Notes under the pieces: model-generated
Told to the model about the DNA's origin: nothing
Seen by the model: only the letters and a program-made list of their open reading frames with translations
Databases searched by the model: none
Virus record (IMG/VR): IMGVR_UViG_3300046458_000091
Location: 18,802 to 82,801 of that record
Reading direction: 5' to 3' (one strand)
Length of the DNA: 64,000 nt
Origin: a virus
In this document: in pieces, positions 1 through 64,000 of the stretch
Position numbering within the stretch: position 1 is the first letter of the stretch
Layout of the letters: the number at the start of each line of letters is the position of its first letter
Made by a program: the position numbers and the translations under genes

Positions 1-526
1 TTTCCTCAGTTGTCACTTTGCCACCATCAGAATCGCCCGCAACGGCTTGATTTACGGGCTTTTTCGCACGTAAAGCCGCGACCGCTTGCAGGTAAAGATT
101 CTTGGAAACCCCACGTTCACCCGACGGAGCGGCGGTGATCTGCGCAAGCTTGGTCTTGCTGCTCTTCACCCACGCCCGATCAAGCTCATACGTCTTGAAT
201 TTGCGCAGCAGACGTATGGCCCGAACCTTGGATGCGCGCAGCTCCCGTTCCGGCAAGGGGTGGTCAAAGAACCCGAACGGCAAGCGCATGTGCATCTCCA
301 GCTTGCGCGCCAGCTTCTCGGTGATCGCATACCGGTCGTTGCATGCCACGCTGATCTGATTCGAAAGCGACAGGGCTTCCTTGTCCGTCATGTCGTGGAA
401 CACATTGAGCCGGACGCCCTCCCCCTTCAGATCCACATACACGTTGAACCGTCGCTGTCGCTCCTGTTGGGCCGCTTTCACGGCGTCCTCATAGGTCTCA
501 GCGCCTTCAAACACTTCTAAATTCAT
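1..526 (-). CDS. Putative phage repressor-like DNA-binding protein (truncated by window edge)
   Basis: Manually read open frame from ATG at 526 running off base 1 (MNLEVFEGAE...); ITEKLARKLEMHMRLPFGFFDHP resembles the C-terminal part of CI-like HTH domains; divergent from ssb; absent from the ORF track. Confidence 0.55.
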   Translation of the reverse strand, partial: MNLEVFEGAETYEDAVKAAQQERQRRFNVYVDLKGEGVRLNVFHDMTDKEALSLSNQISVACNDRYAITEKLARKLEMHMRLPFGFFDHPLPERELRASKVRAIRLLRKFKTYELDRAWVKSSKTKLAQITAAPSGERGVSKNLYLQAVAALRAKKPVNQAVAGDSDGGKVTTEE

Positions 527-678
527 CGTACCAACCGCAAAAACAATGATTACAGGCTGATACTACCCCATCCATACATCAAAGCGATGTTTTGCGCTCT
601 GGAATGCCTTATCGTATGTCCGGCCAGGGTTTCGTGCGGCATATTTTTGTATAGGGATACTTTAGGAGACGGTCATTT

Positions 679-1197
679 ATGGCTCGCGGTGTTAACAAAG
701 TCATCCTGGTTGGAACGGTCGGCCAGGACCCGGAAACGCGGTATTTGCCCAATGGGAACGCGGTCACGAACCTCAGCCTGGCTACCAGCGAGCAGTGGAC
801 CGACAAGCAAACCGGCCAGAAGGTAGAGAAAACCGAATGGCACCGCGTTTCCCTCTTCGGCAAGGTTGCGGAAATCGCCGGGCAGTACTTGAACAAGGGT
901 TCGCAGGTCTACATCGAAGGCAAGCTTCAAACCCGCGAGTGGGAAAAAGACGGCATCAAGCGCTACACCACTGAAATCGTCGTAGACATGCAAGGCACCA
1001 TGCAGCTGCTCGGCGGCCGCCCCCAGGGCCAGGACCAGCAGACACGGCAGCAATCTCACCCGCAGGACCAGCAGGCGCGCCAGGCGCCACGCCAGCAGCA
1101 ACGACCGGCGCAACAGCACCAGCAGAGCCAGCAAGGCGCTCTGCCAGAAGATGACGACATACCTTTCGCGCCGCTGCACCACTTGCAGGGCGCGTAA
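679..1197 (+). CDS. ssb: Single-stranded DNA-binding protein
   Basis: [12 protein letters not shown]...TEWHRV...[17 protein letters not shown]-rich linker, DDDIPF tail. Confidence 0.97.
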
Positions 1198-1222
1198 CCC
1201 CCAACCCCAGTAAGGGACGTTC

Positions 1223-2143
1223 ATGTTTTTCAAGAATCTACAGGTTTACCGCTTTACCCAGCAGCTGCCCCTGGACGCCGAAGCGTTGCAGGCGGCGCTG
1301 GCCACTAAACCAGCCCGGGAGCCTGCTACCCAGGAATTCAACACCTACGGCTTTGTCGCCCCCTTCGCCCAGGGCGAGGACGCGCCGCTGGTGCACTTCA
1401 GCCACGGCTACATGCTGATCGCCGCCAGCAAGGCCAGCCGCCAGCTGCCCGGATCGGTCGTCACCCAGCAGGTGAAAAAGAAGATCGATGTCATCGAAAG
1501 GGAGCAGATGCGCAAGGTCTACAAGAAGGAACGCGACCAGCTGAAGGATGAAGTCATTCAGGCGCTGTTGCCCCATGCCTTCGTACGCTACTCCCGCACG
1601 TTTGCCGCGCTCGACCTGGCGGCCGGTCTGATCCTGGTCAACACCGCCAGCGCCGCCGCTGCTGAGGATCTGCTCTCTACGCTGCGTGAAGTCATCGGCA
1701 CGCTGCCGGTACGCCCTGTCACGCTGAAAATATCCCCGGCAGCGTCCATGACTGCCTGGGTCAAGGACCAAAAGCCCCCGGCTGACTTCTTTGCACTCAA
1801 CGACGCCATTCTGCGGGACATCCACGAAGACGGCGGCTTTGTGAACTGCAAGGGCCAGGACCTGACCAGTGATGAAATCCAGCTGCATTTGAGCACCGGC
1901 AAGCAAGTCACTCAGCTGGCGCTGGCCTGGCAGGACAAACTGTCGTTCGTGCTCGATGACACGGGCGGGATCAAGCGCGTGCGCTTTGAGGACATTCTCA
2001 CCGATCAGGCCGAACAGGATGGCGGCGACGACGCGCTGGGCCAGCTGGACGCCAGCTTTGTGCTCATGATGCTCACGCTCAAGGCGTTCTTGGCATCGCT
2101 GTATGACGCCCTCGGCGGCGAGGATGTCCCCCAGGGCATTTGA
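1223..2143 (+). CDS. rdgC: Recombination-associated protein RdgC
   Basis: [12 protein letters not shown]-terminus, [26 protein letters not shown]; 306 aa. Confidence 0.93.
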
Positions 2144-2278
2144 TCAAACTCCAGACGAAAAAAAGCCGCGTAGCCCCCCAGGGCTTCGCGGCCTCTTCCC
2201 ACTTAAATCGCCAGAGATAAGTGGCCGGGATGATACCCGAATCATCACGCAGGCCATAGTTTTGCAGGGATTAACCAG

Positions 2279-2536
2279 ATGAAAGCAGTCTTCAACGGCA
2301 GCAGTACCAGTACCTCCGGCAAACAGCCCAAGAAACCGACCACCTGGTGGGGAACAGTCACCGCCATTGGCAGCAATGGGGACGCCTCAGAGGTTAAATG
2401 GCGTTCCGACAGGCCGCTCTCTTACCGGGAGGCCATGGAATCGGTAGGACTGGCCATGGATGAGGCAGAAGGAAGTTATGCCGAAACCTACCAGCGGACA
2501 CCAGACCGCGTGACCTTCAGCATCGAATGCCGGTAG
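2279..2536 (+). CDS. Hypothetical protein
   Basis: 85-aa ORF co-directional with neighbours. Confidence 0.6.
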   Translation: MKAVFNGSSTSTSGKQPKKPTTWWGTVTAIGSNGDASEVKWRSDRPLSYREAMESVGLAMDEAEGSYAETYQRTPDRVTFSIECR

Positions 2537-2617
2537 GGGGATCTATGGCCAGACAAATGACAGAAGCCGATTTCCGCCTGCCTAACGTCGCAGGCTGGCG
2601 TCACGCAGCCGCCCTCA

Positions 2618-3124
2618 ATGAGTGAGGCAGCATATTACCGCCCAGTCAGCCTGGAGCCGCTGGATTTCGCGCTGAAGAAGATGATCTTCTCGCCGGACAT
2701 CTGCACGAAGGTGCAAGGCGGCGCCGCCTCCATGGTGATCGTCCCCTTTGACCCTCAGCCGATCCTGGATCATGTGGAGCTGGCCAGCGCCGGGCTACAC
2801 CTGGACGACTCCCCGGGCCTGATGCGTGTCGTGCGCCAGGCGTTCCGCACCGGCCTCATCAGCCGCACCATTGCCCCGATCCAGCTTGGCCACGCCTTTG
2901 AGCTGCTGGAAGAGCTGCCCGCCCAGAAGCTGGCCCGCTTCGGTACTGGACTTGTCCGGCGCCTTGAAATTGCCCGCTTTGATGACCTCAATGAAACCCA
3001 GTGGCAGGCCTGCGGCTACCGAACTAAAGCCGATTTCCACAAGTATTGGACCATATCACTGCCTGCAACTCCGGCTGAAATAAATCCGTGGTGCTGGTTA
3101 ATTCAATTTGATTACAAGGTGTAA
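2618..3124 (+). CDS. Hypothetical phage protein, ASCH/PUA-like C-terminus
   Basis: Ends ...FHKYW...NPWCWLIQF, like the NPWVWVIEF motif of phage ASCH-like proteins. Confidence 0.55.
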   Translation: MSEAAYYRPVSLEPLDFALKKMIFSPDICTKVQGGAASMVIVPFDPQPILDHVELASAGLHLDDSPGLMRVVRQAFRTGLISRTIAPIQLGHAFELLEELPAQKLARFGTGLVRRLEIARFDDLNETQWQACGYRTKADFHKYWTISLPATPAEINPWCWLIQFDYKV

Positions 3125-3130
3125 ATAAAC

Positions 3131-3520
3131 ATGTACTCAATTTCATTAATTACGTTGGCCGTTGGCTTAACGTTCTTTTATCGGGCGATGCATCCGACTG
3201 TATTAATGGCCCGAATCGGGGTCAATTTCGCCAATCCCGGGGACGGCACCACAATCAGAAGCCTGGCCAGGCGCGCAAGACTGGCGCTCGGTCTCGCCAT
3301 TATGGTATTGGCGTGCACTGTCGGTAAGATACTGCCAAATGAGCTGGCTAATGGGCTGGATGTTACCGCGCTGAGACAAATTGACCTGCAAAAAATCAGA
3401 ACCGATAATCGTTTGACGTCAGAAAAACGACACGCGGCGGAAATGATCGAAATTTTCGGCAGCGCGGATGCGTACCTCGCTTACCTAAAAGCCCAATCCG
3501 CGACGAAAATCGGCTTATAA
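3131..3520 (+). CDS. Hypothetical membrane protein
   Basis: Two hydrophobic segments in 129 aa. Confidence 0.55.
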   Translation: MYSISLITLAVGLTFFYRAMHPTVLMARIGVNFANPGDGTTIRSLARRARLALGLAIMVLACTVGKILPNELANGLDVTALRQIDLQKIRTDNRLTSEKRHAAEMIEIFGSADAYLAYLKAQSATKIGL

Positions 3521-3573
3521 TCCTACCGCTCGTCCGAAACCGACGTATTTACAAGAACATTTCCGCCGCCCAG

Positions 3574-3770
3574 CAGACAAACCCTCTACGGTTTGTCTGT
3601 GGGGCTGCGTGTGGGTTTGCGGGCCGTTGAAAGGGCTAAACCCCAGTGTCTACGGGGTCCAAACGGCGAGTGATCGGGGATACCATATCCCCAGCACTTT
3701 CAGGCACTATCCGCGTCCTTTTGGTGTTCTACACCCTGAAATTCAAAACTGTCTAATAGCTGTCTAAAGA
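3574..3770. other. Candidate attP region
   Basis: Non-coding DNA upstream of the integrase with inverted repeats CAGACAAACC-N6-GGTTTGTCTG and GGGGATA-CCA-TATCCCC, and direct repeats TGTGGG x2 and CTGTCTAA x2. Confidence 0.4.
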
Positions 3771-3832
3771 TTCTCCCCGCAATGGATGCCTTACCGCTGT
3801 ACCGCAGAAACTCGCACAAAAGGTAAAACCGC

Positions 3833-5053
3833 ATGCCTCTCACGCAGAAGTTTGTACAAACCCACACCGAACCTGGGCGTTATGCTGATAAAAACGGTTT
3901 GATGCTTTGCATCTCTCCACGCGGGTCCAAATCGTGGATCTGCCGCTATCAGCTCAACAAAGTTCGGCGCGATGCAGGCCTGGGTGTCTACCCAGCGGTC
4001 TCGCTCGCTAACGCGAGAGCCAAGTGTCTTGAGCTGAAATTGAAGCTCGCCAACGGCATTGACCCGCTGGAAGAGAAGCGCCGCAACGTCCGGGCGAACA
4101 TCACGTTCAAAGACGAAGCCATGGCGATGATCGAACGCTATCGCCTGGGCTGGTCCGAAAAGCACACCAGCCAGTGGGAAAACTCCCTGCGGGACCATGT
4201 TTATCCGTTTATTGGCTCGGTGCCGATCGCCGACGTAGACACGGATAAAATCGTTGAGCTGCTCGACCCGATCTGGCGTGAAATGCCGGAGTCAGCCCGC
4301 CGTATCCGCAATCGAATTGAACGTATATTGGACTTTTCGAAAACCTGCGGGCACCGCGAAGGGGAAAACCCGGCGCGCTGGGCTGGCCACCTGCAAAACA
4401 AGATGACCCGGGACAAGCCCGATTCCACGCCCCTGGAGTCGATGCCTTACTCGCGGCTGCCCAATTTCATGGAAAAGATCGAAGGCGAGATATCCCGGGC
4501 CGCGCGCTGCCTGCAATTCGTCATCCTGACAGCCTGCCGCAGTACTGAAGCCATGGGCGCTGAGTGGGATGAAATCGATTTCGAGACGCGCACCTGGGTG
4601 ATTCCGGCTGTCCGCATGAAGGGCCGCGTCGAGCACCACGTACCGCTCAGCGATGCCGCCATGCAGGTCCTCAAGGACGTGCACACCCGTGGCCGCAGCA
4701 AGCTGATTTTCCCAGGCCGTGACCTTGAGAAGATGATGCCCAACAACGCCATGCGCCGGGTACTGATCAAGCACGGGGAAAGCGCTACGCCCCACGGCTT
4801 CCGCTCGACGTTCCGCATGTGGGCTGCTGAGAAAACGAAATTCCCGAATGACCTGTGTGAGATTGCGATTGCTCACGTCGTGGGCACTGCCACATCACGG
4901 GCTTACAACAGGGGGAATATGCTGGAGTTAAGGCGCCCGCTCATGGAACGGTGGGCTAAATATGCCACGTCCCAGAGCATTGCGCCCCGGAGCCTGGACG
5001 ATAGAGTCAGGGCTTCCGCCCCCCGTGAACACGTTATGCACGGACATGCGTAA
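3833..5053 (+). CDS. Tyrosine integrase, P4-like with arm-binding N-terminal domain
   Basis: PGRYAD.NGL.L...GSKSW...GLGVYPAVSLA; catalytic R (TACR), HGFR, H (IAH), Y (RAYNR). Confidence 0.95.
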   Translation: MPLTQKFVQTHTEPGRYADKNGLMLCISPRGSKSWICRYQLNKVRRDAGLGVYPAVSLANARAKCLELKLKLANGIDPLEEKRRNVRANITFKDEAMAMIERYRLGWSEKHTSQWENSLRDHVYPFIGSVPIADVDTDKIVELLDPIWREMPESARRIRNRIERILDFSKTCGHREGENPARWAGHLQNKMTRDKPDSTPLESMPYSRLPNFMEKIEGEISRAARCLQFVILTACRSTEAMGAEWDEIDFETRTWVIPAVRMKGRVEHHVPLSDAAMQVLKDVHTRGRSKLIFPGRDLEKMMPNNAMRRVLIKHGESATPHGFRSTFRMWAAEKTKFPNDLCEIAIAHVVGTATSRAYNRGNMLELRRPLMERWAKYATSQSIAPRSLDDRVRASAPREHVMHGHA

Positions 5054-5106
5054 CGAGCCCACAAGGATGAGGTAAGCACTGGCGACCATTGAGGTCGCCG
5101 GGGCGC

Positions 5107-5577
5107 TTAACTCGTACACCACCCGGCTTTTTTCTCGCCGTGGTAGCTGACAGCGAGCCCTTTGCTGATCAGCACGTCAGAAACGTTCGTATCGCCGACC
5201 CACACCTGGGCCAGGATGCGGAAATACTTGTCGCGGCCCATGTCGCGCAGCTCGATGGGTTCGCCGCTGTCCAGCAAGGCGAGCAACGCAGTTCTGGCCT
5301 TATCGGACAAGGCCTCTTCCTTCTCTTTCGCCAGCGGATCGGCGCAGTGGCTATGCCGCTCCGGGGTATCCATGCCTTCAATGCGCACCCCGATATGCTT
5401 ACCGGCAAAGGCTGGCCACTGCGGGACGTCCAGAAAAACCGTGTCGCCGTCGTAAACCTCGGTGATTGTCGCCCGGTCCACGGGAAAATTCCCGTAGCTG
5501 GGGTCATCCGCCAGGGCGGTGTTTGCCTGCATGGTGGCCAGCAGCGCAAGCGCCAGGCCGATCAAGATTTTGTTCAC
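5107..5577 (-). CDS. Thermonuclease (SNase) family protein with signal peptide
   Basis: VYDGDT, VRIEGMDTPE, RDKYFRILA motifs; hydrophobic N-terminus. Confidence 0.9.
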   Translation of the reverse strand: MNKILIGLALALLATMQANTALADDPSYGNFPVDRATITEVYDGDTVFLDVPQWPAFAGKHIGVRIEGMDTPERHSHCADPLAKEKEEALSDKARTALLALLDSGEPIELRDMGRDKYFRILAQVWVGDTNVSDVLISKGLAVSYHGEKKAGWCTS

Positions 5578-5636
5578 TAAAGCGGTCTCCAGGTTGAACC
5601 CCTCATCGCAAGTAGATAAGGGGTGGTATTAGACCC

Positions 5637-6137
5637 TTAGCCAGCGGCCAGGGTGATGTGGGGGATGTCCGGGATCTTGAACCGTACGCGGTAGTCGGCA
5701 ATCTCCTGGTCAGAGAGCAGGGAGACGTCGAAGTCTGCCCAGGTCACGCCAGCGGCCTGGCATTCGTTCCAGCTGTGCCACCCGCCCAGGTCCAGCCCAG
5801 CGTGCAGGGCGGCCTGTTGTGCCTCATTGGCGCCCATGGTGCCGCACATCTCGGCGAAGAGCTGGTCCAGGGTGTGGCGCTGAACGCCGGTCACCTTGCT
5901 CAACAGGTACTGGGCGTCATGCATGGCCCCAGGGACGCGGTGGTCTACGTTGCCGAAGGCCCATTGCGCCAGGTCGGGGATGCTGGCCAGGTCGGTCAGC
6001 ATGCCCCGGGGGCCTTCCCATACCTTGCCCTTGCTGTCGGTGTAGCGGAACGTGTCCAGCACCGCATAGAGCTTGTTCGATGCCAGGGTGCGGTACGGCC
6101 GCAGCCGTGGGATGACGTCGAAACCGGGCTTAACCAT
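5637..6137 (-). CDS. DUF1353-like protein
   Basis: PRGMLTDLASIP...AMHDAQY...D.LF motif; start taken at MVKPG. Confidence 0.75.
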   Translation of the reverse strand: MVKPGFDVIPRLRPYRTLASNKLYAVLDTFRYTDSKGKVWEGPRGMLTDLASIPDLAQWAFGNVDHRVPGAMHDAQYLLSKVTGVQRHTLDQLFAEMCGTMGANEAQQAALHAGLDLGGWHSWNECQAAGVTWADFDVSLLSDQEIADYRVRFKIPDIPHITLAAG

Positions 6138-6600
6138 AGGTCGGCGCCAGGCGCATTTCACGCAGCGCCGCCTTTACCGTGTCATCCGGTGGCGTCACCG
6201 GCAGCGGGCCTGGCGCGGTGGACGGCGCCGGGGGCAGCGCCTGGATGTCCTCGGCCTGCTGGGTGCTCAATTCGCCGTTGGCCACCGCCGACTTGATTGC
6301 CGCGTCGAGCACCTCGGGCGCCTTCTCCTGGGCAACGCTGGCCAGCACCACCGGCAGCGACTTGTCGGCGTTGACGATGTTGCACAGCCCGGAGTTGTAG
6401 ACCTTGCCCGCCACCACCAGCTGCACCACGGCGCGCTGTTCCGGCGTGAGGGCGCAATAGTTGCTTACCGCATCGCTGGCCACGTTGTAGACGGCGCCGC
6501 CGACCGTGGAGACTGCCGTTTTCACGCCGGAGCAGCCCGCCAGCACGACTACAGAGAGGCCTGCGAGGCACAGGCTGGAGACCATCAGGATACGTTTCAT
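6130..6600 (-). CDS. Lipoprotein in lysis cassette
   Basis: MKRILMVSS...LAGC lipobox; ATG overlaps the endolysin stop. Confidence 0.75.
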   Translation of the reverse strand: MKRILMVSSLCLAGLSVVVLAGCSGVKTAVSTVGGAVYNVASDAVSNYCALTPEQRAVVQLVVAGKVYNSGLCNIVNADKSLPVVLASVAQEKAPEVLDAAIKSAVANGELSTQQAEDIQALPPAPSTAPGPLPVTPPDDTVKAALREMRLAPTYG

Positions 6601-7043
6601 GCCACACCTTTGAAGAAAATGTGATGCCCCAGGCGCAGGGTTTGAGTTGCACCGGCCACCCACGCGGGGGCCTTGGGCATCGTGGTTGCGTAGTAGTGAG
6701 TCGCCCCACTGGTTGGATCGGGGCCAACGTCATTGACGACGGCGGTGGCCACCTGCAAAGCCTTCTTGTACTCACCGGCCGGGATCGGCCGGGCGCCCTT
6801 GAGGTAGGGCGAGTTCGGGTCGTTGGCGTTCCAGCAGCTGAACTGGTACGGCTTCTGGCACACGCCTGCGTAACCCTCGCCCCACCATGAATTACTGCGG
6901 CCGTCGTTGACCCGGTTACGGATCGTCCAGGCCACCGCCTTCATCCCTTCCAGGCTTTCGCCACGGGCCTCGCCCCAGAGCGTGCGGGCCAGCACGTCGA
7001 TATCGGTGGCCGTCGCTTTAGCTTGCTGGGTCGGGGGTGTCAT
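6597..7043 (-). CDS. Endolysin, SleB/Hydrolase_2 cell wall hydrolase
   Basis: LARTLWGEARGE, QFSCWN, DPT.GATHYY, GHHIF. Confidence 0.92.
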   Translation of the reverse strand: MTPPTQQAKATATDIDVLARTLWGEARGESLEGMKAVAWTIRNRVNDGRSNSWWGEGYAGVCQKPYQFSCWNANDPNSPYLKGARPIPAGEYKKALQVATAVVNDVGPDPTSGATHYYATTMPKAPAWVAGATQTLRLGHHIFFKGVA

Positions 7044-7269
7044 CGCCGCTGATCTCCTTGAGAGTCTTGCTGATGTAATGAACTGCCAGGTTGGCGGCCT
7101 TGGCGACCGCTGAAATCATCCCGTACAGCACCGGGTCAAACGGTGGGGTGGCGGCGTAATACGCCATGATCCCCACCAGTGAATCCAGGAACAGACCAAT
7201 GCCAAAGACGATGACGTTGGCCTGTTTGAGCAGCGTCTTACGCCGCGCTTTGGTCTTACTTACGGGCAT
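7018..7269 (-). CDS. Putative holin
   Basis: 83 aa from MPVSK, basic N-terminus and two hydrophobic segments, directly upstream of the endolysin. Confidence 0.6.
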   Translation of the reverse strand: MPVSKTKARRKTLLKQANVIVFGIGLFLDSLVGIMAYYAATPPFDPVLYGMISAVAKAANLAVHYISKTLKEISGDDTPDPAS

Positions 7270-7561
7270 AGGGGCTCCCTTTCTCGTACTGCTCAAGCTT
7301 GATTCGCAGCGTGAGCGTTTCCTGCTTGAGTGCATCCACTTCAGTGCGCAGCAGCGCCAGGGACTGGTCATGCACCCGCACATCGCGCTGAACCAGAGCC
7401 ATGTCGCGATTGAAGTTGTTGATGGAGGTAATGATGCTGTCCAGCTTGTTGATGGCGCTGGAGCCCACGGCCAGGATTGCAGCAACTGCAAGGCCCTGGA
7501 GCACGCTCATTACCCATTTAACAATCGGGGAGTCGGTGAAGCGTTGCGCCTTCTCGGCCAT
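7256..7561 (-). CDS. Putative holin/antiholin-like membrane protein
   Basis: One transmembrane segment then a coiled coil; first gene of the lysis cassette (alternative start 7582). Confidence 0.55.
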   Translation of the reverse strand: MAEKAQRFTDSPIVKWVMSVLQGLAVAAILAVGSSAINKLDSIITSINNFNRDMALVQRDVRVHDQSLALLRTEVDALKQETLTLRIKLEQYEKGSPYARK

Positions 7562-7641
7562 ATCCGTGCCTAACTTGTTCATGGTGGCTTTCCGATATTT
7601 TCAACGGTTTTGCGCTCCCCTCTCGGGCCAGGTTTGCGCGG

Positions 7642-7935
7642 TTATGTGCCCTTCTTGGCGATGATTTGCGCCACGATCCCGACAGACCGAATGATTGCGT
7701 CAAGGCGGTTCAGCTCGGCCTGGACGACCTTGTTTTCGTTCTCGCGATTTTTCTTCCAGTTCGCGAAGGGTTTGCTTTCGAATAACTTCCTGATCGTGCT
7801 TTCGGTCAGTTTTCCGCAGCGGGTCAGGTCCTGGCCGAAGTACAGCGCCAGCTCTGCCCGAACGTCGTTATACGAATCCCATAATTTGACGCGCCCGCTC
7901 GCTGATGCAGGAATGGGCAGGAAATCGGGCGGTTA
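7642..7935 (-). CDS. Start-less ORF, probable frameshift extension of the upstream tail gene
   Basis: Open +1 frame PPDFLPIPASASGRVKLWDSYNDVRAELALYFGQ...AKKGT* fills the gap exactly but lacks an early ATG/GTG/TTG. Confidence 0.55.
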
Positions 7936-8650
7936 CGACCTCTGGCACCTCCTCGCCGGGCGTCTCAGACACCTTGGCGGCCACCAGCCCGTACTGGCTG
8001 GTGACGACGTGCATCAGGTGCGCGGCGGTCATGGTCGCGTCCATGTAGGCGTCAAAGAACGCGCAGAATTTGCGGTCCTTCATCCTGCGAATGGGGGTGA
8101 TGCGCTCCACCAGCGCGGCGGCATACGACGCATCGTCGATGTAAACCAGCGGCTCATCGTCAACGCCGCGCACGCACGCCGCCATGGACGCGCACCACCA
8201 GCTGTAATCGGTGGCCTGGTACACGCCATCGTCTATGAGCGTCTCGATGGCCTCAGCCTGGTAACCCAGCATCGGGCTGAAAATCAGCGATTCCCCCCCG
8301 AACTGGAACGGGATATCGGCGACGTAATCGGTCTGTTCCAGGATGTAATCGGCATAGAACGTCTGCCGGGTGTCGCCCTTTTCATGCAGCGGGAAGTTCG
8401 GACCATCGTCGCGGGTGCCGCTCATGTAGCTGGCCACCACATGCATGCGCTCATTGACCGACCAATGCCGGGGGTCGGCCACGGCGCCTGGCCGGTCAAT
8501 CGGCTTGCAGATGAAGCTCAGCAGCTTGGAGATGGTTCGCTGCTCATGTACCGCTGGGATTTCACACAGCGCCTGAATTTGATCCATCTCCAGCTCTTCC
8601 ATGTTCACGGAGATGCGACGGGTGTTAACCGGGTTGATGTACTTATTCAT
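7868..8650 (-). CDS. Tail morphogenesis protein, candidate tail assembly chaperone
   Basis: 260 aa, last gene of the tube operon, overlapping the +1 ORF. Confidence 0.55.
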   Translation of the reverse strand: MNKYINPVNTRRISVNMEELEMDQIQALCEIPAVHEQRTISKLLSFICKPIDRPGAVADPRHWSVNERMHVVASYMSGTRDDGPNFPLHEKGDTRQTFYADYILEQTDYVADIPFQFGGESLIFSPMLGYQAEAIETLIDDGVYQATDYSWWCASMAACVRGVDDEPLVYIDDASYAAALVERITPIRRMKDRKFCAFFDAYMDATMTAAHLMHVVTSQYGLVAAKVSETPGEEVPEVVTARFPAHSCISERARQIMGFV

Positions 8651-9366
8651 AGGGCGCCAAATGAGTCGTGTTGCGTGAAAGTGAGGTTGAGCGCGGTGAA
8701 TTCGTCAGTGCTTCGCGAGAGGTTGACCTCACACGACACAGGGACCATGACCCAGCTCTTGGAGTAGCCCCGGCTTTCCTCAACGGCGCCGTGGGTGATC
8801 TTGATGGTGTTTACGTAATCGCTCGGGACAGCAAAGGAGCCGTCCTTTGGCGTGGCGACGGCTTGCAGCTCGTCAAACCAGCTCTTGATTTCGCCATCGG
8901 CGTCGTAACAGACGATGCGCAGCTCTACCGGGTCGTTACCGGTAGGCGCCAGCGTGAAACCCGACCCGATCTTGATCGGCTCCCACCCCAGCTGGACGCT
9001 GTTGTAGGTGACCTCGGTGGACAGCAAGTTGACTCGCGGCGCGCTGATCTTGCCCACCGGGTCGATACCGATGTGCCAGAGGTTCGTGCGCTCGCGATTG
9101 ACCGCTGCCGCCTCTTCGTACATCTGAAGAACCGTGCTCCAGGACTGGCCAGCCAAAACGATGTTGCCGCCGCTGCCGCCGTTGAAGGCATTCGTGCGGC
9201 CAAAGATGTTGTCCGCGATCTTGTTTGCAGCGCCGTTCAGGTTGCCGCCCAGCAGATCCCGGGCAGCACTGGTGTACTTGAGTACGCTGCTGTCGATTTT
9301 GCTGGTGATCTTGTTCGTGACCGCATCAGTTGCTTGATAGGCCAGGCGTTCGAAGATGTTGCCCAT
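8647..9366 (-). CDS. Tail tube-like/baseplate protein
   Basis: Translationally coupled in the tail operon; tube-like C-terminus (EIKSWF...LNLTFTQ). Confidence 0.5.
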   Translation of the reverse strand: MGNIFERLAYQATDAVTNKITSKIDSSVLKYTSAARDLLGGNLNGAANKIADNIFGRTNAFNGGSGGNIVLAGQSWSTVLQMYEEAAAVNRERTNLWHIGIDPVGKISAPRVNLLSTEVTYNSVQLGWEPIKIGSGFTLAPTGNDPVELRIVCYDADGEIKSWFDELQAVATPKDGSFAVPSDYVNTIKITHGAVEESRGYSKSWVMVPVSCEVNLSRSTDEFTALNLTFTQHDSFGAL

Positions 9367-9770
9367 CAGATCGACCTCACCTCAAAGCTGAACGTCAGCG
9401 AGGGGAGGCGCAACTCATAGTCGGAGATGGCCACCGCCACCTCAGCGACAGCGCGGCCCCACGGATCTGCGCCTTGACTGCGCGAGACCTCGTAAGCGGT
9501 GCTGTTTTCCTTCTCCATGTACATCACCCACAGGGGCTCAATAATGGCCAGTTCGCTGGGGCTCAAGTCGAAGTCTTGCGCCCCCAAGGCGGTCGGAGTC
9601 GCGTCGATATCGGTATGCACGCCATCGGTTGACTGGGCGCTGGCCAGCTGGGCATACCCGCAGTACTTGCGCACTGCGGCCCGCAGGCTGCGGGTTATCT
9701 GCTCTTCTTCCAGCGCGCAGCCAATCGGCAGCACAGCGATGAACTGTTCTACTAATTGGCTGATTTTCAT
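9366..9770 (-). CDS. Virion morphogenesis protein
   Basis: Start at MKISQL, 2 nt after the upstream stop; the longer ORF call overlaps the upstream gene. Confidence 0.6.
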   Translation of the reverse strand: MKISQLVEQFIAVLPIGCALEEEQITRSLRAAVRKYCGYAQLASAQSTDGVHTDIDATPTALGAQDFDLSPSELAIIEPLWVMYMEKENSTAYEVSRSQGADPWGRAVAEVAVAISDYELRLPSLTFSFEVRSI

Positions 9771-9772
9771 GG

Positions 9773-10246
9773 TTACTGATTCGCAAACCAGTGGTAGTGC
9801 AGCGTGCCGGCCAGAAGGAGAACCTGGCTGTCGTTTTCCCAGTCGCGGTCGGGCTGATCCATGACCAGAAAGGCGTCGATGATGCTTTCTTTCTGGGTGT
9901 AATCGTCCGGGCGACCGGCGTAGATGGTCGCGTTGAACGTGCCACCGTTCGCCAAGATTGCCTTGAGCATTTCGTGGGCATGACTGCGGACGGTCTCGTA
10001 GATACCGCACGGGCCTTCTTGCTTGGTCTTGACCTGCTTGGGCTGGCCCATTTCCTGACCCAGAGGGCCGAAATACGGGATGTTGTCGCCCACGGTCGGA
10101 ATCGGCCACGGGAACTGTTTGATCAGCAGCGTCATGTCTTCGAATCCTTCGATGACAATCTGCGCGTCAGCCTGGACGGCCTTACGGCCCATGTCCTGCG
10201 TGTTTTGGTACGTGCGACTCAAAATCGCCATTTTGGAAACGGTCAT
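9773..10246 (-). CDS. Tail tube protein (P1 BplB-like)
   Basis: 157 aa, own late promoter, IKQFPWP...GTLHYHWF. Confidence 0.6.
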   Translation of the reverse strand: MTVSKMAILSRTYQNTQDMGRKAVQADAQIVIEGFEDMTLLIKQFPWPIPTVGDNIPYFGPLGQEMGQPKQVKTKQEGPCGIYETVRSHAHEMLKAILANGGTFNATIYAGRPDDYTQKESIIDAFLVMDQPDRDWENDSQVLLLAGTLHYHWFANQ

Positions 10247-10337
10247 ACATCACCCTTTGGGAATCTCAACAAACAGGGCAATCGTCACACGTAAAAAAAC
10301 CCGCTTTTGGGCGGGCTTTGCAGGGTTTTTAGGCGCG

Positions 10338-11531
10338 TTACCGGGCGAAAAATCGCTTGATATCGGGCCGATCCAGAGCCGTGAGCGTGGCCATGGAAAT
10401 CTGCACCGGCAAGTCGATGTAATAACCCTTGTTGTCCTTGGGCGCGTCGAGCGGGAAGCTGACGTTTTCAATCACCATCGGCGCCCAGGTGCGGCCCGCG
10501 TAGGTGAAGCCCAACAGGCGCGGCGCCTTGGACGGAAACAGGGCCTTGATAAAGCTGTCGATGTCCTTGGTGGTTTGCAGCACCTCAGACAAGATGCCGT
10601 CCTCTGCCAGCTCCTGGGGGAATACCCACTCCAGCAGGCGCGTCAGCGGCTGTTCCACTTCCTTGAGCGCATCGTGCCAAGCCTTGAAATGCAGGGTGAA
10701 GTTCAGCTTTAACGGCGGCATGCCCGAAAACACCTGGCGCGAATTGAGCTTGGTGATACCGGTGCGGCCTTCAAGGTCGCGCATAACGCTCTTGAGCTTG
10801 TCAGAGCCCGCATTGAGCGTATCGGCTATCGCGCCATCCTTGAACGGGGAAATCGCCTGTAGCGCGTTCAGGACCGGCACCAGCGAGCCCGATTGCAACA
10901 TCCCCGCCAGCGCGGGGGCCTTGGTCTCAGGCCCGGTGTTCTCGAAAGGCGACTGCCAGTTCTGCTGGATTTCCAGCGAACCCTCTTTGAGGGCGCCATA
11001 GACCCCCTCAAACTCTTGAATATCGGCCACGCCCTTCGCGTCACACACGAAAATGCGCGCCAGGAACAGCGGCGACAGCGACCCCCAGTCGCCGCCCAGG
11101 TCAGAACTGAGCGACTTGGCGCCGGGAATGTACTCGCCGACCAGACCGGCGCCACCGTCGAAAATGTTCGATACGACCTGTTCCGGGTCGGCGTTCTTCA
11201 CGTCATCGACCAAACCGCTAACCTTGTCCGCTACGCCATCGTAGACGTCACTGATCGTGGTCTTGCCGTTCCACAGGTCGGATACCGTATCGCTGACGGT
11301 GCCTAACGCCCCTTCAATGGCCTTGCGGTTGGCGGTGCCGCCTACAAGACTGTCCAGGCGGCCTACACCGGCCTTGATGATGCCGGAGGCGGCGCCAGCG
11401 GCACCGTCCCCTATGAACTTGGTGGCTGACCCCAGCAGTTTGTTAGACGTCGCCCCGGCAGCGGTTCCGGTCACGTCTTTTACGGTGCCGGAGACCGATT
11501 GCCCGAGGCTGTCTAAACTGAAGTCAGCCAT
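10338..11531 (-). CDS. Baseplate/tail protein
   Basis: NWQSPFE, NSRQVFSGMPP, PMVIENVSFPLDAP motifs typical of P1-like tail genes. Confidence 0.55.
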   Translation of the reverse strand: MADFSLDSLGQSVSGTVKDVTGTAAGATSNKLLGSATKFIGDGAAGAASGIIKAGVGRLDSLVGGTANRKAIEGALGTVSDTVSDLWNGKTTISDVYDGVADKVSGLVDDVKNADPEQVVSNIFDGGAGLVGEYIPGAKSLSSDLGGDWGSLSPLFLARIFVCDAKGVADIQEFEGVYGALKEGSLEIQQNWQSPFENTGPETKAPALAGMLQSGSLVPVLNALQAISPFKDGAIADTLNAGSDKLKSVMRDLEGRTGITKLNSRQVFSGMPPLKLNFTLHFKAWHDALKEVEQPLTRLLEWVFPQELAEDGILSEVLQTTKDIDSFIKALFPSKAPRLLGFTYAGRTWAPMVIENVSFPLDAPKDNKGYYIDLPVQISMATLTALDRPDIKRFFAR

Positions 11532-11534
11532 TTC

Positions 11535-12278
11535 TTACTTGCCCAGCATGCGGCGGCGTAGACGCATCGACTTCGCGCGCCGCATCTTCGCTGCACCGGA
11601 GAAGGCCTTTTTCTGCATTTTACGCACGGCGCTTTTCTGGGCAGCGGTCAGGCGAACGTGGCCGCTGACTCGCTTTTTGATGCGCACTTTCTTGCCCTGG
11701 CGCACGGCCATGACCTTCTTGTAGACCGCATCCATCATGTTGTCATCGTCGCCACTGACGAACTTGTCCGCGTCGTCGAGCATGGCATCGTCGCCCTGCG
11801 GCAGCTTATCCAGAAGTGCGTCATGCACGCGGGCAGCTACTTCGTTGTCGAAGCTCATTTCTTCGCCCAGCAAGGCGTCAATGTCTTCAGGGGCAATACC
11901 TTTATCTTCCATGTAGTCGCCGATCAGATCGGACAGATTCGCGGCATAGTCGGATTCGGCGTCGGTGATTTCTTCGTCGCCATCCGTGGCCACGCCGACA
12001 ATCAGCGCATACAGGCGGTCGCCGTAGCCTTCGCCCTTTTCAAGCTCCGACTCAGACCACTCCTGGACGATCATCACCGCGTCTTGGCGCATTTCGGCGG
12101 TGATGAGGGTGTCAGGCGCGTTTTCCTCGGTGATGTCGTCGAGCATGGCGCCCGGCTGATTCAGCGGCTTTTCTTGTTGCTGCTGTTGTTGCTGTTGCTG
12201 TTGTTGGTCAACAGCCGGTGCGGCGTAGGCCTGGGTGATGGCCGCGCCAGCGGCCAGTACGGTTTTCAGGTAGTTCAT
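11535..12278 (-). CDS. P1 gp21-like virion protein with acidic body and very basic C-terminus
   Basis: Follows the sheath gene; RLTAAQKSAVRK...AAKMRRAKSMRLRRR; poly-Q tract. Confidence 0.65.
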   Translation of the reverse strand: MNYLKTVLAAGAAITQAYAAPAVDQQQQQQQQQQQEKPLNQPGAMLDDITEENAPDTLITAEMRQDAVMIVQEWSESELEKGEGYGDRLYALIVGVATDGDEEITDAESDYAANLSDLIGDYMEDKGIAPEDIDALLGEEMSFDNEVAARVHDALLDKLPQGDDAMLDDADKFVSGDDDNMMDAVYKKVMAVRQGKKVRIKKRVSGHVRLTAAQKSAVRKMQKKAFSGAAKMRRAKSMRLRRRMLGK

Positions 12279-12290
12279 GGGGTCACCTCC

Positions 12291-13937
12291 TTACGGGCGC
12301 ACGATGTTTTGCTGGTTGCTGATAACCCGGGCGGTGCCGACGTAAGACATGAATGTCTCGATGGCCATCCGTTCCATGGGTTGGTTTTCGCTCGGCTGGA
12401 TAGTGGCGTTGTAGGCGCCGCCGTCGAGTTCAGCGCTCGGTTGAAGCCAGCCCGCCGACTTCAGCGCTGGGAAAAACTTCGCTACAAAGTCTTCGGTTGT
12501 CTTGACTGCCTGATCCATTGGCTTTTGCAGGGCTTGCTGAGCCACGGCTGCAATCGTGTCGTCCACGTAAGTCGCCATTTCCACAACGGCGATGAGCTTG
12601 GTGGCGCCCTCGGTTTTCGCGCCGGTCAGGGAGTCCCACCAGACGAAATTGCCGCCGCTCACGTAGTCCACATAGAACACAGGGTTGATACGGCTGGCCG
12701 CCAGGGTTTCCAGGTCGTCCGATTCCAGCTCTACGGTCTGGATCATGCCGGTACGGGTAACCGCGAAATCACTGCCCGCGATCACGACATTGCGTTTTGC
12801 GATGCCCTTGGCGTTGACCACTGCGTTACGCGCGCAGCGCAGGCCGATGTTCAAGCCGGACGTGCCGATGAAAGCCTGGCCACCCGCTGCCGGATTGGTA
12901 GCCGTGAACGGGGCCCAATAGCACTGGCTGTAGATGATGTCGGTATCGCCGCCTACGGAGTCGTAGAAGTTAACGGCAGCCTCAACGCTGAAGCGGCCCG
13001 GGATGTCCCACGGCACCTGGCGGTTGATGTCCTTGCCCAGCTGGAGCAGGCGAGAAAGCAGCGCAACGCTTTCGGTGCCGCCAGAGCCAATGTAGGTGAA
13101 CGAAGGCTTGGCACGGCGCAGGCGCGCTACAGCAGCGTCCAGGTCGGCATTGGTGTACAGCGTCGGGCCTTCAGTGAAGTACTGGAGCGGCGAGCCAGAG
13201 AAAATATCCTTGTTGCCGGTCTTGCCGTAGAACACGCAGGTCGGCGGGATAACCGCGTCCAGCGCCACATCAGTCACCAGCAGCAGGTCGGTGTACTGGG
13301 TCACGATGTCGGTAATGAAGTAGCTCTTACCGAATTCGTCCAGAGCAGCCGGATCAAGCGAGCCAGTGTAAGGACCCAGCACGATTTCGTTGGTATTCAC
13401 GTCACGCAGTTGCAGGGTGACGATTTTGGAGGCCTGGGCCACGCCCGCGTCATTTTCAACCGCGACAGCATGGATTTCGGGCTGCACGCCCTCGCTGAAG
13501 CATTCCAGGTGCTTGATGGCCAGCAGATCACCTGCCGACAAGCCCACCTCTTCATCGACCAGTTTCCATACCGGCGTTGCAGTAGCGCCCTGGGCCGGGG
13601 GCAAGGAAGCGGTGGCCACCATCAGCTGGTTCTTAGCGCTGGCACTAACCAGACGCGAGACAACGGCCTGTACGGTGCCCGCCTTGAGGGCTTCATAGAT
13701 ATGAACGTAGGGCTGCGCCAGGGCGCTGGCCGACATCGACTGAGCAGCGCCCAGCCAGCGGGTTTGCTTGCCCTTGGAAACCGCAAAGGCCTTGTCAATG
13801 CGCCCACGGCTAAAGCGGCCAGTGATGGCCATGTTGTGCGCCACAGTGTTGGTGCTGGGCTGTTCGGACATGTCGTTGATCGGGTACAGCAGTACGCCGG
13901 AACGCTTGTCGATGGTGCGCGAGAAAGGAATGGTCAT
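12291..13937 (-). CDS. Contractile tail sheath protein
   Basis: 548 aa, GRFSRGRIDKAF.V, LAASRINPV, YVGTARVI; position after the capsid gene as in P1. Confidence 0.8.
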   Translation of the reverse strand: MTIPFSRTIDKRSGVLLYPINDMSEQPSTNTVAHNMAITGRFSRGRIDKAFAVSKGKQTRWLGAAQSMSASALAQPYVHIYEALKAGTVQAVVSRLVSASAKNQLMVATASLPPAQGATATPVWKLVDEEVGLSAGDLLAIKHLECFSEGVQPEIHAVAVENDAGVAQASKIVTLQLRDVNTNEIVLGPYTGSLDPAALDEFGKSYFITDIVTQYTDLLLVTDVALDAVIPPTCVFYGKTGNKDIFSGSPLQYFTEGPTLYTNADLDAAVARLRRAKPSFTYIGSGGTESVALLSRLLQLGKDINRQVPWDIPGRFSVEAAVNFYDSVGGDTDIIYSQCYWAPFTATNPAAGGQAFIGTSGLNIGLRCARNAVVNAKGIAKRNVVIAGSDFAVTRTGMIQTVELESDDLETLAASRINPVFYVDYVSGGNFVWWDSLTGAKTEGATKLIAVVEMATYVDDTIAAVAQQALQKPMDQAVKTTEDFVAKFFPALKSAGWLQPSAELDGGAYNATIQPSENQPMERMAIETFMSYVGTARVISNQQNIVRP

Positions 13938-14368
13938 TGCTGAGCCTCCACAGGGGCAGCGGCTGGAGCTGCGGCCTCAGTTTTGCCAGGCTTGGTGACC
14001 TTGGCGGTGCTCTTGCCCGCTGTCGAATCGGCAGGCGTATCACCTACCGGGTCAAGAGGCGCCTCAGGGACCGGCGCCACCACTTGGGGAGCGGTCAGCT
14101 CTGCGAAGTCCTCAGCATCACTGCCAGCACGGCTGGCCAGCTGGGACAGATCGGTAACCAGCAGCCAGGCCTGGTCAATGCTGCGTACGCGCACCTTCAC
14201 GGCCTCGCCCGGGGCGATAGGGGTGTTGATGCCCGAGGACGGGACTACCAACGCCTTGATGTGCTTGTGCTTCAGCTCCAGCACGAAGGGGAAGGTCTGA
14301 CCATCCACCAGTTTCTCAACGAGAGCCTGCGGGGCGTCACCTGCCTTGCTATCAATCTTTACTGTCAT
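13934..14368 (-). CDS. Hypothetical virion protein
   Basis: Coupled between capsid and sheath genes. Confidence 0.65.
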   Translation of the reverse strand: MTVKIDSKAGDAPQALVEKLVDGQTFPFVLELKHKHIKALVVPSSGINTPIAPGEAVKVRVRSIDQAWLLVTDLSQLASRAGSDAEDFAELTAPQVVAPVPEAPLDPVGDTPADSTAGKSTAKVTKPGKTEAAAPAAAPVEAQQ

Positions 14369-15035
14369 ACATCACCTGCAAACCCAAAAGGTTGTTCCAC
14401 TTGTGCGCCCGTGCACTGCTGGTCAGCGCCTTGCTGAGCTTCGCCCACTGCACCTGGTCAACCTCGACCGCGACAGTCCCGTAGGCGGGAATGGCAACGT
14501 TCGGCCCGGCCACTGCAAAGCGGTCTCGGGTGTTGTTGGTAAGGGTCACAGTGGCGGGGAAGTCAGCGATTTCAGGCAGCACCCACCCTGTAAAAGGTAC
14601 GGCACCGGAATCGGTGTTTTTGGCAGGGGTTTGCGCCCGTTGCGCGTCTTCAGCAATGGCCAGATCCCAGGCTTTCGCGTCGTTGCGCTCGCCGTCTTCA
14701 TGGATGGCGTCATCCCAAGCGGCCAGGCCTTCCGTGCGCAGGGCGTCATAAGCACGGGCCTCATCCTCTGCAAGAGCCATCGCAGCGGCGTCAGCGGCTG
14801 CCGCGTCGGTCAGGCGTTTCAGTTCGGCAGCCGGATCGGCATCACCACCACCCGAGCCATCGCCACCCTCGGGCCCGGACCCACCTGGTGGAGCGCCCGC
14901 ACCTGGAGCAGGTGCGGCAGCGCCAGGCGTTGCGCCTGGCTCTTTAACTTCATCCTTCGCGCCAGCGGCGCCCGCCTTGGGCGCCTTGGCGGCAACGGCC
15001 TTATCCGTTGCCTTTTTAGTCGTAGTGCCAGCCAT
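14352..15035 (-). CDS. Hypothetical virion protein (low-complexity N-terminus)
   Basis: Directly downstream of the capsid gene with an RBS. Confidence 0.65.
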   Translation of the reverse strand: MAGTTTKKATDKAVAAKAPKAGAAGAKDEVKEPGATPGAAAPAPGAGAPPGGSGPEGGDGSGGGDADPAAELKRLTDAAAADAAAMALAEDEARAYDALRTEGLAAWDDAIHEDGERNDAKAWDLAIAEDAQRAQTPAKNTDSGAVPFTGWVLPEIADFPATVTLTNNTRDRFAVAGPNVAIPAYGTVAVEVDQVQWAKLSKALTSSARAHKWNNLLGLQVMYDSKD

Positions 15036-15048
15036 GACGGCCCCCTGA

Positions 15049-16731
15049 TCAGGTCAGTGCAAACACGTTCTTGATGGTGATCAGCGCGCAACCCAGGGCC
15101 GAAGCCTTGTGCGGGTTGGCTTCAGTCAGTTGACGACTGAACAGCGCAGCACCGGTTTTCAGGTCGGAATTGACCGCCAGCGGGATCAGGGTCGGCGAGA
15201 CCGCATCAGAGAAGACAATCGGGTTACGCGCCACTTGCGGGGAGCGGCCGATGCACAGCATCTCGATGTCGGTCTCGGTTTCTTCGACGACATACGGGTC
15301 ATAGATGACGTCGTATTTGCCCTTGTAGCGGCCCACGCGCCAGAAGCCAGGCTTCGCGTCAACGCCGGACGATACGAAGTCGTTGCTGTCCATCGACAGG
15401 AACTGAGCCATACCGATAGCGCCCACGTAGATGAACGCCAGGCCGTATTCCATGGTGGTGTTGGCCACCGCCTGGTCAACAGCCGCGACGAACGAACCGA
15501 AGTCGCGCCAGCCCTGCGCACGGGTCTTCTGGAGCAGCATTTCAGCCGCGTTGAAGTCGTAAGTGCGGTGGGTGTTCTTCGCCAGCTTTTTGACCTTGCG
15601 CAGAGCCGCGATATAGCGCTCGTTGGCCAGCTGAGTACGCGCTGCCTGGACCGCGATGGTCAGGCGGTCGGCGCCCAGTTCCGACTGGGACTGGCTACGC
15701 GAATCAGGGGTGGCCTGCATGATCACGCGCGAGGGCGCGCAGTACAGGGAGAAGCTGGTAGCGATGGTGCCAATGTTCGGCGCCAGGGCTGGGTTTTGCT
15801 CGAAATCGATAAACGCCTGTGCGTCTACATCGACGTCCGCAGGCAGCGCCGTAGCGAACGCCAGAGAGCCCACGCCGGTTTTTACGTTGATTACACCGGT
15901 AATGGAGTAATCGGTGCCGCCCGCCGAAAAGGAGCCGACCAGATTGGAGTTGTCAGTGCCGGAGTTGTTGGACTGCTCGAAAGCAACCGAAAAACCGTTA
16001 ACTGCGATGGTGGTGCGGTTACGCAGCACAGGTACGGTGCCGCCAGCGCCACCGCTTTGGGTGGTAATGGCAAAGGTGCCGCTCTTGCGGTCGCCCGCGA
16101 TGGTCACCGGCACAACACGTTCAGAACGGGTGTACTCCTGGCCACCGGCCACGCCGTCGATGATGTCACCCGCTTTGTAGGCGCCGAAGGTGGAGCCTGC
16201 AATGGAGGTAATGATTGCCAACTTCGACTCGTTAGAGCTGAGGTCGGACGGCAGGTAAGCGCCGAACGGAATCGCCTCGCTCAGACCGCCAGTGATGGCC
16301 ACCGCGATGCGGTTCGGCTGGTGCGACAGGGACGCCGACGTGTTGTTGGTACTGATGCTGTCGAGGGTGACGCCATCGGGCAGGACGTTGGTGGCCTTGC
16401 CGTCAGAGATGTTTTCGGCCTGGGACAGAACGGCGTCCAGCAGGTCGGCGGACGGGGTGAAACCGTGTTGGCGTTCGAAGGCGTTGATGCCGTCGAGCAT
16501 GGAGGTTACGGCCAGGGCCTTGTTCTGGTCGCCGTCGATACGGTCCAGCAGGCGGCGCATGCGTTCAGGGGCCAGGCGTGCAGCGTCGGAGACAACGTTT
16601 TTCACAACGTCTTGGGATGCCGGGCTCAGGCTGTCGAGCATTGCGCCGTTATTACGGGCTGCCGCGACCATCGAACCAACTCGTTCCTCGACTTCGTACA
16701 AGCCGGAGTCGGGCGCGTAAAGATTGGGCAT
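15049..16731 (-). CDS. Major capsid protein precursor (P1 gp23-like)
   Basis: 560 aa, strong GAGG RBS, late promoter, N-terminal prodomain with MLD motifs. Confidence 0.8.
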   Translation of the reverse strand: MPNLYAPDSGLYEVEERVGSMVAAARNNGAMLDSLSPASQDVVKNVVSDAARLAPERMRRLLDRIDGDQNKALAVTSMLDGINAFERQHGFTPSADLLDAVLSQAENISDGKATNVLPDGVTLDSISTNNTSASLSHQPNRIAVAITGGLSEAIPFGAYLPSDLSSNESKLAIITSIAGSTFGAYKAGDIIDGVAGGQEYTRSERVVPVTIAGDRKSGTFAITTQSGGAGGTVPVLRNRTTIAVNGFSVAFEQSNNSGTDNSNLVGSFSAGGTDYSITGVINVKTGVGSLAFATALPADVDVDAQAFIDFEQNPALAPNIGTIATSFSLYCAPSRVIMQATPDSRSQSQSELGADRLTIAVQAARTQLANERYIAALRKVKKLAKNTHRTYDFNAAEMLLQKTRAQGWRDFGSFVAAVDQAVANTTMEYGLAFIYVGAIGMAQFLSMDSNDFVSSGVDAKPGFWRVGRYKGKYDVIYDPYVVEETETDIEMLCIGRSPQVARNPIVFSDAVSPTLIPLAVNSDLKTGAALFSRQLTEANPHKASALGCALITIKNVFALT

Positions 16732-16847
16732 TACGTGTTACCTCATTACTGATGATGGGCTGCGCCCGATACGTTTCAGAAATGATGGTAAGGGTCCAAA
16801 ACCCCCGTTTTTGGCGGGGGTTTGCACGGTTTTCACGCGGCGCGCTG

Positions 16848-19800
16848 CTACTTTTCGAGCACGATCAAACGCCCCCCGGCGTCGGTTTGCGCCAGCAGGT
16901 TTTTATCCTTGAAGGTGCCGCCTTCCAGGGGTTCGACCGTGGCGTCATGGGACTCAAGCCAGGCCCTGAAGGACGTCGCCGCCGCATCTCGACCGAAGAA
17001 AACCCCTTCCCCTGCGATGGCTACCAGCGTTCCGCCAGGCGCCAACATGCCGAAGGCGCGCATGATGTGAGCGGCGTCCCGGCGATTGCTAAAGGGTGGG
17101 TTCATGATGATGGCCGGGTACGGCTGTTCCGGCGTGAAGGTGTCGAAGTCGTTGCCAACCACGTTGTAGCCCTTGGCCGTGAGGATCTCGCGCAGCTGGT
17201 CGGACAGCTCGATGACATCCACTTCCCCGCCAGCAGCCTTTGCAGCGTCCGCCAGGTTGCCATTGCCCGCGCTGGGCTCCAGTACCCGCATGCCTTTCTT
17301 GATACCCGCCAGGGTGGCCATACGCTGCGCCAGGTGCGCAGGGGTAGGGAAGAAATCCAGGCCCACTTTCTGGCCGATGATGGCCCGTTCAGCTTTCTTG
17401 ATGGGGTCCTCTTCGACCTTTGCAACCATCATCGGAATCAGCTCGCGCACGGCGGCCTGCATGGTGGCCACGTCGGTGATGCCCATGCGCGCCAGCCGAT
17501 CTGTCTTGGCGATGGCCTCCATGGGGGCCTCCAGAATCCATGAGCCGGTGCCGGTGCCTTTTAGCGCGTCGTTGGCCTTACGGGTAATGGCCATGTCCTC
17601 GCTGTTCATGGTGAAGCGCTCAGACCGCTGGCCCATCTTGGCCAGGGCTGCAATCAGTCGGCTGTTACCTTTGGGGTTCTGCTTGGCGATGGCTTCCGAC
17701 GCCTTACGGAAACGTTCAGACCATGTGATCAGGCTCGGCATAGTGACGTGCTTGAGGTCGTTATCATCGACCGGGCGGCCTTTGCGGCTCAGCTGCTCGC
17801 TGTAGCTCAGATGCTTATCAGCTTCGTATTGCGCAAGGTGCAGCGCCTTTTGCAGCTCTTCCAACTGGGCCCGGCTCGACAGCTTGGCCAGCAAACCGGC
17901 TGTACCGTTTTCGATGGCGTCGGCGATGTTGTTCAACGTCTGGCCAGCGGCTTTGTCGTAGGAAGCGCGAGCGACGGAACTGGCGGCCATACCAGCACGC
18001 CGGGCGGTGTTGGTGTTGCGCTCCTGGTTCATGCCCGCGTGACCGGTCTCTACGGCTTTATTCGCCACAGCACGCAGCTTTTCCACCTGGTTGGACAGCG
18101 CCTTTTGCGCGCGCTCTGCGGCCTGGCGTTCTGCGGTGGCGAGCTGCTCGGCCTGCTGTTCTGGAGACAGCACGACCGGCGCCTGGGCGGCCGGGATGTG
18201 GGCGGTCTCGCCGGACAAGTACTTCTCGCGGATGAAGTACCCGCCGTTCATGCGCCAGGTGTACGGGTCGATTTCCTTGGCTTGCGCCTGGGTCAGGTCG
18301 GTGCGGATGATGCCGCGCAGCACCTTGTCGCGCTTGGTGGTGTATTCAATGATCTGGTGGGCCACGTCGGACGCTGGCGGCGGCTCAGGCGCCTCAGCTG
18401 GCTCCGGCTCCGACAGTTCGCCCTCAATGAACATATTCAGGACCAGCCCGCCCATATCATCCAGCATGACATCGGCGTTTTCGTGTTCTACACTTGCCCC
18501 TGACGGATGCCCTGAATAGTTATCAGGGGAACATCTGCCCCCTAAAGCGGTGCTTGTTGAATCAAGCATCGCTTTTTCTTTGGGCGGGTCAATCATCAGG
18601 TCGTAATACAGATGACCCATGTTGTCTTTCTCGACGACCACCCGTACCGCTATCGACTCTCCCGCCAACGCCACGACGCTGCTCAGGTTGTAATAGCCCA
18701 CGACCTGGGGCTTTTTGTCGAGCTTGAAATTCTGCACAAACTCGGCCGCCGTGGCGCTCGCCAGGATCTGCGGCACCGCATGCAGCAATTTGATTTTCTT
18801 GGGGTTGCCGCTGAACGCCAACGTCTCCTTGATGCCGCGCTGTCGAATTTCGACCTGGGCCCCAAGCACCGGGCAATTCACCATCTGCCCGCGCATAGCC
18901 TTCAAATACGCTTCAGCAGCGCCCCGCAAGGCCTTCTTGCCCTCAGGGGTGTCCGGGAACTCTCCGAACTCAGTGCCGGTTAACTCAATCGGCGGCTTCG
19001 GTACGTCCGGCTCTTCAGCTGTCTGGTCTTGCTGGGCGGCCTGCTCAAGCGGTATGACAATTCCGCCTTTCTCCACAAAGCTCGCCAGCGTTACGCCGGG
19101 AGCCAGGGAAAATGGCTTAGATTGGGCACGTAGGTTATTGAGCACTACGCCATCTTGCCGCAACTGAGCCAATGCGCTGGGACCTTCGGCGTTCGCCCCC
19201 TGGAGTTGCAGGCTGCCCAGCGTATTGCGGTCGGAGCGGCCGGTTTTCTCAAGGCACTCAACGATTTTGTATTTAGCCCGTGCGACCTGGAATTCACGAA
19301 GAGGCAACTTATCGATACGGCTGGCCGCGTACAGGCTGAATGTATCGAAGCCCACCGCCTTCGCTGCATACTGGTCGGCCGCGTCTGAATCGTCGCCTTT
19401 GGCCTCTTGCTCGGACGGCGCCGCAGGCTGCTCGATTTCCGGCATGACGGCCAGCTTGCGGGCCGCCTCCACCAGCGCGTCAAAGTCCTTGCCGACGATA
19501 CGAATACCGTTACCGCCACCCGGGAGGCGGTAGCTCAACGTCAAGCCAAGTTCCTGCTTTTCCACGCGCGCCCAGGAGCCGACCGGCGTGCTACTGATCT
19601 TGCGGCTCACTACGCCCTGGTTATGGCGCTGATCGTACGGCAGGGTGTCGAGCCAGGAGACGAACGCGGTGGCCAGCACCTTCTGCTGGGCAATCATGCT
19701 GTCATAGCCAGCCTCAGCCGGTGGCATATCCGGCCGGGCGAATACGGGGTTTGCGCCGCCTTCAAAGCCTGCCCGGGTCAGGAACATGTTATTGGCGTTT

Positions 19801-20456
19801 TCCAGCACCCATACGGTGCCCAGCTTGCCCGCCCGGTAGTTGCGCAGGACGTAGCCGTTGGCCTTGGCCGCCTTGATGCCCTCCAGCGTGGCCCTGGCCG
19901 CTTCTGCGCCTCGATCTGCCTCACCATTGATGGTGACTGTCGCCGTGAACGAAAGGTGCTGTACGTTGCCCTGGTAGAACCAGACAGACGTATCTGCCCG
20001 GCTGTTGATGGCGTCGGCCTTCAGAGAGCCCGCAGGCGTGAGCACGTCGGCGGCCTTGACCATGTGCGGCTTGTTGTTAGCCGTAGCGATGTCGCGGGCT
20101 TTCCCGGCCTCCCAGGCGGCGGCCTCATCCCGGTCAGAGATGGCCTTTATGGCAGCGCTAAGGCGGTCAATTGCCGCGCCAGCGGCCGGGCTGACGTGCC
20201 CTGTGTTCAGCAGCTTTTCGTACTGGTCCAGGTCAGCCCGGGCCGCTTCACGTTCCGCAATGAGCGGGTCAGTCTCCGGCGCTGGCCGGGCGGCGCCCAG
20301 GATGGCGCGCAGCTCCAGGCCCCGGGCACTGGCCCGCACCTTCTCGATGGCGCTCAGCGTCCCGGCCTCCAGGCTGTCGCGGATCTGCAACAACTCAGCG
20401 CTGAAACGCATTAACTCTAAAGAGTTATAACTCTTTAACTCTATTGTCTCAGTCAT
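16848..20456 (-). CDS. Polyvalent virion cargo protein: LPD3-like domain plus C-terminal adenine DNA methyltransferase (Dar-type)
   Basis: FFPTP, VLEPSAGNG and IIMNPPF methyltransferase motifs; N-terminal helical targeting repeat. Confidence 0.8.
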   Translation of the reverse strand: MTETIELKSYNSLELMRFSAELLQIRDSLEAGTLSAIEKVRASARGLELRAILGAARPAPETDPLIAEREAARADLDQYEKLLNTGHVSPAAGAAIDRLSAAIKAISDRDEAAAWEAGKARDIATANNKPHMVKAADVLTPAGSLKADAINSRADTSVWFYQGNVQHLSFTATVTINGEADRGAEAARATLEGIKAAKANGYVLRNYRAGKLGTVWVLENANNMFLTRAGFEGGANPVFARPDMPPAEAGYDSMIAQQKVLATAFVSWLDTLPYDQRHNQGVVSRKISSTPVGSWARVEKQELGLTLSYRLPGGGNGIRIVGKDFDALVEAARKLAVMPEIEQPAAPSEQEAKGDDSDAADQYAAKAVGFDTFSLYAASRIDKLPLREFQVARAKYKIVECLEKTGRSDRNTLGSLQLQGANAEGPSALAQLRQDGVVLNNLRAQSKPFSLAPGVTLASFVEKGGIVIPLEQAAQQDQTAEEPDVPKPPIELTGTEFGEFPDTPEGKKALRGAAEAYLKAMRGQMVNCPVLGAQVEIRQRGIKETLAFSGNPKKIKLLHAVPQILASATAAEFVQNFKLDKKPQVVGYYNLSSVVALAGESIAVRVVVEKDNMGHLYYDLMIDPPKEKAMLDSTSTALGGRCSPDNYSGHPSGASVEHENADVMLDDMGGLVLNMFIEGELSEPEPAEAPEPPPASDVAHQIIEYTTKRDKVLRGIIRTDLTQAQAKEIDPYTWRMNGGYFIREKYLSGETAHIPAAQAPVVLSPEQQAEQLATAERQAAERAQKALSNQVEKLRAVANKAVETGHAGMNQERNTNTARRAGMAASSVARASYDKAAGQTLNNIADAIENGTAGLLAKLSSRAQLEELQKALHLAQYEADKHLSYSEQLSRKGRPVDDNDLKHVTMPSLITWSERFRKASEAIAKQNPKGNSRLIAALAKMGQRSERFTMNSEDMAITRKANDALKGTGTGSWILEAPMEAIAKTDRLARMGITDVATMQAAVRELIPMMVAKVEEDPIKKAERAIIGQKVGLDFFPTPAHLAQRMATLAGIKKGMRVLEPSAGNGNLADAAKAAGGEVDVIELSDQLREILTAKGYNVVGNDFDTFTPEQPYPAIIMNPPFSNRRDAAHIMRAFGMLAPGGTLVAIAGEGVFFGRDAAATSFRAWLESHDATVEPLEGGTFKDKNLLAQTDAGGRLIVLEK

Positions 20457-22764
20457 GCATTACCCCAAAAATCGAATCCAGCAGCGCTGTCTGTGTCATT
20501 GCTTTTTCAAAGGCCTTTTCATCGCGCAGGGCGGCGAACACCTGGTCAAACGCGGCATTGATGCGCGCGCGCTCTTCCCCTTCCGGGTATGGCTTGAAGG
20601 GCATCCCCAGGGCGGGCAGGTAGTGGTACTTGTTGTCAGCCAGGCAGCTGAGGTAATCGTTTTTGCGGTCCATGGCGGTCAACTTGTCTTCCAGGTAGGC
20701 CTGGAACGCGCGGGCGGCCATTTCGTGGGTCTCAGACCACTTACGTCCGGCTACACCGTCGTCGAGCGCTTGAGCCTCGACGTAGAAGCGCGACACGCTG
20801 GCGCCGGTCTTGGCGGTTGCCTCGGTGGCACCGACCGGCGAGTAGTACGCGGCGGCCAGCTGGCGCCACAGCTTTTTCTGCTTGAGCATGCCCGGGCTGG
20901 TTTCGCCCTCATATCGCTTATCTACCGCCAGCACCGCAGGCTCCAGGGCGCCCGCCTGCTTGATGGCCAGCGCCACATAGCCTGAACTGTTCTCGATATT
21001 GACGATGGCTGTGGCCCGGCTCTTGGGCGTCAGCTTGATGGTCTCCACCAGTCGCTCAGAGCCGCTGGTTAGGGCGGCCTTGAGCTGGACGAAGGCGGCG
21101 CGGATCGGCCCGGCAGGCATCAGCTCAGGGCGTTCCGTCGCAAACTCTTCCTTGGCGCCCTCTTCTCCGCGCAGCAGGGACGGCATGATGTTGTCCAGGG
21201 CCTTGAACGCTTCGTGTCCCTGGCTACCGGCGCCGTTGAGCTTGGTAATGTTGATGACGCGCTCTACCGGTTCGTAGTGGGCCTTCGCCGCGCCCTTCCC
21301 GCCCGCACCACGCGCCCCGAACGCCATGCCCAGGCGCCCGCCGAACCCAAGCTTGTCCTCTTCGATCTGGAGGACGTCGCTCATGTCCATCCAGGCCCCG
21401 GCGCTCTGCTCTACGTGCCACTTGGCGGCGGCGAAGTCCTCTTGTACCCAGGTGCCGGACTGCACCGCCCGAAAGCCGCACAGCTTTTCAAGGTCGGCCG
21501 TGGACGTCACTGTCACCGGCCGCCCGCCGCTGCGTTCGAACTTCTCGACCACCTTCAGGGTGAAGGTGATGCGCTTTTTAGGCGCCTGGCGCTCTGGATC
21601 TGGCTTTTCCTTTTCGGCCCAGTCCCAGTTATCGGGCTCCCCTTCCTCAGCCTTGGCCACCTGCCCGGCAAAGGTGCCGGTGCGCAGGCGCTGGAACATG
21701 ACCGCGTTGATAAAGCGGCTGCCCATGGACGTCCAGGCCTGGGCCTCTGGTGTGCGCAGGTGGCGGGCCTTGGCGGCGTCCTCCAGGGCGGTTTTCTGCG
21801 CCTCGACATCGGCAATCTGTGCCCGCAGCGCTGCAAACTCTTCCTTAGTGGCCGCCACCTCGCTGCCGTACGCGGCGATATCGGCAGCAGCTGCGGCCGT
21901 GGTCGTTTCTACCGCCTCTTCGTGCATGGGCGCGACCTTCCAGCCGCGTTTGACTCGGTTTTCAAGCTCGGCCTTGGCCTGGTCCCGCGCCGCCGTGGTC
22001 CGGCTCATCGCGTTGTACAGGGTGTTACGGCCGACCATGATTGCTTTCTGCCGGTCGCCCAGTTCTGCCCGCTGCTGAGTCAGCGCGTTGAACTGCTCCA
22101 CCTCATCACTGTTGAGGCTCGCGCCGGTCAGCTCTTCCCCGATCTCAGCCGCAGCCGCCACCACTTCCTCAGTGGTCGTGAGCCGCTCCATCCGCGTGCG
22201 CAGCGTCTCAATGCCGATGGCATAGGATCTGCGCGACTTGGGGCTGTCCTCGGCTGGCATGGGGGCAATGGCGGCGTACAGGCGATTGACCAGATAGCCC
22301 GCCTGGGGCGTCATGCCGCTTTCACGCTGGGCCGCCCAGTCAACACTACCGAACAGGTTGGCCTTTTTGATCAGTTCGCGCGCCTGGCGCGGATTCTCTT
22401 CAATGGCCTTGAAGTCGATGTCAGAGACCCGGAGCATCTGCCCGGCTTCACGCGCCAGCTTGATCGACTGGGCGGCCAGCTCTTTACGGCTGCCGGAGAT
22501 GTACCCGGTGTCCTTGTAGCGGTAGTTTTCGGCGTTCGGGTCATCGCTCAAGCCGTCGTCGGCGGCGAACTCTGCGGCCTGCTCAGCATCGACCGGCACG
22601 GGACCGGTGGCAGTCTCGCCGCCCAGGGCGGCATAGAGCGCCAGCGCCTCGGTGGTGGCGCGGATCTGCTCCATGGCGTTCAAGCTGCCGGACTGAAGTT
22701 GCTCACGCAGTTGCAGCAGCCTGGCGGCGCTGCGGGCCTGCTCGATGGAAGAAAGGGAATTCAT
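20449..22764 (-). CDS. DdrB-like protein with LPD1-type domain
   Basis: GRLGMAFGARG.G...AHYEP...INITK..GAGS, EMAARAFQAY, NDYL, YPEGEERARINAAFD. Confidence 0.75.
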   Translation of the reverse strand: MNSLSSIEQARSAARLLQLREQLQSGSLNAMEQIRATTEALALYAALGGETATGPVPVDAEQAAEFAADDGLSDDPNAENYRYKDTGYISGSRKELAAQSIKLAREAGQMLRVSDIDFKAIEENPRQARELIKKANLFGSVDWAAQRESGMTPQAGYLVNRLYAAIAPMPAEDSPKSRRSYAIGIETLRTRMERLTTTEEVVAAAAEIGEELTGASLNSDEVEQFNALTQQRAELGDRQKAIMVGRNTLYNAMSRTTAARDQAKAELENRVKRGWKVAPMHEEAVETTTAAAAADIAAYGSEVAATKEEFAALRAQIADVEAQKTALEDAAKARHLRTPEAQAWTSMGSRFINAVMFQRLRTGTFAGQVAKAEEGEPDNWDWAEKEKPDPERQAPKKRITFTLKVVEKFERSGGRPVTVTSTADLEKLCGFRAVQSGTWVQEDFAAAKWHVEQSAGAWMDMSDVLQIEEDKLGFGGRLGMAFGARGAGGKGAAKAHYEPVERVINITKLNGAGSQGHEAFKALDNIMPSLLRGEEGAKEEFATERPELMPAGPIRAAFVQLKAALTSGSERLVETIKLTPKSRATAIVNIENSSGYVALAIKQAGALEPAVLAVDKRYEGETSPGMLKQKKLWRQLAAAYYSPVGATEATAKTGASVSRFYVEAQALDDGVAGRKWSETHEMAARAFQAYLEDKLTAMDRKNDYLSCLADNKYHYLPALGMPFKPYPEGEERARINAAFDQVFAALRDEKAFEKAMTQTALLDSIFGVMHD

Positions 22765-22810
22765 GAAACGGGCTCACATGATATGCAAGCCCGTATTTTG
22801 AAGCCTTGAA

Positions 22811-23524
22811 TCAGGCCGCTACGGCGGGGGTTTGCTCGACAACTGGGCGTTCCACGAACACGAAACGCTCCATGAAATGCTCAAGCGTGTGCAGCTCGGT
22901 GGCCGTCGTGTTGGGGCTGCGGATTTCCACGTCCATACCTTTCAGATTCGCCAGGTCGGAGATGTCCAGGGAATCCAATATCCAGCGGCGCTGCTTATGC
23001 GGCAAGGTGAAGCGCGGGTGCTCGGTGAAGATGTCGCCGATCTTCCAGTTAACCGGCTTGCGCATGTCCGGCTGACGCGGCTTTTCGGCCTGCTCCTGGA
23101 CTGGCACAGGCTCGGCCGCAGCTGCTGGACCCGGGGGCGGTGGAGGCGGCAACAGTTCCGGCTCCACGTCGCACGGCAGATAGACGCCGAACGGAATCGC
23201 CAGGCTCTGCCCACCTGGTGGCGCATGCACCTTCAGCGTGGGCGTCACGTCCGGCACCAGTTCCGGCAGCGCGGGCGGCTCTTCCAACGCCAGCACAGGG
23301 CACGCCAGCAGATCAGCGAACGTCTTGTACAGGCCCGTTGCGGGCTCGATGGGCACGCATACATGGCCTAGGCCTGCGAGGGTCACATTCAGTTCCGCCA
23401 GCAGCCTGGGAAACGATCCAGCGCCGACAATCAGGACCTGCCGGGCCTTCTCTACGTCCTCCTTGGTCTGCACCAGCTCGCGCAACACCTGGTCACAGCC
23501 CCGCGATACCTTCTCTTCGCTCAT
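22811..23524 (-). CDS. Hypothetical protein
   Basis: Start at MSEEK; Pro-rich linker; octamer array upstream. Confidence 0.6.
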   Translation of the reverse strand: MSEEKVSRGCDQVLRELVQTKEDVEKARQVLIVGAGSFPRLLAELNVTLAGLGHVCVPIEPATGLYKTFADLLACPVLALEEPPALPELVPDVTPTLKVHAPPGGQSLAIPFGVYLPCDVEPELLPPPPPPGPAAAAEPVPVQEQAEKPRQPDMRKPVNWKIGDIFTEHPRFTLPHKQRRWILDSLDISDLANLKGMDVEIRSPNTTATELHTLEHFMERFVFVERPVVEQTPAVAA

Positions 23525-23568
23525 ACCCTTCACCTTATGTCTGCATTGGCCACCGTGGCCGGTGTGCA

Positions 23569-23632
23569 AACTCTAAACCTCTAAAACTCTTTAACTCTTT
23601 GGCATGTTTGCAGCCAAAAACTCTAAAACTCC
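23569..23632. repeat. AACTC octamer array
   Basis: aaactctaaacctctaaaactctttaactcttt...aaaactctaaaactcc. Confidence 0.75.
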
Positions 23633-23640
23633 GGGCAATA

Positions 23641-23664
23641 AAAAGCCCGCACGCGGCGGGCTTG
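23641..23664 (-). terminator. Intrinsic terminator
   Basis: AAGCCCGC-acgcg-GCGGGCTT with T-run on the minus strand; same hairpin at about 29932-29957. Confidence 0.75.
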
Positions 23665-23681
23665 GGGGTCTGCTGGTCAAA

Positions 23682-24128
23682 TCACTTACCGGCCGCCTCG
23701 ACGGCAGCGGCTCTGAATTCTCTTTGAGTCTCGACAGTGCGCCGCAACGCCTCAAGCATCAGCAGGCATTCATAGGCTGGCCGATTGGTTTCAGGGTTAC
23801 TGTAGGCATCCATGAAGCTATTGATCAGGCTGCGCAGCAACCCGCCTGTGTCGTCGTTCTGCGTGATCGACATCACCACGAATTGTTCCAGACGGATAGG
23901 CTCCGACTTCTTGAAGAAATCAAGGCCGACGCGGGTGGCCACCTCAGTCAGGCACCGGCCCACCATCTCGCGCGATTCAGCGGGCGTTAGCCGCGTCCGT
24001 GTCCCGGCTTTTATCATGCCGCCCATTTCAAGGCGGCGGCCAGTGGTAGGGCCGTACGGGACCTTTTCAATCTCGCGCAGCTTGGCCTCCACGGCCTCAG
24101 CAACCTCTACAGTCTTATCCATGCTCAT
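23682..24128 (-). CDS. Hypothetical protein
   Basis: 148 aa, ATGA-coupled to the upstream ORF. Confidence 0.65.
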   Translation of the reverse strand: MSMDKTVEVAEAVEAKLREIEKVPYGPTTGRRLEMGGMIKAGTRTRLTPAESREMVGRCLTEVATRVGLDFFKKSEPIRLEQFVVMSITQNDDTGGLLRSLINSFMDAYSNPETNRPAYECLLMLEALRRTVETQREFRAAAVEAAGK

Positions 24129-24595
24129 GCCGCCTTTGTCGTTGGTTTGAGGCGCTTGGCAGCCACTACGCCGGTTTTGGTCAGTCCGGCCTGGTAGGCC
24201 TCGACGTCGGCGCGGATCACTTCCAGCTCTTGTACGGTGTACACCATCTGGATCGGCTTACCGACCGCATGATAGACGGCGATATCGTCACCGGTTTTCT
24301 TGCGCACGCCGTGAACACGCACGCGGGAGCCGCTGAGCAGCTCGACGCGATTAACGGCGCTGGTGATCTTCAGGTTGCCAATGATGAATTCGATCACGTC
24401 GCCCACCTGGACGTCTTGAATCGGCTTTACCAGCAGCCTGCGCATGTACTCACGCGCCGCACGGCCGCGCCTGGTCAACACGGCGCCGCTGCCCTCACAG
24501 GGAACGCAGGCAAAGCCTTTTCGTTGCCCTGCGCCATTACAGCGCGTGCACGGGTTACTTTCAAACTTGGGTCCTGCAAGTGTTTGGGTCTTCAT
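24125..24595 (-). CDS. Zinc-ribbon hypothetical protein
   Basis: CTRCNGAG...CVPCEGSG. Confidence 0.7.
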   Translation of the reverse strand: MKTQTLAGPKFESNPCTRCNGAGQRKGFACVPCEGSGAVLTRRGRAAREYMRRLLVKPIQDVQVGDVIEFIIGNLKITSAVNRVELLSGSRVRVHGVRKKTGDDIAVYHAVGKPIQMVYTVQELEVIRADVEAYQAGLTKTGVVAAKRLKPTTKAA

Positions 24596-24625
24596 AACGT
24601 TTATCTCTGGCGGTTTTTTAAAACG

Positions 24626-24856
24626 TTACCGGTCGGCCAGCCTTTCCAGGGCGTACTGAACCGGGTATGGGGCTGTTGAGGTTTTCGGGTCACTACTGAG
24701 GTACAAACGCAATACACGCGGGTCAATGCCGATAGTCTGCGCCGCAGCGACTTGGGTAAGGCCGCTGGCGGCGATCAGCTCGCGCAGGTACAACGGGTCA
24801 GGATTATGCAGCCTGGCGTCGGGCTTGACTGTGGCGCCTGCTTTTTTAACCGGCAC
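24626..24856 (-). CDS. aca1: Anti-CRISPR-associated Aca1-family HTH repressor
   Basis: KPDARLHNPDPLYLRELIAASGLTQVAAAQTIGIDPRVLRLYLS...APYPVQYALERLA closely parallels Aca1 as I recall it (PDASNHDPDPRYLRGLL...APYTVQFALECLA); GTG start with GGAG RBS. Confidence 0.85.
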   Translation of the reverse strand: MPVKKAGATVKPDARLHNPDPLYLRELIAASGLTQVAAAQTIGIDPRVLRLYLSSDPKTSTAPYPVQYALERLADR

Positions 24857-25346
24857 TGCTGGGCTCCAGATCGGCTGTAGGCTGGATGATGGTATTGAAG
24901 AGGTCCGCGATTGCTTCAGCACGGACCACCGCCAGCGTTTCAGAACATTCGTCGCAGCCCAGCACGAAAAGACAAGTAACTTCGTTGGTGCGCAAGCGCC
25001 CCTCAGGAACGCCGGAGCCATTCTTGTAATGCGTATCCCAGGTCAAGGCCGTGCTGTGGCATTCGCGGCATTCGCGGATTTTGCCGGTGATTGCATCCAG
25101 CAAACCGCCCCGCGCCTTGAGCACGTCACGTTCTTTGCCAAGTTCAGCATTCTCATGACGCTGCGCGGACATTTGAAGGCGGTGATCAGCAAGCAAAATC
25201 AGTGGATCTGCCACGGCATAGTGTTCTGGCTTGCTGGTTAGGAGTACTTCAATATCTGGCGCCATCTCACCGGTCACGCGATAACCGATTATCTCTGGCT
25301 CTTCCTCGGCGCCCGACTGCTTAAACTTCTGCTCTGGCGTGTTCAT
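24846..25346 (-). CDS. Hypothetical phage protein with CxxC...CxxC zinc ribbon
   Basis: CRECHS...GCDECSETL; immediately upstream of aca1. Confidence 0.7.
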   Translation of the reverse strand: MNTPEQKFKQSGAEEEPEIIGYRVTGEMAPDIEVLLTSKPEHYAVADPLILLADHRLQMSAQRHENAELGKERDVLKARGGLLDAITGKIRECRECHSTALTWDTHYKNGSGVPEGRLRTNEVTCLFVLGCDECSETLAVVRAEAIADLFNTIIQPTADLEPSSAG

Positions 25347-25417
25347 GGTTCCCTCTCTTGGCGCATGTCTAGTACTGACAAACCCCCAATAAAGGGGGTT
25401 TAGGGCGGCAGGCCTGC

Positions 25418-25606
25418 TTAGGCGTAGATTTCGCAGCAGTCGCTGTCATAGCCGTGAGTCATGCGCTCCATCTTGACCTCTTCACACTTGCCGCCTGCCG
25501 CAATGTACTTCTCAGTGGCGCTGGCTTCGCTCTGTGCGGTGATGAACGCTACTACAGCGTTGTCTGCGTTGCGGGCTTTGTACAGGTTGCGGAATGCGTT
25601 CATCAT
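25418..25606 (-). CDS. Small protein, candidate anti-CRISPR/anti-defence
   Basis: 62 aa, AGGAG RBS, first gene behind the operator-containing promoter. Confidence 0.65.
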   Translation of the reverse strand: MMNAFRNLYKARNADNAVVAFITAQSEASATEKYIAAGGKCEEVKMERMTHGYDSDCCEIYA

Positions 25607-25638
25607 TTTTGCTGCTCCTGGGTGCGTTTCGGTGAAGC

Positions 25639-25681
25639 CAATATAGGTAATATTTACCTAATGTACAAGCTTTTATTCAGG
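25639..25681 (-). promoter_or_regulatory. Sigma70 promoter with palindromic operator (copy 1)
   Basis: Minus strand TTGTAC-N17-TATATT with TAGGTAA-N3-TTACCTA in the spacer. Confidence 0.85.
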
Positions 25682-25741
25682 ATAAAGAAAAGCCCGGAAT
25701 AACCGGGCTCCTGGTGCAACACTTTCGCGAGCTGGCAGCGC

Positions 25742-26014
25742 CTACTCTTCCCCGCCCTGTGGCCGACTGGCCGCTCTCGCCTCCCACTCAGCTTTCACAG
25801 CGTCCAGGGGTTTAACCCGGCCCGCTTCGACATCGGCGAGACCTTCTTGCACGGCCTGTACGTGCCACAGGTTGGCTTTAACGTATTCATTGATGGCGCG
25901 CTCAACGTGATAACTGCGTTCACGCTCTGTTGCCTTGCACAGCGCGTCAAGCTGACCGGCCAGTTCTGCCGATATACGTGCAGAGACAACCGCCGTCTGT
26001 TTCTTGGTGGACAT
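25742..26014 (-). CDS. CopG/RHH antitoxin-like protein (orphan)
   Basis: SARIS.EL..QLD.L..ATER.RSY.V..AI..Y...W...V.EGLAD.EAGR; followed by a terminator and no toxin gene. Confidence 0.8.
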   Translation of the reverse strand: MSTKKQTAVVSARISAELAGQLDALCKATERERSYHVERAINEYVKANLWHVQAVQEGLADVEAGRVKPLDAVKAEWEARAASRPQGGEE

Positions 26015-26098
26015 CGAAAAGCCTCATCGTTTCACGAACTTGAAAATAGCACTCTTGCAGCGGCTTGCCCGCCCAGGTACTGCCGGGCGGGCAAGTGC

Positions 26099-26488
26099 TT
26101 AGTTTCTCTGTTCCTCGGTACTGGTCGCCCGCAGCTTCGCTATGACTTCCTGGAAGCTTGAGTGCAGCACCGGCCACCCCTTCCCCGGCGCCAGGGCCGA
26201 CGCATCCAGGCGGCGTATAGAGACGGCAAGGCGTACCCGAGGGTGCACATGTCCGACCGTCGCCAGCCAGCCCGCGCAAGCGACCTCGCCGCCTTCTTTG
26301 GACTGGTGACAGGCGAACAGGCTGTCAGTGTAGGACGGCCCGAACCCTTCGGCGCAGGGGCTGGTTTTAGCCAGGCCCTCAGCCTTGGCCAGGGAGAACG
26401 CCGGGATATCGGTGGCGTCCTTGTCTGTCCGCCACGGGCAGCCTAGGCACGGTTTGGCGATCCTAGGAAACTCGGCTTGATCAAACAT
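26099..26488 (-). CDS. DUF6283-like Cys-rich protein
   Basis: PCLGCPWR...FACH...CAGWL. Confidence 0.7.
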   Translation of the reverse strand: MFDQAEFPRIAKPCLGCPWRTDKDATDIPAFSLAKAEGLAKTSPCAEGFGPSYTDSLFACHQSKEGGEVACAGWLATVGHVHPRVRLAVSIRRLDASALAPGKGWPVLHSSFQEVIAKLRATSTEEQRN

Positions 26489-26741
26489 ACGCTTCAACTA
26501 GGCATTCGCCGCGATGCTTGTATTCCGCGATCCCAGAGCCTACGCGCACGCCGACAGCGGGCTGCATGTACCCATTCGACTGGTCCCAGTCCTCAATGGC
26601 CTGATCAATCTGGGCATTGGTGACGTTGAACCGCTTTGCCGCCTCGCGAAACGTCGGGTAGCTCGCCCCCTTGCCGTCCGCCTCAGCTTTGGCGGCGTAC
26701 TCGCAGGCGTAGTCAAAAAGGGCTTTCGGTGTGATGGCCAT
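26481..26741 (-). CDS. Hypothetical small protein, possible HTH
   Basis: YPTFREAAKRFNVTNAQI. Confidence 0.6.
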   Translation of the reverse strand: MAITPKALFDYACEYAAKAEADGKGASYPTFREAAKRFNVTNAQIDQAIEDWDQSNGYMQPAVGVRVGSGIAEYKHRGECLVEAYV

Positions 26742-26753
26742 GATCTTCCCCTA

Positions 26754-28028
26754 TTACTCTTCAGGCAGGCCCAGGCTGGCAGCCGTGACGCCCAGCAGTC
26801 CCGCCCATTTTTGCCCCATCGTCACGACATACGCAGACTCAGACGGCGAAAGGGTCTCAACGGCTTTTATCGCATAGTCGAGCACGCGATGTCCGGCGTT
26901 GGGGGCAATGATACTCATCTTGCTGCCCGGCTCCAGCAGCTGGCCCTCGACGATCTGCGTGCCGACCCATGTGCGCCCCTGGAACGGCTGGCAGTCAATG
27001 ACGATGCCGTCACGGACATACCACTCTGTGAAGTCCTGGCCACGGTCCTCCAGGGAAATGTGCTGCACCAGCACAGGCGCTGCCGGTGTCATGTCGGCGC
27101 TCGCTGCCACATAGGCCGCGTGCTCAAGGAAAACCATGGCCAGCGGGTCCCACTGATCCAACAGCACAAGGTCTTCCTCAGCCATTTCAGCGCGCGGCGT
27201 CAACAAATACCGGCCCAATTCGTCAAAGTGACACGGCAACGGCGTCTTAGTGGCGAACCGATCATAGGAGGCTGGATTCAGGGTTACCCGCCGATCCTTC
27301 ACCGCCTCGACCGCGTGAACGTTGCACTGCGCGCGTAGGTTCAGGAACCGCTTACGGTAGTCGCTTGAATTAGGGCGCTCGCCCAAACGGCTGCGTACCA
27401 GAAGCTTGAGGCCCAGCCGTTCAAGAATCTTGATGAACTGAGCGCCAAGGCCGGACACATCGACCAGCACAGTGCAGTTTTTGTACTCGTTTGCTGTCGC
27501 GGCTACTACGGCGGCCATCTGCAACAGATCATCAGAAAACGAATCCAAAACGCCCGCTACTTCCTCGACACAGCGGGGCTCTTTGGCCATCCGGTCGCCA
27601 TTGCCAAAGACGCGAAACAATGTCGCCACCGTCCGTTCACGCATCACGCCTGCGCCCACAACAACCGAAATCAGGTAGCCGGATGACTCGCCAGGCCTGA
27701 TAACGCTGCCGGGCTCATGTGACAGGCAAGGCTGCAACTCTTCAGGCCTCAACAGGCTGTTGGCGGCTACTGGCTCCTTGGCCTCCACTGCGGCCTCATC
27801 ATCCGCGACCGGCGTGCAGTGATCCAGGCTGACGCAACCGGATTTGCCCTCTAACCAAATCACAGCGGTGCGGCCGCTCAGTACCTGGGCTTCGCTCTTG
27901 GTCCGGCCGCGAAAGGTTTCGCCCTCGCCCACAATTTCCTCATAGGAAACCATGGCGCCCTCTTTGTATTTCGCGTTCCAGGCATCGCAAATGGCTTGCA
28001 GCTCTGGGTTTGCTTTCACTGTTGCCAT
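26754..28028 (-). CDS. Three-part fusion protein containing a degenerate terminase nuclease domain
   Basis: Central region aligns by eye to the C-terminal half of the 57375-58940 terminase. Confidence 0.8.
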   Translation of the reverse strand: MATVKANPELQAICDAWNAKYKEGAMVSYEEIVGEGETFRGRTKSEAQVLSGRTAVIWLEGKSGCVSLDHCTPVADDEAAVEAKEPVAANSLLRPEELQPCLSHEPGSVIRPGESSGYLISVVVGAGVMRERTVATLFRVFGNGDRMAKEPRCVEEVAGVLDSFSDDLLQMAAVVAATANEYKNCTVLVDVSGLGAQFIKILERLGLKLLVRSRLGERPNSSDYRKRFLNLRAQCNVHAVEAVKDRRVTLNPASYDRFATKTPLPCHFDELGRYLLTPRAEMAEEDLVLLDQWDPLAMVFLEHAAYVAASADMTPAAPVLVQHISLEDRGQDFTEWYVRDGIVIDCQPFQGRTWVGTQIVEGQLLEPGSKMSIIAPNAGHRVLDYAIKAVETLSPSESAYVVTMGQKWAGLLGVTAASLGLPEE

Positions 28029-28086
28029 GGGGCTTTTCCTTTCAATCTCTGGGGTGATTGAACGCCGTTGACCGGCGCCTGGGGCA

Positions 28087-28851
28087 TTACTTTTTCGCCG
28101 GAGCGGCCAGCAAAGGCAGAGCCCCGTTTGTAATGGCGAGCTGAAGCTTGGCAGGATCAGAAAAGAACGAATCCATGGTCCGGGCCATCGTACAAATTGC
28201 CGTCAACGATTCAGCAAAGAACCGAGCCGCTTCCTCGGTGTATGGCATCGAATCCAGGGAGGCGTAGTTTTTCTTCGTCGTGCACTTGATGAAGTGATTG
28301 AGACGAAACGCCCACTCCATTCCCTTGAGCGGGCCATGGTTTCCGGTATCTGCGTATTCAAACTCTGTTTTAGTACTGTTGGCGCGCTTATGAGTCACAC
28401 GATCAACGACTTCAGCGAATAGACCAATCCCAAACGGGCCGTGAGTATCTTGACTGAATGACAGGCGATTACCGACCTTCGACCACTGACCATCCTTTGC
28501 ATTGCTGCCGTTTGGATGGATGGACCCGTCTAAGCACTCCCAGTACGAAACCCGCAGATCGATGTCATAAACAATGACCCGCTCCCGCGTTGTTTCAACG
28601 CTAAGGTGTTCCTGCATCAGTTTTTGAACGTGACGCTTTGCTGTATCCAGGTCGCGGTGCTCGACGCGCCAGTTCTTCCGTGGCTTGGTGATGGCGATGT
28701 TCGCCGTTCGGGTGAGTACCACATCTGCCAGTTCGTCCGGGATGACGATGGCAAACACTCCTTGTCCATCTACTGAACATTCGGCCACGAACTCCATGAC
28801 CTCCCCTGTTGCATTCTCATGCCTGAAGGGGATTTTCGGCATACTCGCCAT
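28087..28851 (-). CDS. Hypothetical protein
   Basis: 254-aa ORF in the early accessory operon, somewhat lower GC. Confidence 0.7.
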   Translation of the reverse strand: MASMPKIPFRHENATGEVMEFVAECSVDGQGVFAIVIPDELADVVLTRTANIAITKPRKNWRVEHRDLDTAKRHVQKLMQEHLSVETTRERVIVYDIDLRVSYWECLDGSIHPNGSNAKDGQWSKVGNRLSFSQDTHGPFGIGLFAEVVDRVTHKRANSTKTEFEYADTGNHGPLKGMEWAFRLNHFIKCTTKKNYASLDSMPYTEEAARFFAESLTAICTMARTMDSFFSDPAKLQLAITNGALPLLAAPAKK

Positions 28852-28926
28852 AATTGGTACTCTCGCAGGTAGTTGTTACTGGAAAAGCCCCAATTAAGGG
28901 GCTTTACAGGGTATATCGGCTGGCGC

Positions 28927-29340
28927 TCAGCGCTTGAAGGCCTCAGCGGCGTGCAGCTCGGCCAGATCCTTGCGTACGGCAGCGATATAGCGAGGATTGT
29001 CAGGATGGGTTGCAATCAGCCGTTCATATTCGGCGCGTTCGTGAGCCATGTGGGCCTTGGCGAATTCCAGCGCCATCGCGTGGGCCTCTTCGTCGGCCAG
29101 ATCGGGCAAGGTGATGGCGGTGCGCTGGCGCGTAATTTCTGCTCCAGCCCAAACTTGTGTCCAAGTGACGTCAGCACCTGGATGGAAGTGGCGACCCATC
29201 ATCACGCCGGTATCTGCATTCACCAGCGTCATCTGCTTAACGCCACACGACATAACCACTGCGCGGGTATAGCTCCAGGTGCCTTTGCTGTCCCAGTCGC
29301 TGAAGTGGATAACAATCTGTCCTTTCTTGAACGCTTTCAT
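28927..29340 (-). CDS. Hypothetical protein
   Basis: Start at MKAFKKG with purine-rich RBS. Confidence 0.65.
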   Translation of the reverse strand: MKAFKKGQIVIHFSDWDSKGTWSYTRAVVMSCGVKQMTLVNADTGVMMGRHFHPGADVTWTQVWAGAEITRQRTAITLPDLADEEAHAMALEFAKAHMAHERAEYERLIATHPDNPRYIAAVRKDLAELHAAEAFKR

Positions 29341-29431
29341 GCTTGCTTCCCCGCTGATGGTGTCCGGCAGCCCTGCTGAGCCCTGTACTGGCAAAGCCCC
29401 AGTTAAGGGGCTGACGCATCTGACCTGTCGG

Positions 29432-29848
29432 TTACCGAAGGCCAACCAGCTTTGCCAGGCTGACCTGCTGTTCTTTGATCCATTCGTCACGCTTGCCGCC
29501 GTTGACTTCCTCCACCACCACCTGCCAATCGGTTGATGCTCTCCACTTGCGGGCCACGGCATCAGCGCCAACCGCACTGCTCGACCAGCCGACATAACCC
29601 CATTCCGACTCAGTAGGCTTTTTGAACAGGACGATATGGGTGTAAGCGTTTTTGCTGTTACGGGTTACGAGCTGGCCGCCTGGCAGCATGTGGGTGAACA
29701 AGGTGGGCTTGACCTTTGGGGCTTCTACCTTTGTGTAATGAACGTCGTAGTAGCCAGTGCCTGCGTACTCAATGCGGGTTTCGCCAACGCACTTATCAGC
29801 GAATTTCTTGGCAGACTTCTGATTTGCGCAGCGTTTGGTGGCGTTCAT
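29432..29848 (-). CDS. Hypothetical protein, candidate anti-defence
   Basis: Start at MNATKR with GGAG RBS; first gene behind promoter copy 2. Confidence 0.65.
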   Translation of the reverse strand: MNATKRCANQKSAKKFADKCVGETRIEYAGTGYYDVHYTKVEAPKVKPTLFTHMLPGGQLVTRNSKNAYTHIVLFKKPTESEWGYVGWSSSAVGADAVARKWRASTDWQVVVEEVNGGKRDEWIKEQQVSLAKLVGLR

Positions 29849-29884
29849 TTCAGCTTGCTCCGGCGTTGTCCGTTTCGATGGGCT

Positions 29885-29927
29885 CAATATAGGTAATATT
29901 TACCTAAAGTACAAGCTTTTATTCAGG
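29885..29927 (-). promoter_or_regulatory. Sigma70 promoter with palindromic operator (copy 2)
   Basis: 42/43 identical to 25639-25681. Confidence 0.85.
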
Positions 29928-29977
29928 TCAACAAAAAGCCCGCACGCGGCGGGCTTCGTCATCATCTTGCCGAACAG

Positions 29978-32005
29978 TCAGAAAGTGCCAGCCGTGGCCT
30001 TGAGCGCATAGGTGGCATAGGCGTCTGAGGCCTCGATAAACAGCTCTCGCAGCTCGCCCTCCCCGTAGGCTGCATAGATGCGTTCCATCTCCTTGAGCAC
30101 GTCCGCAGGCGCGCCCAGATCGGTGGAACCTTCAATGATGCTGTCCAGGTACTCTTTTGCCTTCTGCACTTGCTCATCCTCGGTTGGGTCTGGTGGTGGT
30201 TGTACCGCTTCAGGTTGCGGCGGTGGTTGATCGGTCTCCGGCTCCGACGTTGCCGCCTGGCGCACGGCTTCGGCCGCCTCCTGGGGCGTCTTGCCATCGG
30301 CGAACAGCTGGCCGGTCAATGCTTCTTGAGTCATGGCCACGGCCTGGGCGTCACCATCGGACGCCTCCAGCAGTTCGGCCAGGGTCTGGATAAAGGCCTC
30401 ATCCCACGCCGGGCGCAGCAACACAGGCGCGGGCTCTGGCACTTCAGGTGCAGTCTGTTGCTGATCGGCCAGGGCTTTGGCGTCCGCTTCTGCCTTCGCA
30501 TCCACAGCGGCCAGCCCAGCGCCATCCGTACCGGCCTTGGCCGCCCGCACCAGCGCCCCGCCCACGTCGGCCATGATTTCGGCCTTGGTGACGGCTGCCG
30601 CGTCCAGCTTGAACCCGGCCTTGGTCAGCAGCTCGCGCAGGTCATCCTGGCTGTCGATGCCCTCAATCACCTTGAGCGCGGCGTCGATATCGCCAGCCTT
30701 CAGGCCGTCCGTGAATTTGGCCAGGTCGTCGCGGGTATCTTCCGGTGGCGGTGGCTCGGGGAATAAGCCCGGCTCACCACCTGGCGGCGTGGCCTTTTTC
30801 TTCTCCAGCTGGGCGGTCAGGTCAACAATCTGAGCGTCCAGGTCGGCCAACTGGGCGGTTTTGCTGTCTACGGCCGCCTTCGCCTCAGCCAGCGCCGCGT
30901 CGTCAGCGGCCTTGTTCTCGTTGGCCTTACCGAACTTCGCGCTGTTCTTCTGCACCAGCGCCATGATGCGCCGGGCAACGATACGCGGGTTCAGATCCTG
31001 GCCGCGCTCGGGCGCCACGGTGGCGGTAATGTCCCGCTTGTTCAGTACCCATTTCCAGCTGATCAGTTCATCACTGGCCATGAGCTTGTTCGGCGTGCTG
31101 TCCGGGTTGTGGAAGAACACCGACACGCTCTGGCCGTCATCCATGGAGAACAGCATGCCCACCTGGGTGGTGCCACGGCTCTTGAATGGCTTGCTGACAT
31201 CGACGCTTTCCGCCTTCACGTCGCCGCCCACGTTCTGCATCACGCGCAGCAGCTGGGAGGCCTTGCGGTCGAACTGCTTGTACTCGATCACCATGGCATC
31301 CAGCATGCCGTCGTCGCTCAACTCCTGGGCGATGTCATCCATGGTGGCGCTGTCCATCATCAGGCTGTCGGCGTCATTGCGGCGCAGCTCGTACAGCAGG
31401 TCCGCTACGGTGGTGTCTACCGGCAGGTTGTCGGCGCCCCAGCGCGCGAATACGTCAGTCATGCTCAAGGTCTCATCTTTGGGGATATTGGGGAGGTCGG
31501 CGCTCAGTGGCTGGCTGAGGTCGCCATGCTTGAGCCAGTACTTGAACTGGGTGACGGTGCAGGCAGTCATGCTGCCCAGGCCTTGCCACCCGCGTTCATA
31601 GGAATTCATGTAGGCGTTGCGGGCCTGTTCCTCATCCATGAACCCAAGCATTACCTTGTGCTCATCAAACGAGCCGTCAGCGGCATTCTGGTTGACCACG
31701 TACACGGCCTGGCTCTCTGGCGCCGGGCCAACGTAGATGTCCACCGCGTCACCGTCCGCGCCCTTGGTGCCGTTCACATACCCGTAATGCGCCATACAGG
31801 TGATTGACCACGCCTTACCGTCGCTCTTGCCACGGCGCGGCTGGTGCATCGGTGTCTCGATGGTGATGCGCATCCCGTGGAGCTGCGTGGAGCCCTTGGC
31901 ATAGTTACCGGCCCGGATCTGCTCCGGCGTCGGTTCAGCGGTTGACCCCAAGCCGAACGCGCCCGCGTGTGCGGCACTTTGAAGATTGCTAAAAATGTCG
32001 GTCAT
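29978..32005 (-). CDS. darA: DarA-like antirestriction virion protein fused to an N-terminal inorganic pyrophosphatase-like domain
   Basis: GNYAKG...HYGY..GT.GADGD.VD...FDEHKVMLGF; DGQSVSVFFHNPD...WKWVLNKRDITATVAPE; helical C-terminus. Confidence 0.8.
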   Translation of the reverse strand: MTDIFSNLQSAAHAGAFGLGSTAEPTPEQIRAGNYAKGSTQLHGMRITIETPMHQPRRGKSDGKAWSITCMAHYGYVNGTKGADGDAVDIYVGPAPESQAVYVVNQNAADGSFDEHKVMLGFMDEEQARNAYMNSYERGWQGLGSMTACTVTQFKYWLKHGDLSQPLSADLPNIPKDETLSMTDVFARWGADNLPVDTTVADLLYELRRNDADSLMMDSATMDDIAQELSDDGMLDAMVIEYKQFDRKASQLLRVMQNVGGDVKAESVDVSKPFKSRGTTQVGMLFSMDDGQSVSVFFHNPDSTPNKLMASDELISWKWVLNKRDITATVAPERGQDLNPRIVARRIMALVQKNSAKFGKANENKAADDAALAEAKAAVDSKTAQLADLDAQIVDLTAQLEKKKATPPGGEPGLFPEPPPPEDTRDDLAKFTDGLKAGDIDAALKVIEGIDSQDDLRELLTKAGFKLDAAAVTKAEIMADVGGALVRAAKAGTDGAGLAAVDAKAEADAKALADQQQTAPEVPEPAPVLLRPAWDEAFIQTLAELLEASDGDAQAVAMTQEALTGQLFADGKTPQEAAEAVRQAATSEPETDQPPPQPEAVQPPPDPTEDEQVQKAKEYLDSIIEGSTDLGAPADVLKEMERIYAAYGEGELRELFIEASDAYATYALKATAGTF

Positions 32006-32134
32006 CGGACCCGCTCCATCCTAAAGCCGCAACGATACCGCTGCATTCCCTGCCCTACCCCCGAGGGTTTGCGCCGAATCACAGGCACAAAAAAGGGCGC
32101 CACGCAGCGCCCTGGGGTGCTTCGTCAGCTTGGA

Positions 32135-32431
32135 TCAGATCGACAACGGTGCTTCGTCGATCAGAGCGCCAATGATTTCCGACATCGTGCGGCCACGGTC
32201 AGCCGCCAGGAAGCGCAGTTTCTTTTTCTGCGCCGCACTGATGTACGTCTGGATACGCTCTTTGGCCCCCAGCTCCTTGACGCCTTGGTCTTTAACTTCC
32301 TTCACAGCCGACAAGGCCTTGGTGGCCACGGCGCCCAGAGCAGGCGCGGCGGGCTTTTTCTCGGGCGCGATTGCTGGCGTAGCGGGGGCGGGGGTCGGCT
32401 TGGAACGGTCTCGCAGTTTGATTCCGGTCAT
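32135..32431 (-). CDS. ParG-like ribbon-helix-helix partition protein
   Basis: ERIQTYISAAQKKKLRFLAADRGRTMSEIIGALID, downstream of parA. Confidence 0.8.
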   Translation of the reverse strand: MTGIKLRDRSKPTPAPATPAIAPEKKPAAPALGAVATKALSAVKEVKDQGVKELGAKERIQTYISAAQKKKLRFLAADRGRTMSEIIGALIDEAPLSI

Positions 32432-32446
32432 GACTCACCTGATAAA

Positions 32447-32496
32447 TTAGAGTTAAGAAGTTAAACACACTTTAACTCATTAACTCTTTTAACTCC
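32447..32496. repeat. Octamer array between parA and the RHH gene
   Basis: ttagagttaagaagttaa...tttaactcattaactctttaactcc. Confidence 0.75.
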
Positions 32497-32499
32497 AAA

Positions 32500-33147
32500 T
32501 CACCGACCCAGCAGGGCCAGCACCTCAGCTTTCAGCTGACGCAGCTCGGATGCCGCAGCACAACGCGGGCGAGTATCCAGGGGCGTGCGGCCAATGGCTT
32601 GGGCCTTGGGGTGTTCCTGGCGAAAAGTGAGTGCGGTCTTCAGAACTGGGAGGTTGTAGCCCGCCAACGTTTCGGCAACCGTGTTGCTTAGGGTGGCGCC
32701 CTTAACTGAGCGCGTAATCAGGAAAACCGCCTGTAGCGTCTTGCCTGTGCCTTCCAGTTCCGCCTGCCGGGCTTCGATCATGTCCACCAGATCAGCGCAC
32801 GCCCACACGTCAAAGGGCGCAGGGGACACGGGGATAATCACCAGATCAGCAACCGCCAGCGTCAATTGAGTGAGTTTTGCCGCCTTGGCCAGGCCGTCAA
32901 CAATCACCAGATCGTTGTGCAGCTTGGGGATTTCAGCGACCAGCTGGGACTGCTTGATAGAGAACACGGTCATTGGCTGCTCTTCGTGCGCCTCGCTCCA
33001 CTCACGCAGGCTGCCCTGTACGTCCGAATCGACCAGAACCACGTCCAGGCCATCCAGCGCCATGGCGCGGCCCAGGCCCGTGACTGTGGTGGTTTTGCCT
33101 GCGCCGCCCTTGGGGTTCAACACCGCCATTACCGTCATCTGAAACAT
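32500..33147 (-). CDS. parA: Walker-type partition ATPase (short, type Ib)
   Basis: NPKGGAGKTT, LVDSDVQGS, ADLVIIPVSP; no N-terminal HTH. Confidence 0.93.
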   Translation of the reverse strand: MFQMTVMAVLNPKGGAGKTTTVTGLGRAMALDGLDVVLVDSDVQGSLREWSEAHEEQPMTVFSIKQSQLVAEIPKLHNDLVIVDGLAKAAKLTQLTLAVADLVIIPVSPAPFDVWACADLVDMIEARQAELEGTGKTLQAVFLITRSVKGATLSNTVAETLAGYNLPVLKTALTFRQEHPKAQAIGRTPLDTRPRCAAASELRQLKAEVLALLGR

Positions 33148-33175
33148 CCTTTTGATATATGGGTTCGGCGCAGTG

Positions 33176-33246
33176 TAACTCTAAAACTCTAAAACTCAAT
33201 ACCTCTAAAACTCCTTAACTCATAAACTCTAAAACTCTTTAACTCC
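33176..33246. repeat. Centromere/operator-like tandem octamers upstream of parA
   Basis: About 9 tandem 8-mers TWWAACTC-like. Confidence 0.8.
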
Positions 33247-33298
33247 AGACAGGCACAAAAAAGCCCCGGAATACGGGGCTTCGGGGCACAGCGGATGC

Positions 33299-33562
33299 TT
33301 ACCGACTGACGATTCGTCTGTCCAAATCCGGCGCGACTTTCTTCGGGCATGGCTTGGATGGGTCTTTGGGCCAGGACCCATCGGCGACCATCTCACAATA
33401 AAACTTCTGATCAGAGACCGCCTGATCGTAGTCGCTGCCGCCGACCCAGCCACAGAGGGCCAGGTACAAACCAGCGACCACAAGGGCAGAGATCCCCACA
33501 ACCTTACGATTAATCCTCAGTTCTTCCGTCGTCATGTCTTCACACCTTTGAGTGGTTGTCAT
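33299..33562 (-). CDS. Small membrane protein
   Basis: Single hydrophobic helix, then DY......YCEMV..G.WP. Confidence 0.6.
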   Translation of the reverse strand: MTTTQRCEDMTTEELRINRKVVGISALVVAGLYLALCGWVGGSDYDQAVSDQKFYCEMVADGSWPKDPSKPCPKKVAPDLDRRIVSR

Positions 33563-33647
33563 AAGCTGACGGAGCGAACATTATCATTTTGTTTATTTTA
33601 CGCAACTACAAAACATCATTTTGATGTATTTAATCGGAGACAGCACG

Positions 33648-34130
33648 ATGTCAGATACCCCGGCAGGGATGAAAATAATGGTCACGGTAGGCGGTTACGG
33701 TGGCGCAGGTGCTGAGCCGATCACCCTCACAGCCTTTAAAAACAATGCATTAGGGACGACGGTCATCCTGGGCAAGGTTGGGTATAGGGATATACCAGAC
33801 GAAGGCTTTGCCTTTGTCACGAATCTGCGCCTGGCGAACTACGACAGTCTGTTCCGGGACGAAGACATGGGCGCCGCCATCGTGGCGTTCAAAGAGGGCG
33901 AAGGGATGGGCACGATCCTGTTCGACGACGAAGCGATGAAGTACCGCCCCCGGATCGAAATCGACGGCGTGGACACGAAGGGTCAGAAATACCGGCTGGG
34001 CGGGGATATGACGAACGGGGAGATTGCTGTGCTGGCGCTGGCGCATTTCCTCTCGCGCCAGCGCTCCATGAGTGCCGTCTTCAACATGAGCGACGAACTC
34101 ATGCGGGTGTATCAGATCAGGTCGATTTAG
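33648..34130 (+). CDS. Hypothetical protein
   Basis: GGAG RBS; isolated plus-strand gene with AT-rich upstream region. Confidence 0.65.
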   Translation: MSDTPAGMKIMVTVGGYGGAGAEPITLTAFKNNALGTTVILGKVGYRDIPDEGFAFVTNLRLANYDSLFRDEDMGAAIVAFKEGEGMGTILFDDEAMKYRPRIEIDGVDTKGQKYRLGGDMTNGEIAVLALAHFLSRQRSMSAVFNMSDELMRVYQIRSI

Positions 34131-35338
34131 TCCTGGGCAGCGAAAGGGACCCCATACGGGTCGTACCCGGCATCCTCAAGCGCTGACCGGCCAGCATTCG
34201 TGAGCATATACAGACCCTCGGTGGTCTCCACCAGACCCAGCGCCAGCAGCTGAGCCAGCGCAGCCTGATCCTTGATTTCTTCAGCGTCGGCGGCCGAAAT
34301 CACAGCGATGCTGACCAGCTCAGCCAGACCGGCGTCACTCAGACCCGTGTCGGCGCTGTCCAGCATCGCAATGGCGGTCTTGAACGACAGCGCAAGGTTG
34401 CGCTCCAGGGCGGCCTGATCAAGGTTGCCCTCAGATTCGTTGATTGGGGCGTTGTTCTCCACCACGGCCAGGGCCTGGCGCAGCTGCTCGACAGCGCCAG
34501 CGGTGGCCAGGCTATCCAGCATCACCGGATCTGCCGTGACGATATCCCGCGCCGCGACGTAGGCCGCAGCCACCACCAGTTCAGCCGGTTGCTCTGGTAC
34601 GTCCGCGACCTGGCCCCCGTCGATGCTATCCAGGAGCGCCGCCGCAGCCTTACCGGCAGCATTGAGCACGTTCGCCCCTTCGTCGGTGTAGCGGTCAACC
34701 CAGCCCAACTCAATCAGGTCATCACGCCCCGCCTTGCTGGGAATGTCCCCGTCATCCAACGGCCCCATCTCTGCCAAGGCGCGCAACACGTCCTTGGCCG
34801 CATCGTTCAGTTCTGCCGGTGCCTTCGCCTGCGGCTCCATACTGTCGGTCATGGCGCCCAGCTGCTGCTGGAGATCGGCCACGGTCGCTGCACGGTCGGC
34901 AATCTGGGTGTCCAGCTGCGCCAGGCGCTCCGCGTAGACCTGGGACTGTTTGGGCTTCGTCGTGCGCATGCCCCGGGGCAGCTCAATCTGTTTGCGCGCC
35001 TGGGCCTTCTGGAATGCAGCTTGGTTTCGCTCAGCCAGGGCCGCGATTTCAGCCACGGCCGCCGCGCTGTCGGTCTGGTTCTTCAGTGGCACCGCGTTGC
35101 CGTTCAGCGTGACCTGGAAGATATCGCCGGTAGCATTCACACGCAGCACCACCACCTGGCCGCTCGCCAGCGTCAAGGTGGCCTCGCGGTAGGTCACGCC
35201 CGATACGCGGCGCTTCTTGTCGTTGAACTCATACCCGGCCACGGCCTGGCCTGCTCTGATCATCAGTTGGCTGACTTTCTTGAGGGCCTTGTCTGCGGCC
35301 TGTGCGCTGGAGAAATCAAGCGTATTCGTTGCTGGCAT
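34127..35338 (-). CDS. Hdf-like (DarA N-terminal domain) virion protein
   Basis: KRRVSGV...LASGQ.V.LRVN.TGDIFQV.LNG..VP; several MLDS motifs; late promoter. Confidence 0.75.
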   Translation of the reverse strand: MPATNTLDFSSAQAADKALKKVSQLMIRAGQAVAGYEFNDKKRRVSGVTYREATLTLASGQVVVLRVNATGDIFQVTLNGNAVPLKNQTDSAAAVAEIAALAERNQAAFQKAQARKQIELPRGMRTTKPKQSQVYAERLAQLDTQIADRAATVADLQQQLGAMTDSMEPQAKAPAELNDAAKDVLRALAEMGPLDDGDIPSKAGRDDLIELGWVDRYTDEGANVLNAAGKAAAALLDSIDGGQVADVPEQPAELVVAAAYVAARDIVTADPVMLDSLATAGAVEQLRQALAVVENNAPINESEGNLDQAALERNLALSFKTAIAMLDSADTGLSDAGLAELVSIAVISAADAEEIKDQAALAQLLALGLVETTEGLYMLTNAGRSALEDAGYDPYGVPFAAQD

Positions 35339-35468
35339 GGCTGCCCCCGATTATTGAAAACAATGGCGTTCATTGTGACCCATCGGTAGGCACTCCCTGT
35401 TTTTGGCTTTGCGTCGTCCTGCACGCCGCACAATCACCACCGGCAAGGTGCCACGGGCTACCGGCACG

Positions 35469-36323
35469 CTAAACAGGCTTCAGAACGGCCCCCAGACGTG
35501 TCAGCGCCGCACTGGTTGTCTCTCCCGGCCTGGCCAACCGGCTCAGTTCGTATGCAGACAGCTGGACAGGCTTCTTGGGCTTCTCAGACCGCTTAGGCTT
35601 GGCGTTAGGCTGTTCAAGCACGAAATCTTTCGGCAGACGCTTGGTGTCAATGCTGAATTTCAGATGCGAGATTTTGCGCCCTGTGCGCATGACTTCGTAA
35701 TCAACCTGCAACGGGCTGTGCTCATTCACCTGATTGATGGCGGGCTCAATGACGTAACGACGCAGGTCAGCCATAAGAGTGTATTTGTCGTGCAGCTGAA
35801 GCCACTTGCGCAGATCCTCCAAGGCAATTTCCCTGGCTCCTACCGACGTGTACTGAATCAGCATTTCAAACAACCGAATGCCGTAGATGCTGGTCATCCG
35901 CGCCACATCTGATAAATGGTATCGCGTGAACTGAGCTTTCAACTCGGTGAGATATGGCAGCATGTCTTTGTTAAAGCGCAGGTTAATCGTGCCTTCCTGC
36001 TCGTTGTACACGATTGTCTGCACCCAACTGGCCTCAAGCGTCTTGGACTTAGGCCCGCCGCCATTGGGCTCTAGGTCTATGCTGACGTCACGTCGGCGCA
36101 GCTTACGGGATGCTTCAAACAGCTCCTTGTACATCGACTTGCTGTCCGAACCGGTCGCCAAGGCAATGTCCGAAACCGGTACGCTGTACATCACTTCGTC
36201 GGTGATCGGCGAACCGCGATCAACCTGCGCAATGCAAGCTAAGATAATGCGCTGCTCTGCTACGGACAGCGTGTATGACGCCTCAATCAGGGCGTTGGAT
36301 TTATAGATATTGTGGTCTGCCAT
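35469..36323 (-). CDS. repA: Plasmid replication initiator, Rep_3 family
   Basis: IYKSNALIEASY.LS..EQRIIL, FTRY.L......SIYGIRLFE, VIEPAINQVN, GRKI; start MADHN. Confidence 0.92.
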   Translation of the reverse strand: MADHNIYKSNALIEASYTLSVAEQRIILACIAQVDRGSPITDEVMYSVPVSDIALATGSDSKSMYKELFEASRKLRRRDVSIDLEPNGGGPKSKTLEASWVQTIVYNEQEGTINLRFNKDMLPYLTELKAQFTRYHLSDVARMTSIYGIRLFEMLIQYTSVGAREIALEDLRKWLQLHDKYTLMADLRRYVIEPAINQVNEHSPLQVDYEVMRTGRKISHLKFSIDTKRLPKDFVLEQPNAKPKRSEKPKKPVQLSAYELSRLARPGETTSAALTRLGAVLKPV

Positions 36324-36360
36324 GGTCTTAATGTGGAAATCCTTTAGCGATCTTCCATGC

Positions 36361-36835
36361 TGACCCTGAATCACTCCACATTGCAACCCTGAATCACTCC
36401 ACATCCCACCCTGAATCACTCCACAATTGACCCTGAATCCCTCATAGTTAACCCTGAATAGCACCACATTTAAACGCTACAGGCCCCGTAATACGCGGCC
36501 TGTAGCGGTGCGAAAAGAAGAAAAGATTTAAAAGAAAAAGAAATAAAAAGCGAATTTAAGTTTTTGGGGGCGTAGGAGCGAGATTTGTGGCTAACCAGCA
36601 AAACGAGGGCTTTTGACCCTGAATCACTCCACATTTAGAGCGGGGCCTCTCGGCGCAGGCTTATCAGGGCGATAACTAAATGCCTGGAAAGCCTGTAAAC
36701 AAGGCGTCTGCGGGGTTACAGAAGGACGCGAAACAGGGCTGTGAGCCTTTAAGACAGCAGTACAGGGATTAAATCCACGATCAGCGGGTTTATTCCGCCA
36801 CTACACATCAAATGACCCTGAATCCCTCCACATTG
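36361..36835. repeat. Replication origin iterons
   Basis: ACCCTGAATCACTCCACA-like x5 at about 22-bp period (36363-36468), A-rich tract 36510-36565, outlying copies near 36616 and 36815. Confidence 0.9.
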
Positions 36836-36862
36836 AGCTAGTCGCCTGATACCGCCAAACCC

Positions 36863-37126
36863 CTAACCAGCCAGCACATTGGCAGATCCCGACGCAGTGT
36901 CACCGCAGTTCGCCGCATCCCCCGCCCGGCACACGCCAATCCCCTCAGCAAACACCGTCCCGCTGGCCCCGACCATAACCGGCCCGGCATGCAGCCCTGA
37001 CCCGTGTCCGGTGACGTCGGCGCCCTTGACGGCCACAGGGGCGCCGTTGACCAGCACAGAGGGTGCAAGTACTCCCTTGATGATTCCGCCCGCTGCATCG
37101 ACTCCCACGCGCGCTACGCCCGGCAT
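36863..37126 (-). CDS. PAAR-domain spike tip protein
   Basis: VARVGVD..GG.I, VLVNGAPVA..G, H..P, V.R.GD...CG. Confidence 0.9.
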   Translation of the reverse strand: MPGVARVGVDAAGGIIKGVLAPSVLVNGAPVAVKGADVTGHGSGLHAGPVMVGASGTVFAEGIGVCRAGDAANCGDTASGSANVLAG

Positions 37127-37137
37127 AAAGCCCCCTA

Positions 37138-37581
37138 TCAGTTGAGTTTGATCTTGCTGGCCACCGCAACGATATCGGCGCTGGTCAGCGTGATGCTTGT
37201 GCCCCCCACCACCAGGGTGATTTTCGATCCCGCCTTTAACGTGATGGTCTGGGCGTTCACCGTGTAGTCCACGTCGGCGTTGATTTCGAAATTGTCATGG
37301 TTCCAGCGCCGTGTGCCGACCTCATTGCCGGTGTTCGGGTTGCGAGAGCCGGTGATGATCGGGCGGCGGTGATCACCGGCAATGAACTGCACCCATACCG
37401 GTTTCCCGACCACCATGCGGATTTCGGTATCTGTCGAGTCATCCCCAATTGGGTATTCGATTTCTGCCAGGGGGAATACCCCGGCCCCATCAGTGAATGG
37501 TGGGATAGAGACACGAACCTCACGGGCCTCACGCCCCACCGTCACCTCTTCAATGACTGCGGGCCACTTGTTACCGGGCAT
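37138..37581 (-). CDS. Baseplate spike (gp5/gpV-like)
   Basis: OB-fold with VWVQFIAGD.RRPII and beta-helix tail. Confidence 0.8.
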   Translation of the reverse strand: MPGNKWPAVIEEVTVGREAREVRVSIPPFTDGAGVFPLAEIEYPIGDDSTDTEIRMVVGKPVWVQFIAGDHRRPIITGSRNPNTGNEVGTRRWNHDNFEINADVDYTVNAQTITLKAGSKITLVVGGTSITLTSADIVAVASKIKLN

Positions 37582-38470
37582 TGACCAGACTCCCAAGCCA
37601 TAGGCAGCTGCGGCTCTCTTGAGTGCCTTCCAGCGACTCAAAGGCGTGTGCTGCGGTAATTACTGGATAATTCACCCCGGCGACCCGTAGGACGTCACCG
37701 CCGTTGATCTGCTGGCAGATCGTGCTGTTCACCGTGTGGTTGCGTACCAGCACACAGCTGAGGTTGCGTAGCTGGCGGTCATCTGCAAGCGCGGTGAAGG
37801 AAATGCGCCGGGAGTCGCCCATTTGCCCGGTCACAATCGAAGCGTCTCGGCCCACGGTGTAGTACGACGGCACGTCCATCATCTGGAGGAAGTCGCTGTC
37901 CACCTTGGCGCTGCTGTCGATCTGGCTGATATCGGCGACGGGTGACTGCTTGGCCATGTCTGTGATGCGCATGGCGCTGATCTTGCCATCACGCAGCACC
38001 AGGACTGCCCCTTCCTCTTGCAGCACCTGGGCGATGGCATAGCTCGGTTCCTTGCCCTTGAAGCAAGTGAACCGGGGGACGGCAAAGTCATTGCCTATCG
38101 ATACCTGGGCGCCGCACGCGCGGTAGATGGCGCCCAGGGTCGTGTTCTCCAGGATCACCGCCCCGGGCAGGGGCTCAGCGATAGCGGCGCAGGACTTCAG
38201 CAGCGCGGTAACCTGCATGGCCTGCTGTTGCTCCTTGCCCTGGACCTGGCCAACCGGCTGAGCCTTGTCGGTCTTCACGATCTTGTACGCTAGGTTTTCC
38301 CGGCCCGCCCAGACCGTTACGCCCTTCTTGAGCTTGTCCTGCATGCCGCTGATCAACTTCACGTTGAATTCCAGCGTGCGCGGCACGGGCGCCAGGTCAG
38401 AACGGCCGGTCCACTTAATCAGGACGTCCGTGGGGATCTGGTCGCCCTTCTCGCTCAGGTAGACATTCAC
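37571..38470 (-). CDS. Baseplate hub protein (P1 gp6-like)
   Basis: RSDLAPVP.TLE; position upstream of the spike gene. Confidence 0.65.
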   Translation of the reverse strand: MNVYLSEKGDQIPTDVLIKWTGRSDLAPVPRTLEFNVKLISGMQDKLKKGVTVWAGRENLAYKIVKTDKAQPVGQVQGKEQQQAMQVTALLKSCAAIAEPLPGAVILENTTLGAIYRACGAQVSIGNDFAVPRFTCFKGKEPSYAIAQVLQEEGAVLVLRDGKISAMRITDMAKQSPVADISQIDSSAKVDSDFLQMMDVPSYYTVGRDASIVTGQMGDSRRISFTALADDRQLRNLSCVLVRNHTVNSTICQQINGGDVLRVAGVNYPVITAAHAFESLEGTQESRSCLWLGSLVNAR

Positions 38471-39249
38471 TCAGGCGTACCCCAGGTGATACCGGAATTT
38501 GTAGTCGTTGAACCCGTTCCAGATGAGTTGTCCAGGTGCGACACAGATTGCGTGGCCGGGAAGCCTGGCGGGTTGCGCCCGCTGCCGTCGTTCTCTTCCC
38601 CTGGGCGCGGGGCGTCAAACCACGGGATCGTGCACTTGAGCGTCATATCAGCAAACAGCACCTTGATGTTCTTGCCCTCCACCTTGAACTCCATGAAGTC
38701 CAGGCGGTTGCTCTCCAGCTCGACCGGCGACGGTACGATGTACTCGCCGAACGTGTAATGGGCGTCAAAGCACCGATTCTTGGGCTCAAACACGAATCCG
38801 GCCAGCTGGGCCGCCAGGCTCTGTGCAGAACCGCCCTCGCTGGCCACAATGACCACCTGGGCCCGGCGCTCCACCATGCTGTGCCGGTAGCCGTACCAGG
38901 ACCCGCCCTCTTCGATCTGCAACAGCCGCCGCCCGATCTGCTGGCCACCCCAGTCCACGCCCACTTGGGGCAGGTTGTCGTCGATGGCCAGCAGCACCAC
39001 CGGAAACAGCGTCGTGTTGCCCTGGGGGCCGTTCTGGTTCTTCCGGTAGGCGGCGATCATGTCCACCACTTCATCGATCATGCGGCTTGGCACCCACTGC
39101 ACAGCCTCAGCGAAGGGCTTGTCCAGGAAGGCCTGCACCGCCTTGGTGTCGATGTAGTCGGCATAGATCCCATCGCGCCAGCGGGCGAGGTACTGCGCAA
39201 GCCCGATCTTGATCTGATCGAAACTGCCATTGAGGGTACGCGGGGGCAT
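38467..39249 (-). CDS. Tail completion/terminator-type protein
   Basis: Start at MPPRT downstream of a late promoter; coupled to the hub gene. Confidence 0.55.
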   Translation of the reverse strand: MPPRTLNGSFDQIKIGLAQYLARWRDGIYADYIDTKAVQAFLDKPFAEAVQWVPSRMIDEVVDMIAAYRKNQNGPQGNTTLFPVVLLAIDDNLPQVGVDWGGQQIGRRLLQIEEGGSWYGYRHSMVERRAQVVIVASEGGSAQSLAAQLAGFVFEPKNRCFDAHYTFGEYIVPSPVELESNRLDFMEFKVEGKNIKVLFADMTLKCTIPWFDAPRPGEENDGSGRNPPGFPATQSVSHLDNSSGTGSTTTNSGITWGTPE

Positions 39250-39342
39250 AGGGCACTCAGCTGCTTGAGGAATCGCAGAATGATGCCCATAAAAAACCGC
39301 CACATTGCGCGGCGGTTTGCAGGGTCTGGCGAGGCGTAGGCG

Positions 39343-39729
39343 TTAGATCGGCTTGCCGGTCAGAATCGCCGCCATGCGGTCCTCTGTCAGCACTTCCAGC
39401 TCCACCAGGTTAGCCAGCGCCCCCTGAACAGACGGCAAGCTCAGGTCAACTGTTCTCAGGCTTGAACTATCGAACAGGCGGGACCACCAGACGGCAAGGT
39501 CAGTATCTGGGTTGTCGGTGGCGAGCTTCTTGGCCGCGCGCTCTTCGGCAGGCGTGAACAGGTTGCGGAACTCATCAGGTGTACGGGTCAGTGGCGAGCC
39601 GTCGTCAACGGTGAAGTCCGCCAGCTTGGCGATAATGAACGTGCTCCCGTCCAGGCAGATGGAGTCATCGTGCGCCACCAGGGTCGTGTATTCAGTGCGG
39701 TTGCCCGCGCTATCAGTGATAGATGGCAT
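39343..39729 (-). CDS. Tail fibre-associated protein
   Basis: EFRNLFTPAE...VDL...V..L..L....LT..R..IL. Confidence 0.6.
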   Translation of the reverse strand: MPSITDSAGNRTEYTTLVAHDDSICLDGSTFIIAKLADFTVDDGSPLTRTPDEFRNLFTPAEERAAKKLATDNPDTDLAVWWSRLFDSSSLRTVDLSLPSVQGALANLVELEVLTEDRMAAILTGKPI

Positions 39730-39730
39730 G

Positions 39731-41776
39731 TCAGCTAAACCCCTTCAAGTTGATAAATCCACTGCTCATGAAGCCCGAGTTACCAGCCGGGACGTTGGCG
39801 CTTGCGTCAAATGTCTGGAATACCGCTTTCCAGGGCGAAGAAACAGGGAAAACGCCCTTGGTATTTACGACTAGTGCACCACCCTCAGCCGCCGCATTCG
39901 CTGCGACCCCAAGCAAGATAGTTGTTTTTGGCTTGAGGTATACCGCCAGTGTACCCAGCGATGAGGCATCGTTATAACCACTCGCCCCGCTCAGCAACAA
40001 ACCTTGCGCAAATACGCGAATGTTTGACGAGTTGTAAAACGCCTGCGTTACCGTGTTGAAATTCGTATAAGACAGGAAATTAAGATTCAAGTCATAGGTG
40101 ATAACAACCAAATATGAGGAACTAACCGTCGTACAAACAAAATACAGGTATTTTCCTGTTTCATCGACAAACGAGCGAATCGGATAGCTTACGTCGATTG
40201 TCCCACGGCCCGTAATAGCGTTCATAGCGTCACCGCTAAGAACTGTCACCCCGGTATTGGAAATAGTGAATGTTAGCAAGTCAACCGGACTCGACGTGAG
40301 CCCAACGCTAGCAGCACCGTACACCATGTCGTTGAAAACGGTAACGCTGAACCCTAGCCCTGTGCCGCCGCCAGAATATCCAAAGTTCAACAGAAGCTCT
40401 AGTTTAACAACCACCCCGGCATTATTTACAAATGCATAGTAAGCCCACGACGTATTGGTCGAGCATGGCAAAAGATAAACCGTACCAGTCGTAAGCTTTG
40501 CCACTACAGGGGCGTTATATGGCCCGACGTTACTGCCAAGACTCACAAGCGGTGATGCTGCGGAAACATCGACACCAGCAGGCGTCATATATCGCAAGTA
40601 CCATTTGTAGTCCGACAGATTGCAGCTAACAATCAGAAAGTTACCGCCAGCATCGGACGATAGGCGAATGCCAATCGTAGTGTTGGCGTTTGTCAGCGCG
40701 CTAGACGCCTTAACCACAACTCCGGCATCACTCACCACACCATAATAACCACTAATGTAGTTTGACCACATGATGTTATTGGTTGTTGGGGAGACGGCAA
40801 TGCACAATTGTTGATAAACAGCTGCAATCAGCGTTACAACAGCGCCGCGCAGGCTTCCATCAGCCTCGATTACTGCATAGTAACAACCGCCACTTCCCGA
40901 CGAGGATGTGAACACATAGCCAAAAGCACCAGCAGTACCGCTTTTAACTGGCACAGGCTTTGCGTAGGTGTCATATGGGGCATTCGCATCTTTAAGATGG
41001 TTATGCCACGCAAGCGCCGAAAGCAGGCTTGTGACGGGCCTGCTCGTAACGCCGGTTGCAGAAACATAGTCAATACCGTTACCGGTAAACAGAATCGCGC
41101 CGCCGTTGCTGGTTGGCTGGATATGAAAAACGCCAATACCTACACCAACGCCAGACGCGCCCGCAATTGTGCCGCTATAGATTGCACGCAAAGACGGATT
41201 GAGAATGGAAAACGAAATTGTCGATACGTTCTGGCCGGTCAGCCAGGTGACCAGAATATTGCCGTTGCTCAGCAGCGAGAACGAACAGCTGTTGACCAGA
41301 ATCGCAACGCTGTTGTCGTTGGAAACGTTAAACACCTGTCCTTTAGCCTGCACCACCCCCCTGGAGTTGTATTTGTACAGGGTGATCGACCGGCGATATG
41401 GCCCGGAGCCGCTGTAGCCGCTCGCCAGCAGGTACATCGAACCGTCCGGGCCGATTTGTGTAAGCGACCCTACAGAGTTCGCGGTAGCGCCTGGGAAGTC
41501 GTCATAGAAGAATGCCTGCAAGGTTGGTCCGGTAGCCAGCGCTGCCTTGGGCGGCATGTTGGACTGATTAACAATCGCGCCTGTCTTCCAGTCAACGAAC
41601 ACCAAGTCGTTGAGTTCGAACGGTGCGTTCGCCGTCACCGCCAGCTGCGTCTGAGCGCCGCCTACGCTGGTAATGCTTACGTTGCTGCTGGAACCCGACG
41701 TCGTGCCGGTACTGCTGCCTGCTGTGACGCCTAAGGCCGAACGAGACGGAAAGCCTTTGCTTGCGGTGTTGGCCAT
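39731..41776 (-). CDS. Putative receptor-binding/tail fibre protein
   Basis: 681 aa, S/G/T/V-rich beta protein in the fibre operon; AT-richer interior. Confidence 0.65.
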   Translation of the reverse strand: MANTASKGFPSRSALGVTAGSSTGTTSGSSSNVSITSVGGAQTQLAVTANAPFELNDLVFVDWKTGAIVNQSNMPPKAALATGPTLQAFFYDDFPGATANSVGSLTQIGPDGSMYLLASGYSGSGPYRRSITLYKYNSRGVVQAKGQVFNVSNDNSVAILVNSCSFSLLSNGNILVTWLTGQNVSTISFSILNPSLRAIYSGTIAGASGVGVGIGVFHIQPTSNGGAILFTGNGIDYVSATGVTSRPVTSLLSALAWHNHLKDANAPYDTYAKPVPVKSGTAGAFGYVFTSSSGSGGCYYAVIEADGSLRGAVVTLIAAVYQQLCIAVSPTTNNIMWSNYISGYYGVVSDAGVVVKASSALTNANTTIGIRLSSDAGGNFLIVSCNLSDYKWYLRYMTPAGVDVSAASPLVSLGSNVGPYNAPVVAKLTTGTVYLLPCSTNTSWAYYAFVNNAGVVVKLELLLNFGYSGGGTGLGFSVTVFNDMVYGAASVGLTSSPVDLLTFTISNTGVTVLSGDAMNAITGRGTIDVSYPIRSFVDETGKYLYFVCTTVSSSYLVVITYDLNLNFLSYTNFNTVTQAFYNSSNIRVFAQGLLLSGASGYNDASSLGTLAVYLKPKTTILLGVAANAAAEGGALVVNTKGVFPVSSPWKAVFQTFDASANVPAGNSGFMSSGFINLKGFS

Positions 41777-42162
41777 TAGAAGTCACCCCCGTACAGAGTC
41801 ACGTTGATGGCTTCGCCCTTTTCGGTCGAGGCCTTGAACGAAAAGCCTTTTGGCACAATCAGGCCGTCAGGAAACGACACGATGGTCTCAAACGATTTAT
41901 TCGTGGGAGTGGGAGTCACCGCGTCAACGATGATTTCAGTCTGGAGCACGACCTTGGCGCCATTCACCAGGAACAGGCGAACCATGCCCGCCGTCGTAGC
42001 GCCTGCGGCCTTGATGATGGCCTGATCGACTCGCGACCCATTGTCAGCGGCATCAAACGAGACGTCACCGAATACGCCAGTACCGTCCCGGTTTGGGTTG
42101 GCCGTGGTCAGCTTCATGGCCACGACATGCGGCACAGACGTAAATTGTGGAAAGTTGGACAT
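41776..42162 (-). CDS. Tail fibre-associated protein
   Basis: Start at MSNFPQF; TANPNRDGTG...GSRVD...A.GATTAG.VRLF. Confidence 0.65.
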   Translation of the reverse strand: MSNFPQFTSVPHVVAMKLTTANPNRDGTGVFGDVSFDAADNGSRVDQAIIKAAGATTAGMVRLFLVNGAKVVLQTEIIVDAVTPTPTNKSFETIVSFPDGLIVPKGFSFKASTEKGEAINVTLYGGDF

Positions 42163-42163
42163 C

Positions 42164-43198
42164 TCAGATATACCCCTGATTGAAGAGTGCGAGGGCCATA
42201 TACCTGGATTGGTCCCCCATGCTGTTCGTGGCCGCCGAAAGGGCCTGTTTGGTTGCGTACTGCGTGTGCGGGTCCGGGTCATCCAGGTGGTCAGCCATAG
42301 CGTCGGAGAGGTCGGTTTTCTTGGCGTAGGTTTCGTCTACGTATTCCTTGTAATCCGTAAGCGCCCCGCTCAGCTCGCTGGTACTCATAGAGCCCATCAG
42401 CTGGAAGCCGTTACCCTGATACACCAGGTCGTACACGCCACCCACGCGGATGTCGCTCGGGTCCAGCGGGTCGCCACCGGTCTTGAAGATAGGGACGGCT
42501 GGCTGGCCGTTGACCGAAACCGTCACGACGCCCGTGTTCGCACTGACGGCCTTGAAACGGACGTTCTGCCAGTTCTGGTAACCATCGGCAAGATCAATGC
42601 CGGTGCCCAGCGTCAGCTGGATGGCGTTGGCGGTGCCCGCGACTGTCTTGGCTGCCAAGTACGACATAGCGTCCGGGAAGCGCGACCACAGCACGTACTG
42701 TGGGTGGGCGTCGGCACTACCTTCGTGCGCGGCCAGGGCGGCCAGCGCTGGCGCTGTGGATGTGTCCACGATGATGTTGACTACGCCGGTCGGCAGACCA
42801 ACCAGCGACAGGTCAGAGTGCATCACGAACGGCACGCCATCGGTCTTGTAGACGACTGCCTTACCGTCTGCGGTGGAGTAGACGAACACCAGGACGTCAC
42901 CGGCCCACCAACCAACCTCGGTGACCTTCGTGCCGCCCGTGTCTTCACTCCACACGGAAATCATGCGGATCTGGCCCACCGTGGGCCTGCTGGCGCCCAC
43001 CAGAGGCACATGACCGCTAACCTCGGACGTGAGCGCAACCTCAGCCCCTGTCGGGGCGTAGGTGCCGATACCGTAGGTCATGTGGGTCAGATCAAGGCTG
43101 AGCCCGGTGTTTTTTGCGTTGAATGCCGCGTCCCGACCCGCATTAGTGAGGGTCGGCTGGATTAGCAGCGTGTTGGATGTACTGAGCGAGTCGGCCAT
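42164..43198 (-). CDS. Tail fibre attachment protein
   Basis: LT.AG..A N-terminal baseplate-binding domain, HPQY and DPHTQY repeats, GTANAI...FKA..ANTG..T..VNG. Confidence 0.8.
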   Translation of the reverse strand: MADSLSTSNTLLIQPTLTNAGRDAAFNAKNTGLSLDLTHMTYGIGTYAPTGAEVALTSEVSGHVPLVGASRPTVGQIRMISVWSEDTGGTKVTEVGWWAGDVLVFVYSTADGKAVVYKTDGVPFVMHSDLSLVGLPTGVVNIIVDTSTAPALAALAAHEGSADAHPQYVLWSRFPDAMSYLAAKTVAGTANAIQLTLGTGIDLADGYQNWQNVRFKAVSANTGVVTVSVNGQPAVPIFKTGGDPLDPSDIRVGGVYDLVYQGNGFQLMGSMSTSELSGALTDYKEYVDETYAKKTDLSDAMADHLDDPDPHTQYATKQALSAATNSMGDQSRYMALALFNQGYI

Positions 43199-43246
43199 AG
43201 AGCCCCCTGTGTTCCGATGCCGATAAGCTACAGGGGGAAAAAAGGC

Positions 43247-43963
43247 CTACTGGAGGTGACTTTGCATGTTTCGCCGGGGTGGCTGGCTGTAGAACACGGT
43301 CGCACCACCAGACGCGGCCGGTAGTGCTTGCTCAGTGGAGCTGGCCACCGGCAGGTCAGTTGTGATGATCGTGCCCTTGATGCGCACGACTTGGGCGCCA
43401 CCGGCCACCATGGCCATGCCCATCTGCCAGGTGGTGCGGCGCAATACACGGATCAGCAGCACGAAACGCGCAGCCACGGCGCTACGGGCCGCCGCCAGCA
43501 CCTGCTGAGGGATCAGATCGGTGTCAACGTCCACGCGAAAGCGGCTTGTCAGGAAGTAGTCTTCCAGATCCCCGCCCGCGCGTAGGAGTTCATCCTTGCT
43601 CAGCATGTCGGCCGGGTAGTTGCCGTCTACCGGGCAATACATCTGGTCAATGACGTTGACGCCGCCGAACAGGGACCGCAGGTAGGTATCCAGAAACATG
43701 GTGCCGCGCTGGGGGTTGTTGTAGCGCCAGGCGTGCAGCAGGTAGCGGATGGATTCATTGGTGCCACCCCGGACCAGGGCCAGGCCGTCGCGCCCCAACA
43801 GCATGCTGATGAACTCATCAGACGCCAGGTGCGGCGTCGGGTAGAGCGCTATTTCATGCACCTTGTCGGCTAGAAACTTCTTGTACAAGCTCAGGAACAG
43901 AGCCTTGAACTCAGATTCAATGGCGTCGTACTCGGCACTACGCTGGAGCGGGATCAGATCCAT
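43247..43963 (-). CDS. Baseplate wedge protein (P1 gp16-like)
   Basis: RGTMFL..YL..LF; FLTSRFRV. Confidence 0.6.
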   Translation of the reverse strand: MDLIPLQRSAEYDAIESEFKALFLSLYKKFLADKVHEIALYPTPHLASDEFISMLLGRDGLALVRGGTNESIRYLLHAWRYNNPQRGTMFLDTYLRSLFGGVNVIDQMYCPVDGNYPADMLSKDELLRAGGDLEDYFLTSRFRVDVDTDLIPQQVLAAARSAVAARFVLLIRVLRRTTWQMGMAMVAGGAQVVRIKGTIITTDLPVASSTEQALPAASGGATVFYSQPPRRNMQSHLQ

Positions 43964-45349
43964 TTAGAAATTCTCGCTCGTTGGCACAACCTGGAGGCTC
44001 GCCTCGGTGACATAGCGAAAATGCTCCGGGAGTACTTCAACCGCTTCGCCGGTATCGACGGTCATGTCTGCCAGGCGCTGAGTGAGCGCCGGGATGTTGT
44101 CTTTGATCAGCGCGTACAGATCCTTTCTGAGAATCTTCGCCTCGCCACGGCGCGCCCAGGCCGAATTTCGGCCGTATTCCGACAGGATCAGCGCCCGCAC
44201 CGATTGCAGCACCGCCGCGCTGTCGAACGTGGACGGGATTGTCAGGCCCAGGATCAGCGGCAGTTCAATGGCTACGGGGTCCACGAAGCCGAACCGGTAG
44301 CTATCGTCGGCGGCCAGGACCACGGCTTTGACTTCCTCTTGCAGGGTGGTGGGCTCTGTACCGTCGCGCAGGACCGAAAAGAACAGTTTGTTGATGTTCT
44401 TTACGTTGTAGCCCCGAATCTGCTCTTCGCGGGTTTCGTTCCACACTGACAGGAACGTGAGCGACTGGACGTTTTCACGTACCAGAAAGTCGAAGTTTGC
44501 GAGCATCACCGCGTTACGGCTGAAGATCCCCGGGAAGCTGCACACCTCGCGCAGGGTCTCAAGGCTCATAGGGGCGGCCCCAGCCTGTTTGACCTCGGCC
44601 AGCTTCATCGTGGCGAACTGATCACCCGCGTTGATGTACTCAAACGCGAAGGTTCCGCCCACGGACTGGGCGATATCGCCCTCTGTGTCATAGATCGTGA
44701 TCGTGAGTACTTCACCGGTCGCGGGCTGCTTACCGGCCAGGCCGTCGATGCCAAACATCACACTCATAATCTGATTTTCGTCAGATTTGATGTGGTACAC
44801 CGGGTCACCGGACTGCACGTTGCAGAACTCGGCGGTATAGGTGTACCCGTCCACCGCGACCTCAGCGATATAGCCCACGTCGGGTTGGGCCAGCTCCACG
44901 GTATAGAACGGGGTGTTCTTGGTGACGGTGTGGGTGATGGTGCGCATGGTGACCTGCCGGGCCACCACGGTCGCCGGGGCGTCCGGTGTCGCGGTGCCGC
45001 CCGTAGTGACGCGCCAGGACCGTCCGGCCTGATCGATCAGGGACCGACCGGCAAGCACCTGGATGGCGCCGAACGTGCTCACCAGGCTCACGCTGTCGAT
45101 GGTGGGCGTGGCGAAGGGCAGCACACCCTTTACCGCCGCGTCAGCCAGGATCGTTGAGTCACGGGACGGCCCGTAGACCTCCCCCGCCGTTACCTCAATC
45201 TGATTGCTGACGTCCGCCAGCATGGCCGCCATCGACTGGAGGTACTGCTTAATCAGCGGGTCGCCGATCTGGTAGCGCAGGGAGATGTTCGGATAGGCCG
45301 ACATCTCGTTAAACGCGGCCTGTAGTAATTCGTCTTTAGAAACCGCCAC
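43964..45349 (-). CDS. Baseplate wedge protein (BplA/J-like)
   Basis: 461 aa, RDSTILADA..KG.LP, FLSVWNE. Confidence 0.7.
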   Translation of the reverse strand: MAVSKDELLQAAFNEMSAYPNISLRYQIGDPLIKQYLQSMAAMLADVSNQIEVTAGEVYGPSRDSTILADAAVKGVLPFATPTIDSVSLVSTFGAIQVLAGRSLIDQAGRSWRVTTGGTATPDAPATVVARQVTMRTITHTVTKNTPFYTVELAQPDVGYIAEVAVDGYTYTAEFCNVQSGDPVYHIKSDENQIMSVMFGIDGLAGKQPATGEVLTITIYDTEGDIAQSVGGTFAFEYINAGDQFATMKLAEVKQAGAAPMSLETLREVCSFPGIFSRNAVMLANFDFLVRENVQSLTFLSVWNETREEQIRGYNVKNINKLFFSVLRDGTEPTTLQEEVKAVVLAADDSYRFGFVDPVAIELPLILGLTIPSTFDSAAVLQSVRALILSEYGRNSAWARRGEAKILRKDLYALIKDNIPALTQRLADMTVDTGEAVEVLPEHFRYVTEASLQVVPTSENF

Positions 45350-45656
45350 GGTTCACGACCCCCAGGTCTGCAAGGCTCACAGTCGAGCCGTTGATTTCAA
45401 TAATGATGTCCTTGCGCTCCATGCCGTTGTTCTGCGCATACAGGTTGATCGTCCCTGACGGCAGCATGCCGATGACGGGGATGTCCTCGCGCATCTTGGC
45501 CAGGTAGGAGTCAGCAATAGGCGAGCTGAGCGGCTTTTGAAGCATCTCTTCTGTGGGAGCGCCGTACGTGGAGCCGTAGTAGGAGTAGGGCCGCGTGGCC
45601 GCCCAGTGGGCGATCATCTGAAACAGCAGATCAACGTTAAGTGTGTCGTCGGCCAT
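45336..45656 (-). CDS. Baseplate protein (PmgA/gp25-like)
   Basis: MI.HW..T...Y.GS.YG...L.KM..DIP. Confidence 0.6.
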   Translation of the reverse strand: MADDTLNVDLLFQMIAHWAATRPYSYYGSTYGAPTEEMLQKPLSSPIADSYLAKMREDIPVIGMLPSGTINLYAQNNGMERKDIIIEINGSTVSLADLGVVNRGGF

Positions 45657-45742
45657 ACAGGCACCACATAGAGATTTGTGGCGGCAATGGTCGCAAACAA
45701 AAACCGCCACATTGCGTGGCGGTTTGCAGGGTTTGCAGGCCG

Positions 45743-48565
45743 TTACATGCTGATGCCGCCCCCGGCGACGTGGGCAATCTTGCGGTCATCGACGGTCTGC
45801 GTCAGCGGCGCATTCATCTGAATAGTCGGGTTGGCCGCTGGCTTGCTCGGCGCCATCATCGGCTTTTCAACGGCCGGAGTCGGCGCCAGCTTCATGAGGC
45901 CAGCGTCTGGCGCTGGCGCGGTGTACGACGGCGCCGCCAGGGATGCCACGCTGACCGGCGCGCCCAGGTTAAGCCCGGCCGGTGCTGGCGCTGTGGTCGG
46001 CGCTGCCATGATGCCCACTGTTCCCGCACCCATACCCGTCGCCGCAGGCCCCGCGATGCCGCTTGCTGGCGCTGCTGGCGTCACACCCATAGCAGCGGTG
46101 CCCTTGACCTTCGCCATTGTGTCAGCAATCGCTGAGGACGCTGCTGGCGGGGCTTGCACGCGCACATCAGTGCCGATGCGTGCTGGCGTCAGGTCACCGG
46201 CCTTGGCTTGCTCCAGGTACTTGCCGTATTTGCCCTGGACGTCATCCAGACCATTGAGCCCGCCGTTTGTCTTCCTGCGCGCGCCCACCAGGTCACCCGC
46301 CTGCGCGGCCTTGTCGGCGCCGGACGTCTTCCAGTGCTGTACAGCGATCTGCGCGGAATACTTGGGGTCCATGGCCAGGTCAGGGTTGTTCACCAGGTCA
46401 ACGCCCAGTTTCTTGCCCATCTCTTCGTATTGGGCCTTGCCGGTCAGCTGGATGGCGCCACGGCCACGGTACTTGTACCCGTCACCGGCCTCAGTGTTGC
46501 CCATCCGGCCGCCGTAGACCTTGTTTGCAATGGCTTCCTTGTTCCCCGCGTCGGCCTGGGCCTCTTCGTCGGTCTTGTAGTACTTGGGGAATACCTCGCG
46601 CAGGCGCTTGGCGCTGTAGTTGAGGTTTTCCTCATTCTTGGTGAAGCCACCCGATTCGTGGTCAACGTTGGCCATGAGCGCGGCCTTTGACTGCGGGTCA
46701 GTGATGCCCCCGGCGTCCATGGCCTTAATCATCTGGTCTTTGGCAGCGTTCGAACCGCCTGTGTAGGCGCCACCTGTAGCCGTATTGAGCAGGTTCTTAC
46801 CGGAGTCCACGACCGATGTGGCTTTCTCGCCCACATAGTCCTTGGCGTCTTGGTACTTCTCGGCAATGGTGTCACCGACCGCTGATACGGCGTCGGTGGC
46901 CTTGTTCCAGGTGTCTTTGGCCCAATCCGCCATGCCGCTGAAGGTGTCGCCCAGGCTGGAAAACACCTTCGTGCCGATGTCCAGAAGGCCTGACCAGCCC
47001 TTCTTAATCGAATCGAAGGCGCCCGTGGCCATCTCCACGGCGCCCTCTTTGAAGCTGGTGAAGGCTTTCCCCACAATGTCCGGGATGCCCTTCAGGTCTA
47101 CCCCGGCCAGCCAGGTGCCGACCATCTCCCCCAGCTTGTCGCCGATCATGGCGCCAGCAATGGCACCGGCAGGCCCGCCCAGCATGCCTACAACACCGCC
47201 GACCATGCCGCCTACGCCGCTGCCGACGTTGGCGTATTTGTTCTTCTTGTTTTCCTCGGGGCTCAGGTCCGGGTCATCGTCGGCCATGGCGTCACTGGCG
47301 ATCATTGCGCCGCCCAGCAAGGCACCGATCAGGGGCAGCTTTTTGAGCAAGCCCTTGGCGCCAGACATAAGGCCGCCGCCCACCCGGCCCGCAGCTCCAC
47401 GCACCCCACCAGCTGCCCCACCAGGCGCGCCCGGCGCAGCTCTTGTGCCACGACGTCCACCGCCAGCCCCTGCGGCCGCTTCAGCATCAGCAGCGGCAGC
47501 ACCAGGCCCGGCACCGGCACGGCGTGCAGCCCTGGCCTCAGCGGAACTACGGCGGCCCGGCCCGGCGCCCTCACCTACTGGCGAACCGGCACCCGCAGCG
47601 CCGCGACCAGCTCGACCGGCACGGCCACCACCAGCGGCTCCAGCGCCTGCCCCGCCCCTACGACCGCCGCCAAGGCCAGCAAGGCGTGCTGCGCCCTTGG
47701 CCAGACCTGCCAGGCCCGCCAAAGCGCGCATACCGCCCAGCAGCCTGCCAAGAGCCTTGATCGGCGCCAGAATCATGCCAAGCAAGCCCATGAGCGCGGT
47801 CATCATCAAACCGTTACCGCCGCCACCCTTCTTGTCGCCCTTTACGGCGTTCCAGATGCGGCGATACCACGACACGCTTTCAGCCTGGCGCTTGTCTTCA
47901 CCGCCCCGGCCCATGCCGAACAGGCGGCCCAGTGGCTTAATGGCCCCGGCAATAGGCGAAACGATGCCGCCCAGCTCCTTGGCAGCCTGAACTGAGGGGT
48001 CGATACCATCGGCGCCGTGGGCGATGCCCGACGCGGCATTGCGCGCCGACTCGCCTACCGCGCTCAGACGTTGGTGGCCACCACTGCCGCTATGGGCGTC
48101 TGGCGGACTGCCCGGGCCGTCCGCGCGGCTGCTCTCGCCCCGCAGGAATCGGCCTTTGTTGTCACGTTGGGCGCTGGATGTGTCACGGCTAGCCCGTGCC
48201 GGGGCCGCGCCTGGCTCAGCAGGTTTACGCGGCGCCCGGGCTGGGCGGCGTGCGTCATTGGCTGCATCGGCAGCGTTGATTCTGCCCGGCTGGCCAGCGC
48301 CTGGCCCGGACGGCTGGCGCATGCCTGGGCCCAGGGGGATCACCACCGGGCTCGGGCGACGGTTCGCTACACTGCGGCTTGGCTCAGGCGGCAGCCGGGA
48401 GGCGGATTGCCCTAGGTTGCGCGCGATGGCGCCCAGGGTGGCCACGGTCTTCTGGGTGTCCTGGCGGATTGCACGCAGTATTGCGATGTCGTGCGTGATC
48501 TTGTCCAGGTCGTCAGCAGCCTTGGGGCCGACCAGAAAGCCGTTCTCATCATGATTGGTCGCCAT
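45743..48565 (-). CDS. Tape measure protein with GH19 (chitinase/lysozyme) domain
   Basis: 940 aa G/A-rich; HESGGF...EENLNYS, YGGRMGN...DGYKYRGRG.IQLTGK. Confidence 0.85.
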   Translation of the reverse strand: MATNHDENGFLVGPKAADDLDKITHDIAILRAIRQDTQKTVATLGAIARNLGQSASRLPPEPSRSVANRRPSPVVIPLGPGMRQPSGPGAGQPGRINAADAANDARRPARAPRKPAEPGAAPARASRDTSSAQRDNKGRFLRGESSRADGPGSPPDAHSGSGGHQRLSAVGESARNAASGIAHGADGIDPSVQAAKELGGIVSPIAGAIKPLGRLFGMGRGGEDKRQAESVSWYRRIWNAVKGDKKGGGGNGLMMTALMGLLGMILAPIKALGRLLGGMRALAGLAGLAKGAARLAGLGGGRRGGAGAGAAGGGRAGRAGRGAAGAGSPVGEGAGPGRRSSAEARAARRAGAGPGAAAADAEAAAGAGGGRRGTRAAPGAPGGAAGGVRGAAGRVGGGLMSGAKGLLKKLPLIGALLGGAMIASDAMADDDPDLSPEENKKNKYANVGSGVGGMVGGVVGMLGGPAGAIAGAMIGDKLGEMVGTWLAGVDLKGIPDIVGKAFTSFKEGAVEMATGAFDSIKKGWSGLLDIGTKVFSSLGDTFSGMADWAKDTWNKATDAVSAVGDTIAEKYQDAKDYVGEKATSVVDSGKNLLNTATGGAYTGGSNAAKDQMIKAMDAGGITDPQSKAALMANVDHESGGFTKNEENLNYSAKRLREVFPKYYKTDEEAQADAGNKEAIANKVYGGRMGNTEAGDGYKYRGRGAIQLTGKAQYEEMGKKLGVDLVNNPDLAMDPKYSAQIAVQHWKTSGADKAAQAGDLVGARRKTNGGLNGLDDVQGKYGKYLEQAKAGDLTPARIGTDVRVQAPPAASSAIADTMAKVKGTAAMGVTPAAPASGIAGPAATGMGAGTVGIMAAPTTAPAPAGLNLGAPVSVASLAAPSYTAPAPDAGLMKLAPTPAVEKPMMAPSKPAANPTIQMNAPLTQTVDDRKIAHVAGGGISM

Positions 48566-48567
48566 GG

Positions 48568-49488
48568 TCAGACCGTCCTGATGACGCTACGGACGACATC
48601 CATGCCTTTCGACAGAATCCCCGCCGTCTTCTTGGTTTCCGGCTTTTCCTCAGCTGCGGCGGTGTCGTCCGGCAGTACTGCTCTGTCGAAGCGAACGGCG
48701 CTATCCAGCATCATCGCCGCACGGTCAGGCGTGAACATGCTCCCGCGCTGGAGCTGGGTCGGGTCCACGCTGTCGAGCATCGCCCCGGGGTGGCCAGCGG
48801 CCTTGTAGGTGTCGAGTTTCTTCATCAGCCGGGCGTTGAGGTCCACCAGGTCGTCATTCATCTGGCACTGGTGCAGGTAGTTGGCGCTCATCTCGGCGGC
48901 CACCTTCTCGTGCCCGGAAATGACCTGTTCGACGCTATCCATCATCGCCGCGTATTCAGCCGCGAAGCCTTCAGACTCCAGCTCAAGGCCGCTGGCGTCG
49001 GCGCTGTCCAGCATCGCGTCATAGCCACGGTTCGTGTCGTAGTTCGGGGTTTGAACGAAGTCCATGCCGTGGAAGGTCTTCGGCGTGCGCTTGCCGTTTT
49101 CCTCTGGGGCGTGGAACACAGAGCTGAAGCCATAGGCTTTGCTGTCGAACAGACGGGCGGCGATACGGCCCGGGGAGTTGTCCAGGAATTCCTGATTGTG
49201 CTGCAACGTGCCGTCCGGCATGCACTTGATGAACACCGTACGTACGCACGGCTCCAGGACCACGACCTTACCGCCCTCAATGGCAGTCTCTGGGACCTTC
49301 AGGCCGTACTTGACCCGAAACCCGTGGCCGAAGTAGCCATAGATATCGCCCTTGCGCACCAGCTCTTGGATGGCAGGCCCGTTGAGTACCGCCATGGCGG
49401 CACCGATATCAATATCACGATCCTGGCCGCCGTAGCTGCGCCCGCGATCATTCAAGTTGTAGGTGATGACACCCGTACGCTTACCCAT
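48568..49488 (-). CDS. Prohead protease (P1 Pro-like)
   Basis: GYFGH, GFSS, F.G.D.V..PNY; directly after the portal gene. Confidence 0.75.
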   Translation of the reverse strand: MGKRTGVITYNLNDRGRSYGGQDRDIDIGAAMAVLNGPAIQELVRKGDIYGYFGHGFRVKYGLKVPETAIEGGKVVVLEPCVRTVFIKCMPDGTLQHNQEFLDNSPGRIAARLFDSKAYGFSSVFHAPEENGKRTPKTFHGMDFVQTPNYDTNRGYDAMLDSADASGLELESEGFAAEYAAMMDSVEQVISGHEKVAAEMSANYLHQCQMNDDLVDLNARLMKKLDTYKAAGHPGAMLDSVDPTQLQRGSMFTPDRAAMMLDSAVRFDRAVLPDDTAAAEEKPETKKTAGILSKGMDVVRSVIRTV

Positions 49489-51056
49489 TATTCCTGCCCC
49501 TCATCGCCGCCCGGTAGCGGGCTATCGCCAAACCCGCCGCCACCGTCAGGGGCTGGCGGCTTGGCGTCTTTAATGCCTTTGGCGAAAACCTTCGCCTTGT
49601 CGCTGTCTACTTCCATCATTCCGGCCATGAACTGCTCGCACACGTCCTCAGGCAGGCCCATGGTGCGCATCAGGTCCATGCCCTGGAGCAACATCACGCC
49701 GCCGCTGATAGCGCGCTCACGGCTGGCCTGTTTCTCTGCCTCAAGGGCCGCGATAGAGCCAAAGAAATTGACGTCATACGGGCGCTCATCGTCCGCCCAG
49801 CACTTGCCGTCCTTGGCCAGCATGTGGCGGTCGATGATGTCGTTAACCATGGCCATGAAGGCCGTGCGGATGATCCTGGAGCGCTCGGCGGCCTGGCTGC
49901 TGGTGCGGTTAAACCCGCCCTCGCCCAGCCCCCCGGTCAGCTGATCGGCGAAGCCAACCATGGACAGATCGATACCCATGGTCCCCGCGAGCTTGCGCGC
50001 GCAGTACATGAGGTCTTCGATGTTGGCGCCCGCGCCGGAGTTAGAACCGCCCTGAAACGAGCTGATTTGCGTGAGCTGCTTTTCGCGAAACGTCGGCATG
50101 ATGTGGAAGTTGCGCGACGTGGCGTAGGTGCCGGTCCTAACCGCTTCCTCAGCCCGGTCTTTCATCGTCTGAAGCATCTTCTCCAGCGAGTCCATGAACG
50201 TTTTCTGTTGCTGGGCGGTCATGTCGGAGAGGTCGGCGCCAATCATCGTTTCGTCAATGGAACCGGCGATGCGCTGGCCAACCATGCCCCGGGAGACGGA
50301 CAACAGGTTGTCGTAGTCCGTTTCTGCGGCCTCCAGGAACGAGCCGCCCACCATGTCGGCCAACGGCATCATCTCTGCCGGGTCGTCGGTCTCCAGGTTG
50401 ACACGCTGGGCATTCTCGATAGCCCGCATCTGCGGCAGGTACACCATGCGCGGCATGCGCATGCGGACCATATCCAGGTGGTTGAACCGGCACTGCATCT
50501 TGGGCCCCAGGCTCACGACGTAGCCCACGGTCTGGCCCAGCTCCATATAGGGCTGCACCAGCGGCGAATACGGGGTTTCGGAGTCCAGGGCGATCAGGCC
50601 CACGCCTTTCTCTGTGTAGAGGCGGGCGAAGGCGTCACCGAAGGCGGTGGCCTTGAAGCAGATCCCGTGCGCGTGCTTGTTCAGGATCTTGGCGATGAAC
50701 TGGAGTTCGTCTACCAGCTTCTTGTCGGCGGCCGAAGCGTTGGGCTTGGCCTCGATAAAGATGGTCTCACCGGTCGTTTCATGGCCGCCCAGGGCCATCT
50801 GCACATGCAGGCGCAGGATCGTGCTGATAAGCCCGTCCCCCACCATGTACTGCCACTTCGTGTAAATGGCCGAACGCGAGCGAGCCGGGTGCTGGTTCGA
50901 TCCCAGCAGCATTTCCACGCCCACATAGTCGGCGTCGAACGTCGCGACCCCTTGCAGCTTCAAATCAGGGGACGTGTTCACGTCGCCCATCAGCTGCTTT
51001 GAGAGGCTCGCGAGTGACCCCAGCAAGCTTTTTTTCGCTTTCTTAACGTCAGCCAT
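49488..51056 (-). CDS. Portal protein (P1 Prt-like)
   Basis: 522 aa; GGSFLE.A, GFADQLTGGLGEGGF.RTS.QAA. Confidence 0.8.
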   Translation of the reverse strand: MADVKKAKKSLLGSLASLSKQLMGDVNTSPDLKLQGVATFDADYVGVEMLLGSNQHPARSRSAIYTKWQYMVGDGLISTILRLHVQMALGGHETTGETIFIEAKPNASAADKKLVDELQFIAKILNKHAHGICFKATAFGDAFARLYTEKGVGLIALDSETPYSPLVQPYMELGQTVGYVVSLGPKMQCRFNHLDMVRMRMPRMVYLPQMRAIENAQRVNLETDDPAEMMPLADMVGGSFLEAAETDYDNLLSVSRGMVGQRIAGSIDETMIGADLSDMTAQQQKTFMDSLEKMLQTMKDRAEEAVRTGTYATSRNFHIMPTFREKQLTQISSFQGGSNSGAGANIEDLMYCARKLAGTMGIDLSMVGFADQLTGGLGEGGFNRTSSQAAERSRIIRTAFMAMVNDIIDRHMLAKDGKCWADDERPYDVNFFGSIAALEAEKQASRERAISGGVMLLQGMDLMRTMGLPEDVCEQFMAGMMEVDSDKAKVFAKGIKDAKPPAPDGGGGFGDSPLPGGDEGQE

Positions 51057-51134
51057 TGTGTGTACGCATAAGTCCCATTTGGGAAACAGCGTACAGGCGC
51101 AAAAAGCCCTGATTTGACGGGGCTTTGCACGGTT

Positions 51135-51647
51135 TTACGGGGGTGTCAGACCGCTGGTTTCGGGCTCATCTGGGCGCGGGCTGAGCAGGTACAGGCGGGT
51201 GTATGGCGGGATGTTCAGATTGCCGGTCACATCGACGATTTCATAGTTCAGCAACAGGTTGCCGCCCATGAACAAGGTGACCAACATTCGCTTGGCGGGC
51301 TGCACATAACCTTCCGCGCCCGGGTTGGGGATTTGCTCGATAGACGCCTGGATATCGCCCGTTGGGTAGTTCAGGCGCGTTCCGTCGTCCGATGTGTTGC
51401 CAAGGTCAGGCGCGAACGGCTCAGCGAACACTACCCGGCCTTCGCAGGCGTACACCCACGAATAGTTGACCTCATCTTCGTCACTGATCATGCCCGCCCC
51501 GCCCAGCGTCGGGCTGCCATCAAAGGCGCTGCTGTCTGACTCGCGGTCAACCTGCTTTGTGTATAGCGCGCAGTCGATGGCGTTGGCGTCCCGCAGCGTG
51601 CGCTGGCGGTTTGCGCGGTTGACCTGGATAGCCACGTTGTTAAGCAC
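51135..51647 (-). CDS. Head-tail connector-type protein
   Basis: Late operon gene; TLGG.G.....DE. Confidence 0.5.
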   Translation of the reverse strand: MLNNVAIQVNRANRQRTLRDANAIDCALYTKQVDRESDSSAFDGSPTLGGAGMISDEDEVNYSWVYACEGRVVFAEPFAPDLGNTSDDGTRLNYPTGDIQASIEQIPNPGAEGYVQPAKRMLVTLFMGGNLLLNYEIVDVTGNLNIPPYTRLYLLSPRPDEPETSGLTPP

Positions 51648-51696
51648 TTTAACTCCTTAACTCTTTAGAGTTTTAACTCTTAAACTCTTTAACTCT
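51648..51696. repeat. Octamer array
   Basis: tttaactccttaactctttagagttttaactcttaaactctttaactct. Confidence 0.75.
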
Positions 51697-52756
51697 GCGC
51701 ATTGTCGGCGGCAGCGATGGCGACACGCGCGGCCTGCTCGGTATAGCCCAGGCGCATCATGGCTTTAATCTTCTTGTCCATCGGCACCGGCTTATTGACC
51801 TTGGCCGCGTGGGTCTTGCGTAGCGATTCGTTGGCGGCCTTCACCCTGGCCGCCGACCGCACCGCCTCAGCCGGTTGCGCGCCCCTGGCCACCCGCTTCT
51901 CTTCCGTGGTGCGCACCTGCTTGGCCCGACTGCGCACCGCCGCCGCGTCCTTCAGGAACTGCTGCTGTTCCTTCACCGTCATGATCTGCTGCTTGCCGCC
52001 CAGGGTCTTGCGCCCGTGCTCGATCATGCGTTGGGCAAACCGATTGAACAGCGGCCCGTGGGACAGCGTGGCCATGACCCTCAGAACGTGCTTGCAGGCC
52101 ACCCCGTACAGCTTGGGGTTGCGCACGCGGGGGAAGCCGTCTTCAGATCGGCCATAGTTGAAGTTACCGATGCTGGCGATGTAGCGATACCAGAAGGTAT
52201 GGCGCCGACAGTCGCAGTCAAACTTGATCTTGCCCTTGGCCAGCTGCTTGGCAGCCTCTGCGGCCGGTAGCCCACCGGACAGCGCCGCGTCGTAGGCCAG
52301 GAACTGTACCCACACGTAGTGGCGCGATACGTCGCTGTTGGGGCCTGCATTGGTCTGGAACTGGACGGCGCCCGCGCGGTTGGCCACCGGCACGGCCATG
52401 TGAATCTCTTTGTTCGCCCGGTCGCGGTCGCCGGACGCCGACAGGTCAATGACCTTTTTAGCCAGGATGCCGCCCGATGAGCTGGCGCCGTTCTGGCCAT
52501 GGATGCGCTGCACATCCCGTACGGCGGCCTTGAATGCCTTGATGTCGTCGAAGGTAAGCATGCGGGGCTTACCGTCGATAGTGGTAAACAGCCCCCGCTT
52601 AGGCTCGTACAGGCCGCCCAGGTCGTCGGCGGACAGAATCTTGTCCTGATCCCCCAACCGGCGCTTGAGGTCGTGCTCAAACGATAGCCTGGCTTCTTTG
52701 CCCGCCTTCGACGCCGCCTGTATCAGCGCGTCCCGGTCCAGATCCTTGCCCGCCAT
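51689..52756 (-). CDS. P1 gp25-like protein with SWIM zinc finger
   Basis: FDCDCRRH.FWYRY...P..RNP.L.GVACKHVLRV. Confidence 0.7.
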   Translation of the reverse strand: MAGKDLDRDALIQAASKAGKEARLSFEHDLKRRLGDQDKILSADDLGGLYEPKRGLFTTIDGKPRMLTFDDIKAFKAAVRDVQRIHGQNGASSSGGILAKKVIDLSASGDRDRANKEIHMAVPVANRAGAVQFQTNAGPNSDVSRHYVWVQFLAYDAALSGGLPAAEAAKQLAKGKIKFDCDCRRHTFWYRYIASIGNFNYGRSEDGFPRVRNPKLYGVACKHVLRVMATLSHGPLFNRFAQRMIEHGRKTLGGKQQIMTVKEQQQFLKDAAAVRSRAKQVRTTEEKRVARGAQPAEAVRSAARVKAANESLRKTHAAKVNKPVPMDKKIKAMMRLGYTEQAARVAIAAADNAQS

Positions 52757-53052
52757 CAGCGCACAGACTGCGTAGTCGTTGTGATACCGCAGCGCTCTTT
52801 GAGGTAGCGCAGGTATTCAACGGTTGGCAAGGTAAGGTCTTGTTCCTTCAGGGGCGAGTCAACAGTCGATAGGCCCGCCGCCGCCAGGATCACCCGCGTC
52901 TCTGTCGGGTCTTTGAACGCACGCAGCGCCACCGCCGACAGGTTGTATCTGTCGGTGGGCACGGTGCGGATAACTTGGCAATTGCTGGAGTACGGCGGTT
53001 CTGTATTCGCGAACCGGCGCAGCTCTCGGTAAAAACGCGCTTCTTCGATCAT
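52756..53052 (-). CDS. Small baseplate protein (P1 gp26/LysM-like)
   Basis: D.Y.L..VA.R.......V..AAAGL......L.LP. Confidence 0.6.
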   Translation of the reverse strand: MIEEARFYRELRRFANTEPPYSSNCQVIRTVPTDRYNLSAVALRAFKDPTETRVILAAAGLSTVDSPLKEQDLTLPTVEYLRYLKERCGITTTTQSVR

Positions 53053-53138
53053 GGCCAAACCCAAAATAACGTCGGGCAATGGTCACATGGGATATAGAGG
53101 GCGGCAGGCAGTGGGTTTGCATGCCGTGGAGGCGGGAG

Positions 53139-53363
53139 TTATTCGCGGGCCAGCTGCTCGCGCAGATCCTTGGCAGCCTGGGCCAGGTCTTTGGAGCGCT
53201 TCGCCGCCAAGGCGCTTTGACGCTCCAGGGCGATGATGACCATGGCCATCTGGCGGGGCGGCACCGTCTTACCCCAGCCGTATACGGTCTGGAAGCTCAG
53301 ATTAAGCGCTGCCGCAATTTCCTTCTTGTTACCGATCAGCTCAACGAGCCTTTGCACTTCCAT
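53139..53363 (-). CDS. Cro-like HTH protein
   Basis: GNKKEIAAALNLSFQTVYGWGKTVP. Confidence 0.75.
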   Translation of the reverse strand: MEVQRLVELIGNKKEIAAALNLSFQTVYGWGKTVPPRQMAMVIIALERQSALAAKRSKDLAQAAKDLREQLARE

Positions 53364-53461
53364 ACCAACCCCGAACAAAACAACAGCAACTCAAACAGAT
53401 TATTCAGTCTACCAGAAAAGCAAAACCCGCCGTGTGAGGCGGGTTCTAGAGCTGCTGGCGG

Positions 53462-53926
53462 TCAGTCGCAGCTGATCGATACCGGGAACTTGCCGTACAT
53501 GTCCTTTACGACGTGCAGGGCCGCCCGCACGCCCTTGGCGAAGTCCTCAGTCATGACGTACGGCGTTCTGTCCTGGCCGATCTGCAACGTTGTGCCGGTG
53601 CGCGCGCCCTGCATCAGTTCGTTCACCTGGGCCAGGCGGGTAGCGTTCCACTGTTCCAGGTGGCGCACACCCTCGACCGACTCCGGCAGGTGGACTACTT
53701 GAGCCACCAGCGCCTTGAACTCTTCCACTGCCAGTTCGTAGTCGTCGAGCTGGTCCTCTCTGGCCAGGGGATGGTCAACACGACTGAACTGCTGGGCGAG
53801 CGCCTGGCTGGCGCCCACAACGGTCGCGATGACCCTGCGGCGAACCTGCGCCTGGGTCTCTGGATCTGCCGACTTGATCAGCAGGGAGACATCAGGGCTC
53901 TGCGGGTCCGGGGACTGCTCATTCAT
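53462..53926 (-). CDS. Hypothetical protein
   Basis: 154 aa, coupled to the LytTR gene. Confidence 0.65.
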   Translation of the reverse strand: MNEQSPDPQSPDVSLLIKSADPETQAQVRRRVIATVVGASQALAQQFSRVDHPLAREDQLDDYELAVEEFKALVAQVVHLPESVEGVRHLEQWNATRLAQVNELMQGARTGTTLQIGQDRTPYVMTEDFAKGVRAALHVVKDMYGKFPVSISCD

Positions 53927-54305
53927 TGGGGTTTTCCTCGGAAATTGGCGTTAAGTGTGGGGCTGCTTTGTTTCGTTCAACGAGCGCAGCAATGGGCTCG
54001 ATGCGAGCGCGGCGCGCCAGCGGATACGGCCCCACTGTCGTCACCACGGTACGGCCCACATCCAGCCCGTTGTTGTTCCGGTGCCAGCCGATAACGCTTG
54101 ATTCGCGCACCAGAACGCCCCGGCTGAGGCGGATAAGCCCGGAAACATTGGTCTCAACGTGTTTTAGGGTGATGTAGTTGGACAGCAGGTATTCCAGGCC
54201 GTCGCCTGTGACGCCGATCACATATTTATCGGACGCCTTAAAAATGGCGATGTCACTGGCTTTCAGGTGATGAGTTTGCCGGTCTCTGTAGGCTGAAATA
54301 ATCAA
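53919..54305 (-). CDS. Stand-alone LytTR DNA-binding protein
   Basis: I..F.A.DKYV...TLK..E.....IR..R..LV. Confidence 0.7.
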   Translation of the reverse strand: MIISAYRDRQTHHLKASDIAIFKASDKYVIGVTGDGLEYLLSNYITLKHVETNVSGLIRLSRGVLVRESSVIGWHRNNNGLDVGRTVVTTVGPYPLARRARIEPIAALVERNKAAPHLTPISEENPNE

Positions 54306-54471
54306 GGGCTCAAAACTCCTGGACTGGGCAAAAGGCCACTAAAAAACTATCCCTATACATTGTTGAGCCCAAAAAAACGCATTTCGAGGCCCAAAAACGC
54401 GATTGGCCCGAATTTACCACCCTTTACCATGCTCCAGACAAGCTGACGGGTGCCTGAACGGTTAGAAAGCT

Positions 54472-55227
54472 TCATTTCGGCGAATCCTCTGTGTTTGGCG
54501 CCCACAAAGCGCCATTCAGGTCACTGCGACCGAAACCCTGACACACCAGCTCTTGAGCCAGGTGACTGGCCATCTCGATTGTGACGCTGTTATCCGCTGT
54601 GTAGAGGGCCTCTTTCAGCGCGCTCACAAGCTCGGGATTCCTGGCTGCGGCGGTATAGTCGTATTCAGTCGCCGGAACTGTGGCAGCAGGGGCGCAGCAG
54701 CTGTCATAGAGCGCCTCGCAGATGCGGCGTGTAGGCGTAGAAGTGGTATTGCTTGTCCGCCCGGTTGCCTCCAGGGCAATGCGATACATGCGCTCAATGG
54801 CTTGCTCGCGGGCGGTCAGCTGTACAGCTGGTGGCTTTGGCTGGCGGGGCCGAAACTTGCTGTCGATACTGCAATACCGCTCTTGTTCAGCCGTGGCCAC
54901 CCAAATCAAGATGTGCTGACGCCCTACAGCGGTGATTTCCACCTCACCCCATACGCCTACGCCATTCAGCAGTTCGCACAGCGTGCCAGGTGGCGGTACA
55001 CCGGAGCCATCCCACTCGGGAGCGCGCGGCACCATCTCACCAGGAAAGGCGCCACGGAACTTGAACACGTCCCCTGACCACTCCCAGCCTGAAGCCTCGG
55101 TAGCAGTATTGAAGATGTCGCCGTGTACGCGGTAGAACGCCTCGGGAAGGACTCTTCCAAAGTACAGACCGGCAGGCGCCCAGTGGGTGGCGTTGTCCGG
55201 GCCGATATTCCAATCAGGCTTATTCAT
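54472..55227 (-). CDS. Hypothetical phage protein
   Basis: PDW...P..ATHW and WDGSG.PP.GT.CE motifs common in Pseudomonas phages. Confidence 0.65.
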   Translation of the reverse strand: MNKPDWNIGPDNATHWAPAGLYFGRVLPEAFYRVHGDIFNTATEASGWEWSGDVFKFRGAFPGEMVPRAPEWDGSGVPPPGTLCELLNGVGVWGEVEITAVGRQHILIWVATAEQERYCSIDSKFRPRQPKPPAVQLTAREQAIERMYRIALEATGRTSNTTSTPTRRICEALYDSCCAPAATVPATEYDYTAAARNPELVSALKEALYTADNSVTIEMASHLAQELVCQGFGRSDLNGALWAPNTEDSPK

Positions 55228-55726
55228 GGTGAGCAACCTTTGCGGCGGTGAGAGCCTTGAGCACGCCTGTGGAAAGGTCCGGCGAGAGTGCCGCCTTACT
55301 GCACAGCAACGCGAAGTCCAACAGCTCCGCATATCCAGGCGCCTGGCGGTAGCCCGCCTCAAACAGCTTGAGAGCGGTGTACCCTTGGTTTTCCCGCCAG
55401 TTCGCACTCATGACGTCGATCATTCCGGCAATCTGATGATTCTTTGCCTCTTCCTGCTCCAGATCGGCGGCTTGGATGACACTGAAACGTGACAAGGTGA
55501 TCTTGTCAGCAGGCGCCATAAGCTCTACACCCGCCTTCATGTCTGCCTGTACCGACGAGCCAAACGGCACGCGAACGACCTCGATCACCACCCAATGGCT
55601 GGACAGGTATTTGACGCGAGCATGTACCCAGGCCTTGAACCCTCCCGCGTAGCTGGAATGCACGTTGTACCCGCAGGTGGAACCCTGTGGCGGGAACCCT
55701 ACGCCGTCCCACAGCACTGTATCCAT
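55220..55726 (-). CDS. Hypothetical phage protein
   Basis: WDGVGFPPQGSTC...LFEAGYRQ; related to the neighbouring gene. Confidence 0.65.
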   Translation of the reverse strand: MDTVLWDGVGFPPQGSTCGYNVHSSYAGGFKAWVHARVKYLSSHWVVIEVVRVPFGSSVQADMKAGVELMAPADKITLSRFSVIQAADLEQEEAKNHQIAGMIDVMSANWRENQGYTALKLFEAGYRQAPGYAELLDFALLCSKAALSPDLSTGVLKALTAAKVAHHE

Positions 55727-56418
55727 TACGCCAGATCCTCAGCAGTGACTGTGTAGGGGGTGGAATCCTTCACCATGAAGAACGTCGGCTGACAGTGCTC
55801 GCGCACCCATGCCTCCAGGAGCGTCTCAAACTCCTGTCCGGCTTCGTCTGGCACCTCGGGGTAGCCAGAGCACCACTCGCTATTGCCGTTAGCGCTGGCG
55901 TTGTCCTGCATCTGCTCGCGCAGGTCGTCAATGAGCATGTCCGCGCTGACGAAGTTGGCCGGGTCTTCGTAGTGCTTGGTGCCGCGATAGACGACATGGC
56001 CAGGCTCCACGGTCGGGCAGTTGTCGAGCAGCTCGGCCAGGGAGTCAAAACCGTAAGTTTCGTTGTTGAGCGACCACGTTTCCTCTACCGGCGCGGGCAT
56101 GCGCGGCCCTGAGTAAGTGATTGTCATAGCAGGCTGATCAGGCGTGCCATCGCCGAACGATATGCTGGCCAGTCGCGAGCCAAGCGGACACATAGAGGTA
56201 GCCGCGATGTGCAAGGCCTTTTCAATATGGTCAAAAAACTCCTTTTCGGCACTCGCAGACTCTCCTAGCGCGTGGCCATGAGCACGCTGGAATAAGCCTT
56301 CAAAGTCGGGTGGCGGGATATTGATTGTCTGGGCGTTGGCGACCCGCTGGCGCTGCAACTCAGCTTTTAGCGCGTCACGATGCTCTGTAAGGGCCTTAAT
56401 CTTCTTTCTGGCGCTCAT
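55726..56418 (-). CDS. Hypothetical phage protein
   Basis: Acidic C-terminal domain ...L.AW..EH..PTFF.V. Confidence 0.65.
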   Translation of the reverse strand: MSARKKIKALTEHRDALKAELQRQRVANAQTINIPPPDFEGLFQRAHGHALGESASAEKEFFDHIEKALHIAATSMCPLGSRLASISFGDGTPDQPAMTITYSGPRMPAPVEETWSLNNETYGFDSLAELLDNCPTVEPGHVVYRGTKHYEDPANFVSADMLIDDLREQMQDNASANGNSEWCSGYPEVPDEAGQEFETLLEAWVREHCQPTFFMVKDSTPYTVTAEDLA

Positions 56419-56794
56419 GCACTACTACCTCTTGCGTAATTGATATGGGGTGGCTTTCTTCTCGAAAGTGAATCTCTGTACTGCTCATCCCCGCGAACTG
56501 GGCGCCAGGCCCTGACAGGTCGCCCAGCGCCGCCATGTACTCGGCAACCCGGGACAGAGACATGCCGGTGAACGTGCCGCCCTCCAGGACGAAGCTGTAG
56601 GGGGGTGGTGGCGCGGCCTTGGCGACATTCGCCGCCGCCTGCAACGTCCGGCACTGCCCTTTGGTCCGCTTCAAGGCACGGCTCAGGCCATCGTTGCGGG
56701 CGGTCAACCGGCTGCTGAGCCCCTGTAGGCTCAGATTGTCAGCCCGCAGGCGCTCGATTTCGGCCTGGAGAATGCCCACGGCTGTTTCACTCAT
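56396..56794 (-). CDS. Hypothetical coiled-coil protein
   Basis: Start at MSETAV with ATGA coupling. Confidence 0.55.
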   Translation of the reverse strand: MSETAVGILQAEIERLRADNLSLQGLSSRLTARNDGLSRALKRTKGQCRTLQAAANVAKAAPPPPYSFVLEGGTFTGMSLSRVAEYMAALGDLSGPGAQFAGMSSTEIHFREESHPISITQEVVVHERQKED

Positions 56795-56955
56795 TGCCGG
56801 GCGCCCTTGGCCATGCGCGCCAGCCGGTCGATTTGGGTCTTTGCCTTGAGCAGCTGCACGGCGTGAGCCCGTACAGCGCGGATCTGACCCAGGCGGTACG
56901 CGCCAACCAGGCTGAAGACAAAGAACACAGCGGCGCCCACGCCCCACCAGATCAT
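56791..56955 (-). CDS. Small membrane protein (54 aa)
   Basis: Manually read MIWWGVGAAVFFVFSLVGAYRLG..., ATGA-coupled at both ends; below the ORF track cutoff. Confidence 0.6.
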   Translation of the reverse strand: MIWWGVGAAVFFVFSLVGAYRLGQIRAVRAHAVQLLKAKTQIDRLARMAKGARQ

Positions 56956-57302
56956 TGCTTAGTACCTGCGGGAAGGCGCGCAAGGCTCGCCTCAACCTCC
57001 TGGCGAAACTCTTCGGGGGTCAGCATGGTGGTGTCCACCAGCCGTTCGGCCAGATTCTCAGAAAGCTTGGCGTTGGCCGCCCGCAGCTCTTCAATGGTGG
57101 CCAACTGGTCGTCCAGGATGTTAGCCATCGCGTCGAGCCAACGCCGGTCAACCTTGGCGGGATCACGCTGTAGCACGCCCAGGGCATCAGCCATCAGCGT
57201 CGTGTCGCCGGAGCTGGCGCCTATGCCGCGCAAGGCATCCTGCTTGATTCTGGACAGCCAGCCGACTGTTATCGGCCCCTGATGAACGAGCGTGCTACTC
57301 AT
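56952..57302 (-). CDS. Hypothetical protein
   Basis: First gene after an AT-rich intergenic region. Confidence 0.6.
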   Translation of the reverse strand: MSSTLVHQGPITVGWLSRIKQDALRGIGASSGDTTLMADALGVLQRDPAKVDRRWLDAMANILDDQLATIEELRAANAKLSENLAERLVDTTMLTPEEFRQEVEASLARLPAGTKQ

Positions 57303-57374
57303 ATGTAATATTCCAGTTATGTGGGTCTATGTTCAGGATATCAGCGGGTAACGCATTATCAAAACAATGTATAT

Positions 57375-58940
57375 CTATGTGAGCCCAGCCATAACCGCCC
57401 GCGCCGCCTCCAAGGCCAACTTGCGCCGGTCGCTGGCGTTGTCGAACGACTCGCCCTGTGCAGGCACGTAATCGACGCCTTCCAGGAAGGCCATGGCCAG
57501 CGTGTCCAGGAGGTCGGGAGATGGCAGGCCCTCGGCGGCCATGTCCTGCTTGCGGGCGATGTGGTAGCGCCCCAGCTCATCCAACACGTAGGGGATACGG
57601 CTGGCTTGGTCGATCAGGTCCTTTTTGTACTTGCTGCTCAGGCGCACCACGCCATCCTTGACGGCCTCGACGAAGTGCACCGTTGATTGCGCGCGCTGGT
57701 TGAGGAAGCGCTTGCGGTACTCGTTGCTGAACGGCAGTTCGCCCCAGCGCACGCCCTTGACGTGGATACCGCCGCCAGACAGCTCCACCAGCCGCTTGAG
57801 GAACTGGTTACCCATACCGTTGGTATCGACAATGATGGTCACGTTGCTGAACGCTGCGGCGTAGTCCAGGACCTTGCGCGCCACGGGCGTCCAATCCTCG
57901 GTGTTCGTGTACACCGGCACGTCTACAACCTCGATACGGCGCCGGTCGGCGGTCATCCGGTCGCCGTTGCCTATCATCTTCAGGTGAGTCGCCACCGTCT
58001 TGTCTCGGCCTACGCCCGCCGCGACGTCCACGATGATGACGTGGCCAAAGGCTTCGCCCGGCAAGATGACGTGCGGGCCTTCAATGACGTGCTCCAGGGC
58101 GGCCTGGCTGAGCAGGTACTTGCTGGAGTTGGTCGGGAACATGCCCCGGACCTTAATTTGATACTCGACCTCATCCCGGCCGCCGTACTGCTGAAGCTTC
58201 TCTTTGATGAACGCCACACCGACAAGCGTGCTTTCCTCAGAACTGAACGTGAGGTTTGTCCAGGGGCCGCCCTGGCGCACGCTGTTGTTGTGGTGGGAGT
58301 CACGGAAAAACCCGCTGTTGCGCGTCGGCTGGGACGCCATGACGAAGCGGTTGCGGGGGTCTGTGAGTGCGCCCCCGATCACGCCAAAGTTTTCATCAGC
58401 GATGCCAGATGCTTCGTCCGCCAGCCACATCAAGTAATCGGCGTGCGTACCTGCCAGGTTCTCCGGCGAGCCACGCGGCGCTGTACGGGTGGTGACGTAC
58501 CAAATGGCGCTTTTTAGGTTCACGTAGACCTTTTCGGCCTGGATCGTGAAGTAGTCGGCAATCCAGGCATGCGGGCCTTTCTCAATCATCGCCTTGAGGG
58601 TGGTGATTTCTTTCCACACGCCCTCTCGCACCGTCTTGAGCTTCGGCGCGGTGATGTAGGTGTTGGAGTTGCGGTAGCAGAGCAGGTGCCATAGGGCGAT
58701 GACGCCAAAGCTGCGCGTCTTGCCGGTGCCGTGCCCAGACGCCACCGACACCCGACACCCGTACTTGGATGCGGCGTCGAACAGCTCTTGCTGCTGGTGG
58801 GTGACCGGCTTACCTGTGATACCCATCCCGCACACCTCTACGGCGAAGCGGTACAGGTCGAAGGCGTAGCGTTCAACGAATGCAGGCCAGCGCGGGTCAG
58901 CATCCAGCGCCAATTTTCTTTGTTTTTTCGCCTTGGCCAT
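57375..58940 (-). CDS. pacB: Terminase large subunit
   Basis: VSVASGHGTGKT Walker A, LADEASG Walker B, SQPTR, IIVDVAAG and PDLLD nuclease aspartates. Confidence 0.92.
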   Translation of the reverse strand: MAKAKKQRKLALDADPRWPAFVERYAFDLYRFAVEVCGMGITGKPVTHQQQELFDAASKYGCRVSVASGHGTGKTRSFGVIALWHLLCYRNSNTYITAPKLKTVREGVWKEITTLKAMIEKGPHAWIADYFTIQAEKVYVNLKSAIWYVTTRTAPRGSPENLAGTHADYLMWLADEASGIADENFGVIGGALTDPRNRFVMASQPTRNSGFFRDSHHNNSVRQGGPWTNLTFSSEESTLVGVAFIKEKLQQYGGRDEVEYQIKVRGMFPTNSSKYLLSQAALEHVIEGPHVILPGEAFGHVIIVDVAAGVGRDKTVATHLKMIGNGDRMTADRRRIEVVDVPVYTNTEDWTPVARKVLDYAAAFSNVTIIVDTNGMGNQFLKRLVELSGGGIHVKGVRWGELPFSNEYRKRFLNQRAQSTVHFVEAVKDGVVRLSSKYKKDLIDQASRIPYVLDELGRYHIARKQDMAAEGLPSPDLLDTLAMAFLEGVDYVPAQGESFDNASDRRKLALEAARAVMAGLT

Positions 58941-59006
58941 GCCATCCCTTAACGCAGAAGAGCCGTATTACCGGCCCCTCTAACTTACTGCGCGATTTGC
59001 TGGTGC

Positions 59007-59603
59007 TTACTGGGCGGTTTGCGCGGCGCGTTGCGCGCCAGCTCGCTCCATGTCCGCCAGCATCATCGCCACGGACTTGATGGCCGACTCTGGCGCCGGG
59101 CATGTCTTGATCTTCGACTTGAAGGGCCAGAAGCCCGCGTAGCGCATGGGGTACACGCCAGCAGCTTGCAGCGCGTAGCAGGCCGCCCCGCGCATCAGCT
59201 GGCCGCTTTCGTACTCTTGATCCTTCTCGACCGTATAGCCCTCTTCCTGGCGCTGGCGCTGTAGCTCCAGGAGCACGTCCATCACCACCGGGCTGACACT
59301 GGGTACGCCCAGGAACACCGGCCGGGCGGGCTCCCACCCCTGGGTGCGCATACGTGGCCAGTCCGGGGACTCTGGGCCGGTGGGGCGCGTCGAGACGATG
59401 CCTTGCACCTTGCCGCCCCGGATAGCCGCCCACCCTAGCGGCGTCGAGCTGTGCCCGGCCATCGGCACCGCGACACTGCTCCAGACCTTATAAGTTGCCT
59501 GGGTGGCCGGGTTGGCGTAGCCGTCGCCGTCGCGCTCCAGATCGGTGATACCGGCCTCACGACATGCATGTTCGAAATGAGCGTTGTTCAGGAATAAGGA
59601 CAT
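59007..59603 (-). CDS. Hypothetical phage protein
   Basis: DVL.E..RQ...EG....D......L...AACYA motif widespread in phage accessory genes. Confidence 0.65.
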   Translation of the reverse strand: MSLFLNNAHFEHACREAGITDLERDGDGYANPATQATYKVWSSVAVPMAGHSSTPLGWAAIRGGKVQGIVSTRPTGPESPDWPRMRTQGWEPARPVFLGVPSVSPVVMDVLLELQRQRQEEGYTVEKDQEYESGQLMRGAACYALQAAGVYPMRYAGFWPFKSKIKTCPAPESAIKSVAMMLADMERAGAQRAAQTAQ

Positions 59604-59776
59604 TCGTTACCTTCCCAGTCAGCTGTGATCAGCATCCAGAGTTCTGGCGCCAGCTCATGTCGGCCAGCCACCTCTATTTGCCCGTGCCTGTTGCGTATCC
59701 ACAGCGTCGGGCCTATCTCCAGCTCCACCCGTATCTCTTCGCCTGTGCGGCGATGGATTGCGCGTAGAACCCTCAA
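59588..59776 (-). CDS. Hypothetical small protein
   Basis: 62 aa, coupled TTG start. Confidence 0.45.
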   Translation of the reverse strand: MRVLRAIHRRTGEEIRVELEIGPTLWIRNRHGQIEVAGRHELAPELWMLITADWEGNECPYS

Positions 59777-60243
59777 GAGCGCTGCCCGGGCAGGTCTTCA
59801 ACGAATATCGGGATGAACCGTAGGCGCGCCGCGACGTGATCCAGATCGGCCTGGGTGTAGCCTCGGGCCAGGTGTCCGTTTACGCGCGGCACCAACAGCG
59901 TGCGGTGGATCTTCACGCCACCGGTCACGTAGTCCCGCAGGCCACGCAGCAAAACCGCCTCAGTGGGCCTGTGCGGGAAGAATGGCCACGTACCGCCCGC
60001 GCCGACGCCGGAACCTTGCAGGTCGATAGCCGGAACCTTGGGGTCGGCGTCCCGGTAGAACACACGGCCGTCCACAGTGATCTGTAGGCGCGCAACCGCT
60101 CCGTCCTCGCCGGACCACATCTTGCTGCCCACCTGGGCGATTTCACTCAACACCGCGTTGGCGTGAGCCAGGCGGCGCAGGCGACGGGTGCGGGCTGCGT
60201 CGTCGGGCTGCCGTGAGGGTGTTGCTATCTCTGGCTGATTCAT
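59773..60243 (-). CDS. Hypothetical protein
   Basis: 156-aa ORF in operon. Confidence 0.6.
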   Translation of the reverse strand: MNQPEIATPSRQPDDAARTRRLRRLAHANAVLSEIAQVGSKMWSGEDGAVARLQITVDGRVFYRDADPKVPAIDLQGSGVGAGGTWPFFPHRPTEAVLLRGLRDYVTGGVKIHRTLLVPRVNGHLARGYTQADLDHVAARLRFIPIFVEDLPGQRS

Positions 60244-60250
60244 CTGGGTC

Positions 60251-60424
60251 TCACAGCATTTTCAATTCAAGTTGCGCACGGGTGCATTCATTGGCCCCGT
60301 GCGGCAGGGCTCCGGTGCCCCGCTCACAGTTACGACGCTTGCAGTCCAGGCACCGGGTAAAGCGTCCACCCCTCGCGGCCGAACGCCAGACAATCCGGTC
60401 ACCGCCGCAGTACCGGCAGGACAT
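60251..60424 (-). CDS. Small zinc-finger protein (57 aa)
   Basis: Manually read MSCRYCGG...RCLDCKRRNC... Confidence 0.5.
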   Translation of the reverse strand: MSCRYCGGDRIVWRSAARGGRFTRCLDCKRRNCERGTGALPHGANECTRAQLELKML

Positions 60425-60444
60425 CACAGAATGTCTAATCCCTT

Positions 60445-61047
60445 TTAATCCCCGACCTTTGCGGCCCGCGCTTGCATCATCAAATCCGCGTACTGCCAGC
60501 GCAGTTGAACAAGGCGTTCGAGGTCGCCAGGCTCGTTAGGAAAGCCGCCATGCGAGAAGGGCGCATGTACGGCGAAGTCATCGCGCAAATCGCTCAGGTA
60601 CTGCTTGTCGGCCTGATATTGGCGCTCAAGGGCTTGTTGTTCCCGTGCCCGCTTCTTGTCAGTCGCCAGAGCCACGCTCTCCGACATGATTTGATCGGCA
60701 GAGCGCGGCGTACGGCGGTCGATCACCGGCCGGGCCGGGGAGGGGGCTGTGCTGCCCTTGAGCGTGGTCACGTCAGCACCAGCCACCAACAGCGTGCTGG
60801 GCGAAGTAGCCGTGATGTACGCATCTATCAGCGGACGCATGGCTACCGGCGTGACCGCAACACCGGCCTTGCCGCGCTCGACGGGGAGCCAGCGCTTGCC
60901 ATCGATACGCACATGGAAGTGCTGACCGGCACCACCATCACGCACCGCGACACCGTAGTTTTCCAGCCAGGTACGGAACCCCGGCATCTGTTCAGGCTGC
61001 AACAGCCCTGCATCGTTGGTTTTGATATCGCCAGCAACTGCGTTCAT
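60445..61047 (-). CDS. Hypothetical protein
   Basis: AGGAG RBS; C-terminal LRDDFA..A...W.YAD.M..AR motif. Confidence 0.65.
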   Translation of the reverse strand: MNAVAGDIKTNDAGLLQPEQMPGFRTWLENYGVAVRDGGAGQHFHVRIDGKRWLPVERGKAGVAVTPVAMRPLIDAYITATSPSTLLVAGADVTTLKGSTAPSPARPVIDRRTPRSADQIMSESVALATDKKRAREQQALERQYQADKQYLSDLRDDFAVHAPFSHGGFPNEPGDLERLVQLRWQYADLMMQARAAKVGD

Positions 61048-61050
61048 GGG

Positions 61051-61326
61051 TTACTCCTGTGCCGCATAGGGCTTTAGGTTTTGAGGCCGTCCGGGGTGCT
61101 TGGAGCTGCCCCGCTGGGGGGTGACGGCGGTTTGGCGCATAGAGAACTGTCCGGTCTTGAACTGGAACAGCTCCCACAGGCCGACTTTCATTGCTACGGT
61201 TCCGTCCTCATACGTCTGCCAGGCCCTGCGGCTGACATAGATAAGATCGGCGCACGCACGCTGACTCAGGCGAGCGTGGGCTCGGGAGTCTTTGACCTGC
61301 TGCATCGTTGGGCTTGGGACCTTCAA
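61051..61326 (-). CDS. Small XRE HTH regulator (Aca-like)
   Basis: PT..QVK..R..A.LSQ...A.LI.VS.R.WQ.YE.G...M..GLWELF..K. Confidence 0.75.
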   Translation of the reverse strand: MKVPSPTMQQVKDSRAHARLSQRACADLIYVSRRAWQTYEDGTVAMKVGLWELFQFKTGQFSMRQTAVTPQRGSSKHPGRPQNLKPYAAQE

Positions 61327-62408
61327 TTGACGATCCCGATCTGGGCCAGCTCTTGGGCGCGCTCAAGCATGGCGGCCTTGTTGGCCTCGGTGTTCTTCTC
61401 GGCGCGCGACATGATTTCGTCGAGCTGCTCGTCGGTGACCACGTTCACGGCCGCGACAGTAGGCTCTACGCTCATGTTGAACAGCTTGGCCAACAGCTCG
61501 CGGTAGCCCTTCTGGCTTGCCACTTTGATTTCTGTGCCGTCCTTGCCTTCCTTAACGCCCTCATAGATCGCCAAGGCCGCTGGGCTCAGGTCTGAAGTGT
61601 CTTTGAACAGGACGTGGCCATAGCCTTCGCCGTCGCACTCAGGGCAAGCGGGGTTCGGCTTGCGGGTAGCGTTGTAGCCAACACCGCCCATCTCGTCGAA
61701 CGGCCCTATTACCTTGTCTTGCTCGGCCGCTTCTGCCTTGGCGATTTCGTATTGCTCACGGCGAGCCAGCATTTCACTGGGGCGCAGCTGGTGCTTGTGA
61801 TCTTTGCCGTAGCAGCACCGGCAGCACCGACGCACGTACTCAACCAGCTCACGCGGATCAGCGAAGGACGCGGCATGGACCACGCCCAGGATCTGGTTTT
61901 GTACGTCGGCGGTGCGCGCGAACAGCTCGACCTGGCGAGCCTGCGTATAAGGGTGATGCTTAACCTTTCTTAGCAGCTTGCTGGCGCCCACAGCCGCAAC
62001 GTTGTCGTTCTTGCACTTGTAGCCCGCCTCACGGTACGCCTGCGCCGCGCTGTAGCTCACCAGCCACAGATCCACGAAACGCGCCTGCCGGGCGTCAAGG
62101 CCGTGCAGATTCGCGGTTTCCAAGGCCTCCAGCTCTTTTGGCGTGAGCGTGATCGGGTTCTTGATGGTGGCCGTGCCAGGCTTCCTGGATGGCGTAGGAG
62201 CGGGAATATCAGCTGCTGGAGACGTCTTTACCGGGGGCTTTCTGGTAGCCGCGGTGCGTGCCTTGGCGGGCTTTTTGGCCTGTTCGGGCTTGCTAACCTT
62301 AGCCGCACGGGGCTTTTTGGGTGTGCTAAGTGGGGCAGAGGCTGCGGGCGGCGCTTCATTGCCCCCCGTCGTGCCGGTCGTTCCTGCCTTTGTCCTGCGA
62401 GCAGCCAT
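61323..62408 (-). CDS. pacA: Terminase small subunit (P1 PacA-like)
   Basis: RQARFV......A.QAY..AGY...A.KLL; CCRCCYG...PNPACPECDGEG. Confidence 0.85.
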   Translation of the reverse strand: MAARRTKAGTTGTTGGNEAPPAASAPLSTPKKPRAAKVSKPEQAKKPAKARTAATRKPPVKTSPAADIPAPTPSRKPGTATIKNPITLTPKELEALETANLHGLDARQARFVDLWLVSYSAAQAYREAGYKCKNDNVAAVGASKLLRKVKHHPYTQARQVELFARTADVQNQILGVVHAASFADPRELVEYVRRCCRCCYGKDHKHQLRPSEMLARREQYEIAKAEAAEQDKVIGPFDEMGGVGYNATRKPNPACPECDGEGYGHVLFKDTSDLSPAALAIYEGVKEGKDGTEIKVASQKGYRELLAKLFNMSVEPTVAAVNVVTDEQLDEIMSRAEKNTEANKAAMLERAQELAQIGIVN

Positions 62409-62850
62409 CGCTCCCCCTTAGTGCGTAATTCGTTCGCTACTGTCTGTCGTAGCGGGGCCAACTTCTTGCGCTTTGTCAGTAAAAAAAAGAGCACGCAGCG
62501 CGTGCTCTCTCTGGGCGTAAGTCCTGGTACTGACTCCCACCACTATCGGCCAACGGAACGCTGCCGACCGGCGTCGCAAGGGTGGTATCCCTTTTCCTAA
62601 CGGTTATCCATGCCGTGGTGTTTTCCATGCTTGTCTAAAGCACATCTGCCAACTGCAAACCGCACAGAAGGCCACCAACAACGAGCGACCGCTAACATGC
62701 CCTTAAAGGAGGCCAGGCTCTTACCGTGAAACGAGTATGCGGCGGGCCGGTGCCGCGCTTAGGCGCTGGGTCAACCCGCGTCACTGGTGCCACTTGGGGT
62801 CCGAGGCTCCCCGCCCCGCTTACCATTACAGTCCGCCGCATACAACAGAG

Positions 62851-62895
62851 CTTTAGAGTTAAAGAGTTTTAGAGTTAAAACTCTTTAGAGTTAAA
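62851..62895. repeat. Octamer array (mixed orientation)
   Basis: ctttagagttaaagagttttagagttaaaactctttagagttaaa. Confidence 0.75.
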
Positions 62896-63049
62896 GCGCT
62901 CTTGCTATGAGTCGGTGAAAAGCCCCGCAGGCCCCAAGCATGAAAGCCTGCGGGGGTGTTACTACCGGCGTTCCTTACTGGTTCACGCCAGAGAGCACCA
63001 CTGACCGGCTATACGCGCTCTCCCCTCCAGCCCTTCTGTCTACTCGCCA

Positions 63050-63799
63050 TCAAAACAACAACTGCTGCACCTGCTGCACAATCATCTCCGGTGCGGGCTG
63101 GTAGGCCTCGCACTCAAGCAAGGATTCCTCCCGCTTGCGGCGCTGGATCTGCTTACCCATGCTCACATGGAGTTCGCTAATCAAACGGACCAACTTTGCA
63201 CCACCCCGGATGCCGTCGAAGTCTTCAGCGTGAGCCTTGACGACGCCCAGGGCGGCGGCCAGTTCGGTCGCAATCACCGCAACCTCAGCCAACAGCACAC
63301 GGTCAAGGCTCAAGGCCTCGATCATGATGGAGTTGCGGTTTGCGATGGTTTCGACGAACTGGGTGAAATTCTGAGAGAGCGAGGCGGTGACGATGCCCCG
63401 CAAAACAGCCTGATTACCCTCTTCCGGCTCGGCCAGAATGTCGTCGTGCATGTCGAGCAGGTAATCGGTGGTGACGCCGTACAGCTGCGCCAGGGCGCGT
63501 ACGTGGGCGGTCGGCGGCATGCGGTGGCCGTTCTCATAAAGACTGACGTTTGTCACCCCTTTGAGAGCCAGCGCGATACCGGCAGCGCTCAACGTCAAAC
63601 CGGCGTTCTGGCGAGCCCGGCGCAGCTTGCGCCCGCAGATCACAGCAAGTCGGTCCTCTTCGGCCTTGGTGCGCTCGTTCAGGCCTTCGCCTTCCCCGAG
63701 GTACTCCGACCCAAACAAAGATTGCGCGTGTTGGGAAGTCTCGCCAGGCGTCTGGCCTGATTGCTCGTTAGCAGTTGCGATTGACTTATCCCCAGACAT
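63050..63799 (-). CDS. XRE-family HTH transcriptional regulator
   Basis: GRKLRRARQNAGLT...VSLYENG.R.P.....LAQLYGVTTDYLL. Confidence 0.85.
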   Translation of the reverse strand: MSGDKSIATANEQSGQTPGETSQHAQSLFGSEYLGEGEGLNERTKAEEDRLAVICGRKLRRARQNAGLTLSAAGIALALKGVTNVSLYENGHRMPPTAHVRALAQLYGVTTDYLLDMHDDILAEPEEGNQAVLRGIVTASLSQNFTQFVETIANRNSIMIEALSLDRVLLAEVAVIATELAAALGVVKAHAEDFDGIRGGAKLVRLISELHVSMGKQIQRRKREESLLECEAYQPAPEMIVQQVQQLLF

Positions 63800-64000
63800 C
63801 TACAGCGCCCTCTTTTTGCACACACCAGCGGCCGCGATTAAAAATCATCCCTATACATTAAGCAAGCGGAAAAGCGCAGAAAATTAGCTATTGGCGCTGC
63901 TTTTTTGACAACTTACGGTAGTTCTTGGTCCCGCTCTGCGAACAGATTTATCACACGGGCCTTTAATTTATCGGCCATACAGGGATTCAGCGCGTTTTCG

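What the first reader, a model, noticed from the sequence alone, without database searches (positions are those of the whole stretch)
23682..29927. Aca1-controlled anti-defence island: two duplicated promoters and about a dozen mostly unknown genes
Seen: a 43-bp element occurs twice (25639-25681 and 29885-29927, one mismatch), each directly after a terminator. It reads TTGTAC-N17-TATATT with the 17-bp palindrome TAGGTAA-N3-TTACCTA in the spacer, and an Aca1-like HTH gene lies at 24626-24856. Known: Aca1 represses acr promoters by binding inverted repeats (recalled as TAGG-N9-CCTA, 17 bp), and aca genes mark anti-CRISPR and other anti-defence operons. Inference: one Aca1 controls two tandem operons, so all ORFs from 29848 down to 23682 are candidate counter-defence genes, including those far from aca1 that adjacency-based mining would miss.
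Basis: partly seen in the sequence, partly recalled or inferred. Interest (0 to 1): 0.82.

Follow-up and report, generated by a model that had tools for sequence, protein, structure and literature searches.

The report
Aca1-controlled two-operon island, phage-plasmid
A P1-like phage-plasmid of soil Pseudomonas carries about a dozen mostly unknown genes in two operons that are probably switched off together by one anti-CRISPR-type repressor, a control scheme that is already described, here with a changed DNA recognition site.

Summary
A 43-bp element occurs twice with one mismatch, each copy just after a terminator. Each reads TTGTAC-N17-TATATT with the perfect 17-bp palindrome TAGGTAA-ATA-TTACCTA in the spacer. 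These are the only two copies in the 82.8-kb virus record.

The HTH gene at 24626-24856 is an Aca1 homologue (E about 5e-15 to solved Aca1). The palindrome matches the solved JBD30 operator TAGGCAC-AAT-GTGCCTA in length, spacing and outer bases (PMC8633003). It differs only at the two half-site positions that paper calls less specifically read.

Across 25 Aca1/operator pairs the Tyr48 position covaries with the half-site, and this protein alone has Leu. A syntenic relative has two such promoters with its own operator variant.

The element is a P1-like Pseudomonas phage-plasmid. The island lies in its Dar anti-restriction module, at a hypervariable slot.

No ORF matches a known anti-CRISPR. Leads are an orphan RelB-type antitoxin and a copy of the phage's terminase nuclease domain.

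Multi-operon control by Aca proteins was published in 2026 (PMC13551039), and this scan found similar layouts on other DNA. Repression and anti-defence function are untested. Verdict: well-supported new variant of a known kind, moderate interest.

The parts
29928..29956 (-). Intrinsic terminator after the DarA-InPase gene (29978-32005); upstream border of the island
   Evidence: Perfect 8-bp stem, 5-nt loop, then a T-rich tail. Folds at -18.9 kcal/mol. Not called by the terminator scanner.
29885..29927 (-). Promoter/operator cassette P_A: A-rich upstream stretch, -35 TTGTAC (29914-29909), operator TAGGTAAATATTACCTA (29906-29890), -10 TATATT (29891-29886)
   Evidence: Same register as relatives' Aca1 promoters.
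29432..29848 (-). A1, 138 aa, first gene of operon A; orphan
   Evidence: No significant family or PDB match. Only a weak Mycobacterium phage hit (E = 8e-3). No hit in relatives.
29386..29412 (-). Intercistronic hairpin GCCCC-TTAACT-GGGGC followed by TTTGCCAGTAC (copy 1 of 3)
   Evidence: (family D3). The fold z-score for this copy is not significant.
28927..29340 (-). A2, 137 aa; member of phrog_22363 (unknown function)
   Evidence: E = 1.9e-20. No PDB match.
28877..28905 (-). Intercistronic hairpin plus CAGTA (copy 2)
   Evidence: Fold -16.9 kcal/mol, z = -3.95.
28087..28851 (-). A3, 254 aa; unknown. Homologues are hypothetical proteins of Serratia phage JS26 and of Erythrobacter and Loktanella phages
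   Evidence: 26-29% identity. No family, PDB or atlas lead.
26754..28028 (-). A4, 424 aa, three parts. The N-terminal small domain (residues 1-80) belongs to a widespread family of mostly stand-alone 70-130-aa proteins. The middle part (99-312) is a paralogue of the C-terminal domain of the phage's own large terminase. The C-terminal part matches phrog_27241
   Evidence: 43% identity, E = 6e-43 to residues 279-497 of 57375-58940. (that protein matches phrog_2, terminase large subunit)..
26481..26741 (-). A5, 86 aa; unknown. Absent from a variant seen in another metagenome
   Evidence: Contig joint 26464->26757 with 30 other letters between, in run X2.
26099..26497 (-). A6, about 130 aa, DUF6283 (cysteine-rich, unknown function); start codon uncertain (TTG 26497 or ATG 26488)
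   Evidence: PF19800, E = 2.5e-12. (phrog_18928).
25742..26014 (-). A7, 90 aa, ribbon-helix-helix protein; orphan RelB/ParD-type antitoxin homologue, last gene of operon A
   Evidence: RHH_1, E = 3.2e-8. (RelB-like, 38 bits, below the 50-bit cutoff). (about 50% identical homologues sit next to RelE/ParE toxins on P. fragi plasmids). No RelE/ParE domain matched in any of the 32 ORF translations scanned against Pfam.
25688..25712 (-). Intrinsic terminator ending operon A
   Evidence: Fold -20.3 kcal/mol.
25639..25681 (-). Promoter/operator cassette P_B: -35 25668-25663, operator 25660-25644, -10 25645-25640
25418..25606 (-). B1, 62 aa, first gene of the aca1 operon (classical Acr position); orphan
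   Evidence: No hit in PDB, phage records or family libraries. Atlas uninformative.
25373..25401 (-). Intercistronic hairpin plus CAGTA (copy 3)
24846..25346 (-). B2, 166 aa. Variable N-terminal half plus a conserved C-terminal zinc-ribbon module (CxEC...CDEC-SETL) found in many phage and prophage proteins
   Evidence: An in-frame 192-nt skip in a variant (X3).
24626..24856 (-). aca1 homologue, 76 aa, HTH repressor; GTG start overlapping the B2 stop
   Evidence: PDB 7vjn, 7c0g, 7fa3; E = 4e-15 to 8e-15. (phrog_3865). (homologues next to annotated acr genes).
24125..24595 (-). B4, 156 aa, N-terminal CxxC-type zinc motif. Conserved in 7 of the 8 family members examined, so probably backbone and not cargo
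23682..24128 (-). B5, 148 aa, unknown; shared with one relative (L066, 50% identity)
23643..23663 (-). Intrinsic terminator ending operon B; downstream border of the island
23543..23626 (-). Array of 8-bp GAGTTWWA repeats ahead of the next operon (orfX 22811-23524, LPD1, LPD3-methyltransferase). It is a genome-wide motif of this phage and not part of the Aca1 circuit
   Evidence: D6. (8 clusters in the 82.8-kb record).

Best explanation
The region is a variable accessory island in a P1-like phage-plasmid of rhizosphere Pseudomonas. It sits inside the Dar (injected anti-restriction) gene module, between the DarA-InPase gene and the orfX / LPD1 / LPD3-methyltransferase operon. It consists of two terminator-insulated operons (seven and five genes). 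Each is driven by a copy of one promoter cassette whose spacer holds a 17-bp palindrome.

Shown here: the cassettes, the palindromes, the terminators, the Aca1 homology, the synteny and the covariation.

Inferred: the Aca1 homologue, third gene of the second operon, binds both palindromes as a dimer and blocks RNA polymerase. When the DNA enters a cell without Aca1, both operons fire. As Aca1 accumulates, it shuts off its own operon and, in trans, the upstream one. In the plasmid-prophage state both are held low.

The operator is a specificity variant. Its half-site is GGTAA instead of GGCAC, paired with Leu at the Tyr48 position of the recognition helix and loss of Arg59. The 5'UTR hairpin that canonical Aca1 binds is absent, so control is probably at the DNA level only.

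The cargo is probably early-acting accessory genes, and at least some are likely counter-defence. This last step is the weakest.
For: 1. Aca1 identity. E = 4e-15 to 8e-15 against three solved Aca1 chains over residues 11-75. Of the residues PMC8633003 reports as binding DNA, Arg22, Gln32, Arg44, Val45, Arg47 and Tyr49 are kept in that alignment.

2. Operator homology. JBD30 IR2 is TAGGCAC-AAT-GTGCCTA, and the paper states that the two G and the A of GGCAC are read specifically and the two C less so. Here GG and A are kept, and exactly the two C positions differ.

3. Position. 23 of 45 Aca1 loci carry such a palindrome inside a TTGAC-type promoter upstream of aca1. The scan found 35 palindrome hits against 11.2 in shuffles.

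4. Covariation (25 pairs). Tyr at position 48 in 20; Gln in 2 of 2 loci whose half-site has G at position 4; Asn in 2; Leu only here, with the only GGTAA site. In P. fluorescens DR133 a 43%-identical homologue with a different helix goes with a different 7-3-7 palindrome (GGGCCAG-AAT-CTGGCCC) in the same promoter register.

5. No other candidate site in the 82.8-kb record.

6. Conserved architecture. The 85.8-kb syntenic relative has two terminator-preceded promoters with TAGGCACGAC(G/A)TGCCTA in the same register and no RHH match by Pfam (10 ORFs scanned) or by tblastn with A7.

7. Precedent. Aca1 and Aca2 are predicted to regulate up to three neighbouring operons, and this was shown by experiment for Aca14 (PMC13551039, sections 22 and 24).

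8. Context.
- Hdf-like and DarA_N proteins, LPD1, LPD3-methyltransferase and a PacB-type terminase surround the island.
- 8 of the 12 island ORFs have no homologue in the 7 family relatives.
- The same slot in DR133 holds a PAPS reductase, a class that paper lists as an Aca-regulated anti-defence candidate.
- Aca1 homologues lie next to annotated acr genes in 16 of 40 listed plasmid rows and 7 of 40 listed phage rows.

9. Contigs of an independent rhizosphere study cover both promoter copies, with 5-9 differing bases in about 500-bp aligned pieces.
Against: No experiment and no RNA data bear on this locus.

The -35 hexamer is weak (3 of 6), and the consensus scanner found only one of the two promoters, in another register.

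Two of the five residues that PMC8633003 found necessary for reading the core motif are changed: Tyr48 to Leu, and Arg59 lost in a 2-residue deletion. Binding to any site is therefore not guaranteed. Arg59 does not covary cleanly with the base pair it contacts: L049 keeps Arg with GGCAA, and L025 lacks it with GGCAC.

The GGTAA operator was found with no other Aca1 gene. The 6 viral and 11 metagenome pattern hits all lack Aca1, so the pairing rests on a single phage.

The island has its own RHH protein, and the published RHH regulator Aca14 binds AT-rich repeats over the -10.

No ORF matches a known Acr or anti-defence family. Several ORFs are far larger than typical Acrs. B4 belongs to the conserved backbone.

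22 of 45 Aca1 loci showed no palindrome by my strict pattern.
Confidence: 0.7

Rival explanations
1. The ribbon-helix-helix protein A7 (25742-26014), not Aca1, is the repressor of the two palindromes, or a co-repressor. It would act like the RHH-type regulator Aca14, while Aca1 here has lost DNA binding or acts elsewhere.
For: A7 occupies the last position of operon A, the usual place of an aca gene. Aca14 is an RHH protein that binds an AT-rich inverted repeat overlapping the -10 and controls two operons (PMC13551039, section 24). The palindrome here is AT-rich and overlaps the -10 by 2 bases. The window's Aca1 lacks Arg59 and has Leu for Tyr48.
Against: A7 has no homologue in any of the 7 family relatives by tblastn. 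Yet 5 of them keep aca1 together with a 7-3-7 palindrome in the same promoter register. The palindrome keeps the Aca1-type outer TAGG/CCTA and the 17-bp geometry. A7's closest homologues (about 50% identity) are antitoxins paired with RelE/ParE toxins. The promoter of one such module has no match to the palindrome with up to 3 mismatches. I could not compare A7 with the Aca14 sequence, because no tool gave it to me.
Confidence: 0.08
2. The regulatory reading is right, but the cargo is mostly not counter-defence. The island would be a general early or accessory (moron) region, for example competition with other phages, plasmid-state functions or packaging control, that merely uses an Aca1-type repressor.
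For: No ORF matches a known anti-defence family. [quoted passage not shown] A4 carries a terminase-domain copy, which could equally act on packaging or on rival phages. A4's N-terminal domain is a very widespread small domain (678 cluster representatives) that also occurs in a FabD-like protein. B4 and B5 are conserved, not variable.
Against: The island lies inside an anti-restriction module. Its content is hypervariable between close relatives. It contains an orphan antitoxin. A relative has a PAPS reductase in the same slot. Aca1 is strongly linked with acr genes in annotated phages and plasmids.
Confidence: 0.3
3. The second copy is only a scar of a recent duplication or recombination of a terminator-promoter cassette. 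Only P_B, next to aca1, would be a regulated promoter, and operon A would be read from elsewhere or not at all.
For: The two copies are nearly identical (1 mismatch in 43 bp), within a 101-nt repeat of 77% identity, as expected after recent duplication. The scanner called only copy B.
Against: Copy A keeps both hexamers and the whole palindrome; the single difference lies outside them. It is followed at a normal distance by a ribosome-binding site and an ORF. It is preceded by a terminator that would block read-through from darA. The relative independently keeps two complete cassettes with its own operator variant.
Confidence: 0.06

Closest known systems
acrIF1-aca1 operon of Pseudomonas phage JBD30, with Aca1 bound to IR2 (PDB 7VJM/7VJN, 7C0G, 7FA3; PMC8633003)
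   Same: A homologous HTH repressor of about 76-79 aa (E about 5e-15). A 17-bp 7-3-7 palindrome with outer TAGG/CCTA inside the promoter. Arg44, Val45 and Arg47 are kept. The repressor gene lies in the operon it controls.
   Different: The half-site is GGTAA, not GGCAC. Tyr48 is Leu and Arg59 is lost. There is one palindrome per promoter, with no upstream IR1. There is no 5'UTR hairpin. There are two promoters and 12 genes instead of one promoter and 1-3 genes. aca1 is followed by two more genes. No known acr gene is present.
Multi-operon Aca regulons: Aca1 and Aca2 predicted, Aca14 shown (PMC13551039); Aca11 and Aca13 (PMC12282945, which I saw only in the search listing and as cited in PMC13551039)
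   Same: One Aca protein, with its binding motif repeated in the promoter of a neighbouring operon that has no aca gene. The cargo is mostly unannotated. Polyvalent-protein (LPD) and PAPS-reductase contexts are mentioned there too.
   Different: That paper's Aca1 motif is the canonical one. This operator variant may fall below a motif search built on it, which I could not check because the supplements are closed. Here the second operon is upstream, seven genes long, and embedded in a P1-type Dar module.
KorC branch of the kil-kor regulon of IncP-1 plasmids (RK2/RP4)
   Same: It works alike. A small repressor binds operators at several promoters. The anti-restriction gene klcA and the kle genes are strongly induced on entry into a new cell and then repressed (passages of PMC7314908).
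   Different: The element is a conjugative plasmid, not a phage-plasmid. No sequence relation was detected: tblastn of this Aca1 against 72,556 plasmids hit only Pseudomonas (111 records) and Xanthomonas (72 records) at E <= 1e-3. KorC acts together with KorA.
Dar anti-restriction system of phage P1 (Hdf, DarA, DdrA, DdrB, DarB)
   Same: Hdf-like (phrog_1620), DarA_N, LPD1 and LPD3-methyltransferase proteins and a PacB-type terminase flank the island. I saw the literature only as search listings and abstract openings (PMC12810830, PMC5512222).
   Different: From recall, P1 has no Aca1-controlled island between darA and ddrB. DarA here is fused to an InPase domain. The hosts are Pseudomonas.

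Membership tests
Aca1 (anti-CRISPR-associated protein 1) | Sequence homology to JBD30 Aca1 over the HTH domain | tested here: met
   phmmer against PDB: 7vjn_B 4.4e-15, 7c0g_A 7.4e-15, 7fa3_A 8.2e-15, query residues 11-75. phrog_3865, 1.4e-20.
Aca1 (anti-CRISPR-associated protein 1) | Residues that read the core motif in the Aca1-IR2 structure (Arg44, Val45, Arg47, Tyr48, Arg59) | tested here: inconclusive
   3 of 5 are kept (Arg44, Val45, Arg47). Tyr48 is Leu. Arg59 falls in a 2-residue deletion (alignment; residue roles from PMC8633003).
Aca1 (anti-CRISPR-associated protein 1) | 17-bp inverted repeat overlapping the core promoter of its own operon | tested here: met
   TAGGTAAATATTACCTA lies in the spacer of P_B, about 790 bp upstream of aca1. 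Same geometry as IR2 and as 23 of 45 relatives. The half-site sequence is divergent.
Aca1 (anti-CRISPR-associated protein 1) | Conserved 5'UTR RNA hairpin bound by Aca1 (207 operons in PMC13551039) | tested here: not met
   By my reading, about 18 of 22 relatives' leaders show the GCC-A-GCC...GGC-GA-GGC hairpin (MFE about -9 to -17 kcal/mol). The two leaders here fold at -3.8 and -4.1 and lack it.
Aca1 (anti-CRISPR-associated protein 1) | Co-operonic with a known anti-CRISPR gene | tested here: not met
   No ORF matches an Acr in NCBIfam, Pfam, PHROGs or PDB sequences, or lies under an annotated acr gene in the phage records searched with A1, A3, A7, B1 and B2. dbAPIS and Acr-specific databases were not available.
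Aca1 (anti-CRISPR-associated protein 1) | Represses its promoter by binding the inverted repeat | not testable with these tools
   Needs EMSA or ITC and reporter assays.
Multi-operon Aca regulon (PMC13551039) | The same binding motif in the promoter of a neighbouring operon that lacks an aca gene | tested here: met
   An identical palindrome in P_A, 4,246 bp upstream of P_B. The same arrangement is seen in one relative.
Anti-defence island (gene clustering as in PMC7648647, search listing only) | Contains at least one gene of a validated anti-defence family | tested here: not met
   Inside the island there are only leads: an orphan RelB-type antitoxin and a terminase-domain paralogue. Known anti-restriction homologues (Hdf-like, DarA_N) flank the island but are not in it.
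Aca14 (RHH-type Aca), considered for A7 | Homology to Aca14, with an inverted repeat of its own in the promoter | not tested
   No tool gave me an Aca14 sequence. A7's nearest homologues are RelE/ParE-linked antitoxins. No second kind of palindrome is shared by the two promoters.
P1-like phage-plasmid | PacB-type terminase, Rep and Par plasmid functions, Dar proteins, and relatives kept as plasmids | tested here: met
   TerL is 36-37% identical to PacB of RCS47, SJ46 and D6. Rep3 and ParA are present. DarA orthologues lie on 81-95-kb non-mobilizable plasmids of P. atacamensis, P. putida and P. fluorescens. An integrase is also present at 3833-5053, so the lifestyle is not settled.

The most novel reading that the evidence does not exclude
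The island is a cassette-exchange platform with switchable repressor specificity. New genes would be recruited under the resident Aca1 by copying a terminator-promoter-operator cassette. Individual genes would be punctuated by a family-specific hairpin-CAGTAC element: 10 clear copies, all on the coding strand, found only in these islands. Within one phage-plasmid family the Aca1/operator pair has changed specificity at least twice: GGCAC, GGTAA and GGGCCAG-type sites, with recognition-helix residues Tyr/Asn, Leu and a wholly different helix. The driver could be escape from cross-repression: an Aca1 made by a resident element or by the host would otherwise silence the incoming element's entry burst.
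Probability: 0.25. Interest if true: 0.65.

Novelty: new variant of a known kind. Interest (0 to 1): 0.45.

Why it matters
If the circuit works as inferred, it has three uses.

First, it gives a natural specificity variant of Aca1, a Leu48 protein paired with a GGTAA operator, next to the solved Tyr48/GGCAC complex. It is a compact test case for how small HTH repressors re-target, and a possible orthogonal repressor/operator pair for engineering.

Second, it flags eight orphan genes, plus an orphan antitoxin and an inactive-looking terminase-nuclease domain, as candidates for counter-defence screens in plant-associated Pseudomonas. Cultured relatives exist: plasmids of P. fluorescens DR133, P. 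atacamensis SM1 and P. putida.

Third, operator variants like this one may escape motif models built on the canonical Aca1 site, so motif-guided mining may undercount Aca regulons.

It does not reveal a new mechanism. Self-repressed entry bursts and multi-operon Aca control are already in print.

Tried and rejected
Searches that led nowhere.
- Megablast of the island against phages and plasmids: no match.
- The exact operator plus -10 pattern in IMG/VR gave 6 hits, all in AT-rich contigs without Aca1.
- The operator in its promoter register in metagenome contigs gave 11 hits, none with Aca1. Nine are low-GC contigs (24-28% G+C), and the 60%-GC contig L076 drives an unrelated 61-aa HTH.
- Rfam on the island found only sub-threshold terminator-like hits.
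- PDB sequence searches of B1, B2, A1, A2, A3 and A4 gave nothing at a meaningful E-value.
- PADLOC gave only one weak hit, A5 to Cas5d at E = 0.0021, which I treat as chance.
- Atlas look-ups of A3 and B1 were uninformative.
- A profile of A4's N-terminal domain has no Pfam family and matches only an accessory domain of PDB 3g87.
- B1 against the first small ORF of the DR133 island: no similarity, so my idea that they are homologues is rejected.
- orfX as a single query found no related loci; a two-sequence alignment did.
- The genome-contig scan gave only 3 loci.

Ideas weakened or rejected.
- Covariation between Arg59 and position 5 of the half-site does not hold.
- Homology between KorC and Aca1 was not detectable by tblastn.

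Limits of particular calls.
- My first regex for the hairpin element undercounted. It was replaced by a brute-force scan.
- The crude ORF clustering (51 ORFs, 33 families, 25 singletons) missed A1 and aca1 in the window. I rely on the tblastn counts instead.

Sequencing runs.
- No RNA holder was listed.
- The parts of the island without contig cover in runs X2-X4 (about 28134-28895) say nothing.
- Only the best-supported differences were printed (62 more were not shown). I therefore cannot state that the operators are unchanged in those variants.

Supplements of papers were closed. The supplementary figures and tables of PMC13551039 may list this IMG/VR record or its family among predicted multi-operon Aca1 loci. 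I could not check this.

In print: searches and my reading of PMC13551039 found no description of a GGTAA-type Aca1 operator or of Aca1 islands in P1-like Pseudomonas phage-plasmids. Subscription journals are not covered by these searches.

Full report
**1. Observation**

Read on the minus strand, the window has two copies of a 43-bp element, at 29927-29885 and 25681-25639. They differ at one base: 29908 T against 25662 A. The repeat finder extends the pair to 101 nt at 77% identity.

Each copy reads TTGTAC, then 17 nt, then TATATT. The spacer holds the perfect palindrome TAGGTAA-ATA-TTACCTA, which overlaps the first two bases of the -10.

With up to three mismatches the window has 3 matches against 0.39 expected (0 of 100 shuffles reach 3), and two of them are exact. 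The full 82,801-bp virus record to which the window belongs holds only these two. It has no canonical GGCAC-N3-5-GTGCC site and no other AGG-N9-CCT palindrome with more than 5 of 7 arm pairs.

Each copy follows a terminator. The terminators at 25712-25688 and 23663-23643 were called by the scanner. The hairpin at 29956-29936 with its T-rich tail was not called, but it is a perfect 8-bp stem folding at -18.9 kcal/mol.

The -35 is weak (3 of 6 to TTGACA). The scanner found only copy B, in another register. The promoter call therefore rests on homology with relatives (section 3).

**2. The repressor**

The ORF at 24626-24856 (76 aa, GTG start overlapping the stop of the upstream ORF) matches three solved Aca1 chains at E = 4e-15 to 8e-15. 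It also matches phrog_3865.

tblastn finds homologues in 128 phage records, 127 of them Pseudomonas phages. It finds homologues in 183 plasmid records: 111 Pseudomonas and 72 Xanthomonas. An annotated anti-CRISPR gene lies at the match in 7 of 40 listed phage rows and 16 of 40 listed plasmid rows.

**3. The operator**

Passages of PMC8633003 give JBD30 IR2 as ATTAGGCACAATGTGCCTAAT. That is a 17-bp core TAGGCAC-AAT-GTGCCTA with half-site GGCAC. The paper states that the two G and the A are read specifically (by Arg47, Arg44, and Val45/Tyr48). The two C contribute less, and Arg59 contacts the last pair.

The site here keeps the length, the 3-nt centre, the outer TAGG/CCTA, and the GG and A. It differs at exactly the two C positions, giving GGTAA.

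In the alignment, Arg22, Gln32, Arg44, Val45, Arg47 and Tyr49 are kept. Ser42 is Asp, Tyr48 is Leu, and Arg59 falls in a two-residue deletion.

I fetched 45 Aca1 loci: 42 from IMG/VR (of the 43 loci, L064 was left out) and 3 from genomes. I scanned them for such palindromes and found 35 hits in 621 kb against 11.2 in shuffles. 23 loci have the palindrome inside a TTGAC-type promoter upstream of aca1, mostly 217-1,800 bp away. The other 22 loci gave no hit with this strict pattern.

I then tabulated 25 protein/operator pairs.
- The Tyr48 position is Tyr in 20 pairs, all with A at half-site position 4.
- It is Gln in both loci that have G there (GGCGC, GGCGT).
- It is Asn in 2 pairs.
- It is Leu only in this window, which is also the only GGTAA site.

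Arg59 shows no clean covariation, so I make no claim from it.

**4. The element and its family**

The window encodes:
- an integrase, a T4-like portal and a small terminase;
- a large terminase 36-37% identical to PacB of the P1-like phages RCS47, SJ46 and D6;
- Rep3 and ParA;
- an Hdf-like protein, a DarA_N-InPase protein, an LPD1 protein and an LPD3-methyltransferase protein.

DarA orthologues lie on non-mobilizable plasmids of 81-95 kb in P. atacamensis SM1, P. putida and P. fluorescens DR133, two of them from rhizosphere. The source of the window is probably a rhizosphere metagenome. This is a P1-like phage-plasmid family of Pseudomonas.

I compared eight members: the window, L010/L019, L066, L068, L069, L070, SM1 and DR133.
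- The stretch between the darA stop and orfX varies from about 2.1 kb (SM1) and 2.4 kb (L070) to 6.5 kb.
- aca1 is present in 6 of 8.
- Two promoter/operator cassettes are present in 2 of 8: the window and L010.
- One cassette is present in 4 of 8, and none in 2 of 8.
- Of the window's 12 island ORFs, only the A4 N-terminal domain, aca1, B4 and B5 have homologues in any relative. Eight are unique.

L010 has two terminator-preceded TTGACC-N17-TATTAT promoters with TAGGCACGAC(G/A)TGCCTA in the same register. It has no RHH match, by Pfam on 10 of its island ORFs or by tblastn with A7.

DR133 has TTGACG-N17-TAAAGT with a different 7-3-7 palindrome, GGGCCAG-AAT-CTGGCCC. That palindrome is unique in the 10.6-kb locus. 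Its Aca1 homologue is 43% identical, with a different recognition helix. In the same slot it carries a PAPS reductase and a homologue of the A4 N-terminal domain directly upstream of aca1.

Within each genome the two cassettes resemble each other more than they resemble the other phage's cassettes.

**5. How it most likely works**

The shown and inferred steps are set out under Best explanation.

Two points differ from canonical Aca1 loci. First, both leaders lack the GCC-A-GCC...GGC-GA-GGC hairpin that I see in about 18 of 22 relatives' leaders and that PMC13551039 shows Aca1 binds. Their MFE is -3.8 and -4.1 kcal/mol, against about -9 to -17 for the relatives. Second, aca1 is the third of five genes, not the last.

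Terminators insulate the two operons from each other and from the flanking Dar genes.

**6. The cargo**

No ORF matches a known anti-CRISPR or anti-defence family.

There are three leads.
- A7 is an RHH protein whose closest homologues (about 50% identity) sit beside RelE/ParE toxins on small P. fragi plasmids. The Pfam scans of 32 ORF translations from the window matched no toxin domain. A7 is therefore an orphan antitoxin.
- A4 residues 99-312 are 43% identical (E = 6e-43) to residues 279-497 of the phage's own large terminase. In that alignment the Asp of the terminase's IIVDVA strand aligns with Val in A4. That this Asp is catalytic is from recall of terminase nuclease domains.
- DR133 carries a PAPS reductase in the same slot.

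B2 carries a zinc-ribbon module common in phage proteins. A6 is DUF6283.

**7. The RHH rival**

PMC13551039 (section 24) shows that Aca14, an RHH protein, binds an AT-rich repeat over the -10 and represses two operons. I therefore weighed A7 as the binder.

Four points count against it.
- A7 is absent from all seven relatives, while five of them keep aca1 with a palindrome in the same register.
- The palindrome is of the Aca1 type.
- A7's family is toxin-linked.
- One such toxin-antitoxin promoter has no similar site.

I could not compare A7 with Aca14 itself.

**8. Comparison with what is known, and novelty**

Aca1 autorepression is textbook (PMC8633003, PMC9410906).

PMC13551039 (September 2026; I read sections 19 and 22-24) predicts that Aca1 and Aca2 regulate up to three neighbouring operons. 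It shows this for Aca14 and proposes motif-guided discovery of anti-defence genes.

KorC of IncP-1 plasmids is an older functional analogue (PMC7314908, passages). I found no sequence relation to it.

This scan has reported similar duplicated operator-promoters with Aca1-like repressors on other DNA (e1-5354769, e1-6055292, e1-358105, e1-3635231).

What is new here:
- the GGTAA/Leu48 specificity variant, found with no other Aca1 gene in the collections I searched;
- at least three operator types within one phage-plasmid family;
- the placement inside a P1-type Dar module;
- the missing RNA motif;
- the family-specific hairpin-CAGTAC punctuation.

**9. Verdict**

The regulatory reading is well supported but untested at the bench. 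The counter-defence reading is plausible but circumstantial. This is a new variant of a known kind, of moderate interest (0.45).

Noticed in passing
window 26754-28028 (A4) and 57375-58940 (large terminase): The middle of A4 (residues 99-312) is a paralogue of the C-terminal domain of the phage's own large terminase (43% identity, E = 6e-43). The Asp of the terminase's IIVDVA strand is Val in A4. A4 has no ATPase part and is flanked by two unrelated domains. It could be a decoy or inhibitor for terminase-sensing defences or for rival phages' packaging.
   Followed up: partly
window 29386-29412, 28877-28905, 25373-25401; also L010 3882, 4130, 4993, 5327; L068 6808; L083 4625, 5662: A hairpin GCCCC-loop-GGGGC followed by TTYGYCAGTAC sits between cassette genes. 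There are 10 clear copies, all on the coding strand, and only inside the islands of this phage-plasmid family. Other Aca1 loci show background counts (19 forward, 22 reverse). The function is unknown: attenuator, processing site or recombination site.
   Followed up: partly
window 62853-62910 (+), 51641-51690 (-), 33159-33240 (-), 23543-23626 (-), 20395-20444 (-), and three more in the first 18.8 kb of the record: Arrays of 8-bp GAGTTWWA repeats lie at eight places in the phage, several of them just ahead of operons such as ParA and orfX. In the relatives L010, L066, L068 and L069 a similar array lies directly upstream of the -35 of the Aca1-controlled promoters. DR133 has an analogous array of a different 8-9-bp unit. 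It is probably the site of a phage-wide regulator or a partition protein.
   Followed up: partly
window 25742-26014: An orphan RelB/ParD-type RHH antitoxin, with no toxin domain matched in the 32 window ORFs scanned. Homologues of about 50% identity pair with RelE/ParE toxins on small Pseudomonas fragi plasmids. It is a candidate anti-toxin-antitoxin or anti-addiction gene.
   Followed up: partly
leaders of Aca1 loci L023-L061: Most canonical Aca1 promoters are followed, about 10 nt after the -10, by CCATGCCAGCCAC...GGCGAGGC. This is the 5'UTR hairpin that PMC13551039 reports as bound by Aca1. The relative L010 has a simpler GCCG-N7-CGGC hairpin, and the window has none.
   Followed up: yes
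L083 (P. fluorescens DR133 plasmid CP048608.1) 4677-5441: A PAPS-reductase family gene lies between DarA and an Aca1 homologue, behind a promoter with its own 17-bp palindrome. This matches the class of Aca-regulated anti-defence candidates discussed in PMC13551039.
   Followed up: partly
window 24846-25346 and 26481-26741, in metagenome runs X2 and X3: Closely related variants from another rhizosphere study show an in-frame 192-nt skip in the N-terminal half of B2 (25122->25315). They also show A5 replaced by 30 other letters (26464->26757).
   Followed up: no
window 3833-5053 (+) together with 35469-36467 (-) and 32500-33147 (-): The record has both a tyrosine integrase and Rep3/ParA plasmid functions. 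No tRNA gene was found in the window. Whether this member integrates or is kept as a plasmid is open.
   Followed up: no

Follow-up and report, generated by a model that had tools for sequence, protein, structure and literature searches.

A terminase-nuclease-like domain without its first catalytic aspartate, inserted in a phage accessory protein behind a predicted acr/aca1-type promoter

Terminase sensing, acr-aca1 operons and the ORF424 locus

Among the proteins that set off pattern-recognition immunity in bacteria, the large terminase subunit (TerL) is the best known; it is detected by Avs1-3, and Avs3 recognizes both TerL domains. To the question of how phages keep a protein that they cannot do without from being recognized, the locus described here brings testable candidates: a selected family of dead nuclease domains and, in sister elements, a family of dead ATPase domains. 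Avs sensors are described as binding TerL directly, with TerL monomers as their apparent target (PMC13581612), and a predicted contact of KpAvs2 with the TerL ATPase domain was borne out by co-immunoprecipitation (PMC11564622). If our leading reading of the protein studied here, ORF424, is true, its aim, to evade TerL-sensing immunity or to interfere with TerL, would be shared with the anti-Avs proteins of DruSM1 (the ORF55 ligase and the Smf-like ORF83) and with Gpi, the TerL inhibitor of the satellite PLE. By their descriptions none of these is a TerL homologue, whereas ORF424 would mimic the trigger.

None of the papers returned by a literature search of main texts dealt with terminase decoys, inactive terminase paralogues or pseudo-enzyme terminases; the occurrences of "decoy" in PMC11564622 and PMC13581612 are mass-spectrometry terms. 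If the reading is correct, a viral decoy of this kind would give prokaryotic immunity its first known "self-PAMP decoy". Should the role instead prove to lie in the control of packaging or in rivalry between phages, three features of these elements would still be unreported in the searched literature: pseudo-enzyme paralogues of both terminase domains, the repeated insertion of a pseudo-nuclease into the linkers of unrelated proteins, and a terminase pseudo-enzyme paralogue in a putatively Aca1-regulated island.

We analyzed a stretch of 64,000 nucleotides of viral DNA (the window) that encodes ORF424 (26754..28028, minus strand), a 424-aa chimeric accessory protein made up of an N domain, an inserted pseudo-nuclease and a C domain. 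Its nearest likeness is to the nuclease of PacB-type TerLs such as P1 PacB, for which Sf6 gp2 serves as structural reference; the insert is homologous to this nuclease over the whole C-terminal domain, with the VDxxGxG and DxxD acidic motifs kept. It departs from them in having neither ATPase domain nor tail, in the replacement of the first and the RDKT aspartates, in the loss of an invariant W, K and S, and in being embedded in an unrelated protein, where it evolves faster.

The surroundings of ORF424 resemble the acr-aca1 operons of Pseudomonas Mu-like phages, such as acrIF3-aca1 of JBD93, whose promoters give early strong expression that is then repressed by Aca1. The preliminary description of this DNA had placed the gene in an Aca-linked setting behind an operator-controlled promoter, and both elements exist in the sequence. 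An aca1-like HTH gene lies at 24626..24880 (minus strand) and is 53% identical (E=7e-23) to its JBD93 counterpart, gp34, which directly follows acrIF3. A 17-bp palindrome, TAGGTAAATATTACCTA, sits at 29890..29906 (minus strand) between a -35-like TTGTAC and a -10-like TATATT, forming a predicted promoter at ~29890-29925 that is 1.9 kb upstream of ORF424, with three ORFs between. In length, in its TAGG-N9-CCTA arms and in its position between -35 and -10, it agrees with the repeat of the JBD93 acr promoter. A second exact copy of palindrome and promoter (25644..25660, minus strand) heads the downstream operon, which ends in the aca1-like gene, and the palindrome has four strand matches against 0.00 expected. 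The ORF424 operon is thereby headed by a predicted promoter-operator of acr/aca1 type, and we presume that the copy at 29890..29906 serves the operon containing ORF424; its use and timing we infer from sequence.

Small genes just upstream of aca1 are common to JBD93-type operons and to this locus, and in three loci (L018, L019 and L042) an N-domain gene immediately precedes an aca1-like gene. The differences are that the locus has two copies of the promoter and some ten genes, where such operons have one to three, and that ORF424 does not stand directly before aca1 but in an operon whose last gene is of the RHH type and which is closed by an intrinsic-terminator-like hairpin of 10 pairs with a T-run (25688..25712, minus strand). 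An anti-defence label for ORF424 and for its N and C domains would be one given by association. On its upstream side the operon adjoins a darA-like anti-restriction gene with InPase and DarA_N domains. The likeness to the P1 Dar operon (darA and its neighbors) is by position alone, and no homology of ORF424 to P1 Dar proteins came to light. The palindrome comes after a hairpin and T-run that follow the darA-like gene, and this hairpin together with a sigma70-like promoter of its own separates ORF424 from darA.

The insert in ORF424 and the resident terminase

The preliminary description had seen two small phage-type domains on either side of the nuclease-like segment, and both have homologues. 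The N domain (residues 1-80; 27789..28028, minus strand) is of the phrog_9165 type (residues 6-73, E=5.4e-16), and the C domain (residues 316-424; 26757..27083, minus strand) is of the phrog_27241 type (residues 323-397, E=2.2e-13). Relatives have the N domain either as a separate gene of 80-130 aa or as the first part of an N+C protein of 180-199 aa, and the C domain either as a separate gene of 103-109 aa or as the second part of such a protein. A homologue search returned 40 homologues of the C domain; eight N+C proteins of 180-199 aa have both domains in the order of ORF424, and N+C accessory proteins occur in Pseudomonas phages and phage-plasmids. In one of them, P0083, residues 11-77 are 67% identical to residues 9-75 of ORF424 (E=7e-29), and the C domain matches with E=2e-34. 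The two domains are ~5 residues apart in P0083 and usually ~5-20 in N+C proteins, compared with ~235 in ORF424, where residues 81-315 (27084..27788, minus strand) fall in a gap that the N+C proteins span in the alignment. These alignments indicate that ORF424 is a two-domain accessory protein that received an insert of ~235 residues in its linker.

Other searches with these domains returned little. The Atlas model of whole ORF424 has a pTM of 0.55 and a pLDDT of 0.67. Atlas queries with the N and C parts gave fold-level leads: the N domain is like small hypothetical proteins and like an extension at the C terminus of some CsrA proteins, and the C domain has a weak likeness to GreA-C or a Tudor-type barrel. 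A PDB sequence search with the N+C profile gave a chance-level match only and matched no sequence of a solved Acr structure, a profile search of genome contigs with the N+C alignment found two distant C-domain loci and nothing else, and no DNA-level relative was found in the phage collection. Pfam and NCBIfam contained no family for ORF424, TerL or their neighbors except RHH, DUF6283 and DarA/InPase. Even the real TerL of this lineage escapes the Pfam terminase models.

That TerL is a PacB-type protein of 521 aa (57375..58940, minus strand) with all conserved acidic residues intact. Along 92% of its length it shares 36-37% identity with P1-group PacB (E 4e-80 to 6e-76), and it also matches phrog_2, "terminase large subunit", with E=1.6e-28. 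The core of the insert in ORF424, a seemingly dead TerL-nuclease-like domain (residues 99-312; 27093-27734, minus strand), aligned by BLASTP with TerL residues 279-497 (57450-58106) at 94 of 219 positions (43%), with 5 gaps and E=6e-43, and the homology search with the domain also reached the TerLs of Rb1 and ABMM1. The co-linear match to the PacB nuclease that had been noticed by eye is therefore borne out, the earlier coordinates being within ~50 nt of these, and the shared blocks GNGDRM, YRKRFLN.RAQ..VH.VEAVKD, DELGRY and LAM.FLE are all present in the alignment.

The motif changes reported earlier recur in the same alignment. The first catalytic Asp, D305 of TerL, is V123 in ORF424 (IIVDVAAG to ISVVVGAG; codon 27660..27662, minus strand), and RDKT has become RERT, which puts E131 (codon 27636..27638, minus strand) at the position of the invariant D313. 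The acidic residues that ORF424 keeps are D190 in LVDVSG, at the position of TerL D372, and D291 and D294 in LDQWD, at the positions of TerL D476 and D479. It was also correct that the protein is without an ATPase domain: the N-terminal 80 residues are the phrog_9165 domain instead, with no ATPase match, and the insert is also without the conserved C-terminal tail that follows the nuclease domain in TerLs. In a PDB profile search, K464, D476 and D479 of TerL aligned with K428, N441 and D444 in the active-site helix of Sf6 gp2, whose residue numbers are shifted by +20 in the PDB chain. The match of the TerL profiles is confined to the last ~50-70 residues of Sf6 gp2, so the equivalence of D305 with Sf6 D244, a residue described as a ligand of both metal ions (PMC4678813), is proposed from motif order. 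The same search with the pseudo-nuclease profile gave nothing relevant.

An ATPase-less pseudo-nuclease family and its settings

The preliminary description took the domain for a degenerate version of the resident terminase, and this part of it did not hold. At 43% identity to its own TerL and 42-43% to other TerLs, the domain is no closer to the former than to the latter and thus does not track it, and a tree groups it with other pseudo-nucleases, its neighbor being P0004 at 50% identity. A recent copy of the resident TerL is ruled out by the tree together with these identities. By sequence comparison the insert instead belongs to an older, lineage-specific family of ATPase-less pseudo-nucleases, which is distinct from a decaying TerL copy.

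We count 22 proteins in this family: 20 of 72 representative matches, plus P0002 and P0004. The full-length proteins among the 72 are TerLs. The first Asp is present in all 32 full-length TerLs and in none of the 22 pseudo-nucleases, where it is mostly replaced by Val, so the survey of homologues proposed earlier finds the loss to be consistent; the D-to-V change of ORF424 is common to relatives at 50% identity. Across 38 catalytic-type domains, conservation is 100% at nine residues (D305, D313, D372, W399, K464, S474, P475, D476 and D479). In the main-clade pseudo-nucleases (n=18), D305 is never Asp and D313, W399, K464 and S474 are mostly lost, as opposed to D372, which is kept in 89%, and D476/D479, kept in 72%. 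In the tree, 18 of the 22 fall in two clades (SH-aLRT 94 and 97) that adjoin the TerLs of this phage group, and the remaining four have a separate origin; this was a quick tree, in which long-branch attraction could inflate the grouping of fast-evolving pseudo-nucleases. All family members that we saw are named "hypothetical protein" only. A P0002 query had no match in IMG/VR, nor did alignment A2, used for the context of P0002, P0004 and P0006, have one in GTDB genomes and JGI metagenomes.

The family occurs in at least five architectures. Among seven whole sister records searched, a second nuclease-like gene is present in four (G003, G004, G005 and W01) and was not found in three (G001, G002 and W02). 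Stand-alone pseudo-nucleases lie 50-80 nt 3′ of terL in L006 (at 10001-10720), L007 and L008, and some carry a tail homologous to the post-terL gene of this phage. This is a 116-aa gene directly 3′ of terL (56952..57302, minus strand), and stand-alone pseudo-nucleases of sister phages end in a C-terminal tail that repeats the RIKQDALRGIGASSGDT motif of this gene (17/19 identical, E=1e-8). In group C (402-439 aa), the pseudo-nuclease is inserted in the middle of sister homologues of a 200-aa packaging-module protein, which in this phage is encoded at 60445..61047 (minus strand; N end E=2e-4 and C end E=5e-10 to P0020), and the carrier genes are ~2.3 kb upstream of terL. Altogether, two unrelated two-part proteins have received the module in their linkers, and it is also found joined to at least three other tails. 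The architecture of ORF424 was found in this genome and its ~96% variant alone.

Sister phages also have pseudo-ATPase paralogues without Walker A and B, located directly upstream of terL in L006, L010 and L012-L015, and the pseudo-nuclease is often beside such a gene. The present genome has no such paralogue. We rejected the pseudo-ATPase as a PacA-like terminase subunit, given that it has no similarity to P1 PacA (hhalign probability 0.1). The gene upstream of TerL likewise has no similarity to P1 PacA.

Two comparisons bear on selection. A variant of ORF424 with ~94-98% nucleotide identity is present in rhizosphere metagenomes of another study, on contigs that leave the 254-aa gene at 28067-28821 uncovered. 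Among the 21 substitutions listed between variant and ORF424, 12 are synonymous and 9 non-synonymous, suggesting purifying selection on ORF424; the pN/pS is ~0.25 from these listed substitutions on low-depth contigs (binomial p=0.0015), and the changes listed include no indels or stops within ORF424. In group C, dN of the middle domain is 0.26-0.34, compared with 0.04-0.07 when the nuclease domain of TerL is compared between the same phages, with a dN/dS of 0.16 where computable. The pseudo-nuclease family is, by these substitution patterns, under purifying selection and evolving several-fold (5-7x) faster than TerL.

Candidate roles of the pseudo-nuclease

The reading that we favor, tentatively and without regarding it as probable, is that the domain in ORF424 serves counter-defence by TerL mimicry or shielding. 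The pseudo-nuclease would be unable to cut DNA by the two-metal mechanism and would retain the fold and surface of the TerL nuclease; from this combination we infer an action through binding, in which the domain passes as a harmless stand-in for TerL. Its most likely target would be host immunity that recognizes TerL, through pattern receptors like Avs1-3. The domain might sit on the sensor without activating it, or it might attach to TerL monomers soon after their synthesis and cover the surface that is recognized. We speculate that an early burst of expression, limited by Aca1, would load the cell ahead of late TerL synthesis. Several points speak against a decoy. The Avs2 contact described in PMC11564622 involves the ATPase domain instead of the nuclease domain, and a ligand bound by Avs would be expected to activate the sensor unless oligomerization were blocked. 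The retained D190, D291 and D294 may leave room for metal- or DNA-related activity, which counts against a dead mimic. The broader hypothesis is that P1-like Pseudomonas phage-plasmids encode separate dead copies of the TerL ATPase and nuclease as decoys or shields against Avs1-3-type receptors, the nuclease decoy being a portable module in counter-defence proteins that include the Aca1-controlled ORF424; in this full form we consider it possible but doubtful.

Position beside terL in sister phages fits an Avs decoy and a dominant negative alike, and location inside their packaging gene cluster fits a packaging role equally well. The dead nuclease could bind one of the usual partners of a TerL nuclease (the TerL ATPase domain in trans, DNA ends, TerS or the procapsid), and so regulate the phage's own terminase or poison that of competing relatives or satellites as a dominant negative. 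The stand-alone paralogues 50-80 nt downstream of terL, the fusions to a tail homologous to the post-terL gene and the group C insertions in a conserved packaging-module protein all agree with such a role, and blocking of TerL has a precedent in PLE Gpi, which is described as binding the TerL of ICP1. However, presence that varies among close relatives and a rate 5-7x that of TerL are unlike a core motor part, and a dominant negative would strike the phage's own TerL too. The modules are also without the conserved C-terminal tail, by which TerL docks to the portal in other phages, and ORF424 is 30 kb away from terL, downstream of a predicted promoter of the acr type. We judge a packaging modulator to be rather unlikely.

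Less likely again is that a stable RNase H-like fold was recruited for a job unrelated to TerL, where it might be a DNA/RNA- or protein-binding spacer for the N+C protein (possibly anti-CRISPR-like) and for the other carriers. The range of insertions and tail fusions is what such re-use would produce, the N-domain family sits just before aca1 even without the insert, and the kept D190, D291 and D294 together with the RFxNxRAQ block could reflect nucleic-acid binding. Against this, the family is confined to one phage-plasmid TerL lineage, usually in or beside packaging genes, and the parallel dead paralogues of the ATPase domain point to biology related to TerL.

We consider it very unlikely that the insert is a functionless recombination scar drifting toward loss. 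The terminal branch of ORF424 is long (0.98), and its exact architecture is limited to this genome and the ~96% variant, as such a relic might be. Yet the 424-codon frame is intact, the domain keeps every column that is invariant or nearly so in the family, its derived motifs are those of relatives at 50% identity, and the excess of synonymous changes in the variant, with no listed indel, disfavors the neutral decay that the preliminary description had named as an outcome against its own reading. A nuclease still active through a rearranged site (E131, D190, D291 and D294), for example against host or rival DNA, could draw on the three conserved acidic residues, on Glu in place of the RDKT Asp and on the "drift" of terminase active sites noted in PMC4678813, but it is the least credible of the roles, as the beta-1 Asp is missing from all 22 members of the family, the losses extend to K464 and S474, and the Sf6 residue that motif order makes equivalent to D305 ligates both metal ions. 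Carriers of the family include cultivable Pseudomonas phage-plasmids such as those of P. fluorescens (CP048608.1, 81 kb) and P. psychrotolerans (CP018759.1).

Domain structure of ORF424

The minus-strand reading frame 26754..28028 codes for 424 residues (ORF424), and the preliminary description had proposed that a segment of it aligns with the nuclease domain of the phage's large terminase subunit (TerL). A BLASTP comparison bore this out, with ORF424 residues 99-312 matching residues 279-497 of the 521-aa TerL at 43% identity (94/219) with five gaps (E=6e-43). Every motif quoted earlier is found in the alignment: IIVDVAAG of TerL corresponds to ISVVVGAG in ORF424 and RDKT to RERT, and the aspartates of LVDVSG and LDQWD are retained. 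The 521-aa protein (57375..58940, minus strand) was identified as TerL by its match to phrog_2, 'terminase large subunit' (PHROG profiles, E=1.6e-28), and is 36-37% identical to PacB of P1, P7, D6 and their relatives across 92% of its length and 39.5% identical to the TerL of Xanthomonas phage Rb1. None of the Pfam and NCBIfam terminase models detects it, and therefore this lineage is poorly covered by curated families. Several TerLs of the lineage carry inteins with a Hint or homing-endonuclease domain (IMG/VR locus L002 at 8720-10693; homologous proteins P0003, P0008, P0017 and P0024); by eye, the intein appears to interrupt the Walker A motif (SGHG-C...), and some of these TerLs are annotated 'Hint domain-containing homing endonuclease' in plasmid records.

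PHROG profiles split ORF424 in three, with the terminase-like part lying between an N domain (residues 6-73; phrog_9165, E=5.4e-16) and a C domain (residues 323-397; phrog_27241, E=2.2e-13). Using the C-terminal 109 residues as a query, we obtained 66 candidates, 40 of them shorter proteins. Some C-domain relatives are stand-alone (103-109 aa), others are 180-199 aa and come from Pseudomonas (P. viridiflava, P. syringae and Pseudomonas sp.), and the N and C domains were directly joined in all eight longer proteins retrieved. In the 184-aa homologue P0083, residues 11-77 align with ORF424 residues 9-75 (67% identity, E=7e-29) and residues 68-184 with ORF424 residues 299-421 (49%, E=2e-34), the second block extending back into the P0083 linker. 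About 5 residues separate the two domains in P0083 versus about 235 in ORF424, and a 41-row alignment of N+C proteins (A7) gives the same picture. Thus ORF424 is an N+C protein whose linker is interrupted by a foreign domain, and we are confident that the predicted product is a chimeric accessory protein. In its Atlas model, the N domain (27789-28028) superposes on two structures: the extension at the C terminus of 123-aa CsrA-family 'regulatory proteins' (TM 0.72), and the C-terminal ~60 residues of a malonyl-CoA:ACP transacylase, which is also a weak match in a PDB sequence search (3g87, E=0.1).

Active-site residues and ancestry of the inserted domain

An exhaustive profile-free search with ORF424 residues 95-320 yielded 72 representatives at E<=1e-3, and the domain parts of these were aligned by motif column with P0002-P0005 and the window's TerL; P0002 and P0004 came from word-indexed searches. 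The beta-1 Asp, along with the RD in the next loop, is kept in 32/32 proteins of at least 500 aa. In 22 others, which we call pseudo-nucleases (20 representatives plus P0002 and P0004), there is neither an ATPase domain nor, in any of them, the beta-1 Asp; this position is Val in most and Arg in a 402-439 aa group. The short proteins that retain the Asp (P0012, P0022, P0037, P0040, P0042, P0043) resemble TerL fragments. Column statistics compared 38 catalytic-type domains, in which TerL residues D305, D313, D372, W399, K464, S474, P475, D476 and D479 are all 100% conserved, with 18 main-clade dead domains, where D305 is never Asp (Val in 67%), D313, W399, K464 and S474 are lost, P475 is kept in 50%, D476 and D479 in 72% and D372 in 89%.

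The TerL profile matches Sf6 gp2 in PDB (E=3e-5), with K464, D476 and D479 aligned to chain residues 448, 461 and 464, which, given a construct offset of +20, are K428, N441 and D444 in the numbering of the Sf6 paper. According to the accessible text of PMC4678813, the metal-binding triad of Sf6 gp2 is D244, D296 and D444, with D244 contacting both metal ions. The Sf6 profile alignment stops short of D305, whose equivalence to D244 we infer from motif order. Because no Asp occupies this position in the pseudo-nucleases, two-metal catalysis should, on this basis, be impossible for the family. The proposal of a nuclease-dead mimic holds at this level: the insert is, judged from its residues, a pseudo-enzyme module derived from a TerL nuclease domain, and is probably catalytically disabled.

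The 60 complete domains (17 fragments were left out) were placed in a quick maximum-likelihood tree, in which long-branch attraction among fast-evolving rows may play a part; it gives a starred set of 22 rows made up of 18 dead domains and the four TerLs of this phage group. Within it, the dead domains form two clades, one of 8 rows (SH-aLRT 94) and one of 10 (97). Four more (P0038, P0058, P0059 and P0069) are placed beside other TerLs, and the starred branches therefore require at least two origins. The nearest rows to the ORF424 domain are P0004, P0006 and P0002 (50% identity, with the ISVVV motif in common), not its own TerL; thus the domain did not arise lately by degeneration of the phage's own terminase, of which it had been suggested to be a copy. 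We hold firmly that the module comes from a lineage-specific family.

Sister elements and genomic setting

Scans of IMG/VR recovered sister elements whose TerLs are 67-75% identical to that of the window. A stand-alone pseudo-nuclease gene directly follows terL in three loci (L006, L007 and L008; group B), and in L007 and L008 a tail containing the motif RGIGASSGDTLRL is attached to it; this tail shares homology with the 116-aa gene after terL in the window (17/19 identical, E=1e-8). In group C (L012, L013 and L014) the dead domain lies in the middle of a 430-431 aa protein ~2.3 kb upstream of terL. At both ends the carrier is homologous to window gene 60445..61047 (E=2e-4 for the N end, 5e-10 for the C end), and the same gene in L006-L008 has other middles. 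The window's version, a packaging-module protein, is conserved at its N end (NDxxLL..F..WL) and its C end (DLRDDFA..P...RW.YA) and hypervariable in between, and its homologues lie at L006 5632-6552, L007 6069-7160 and L008 6951-7976; the middle spans ~60 to 230 residues and is where the dead domain sits in group C.

The other TerL domain also has dead paralogues. Directly upstream of terL, a 240-260 aa paralogue of the ATPase domain, with both its Walker A motif (SGHGTGKT) and its Walker B motif (DE) destroyed, occurs in L006 (7546-8328), L010 (about 4373-5068), L012 (12761-13540), L013 (12784-13506), L014 (about 12797-13507) and L015 (about 8593-9153). Short C-terminal remnants are kept in L007 and L008, and there is no such paralogue in the window's own genome.

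With ORF424 as query against seven whole records, a second nuclease-like match was found in four (G003, G004, G005 and, weakly, W01, the P. psychrotolerans plasmid CP018759.1) and none in G001, G002 or W02 (P. putida pKF715C). Cluster look-ups placed family members on 85-96 kb contigs and in genomes of Pseudomonas sp., with 'hypothetical protein' as their name in every case. Plasmid matches are mostly from Pseudomonas (86 of 140 records), and none of the 140 covers 80% of ORF424. CP018759.1 has two near-equally scoring matches to TerL (14785-15453 and 109027-109695) and to the N domain (2554-2757 and 96794-96997); the copies are separated by ~94 kb on a 114-kb circle, which may reflect either an extensive duplication or faulty assembly.

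Read along the minus strand of the 82,801-bp virus record, a darA-like gene (29978..32005; InPase and DarA_N) is followed by a hairpin with a T-run, a promoter-like element (TTGTAC, 17-bp palindrome, TATATT), ORFs of 151, ~137, 254, 424 (ORF424), 86, 132 (DUF6283) and 90 (RHH) aa, a strong terminator-like hairpin (25712..25688), an exact duplicate of the palindrome with its promoter-like element, ORFs of 62 and 166 aa, and an aca1-like gene (24626..24880). The palindromes, at 25644-25660 and 29890-29906, each lie in a ~45-nt promoter-like element behind a terminator-like hairpin. The aca1-like product is 53% identical (E=7e-23) to that of the phage JBD93 gene immediately following acrIF3, which is the aca1 position, and the acr promoter of JBD93 has a palindrome that is also 17 bp long, identically placed and with matching TAGG...CCTA arms. 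Together with N-domain genes immediately upstream of aca1-like genes in loci L018, L019 and L042, this supports, at the sequence level, the earlier proposal of a putative Aca-linked, operator-controlled promoter. The DarA-like protein has an inorganic-pyrophosphatase-like domain (PF18823) ahead of DarA_N (PF18788), and its 1244-aa homologue in L019 (3262-6996) has a large extra C-terminal part.

Selection and possible roles

For the same phage pairs (L012, L013 and L014), dN is 0.26-0.34 in the group C dead domain versus 0.04-0.07 in the TerL nuclease domain; dN/dS is 0.16 in one pair, and dS is saturated in the other two of the three. The window comes from a rhizosphere metagenome, and in three runs of a different rhizosphere study contigs extend over most of ORF424 at about 94-98% identity. 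Among 21 listed substitutions from 27091 to 27572, a part of all differences at contig depth 3-6, 12 are synonymous and 9 non-synonymous, giving a pN/pS of ~0.25 (140 synonymous and 430 non-synonymous sites; binomial p=0.0015 for the synonymous excess); this partial listing has no indels inside ORF424. One variant element (run X2 contigs) is without the 86-aa gene 26481..26741, position 26464 being joined to 26757 with 30 other bases between, and therefore the island is mosaic, though ORF424 and its insert are kept. The variant island also diverges just upstream of ORF424, which itself is ~96% identical. We are confident that the module is evolving under selection, as these ratios indicate.

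Taken together, variable presence among close relatives, several architectures, fast evolution under constraint, the parallel existence of dead versions of the TerL ATPase and nuclease domains, and the acr-type operon beside an anti-restriction gene here favour a role in conflict over one in core packaging. In the accessible text of PMC13581612, Avs sensors bind TerL directly and monomers seem to be the target; on this ground our leading reading, which we hold tentatively, is that TerL-sensing immunity would be countered by the module, acting as a non-activating decoy for the sensors or as a shield over nascent TerL. The main rival, that it modulates or poisons the packaging motor, draws on the paralogues positioned beside terL and on the PLE protein Gpi, a precedent for a TerL binder, and we consider it rather unlikely. 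Re-use of the fold as a scaffold is less probable again. A neutral relic is very improbable, as neutral decay was not seen, and a still-active nuclease, with the beta-1 Asp gone, is the least credible of all.

Under a bolder version of the immunity reading, the module may be a viral decoy of the virus's own immune trigger. Nothing in the literature searched describes a terminase decoy or an inactive paralogue of terminase. The known anti-Avs proteins ORF55 and ORF83 are not described as TerL homologues in the accessible parts of their sources, whereas the ORF424 insert is one.
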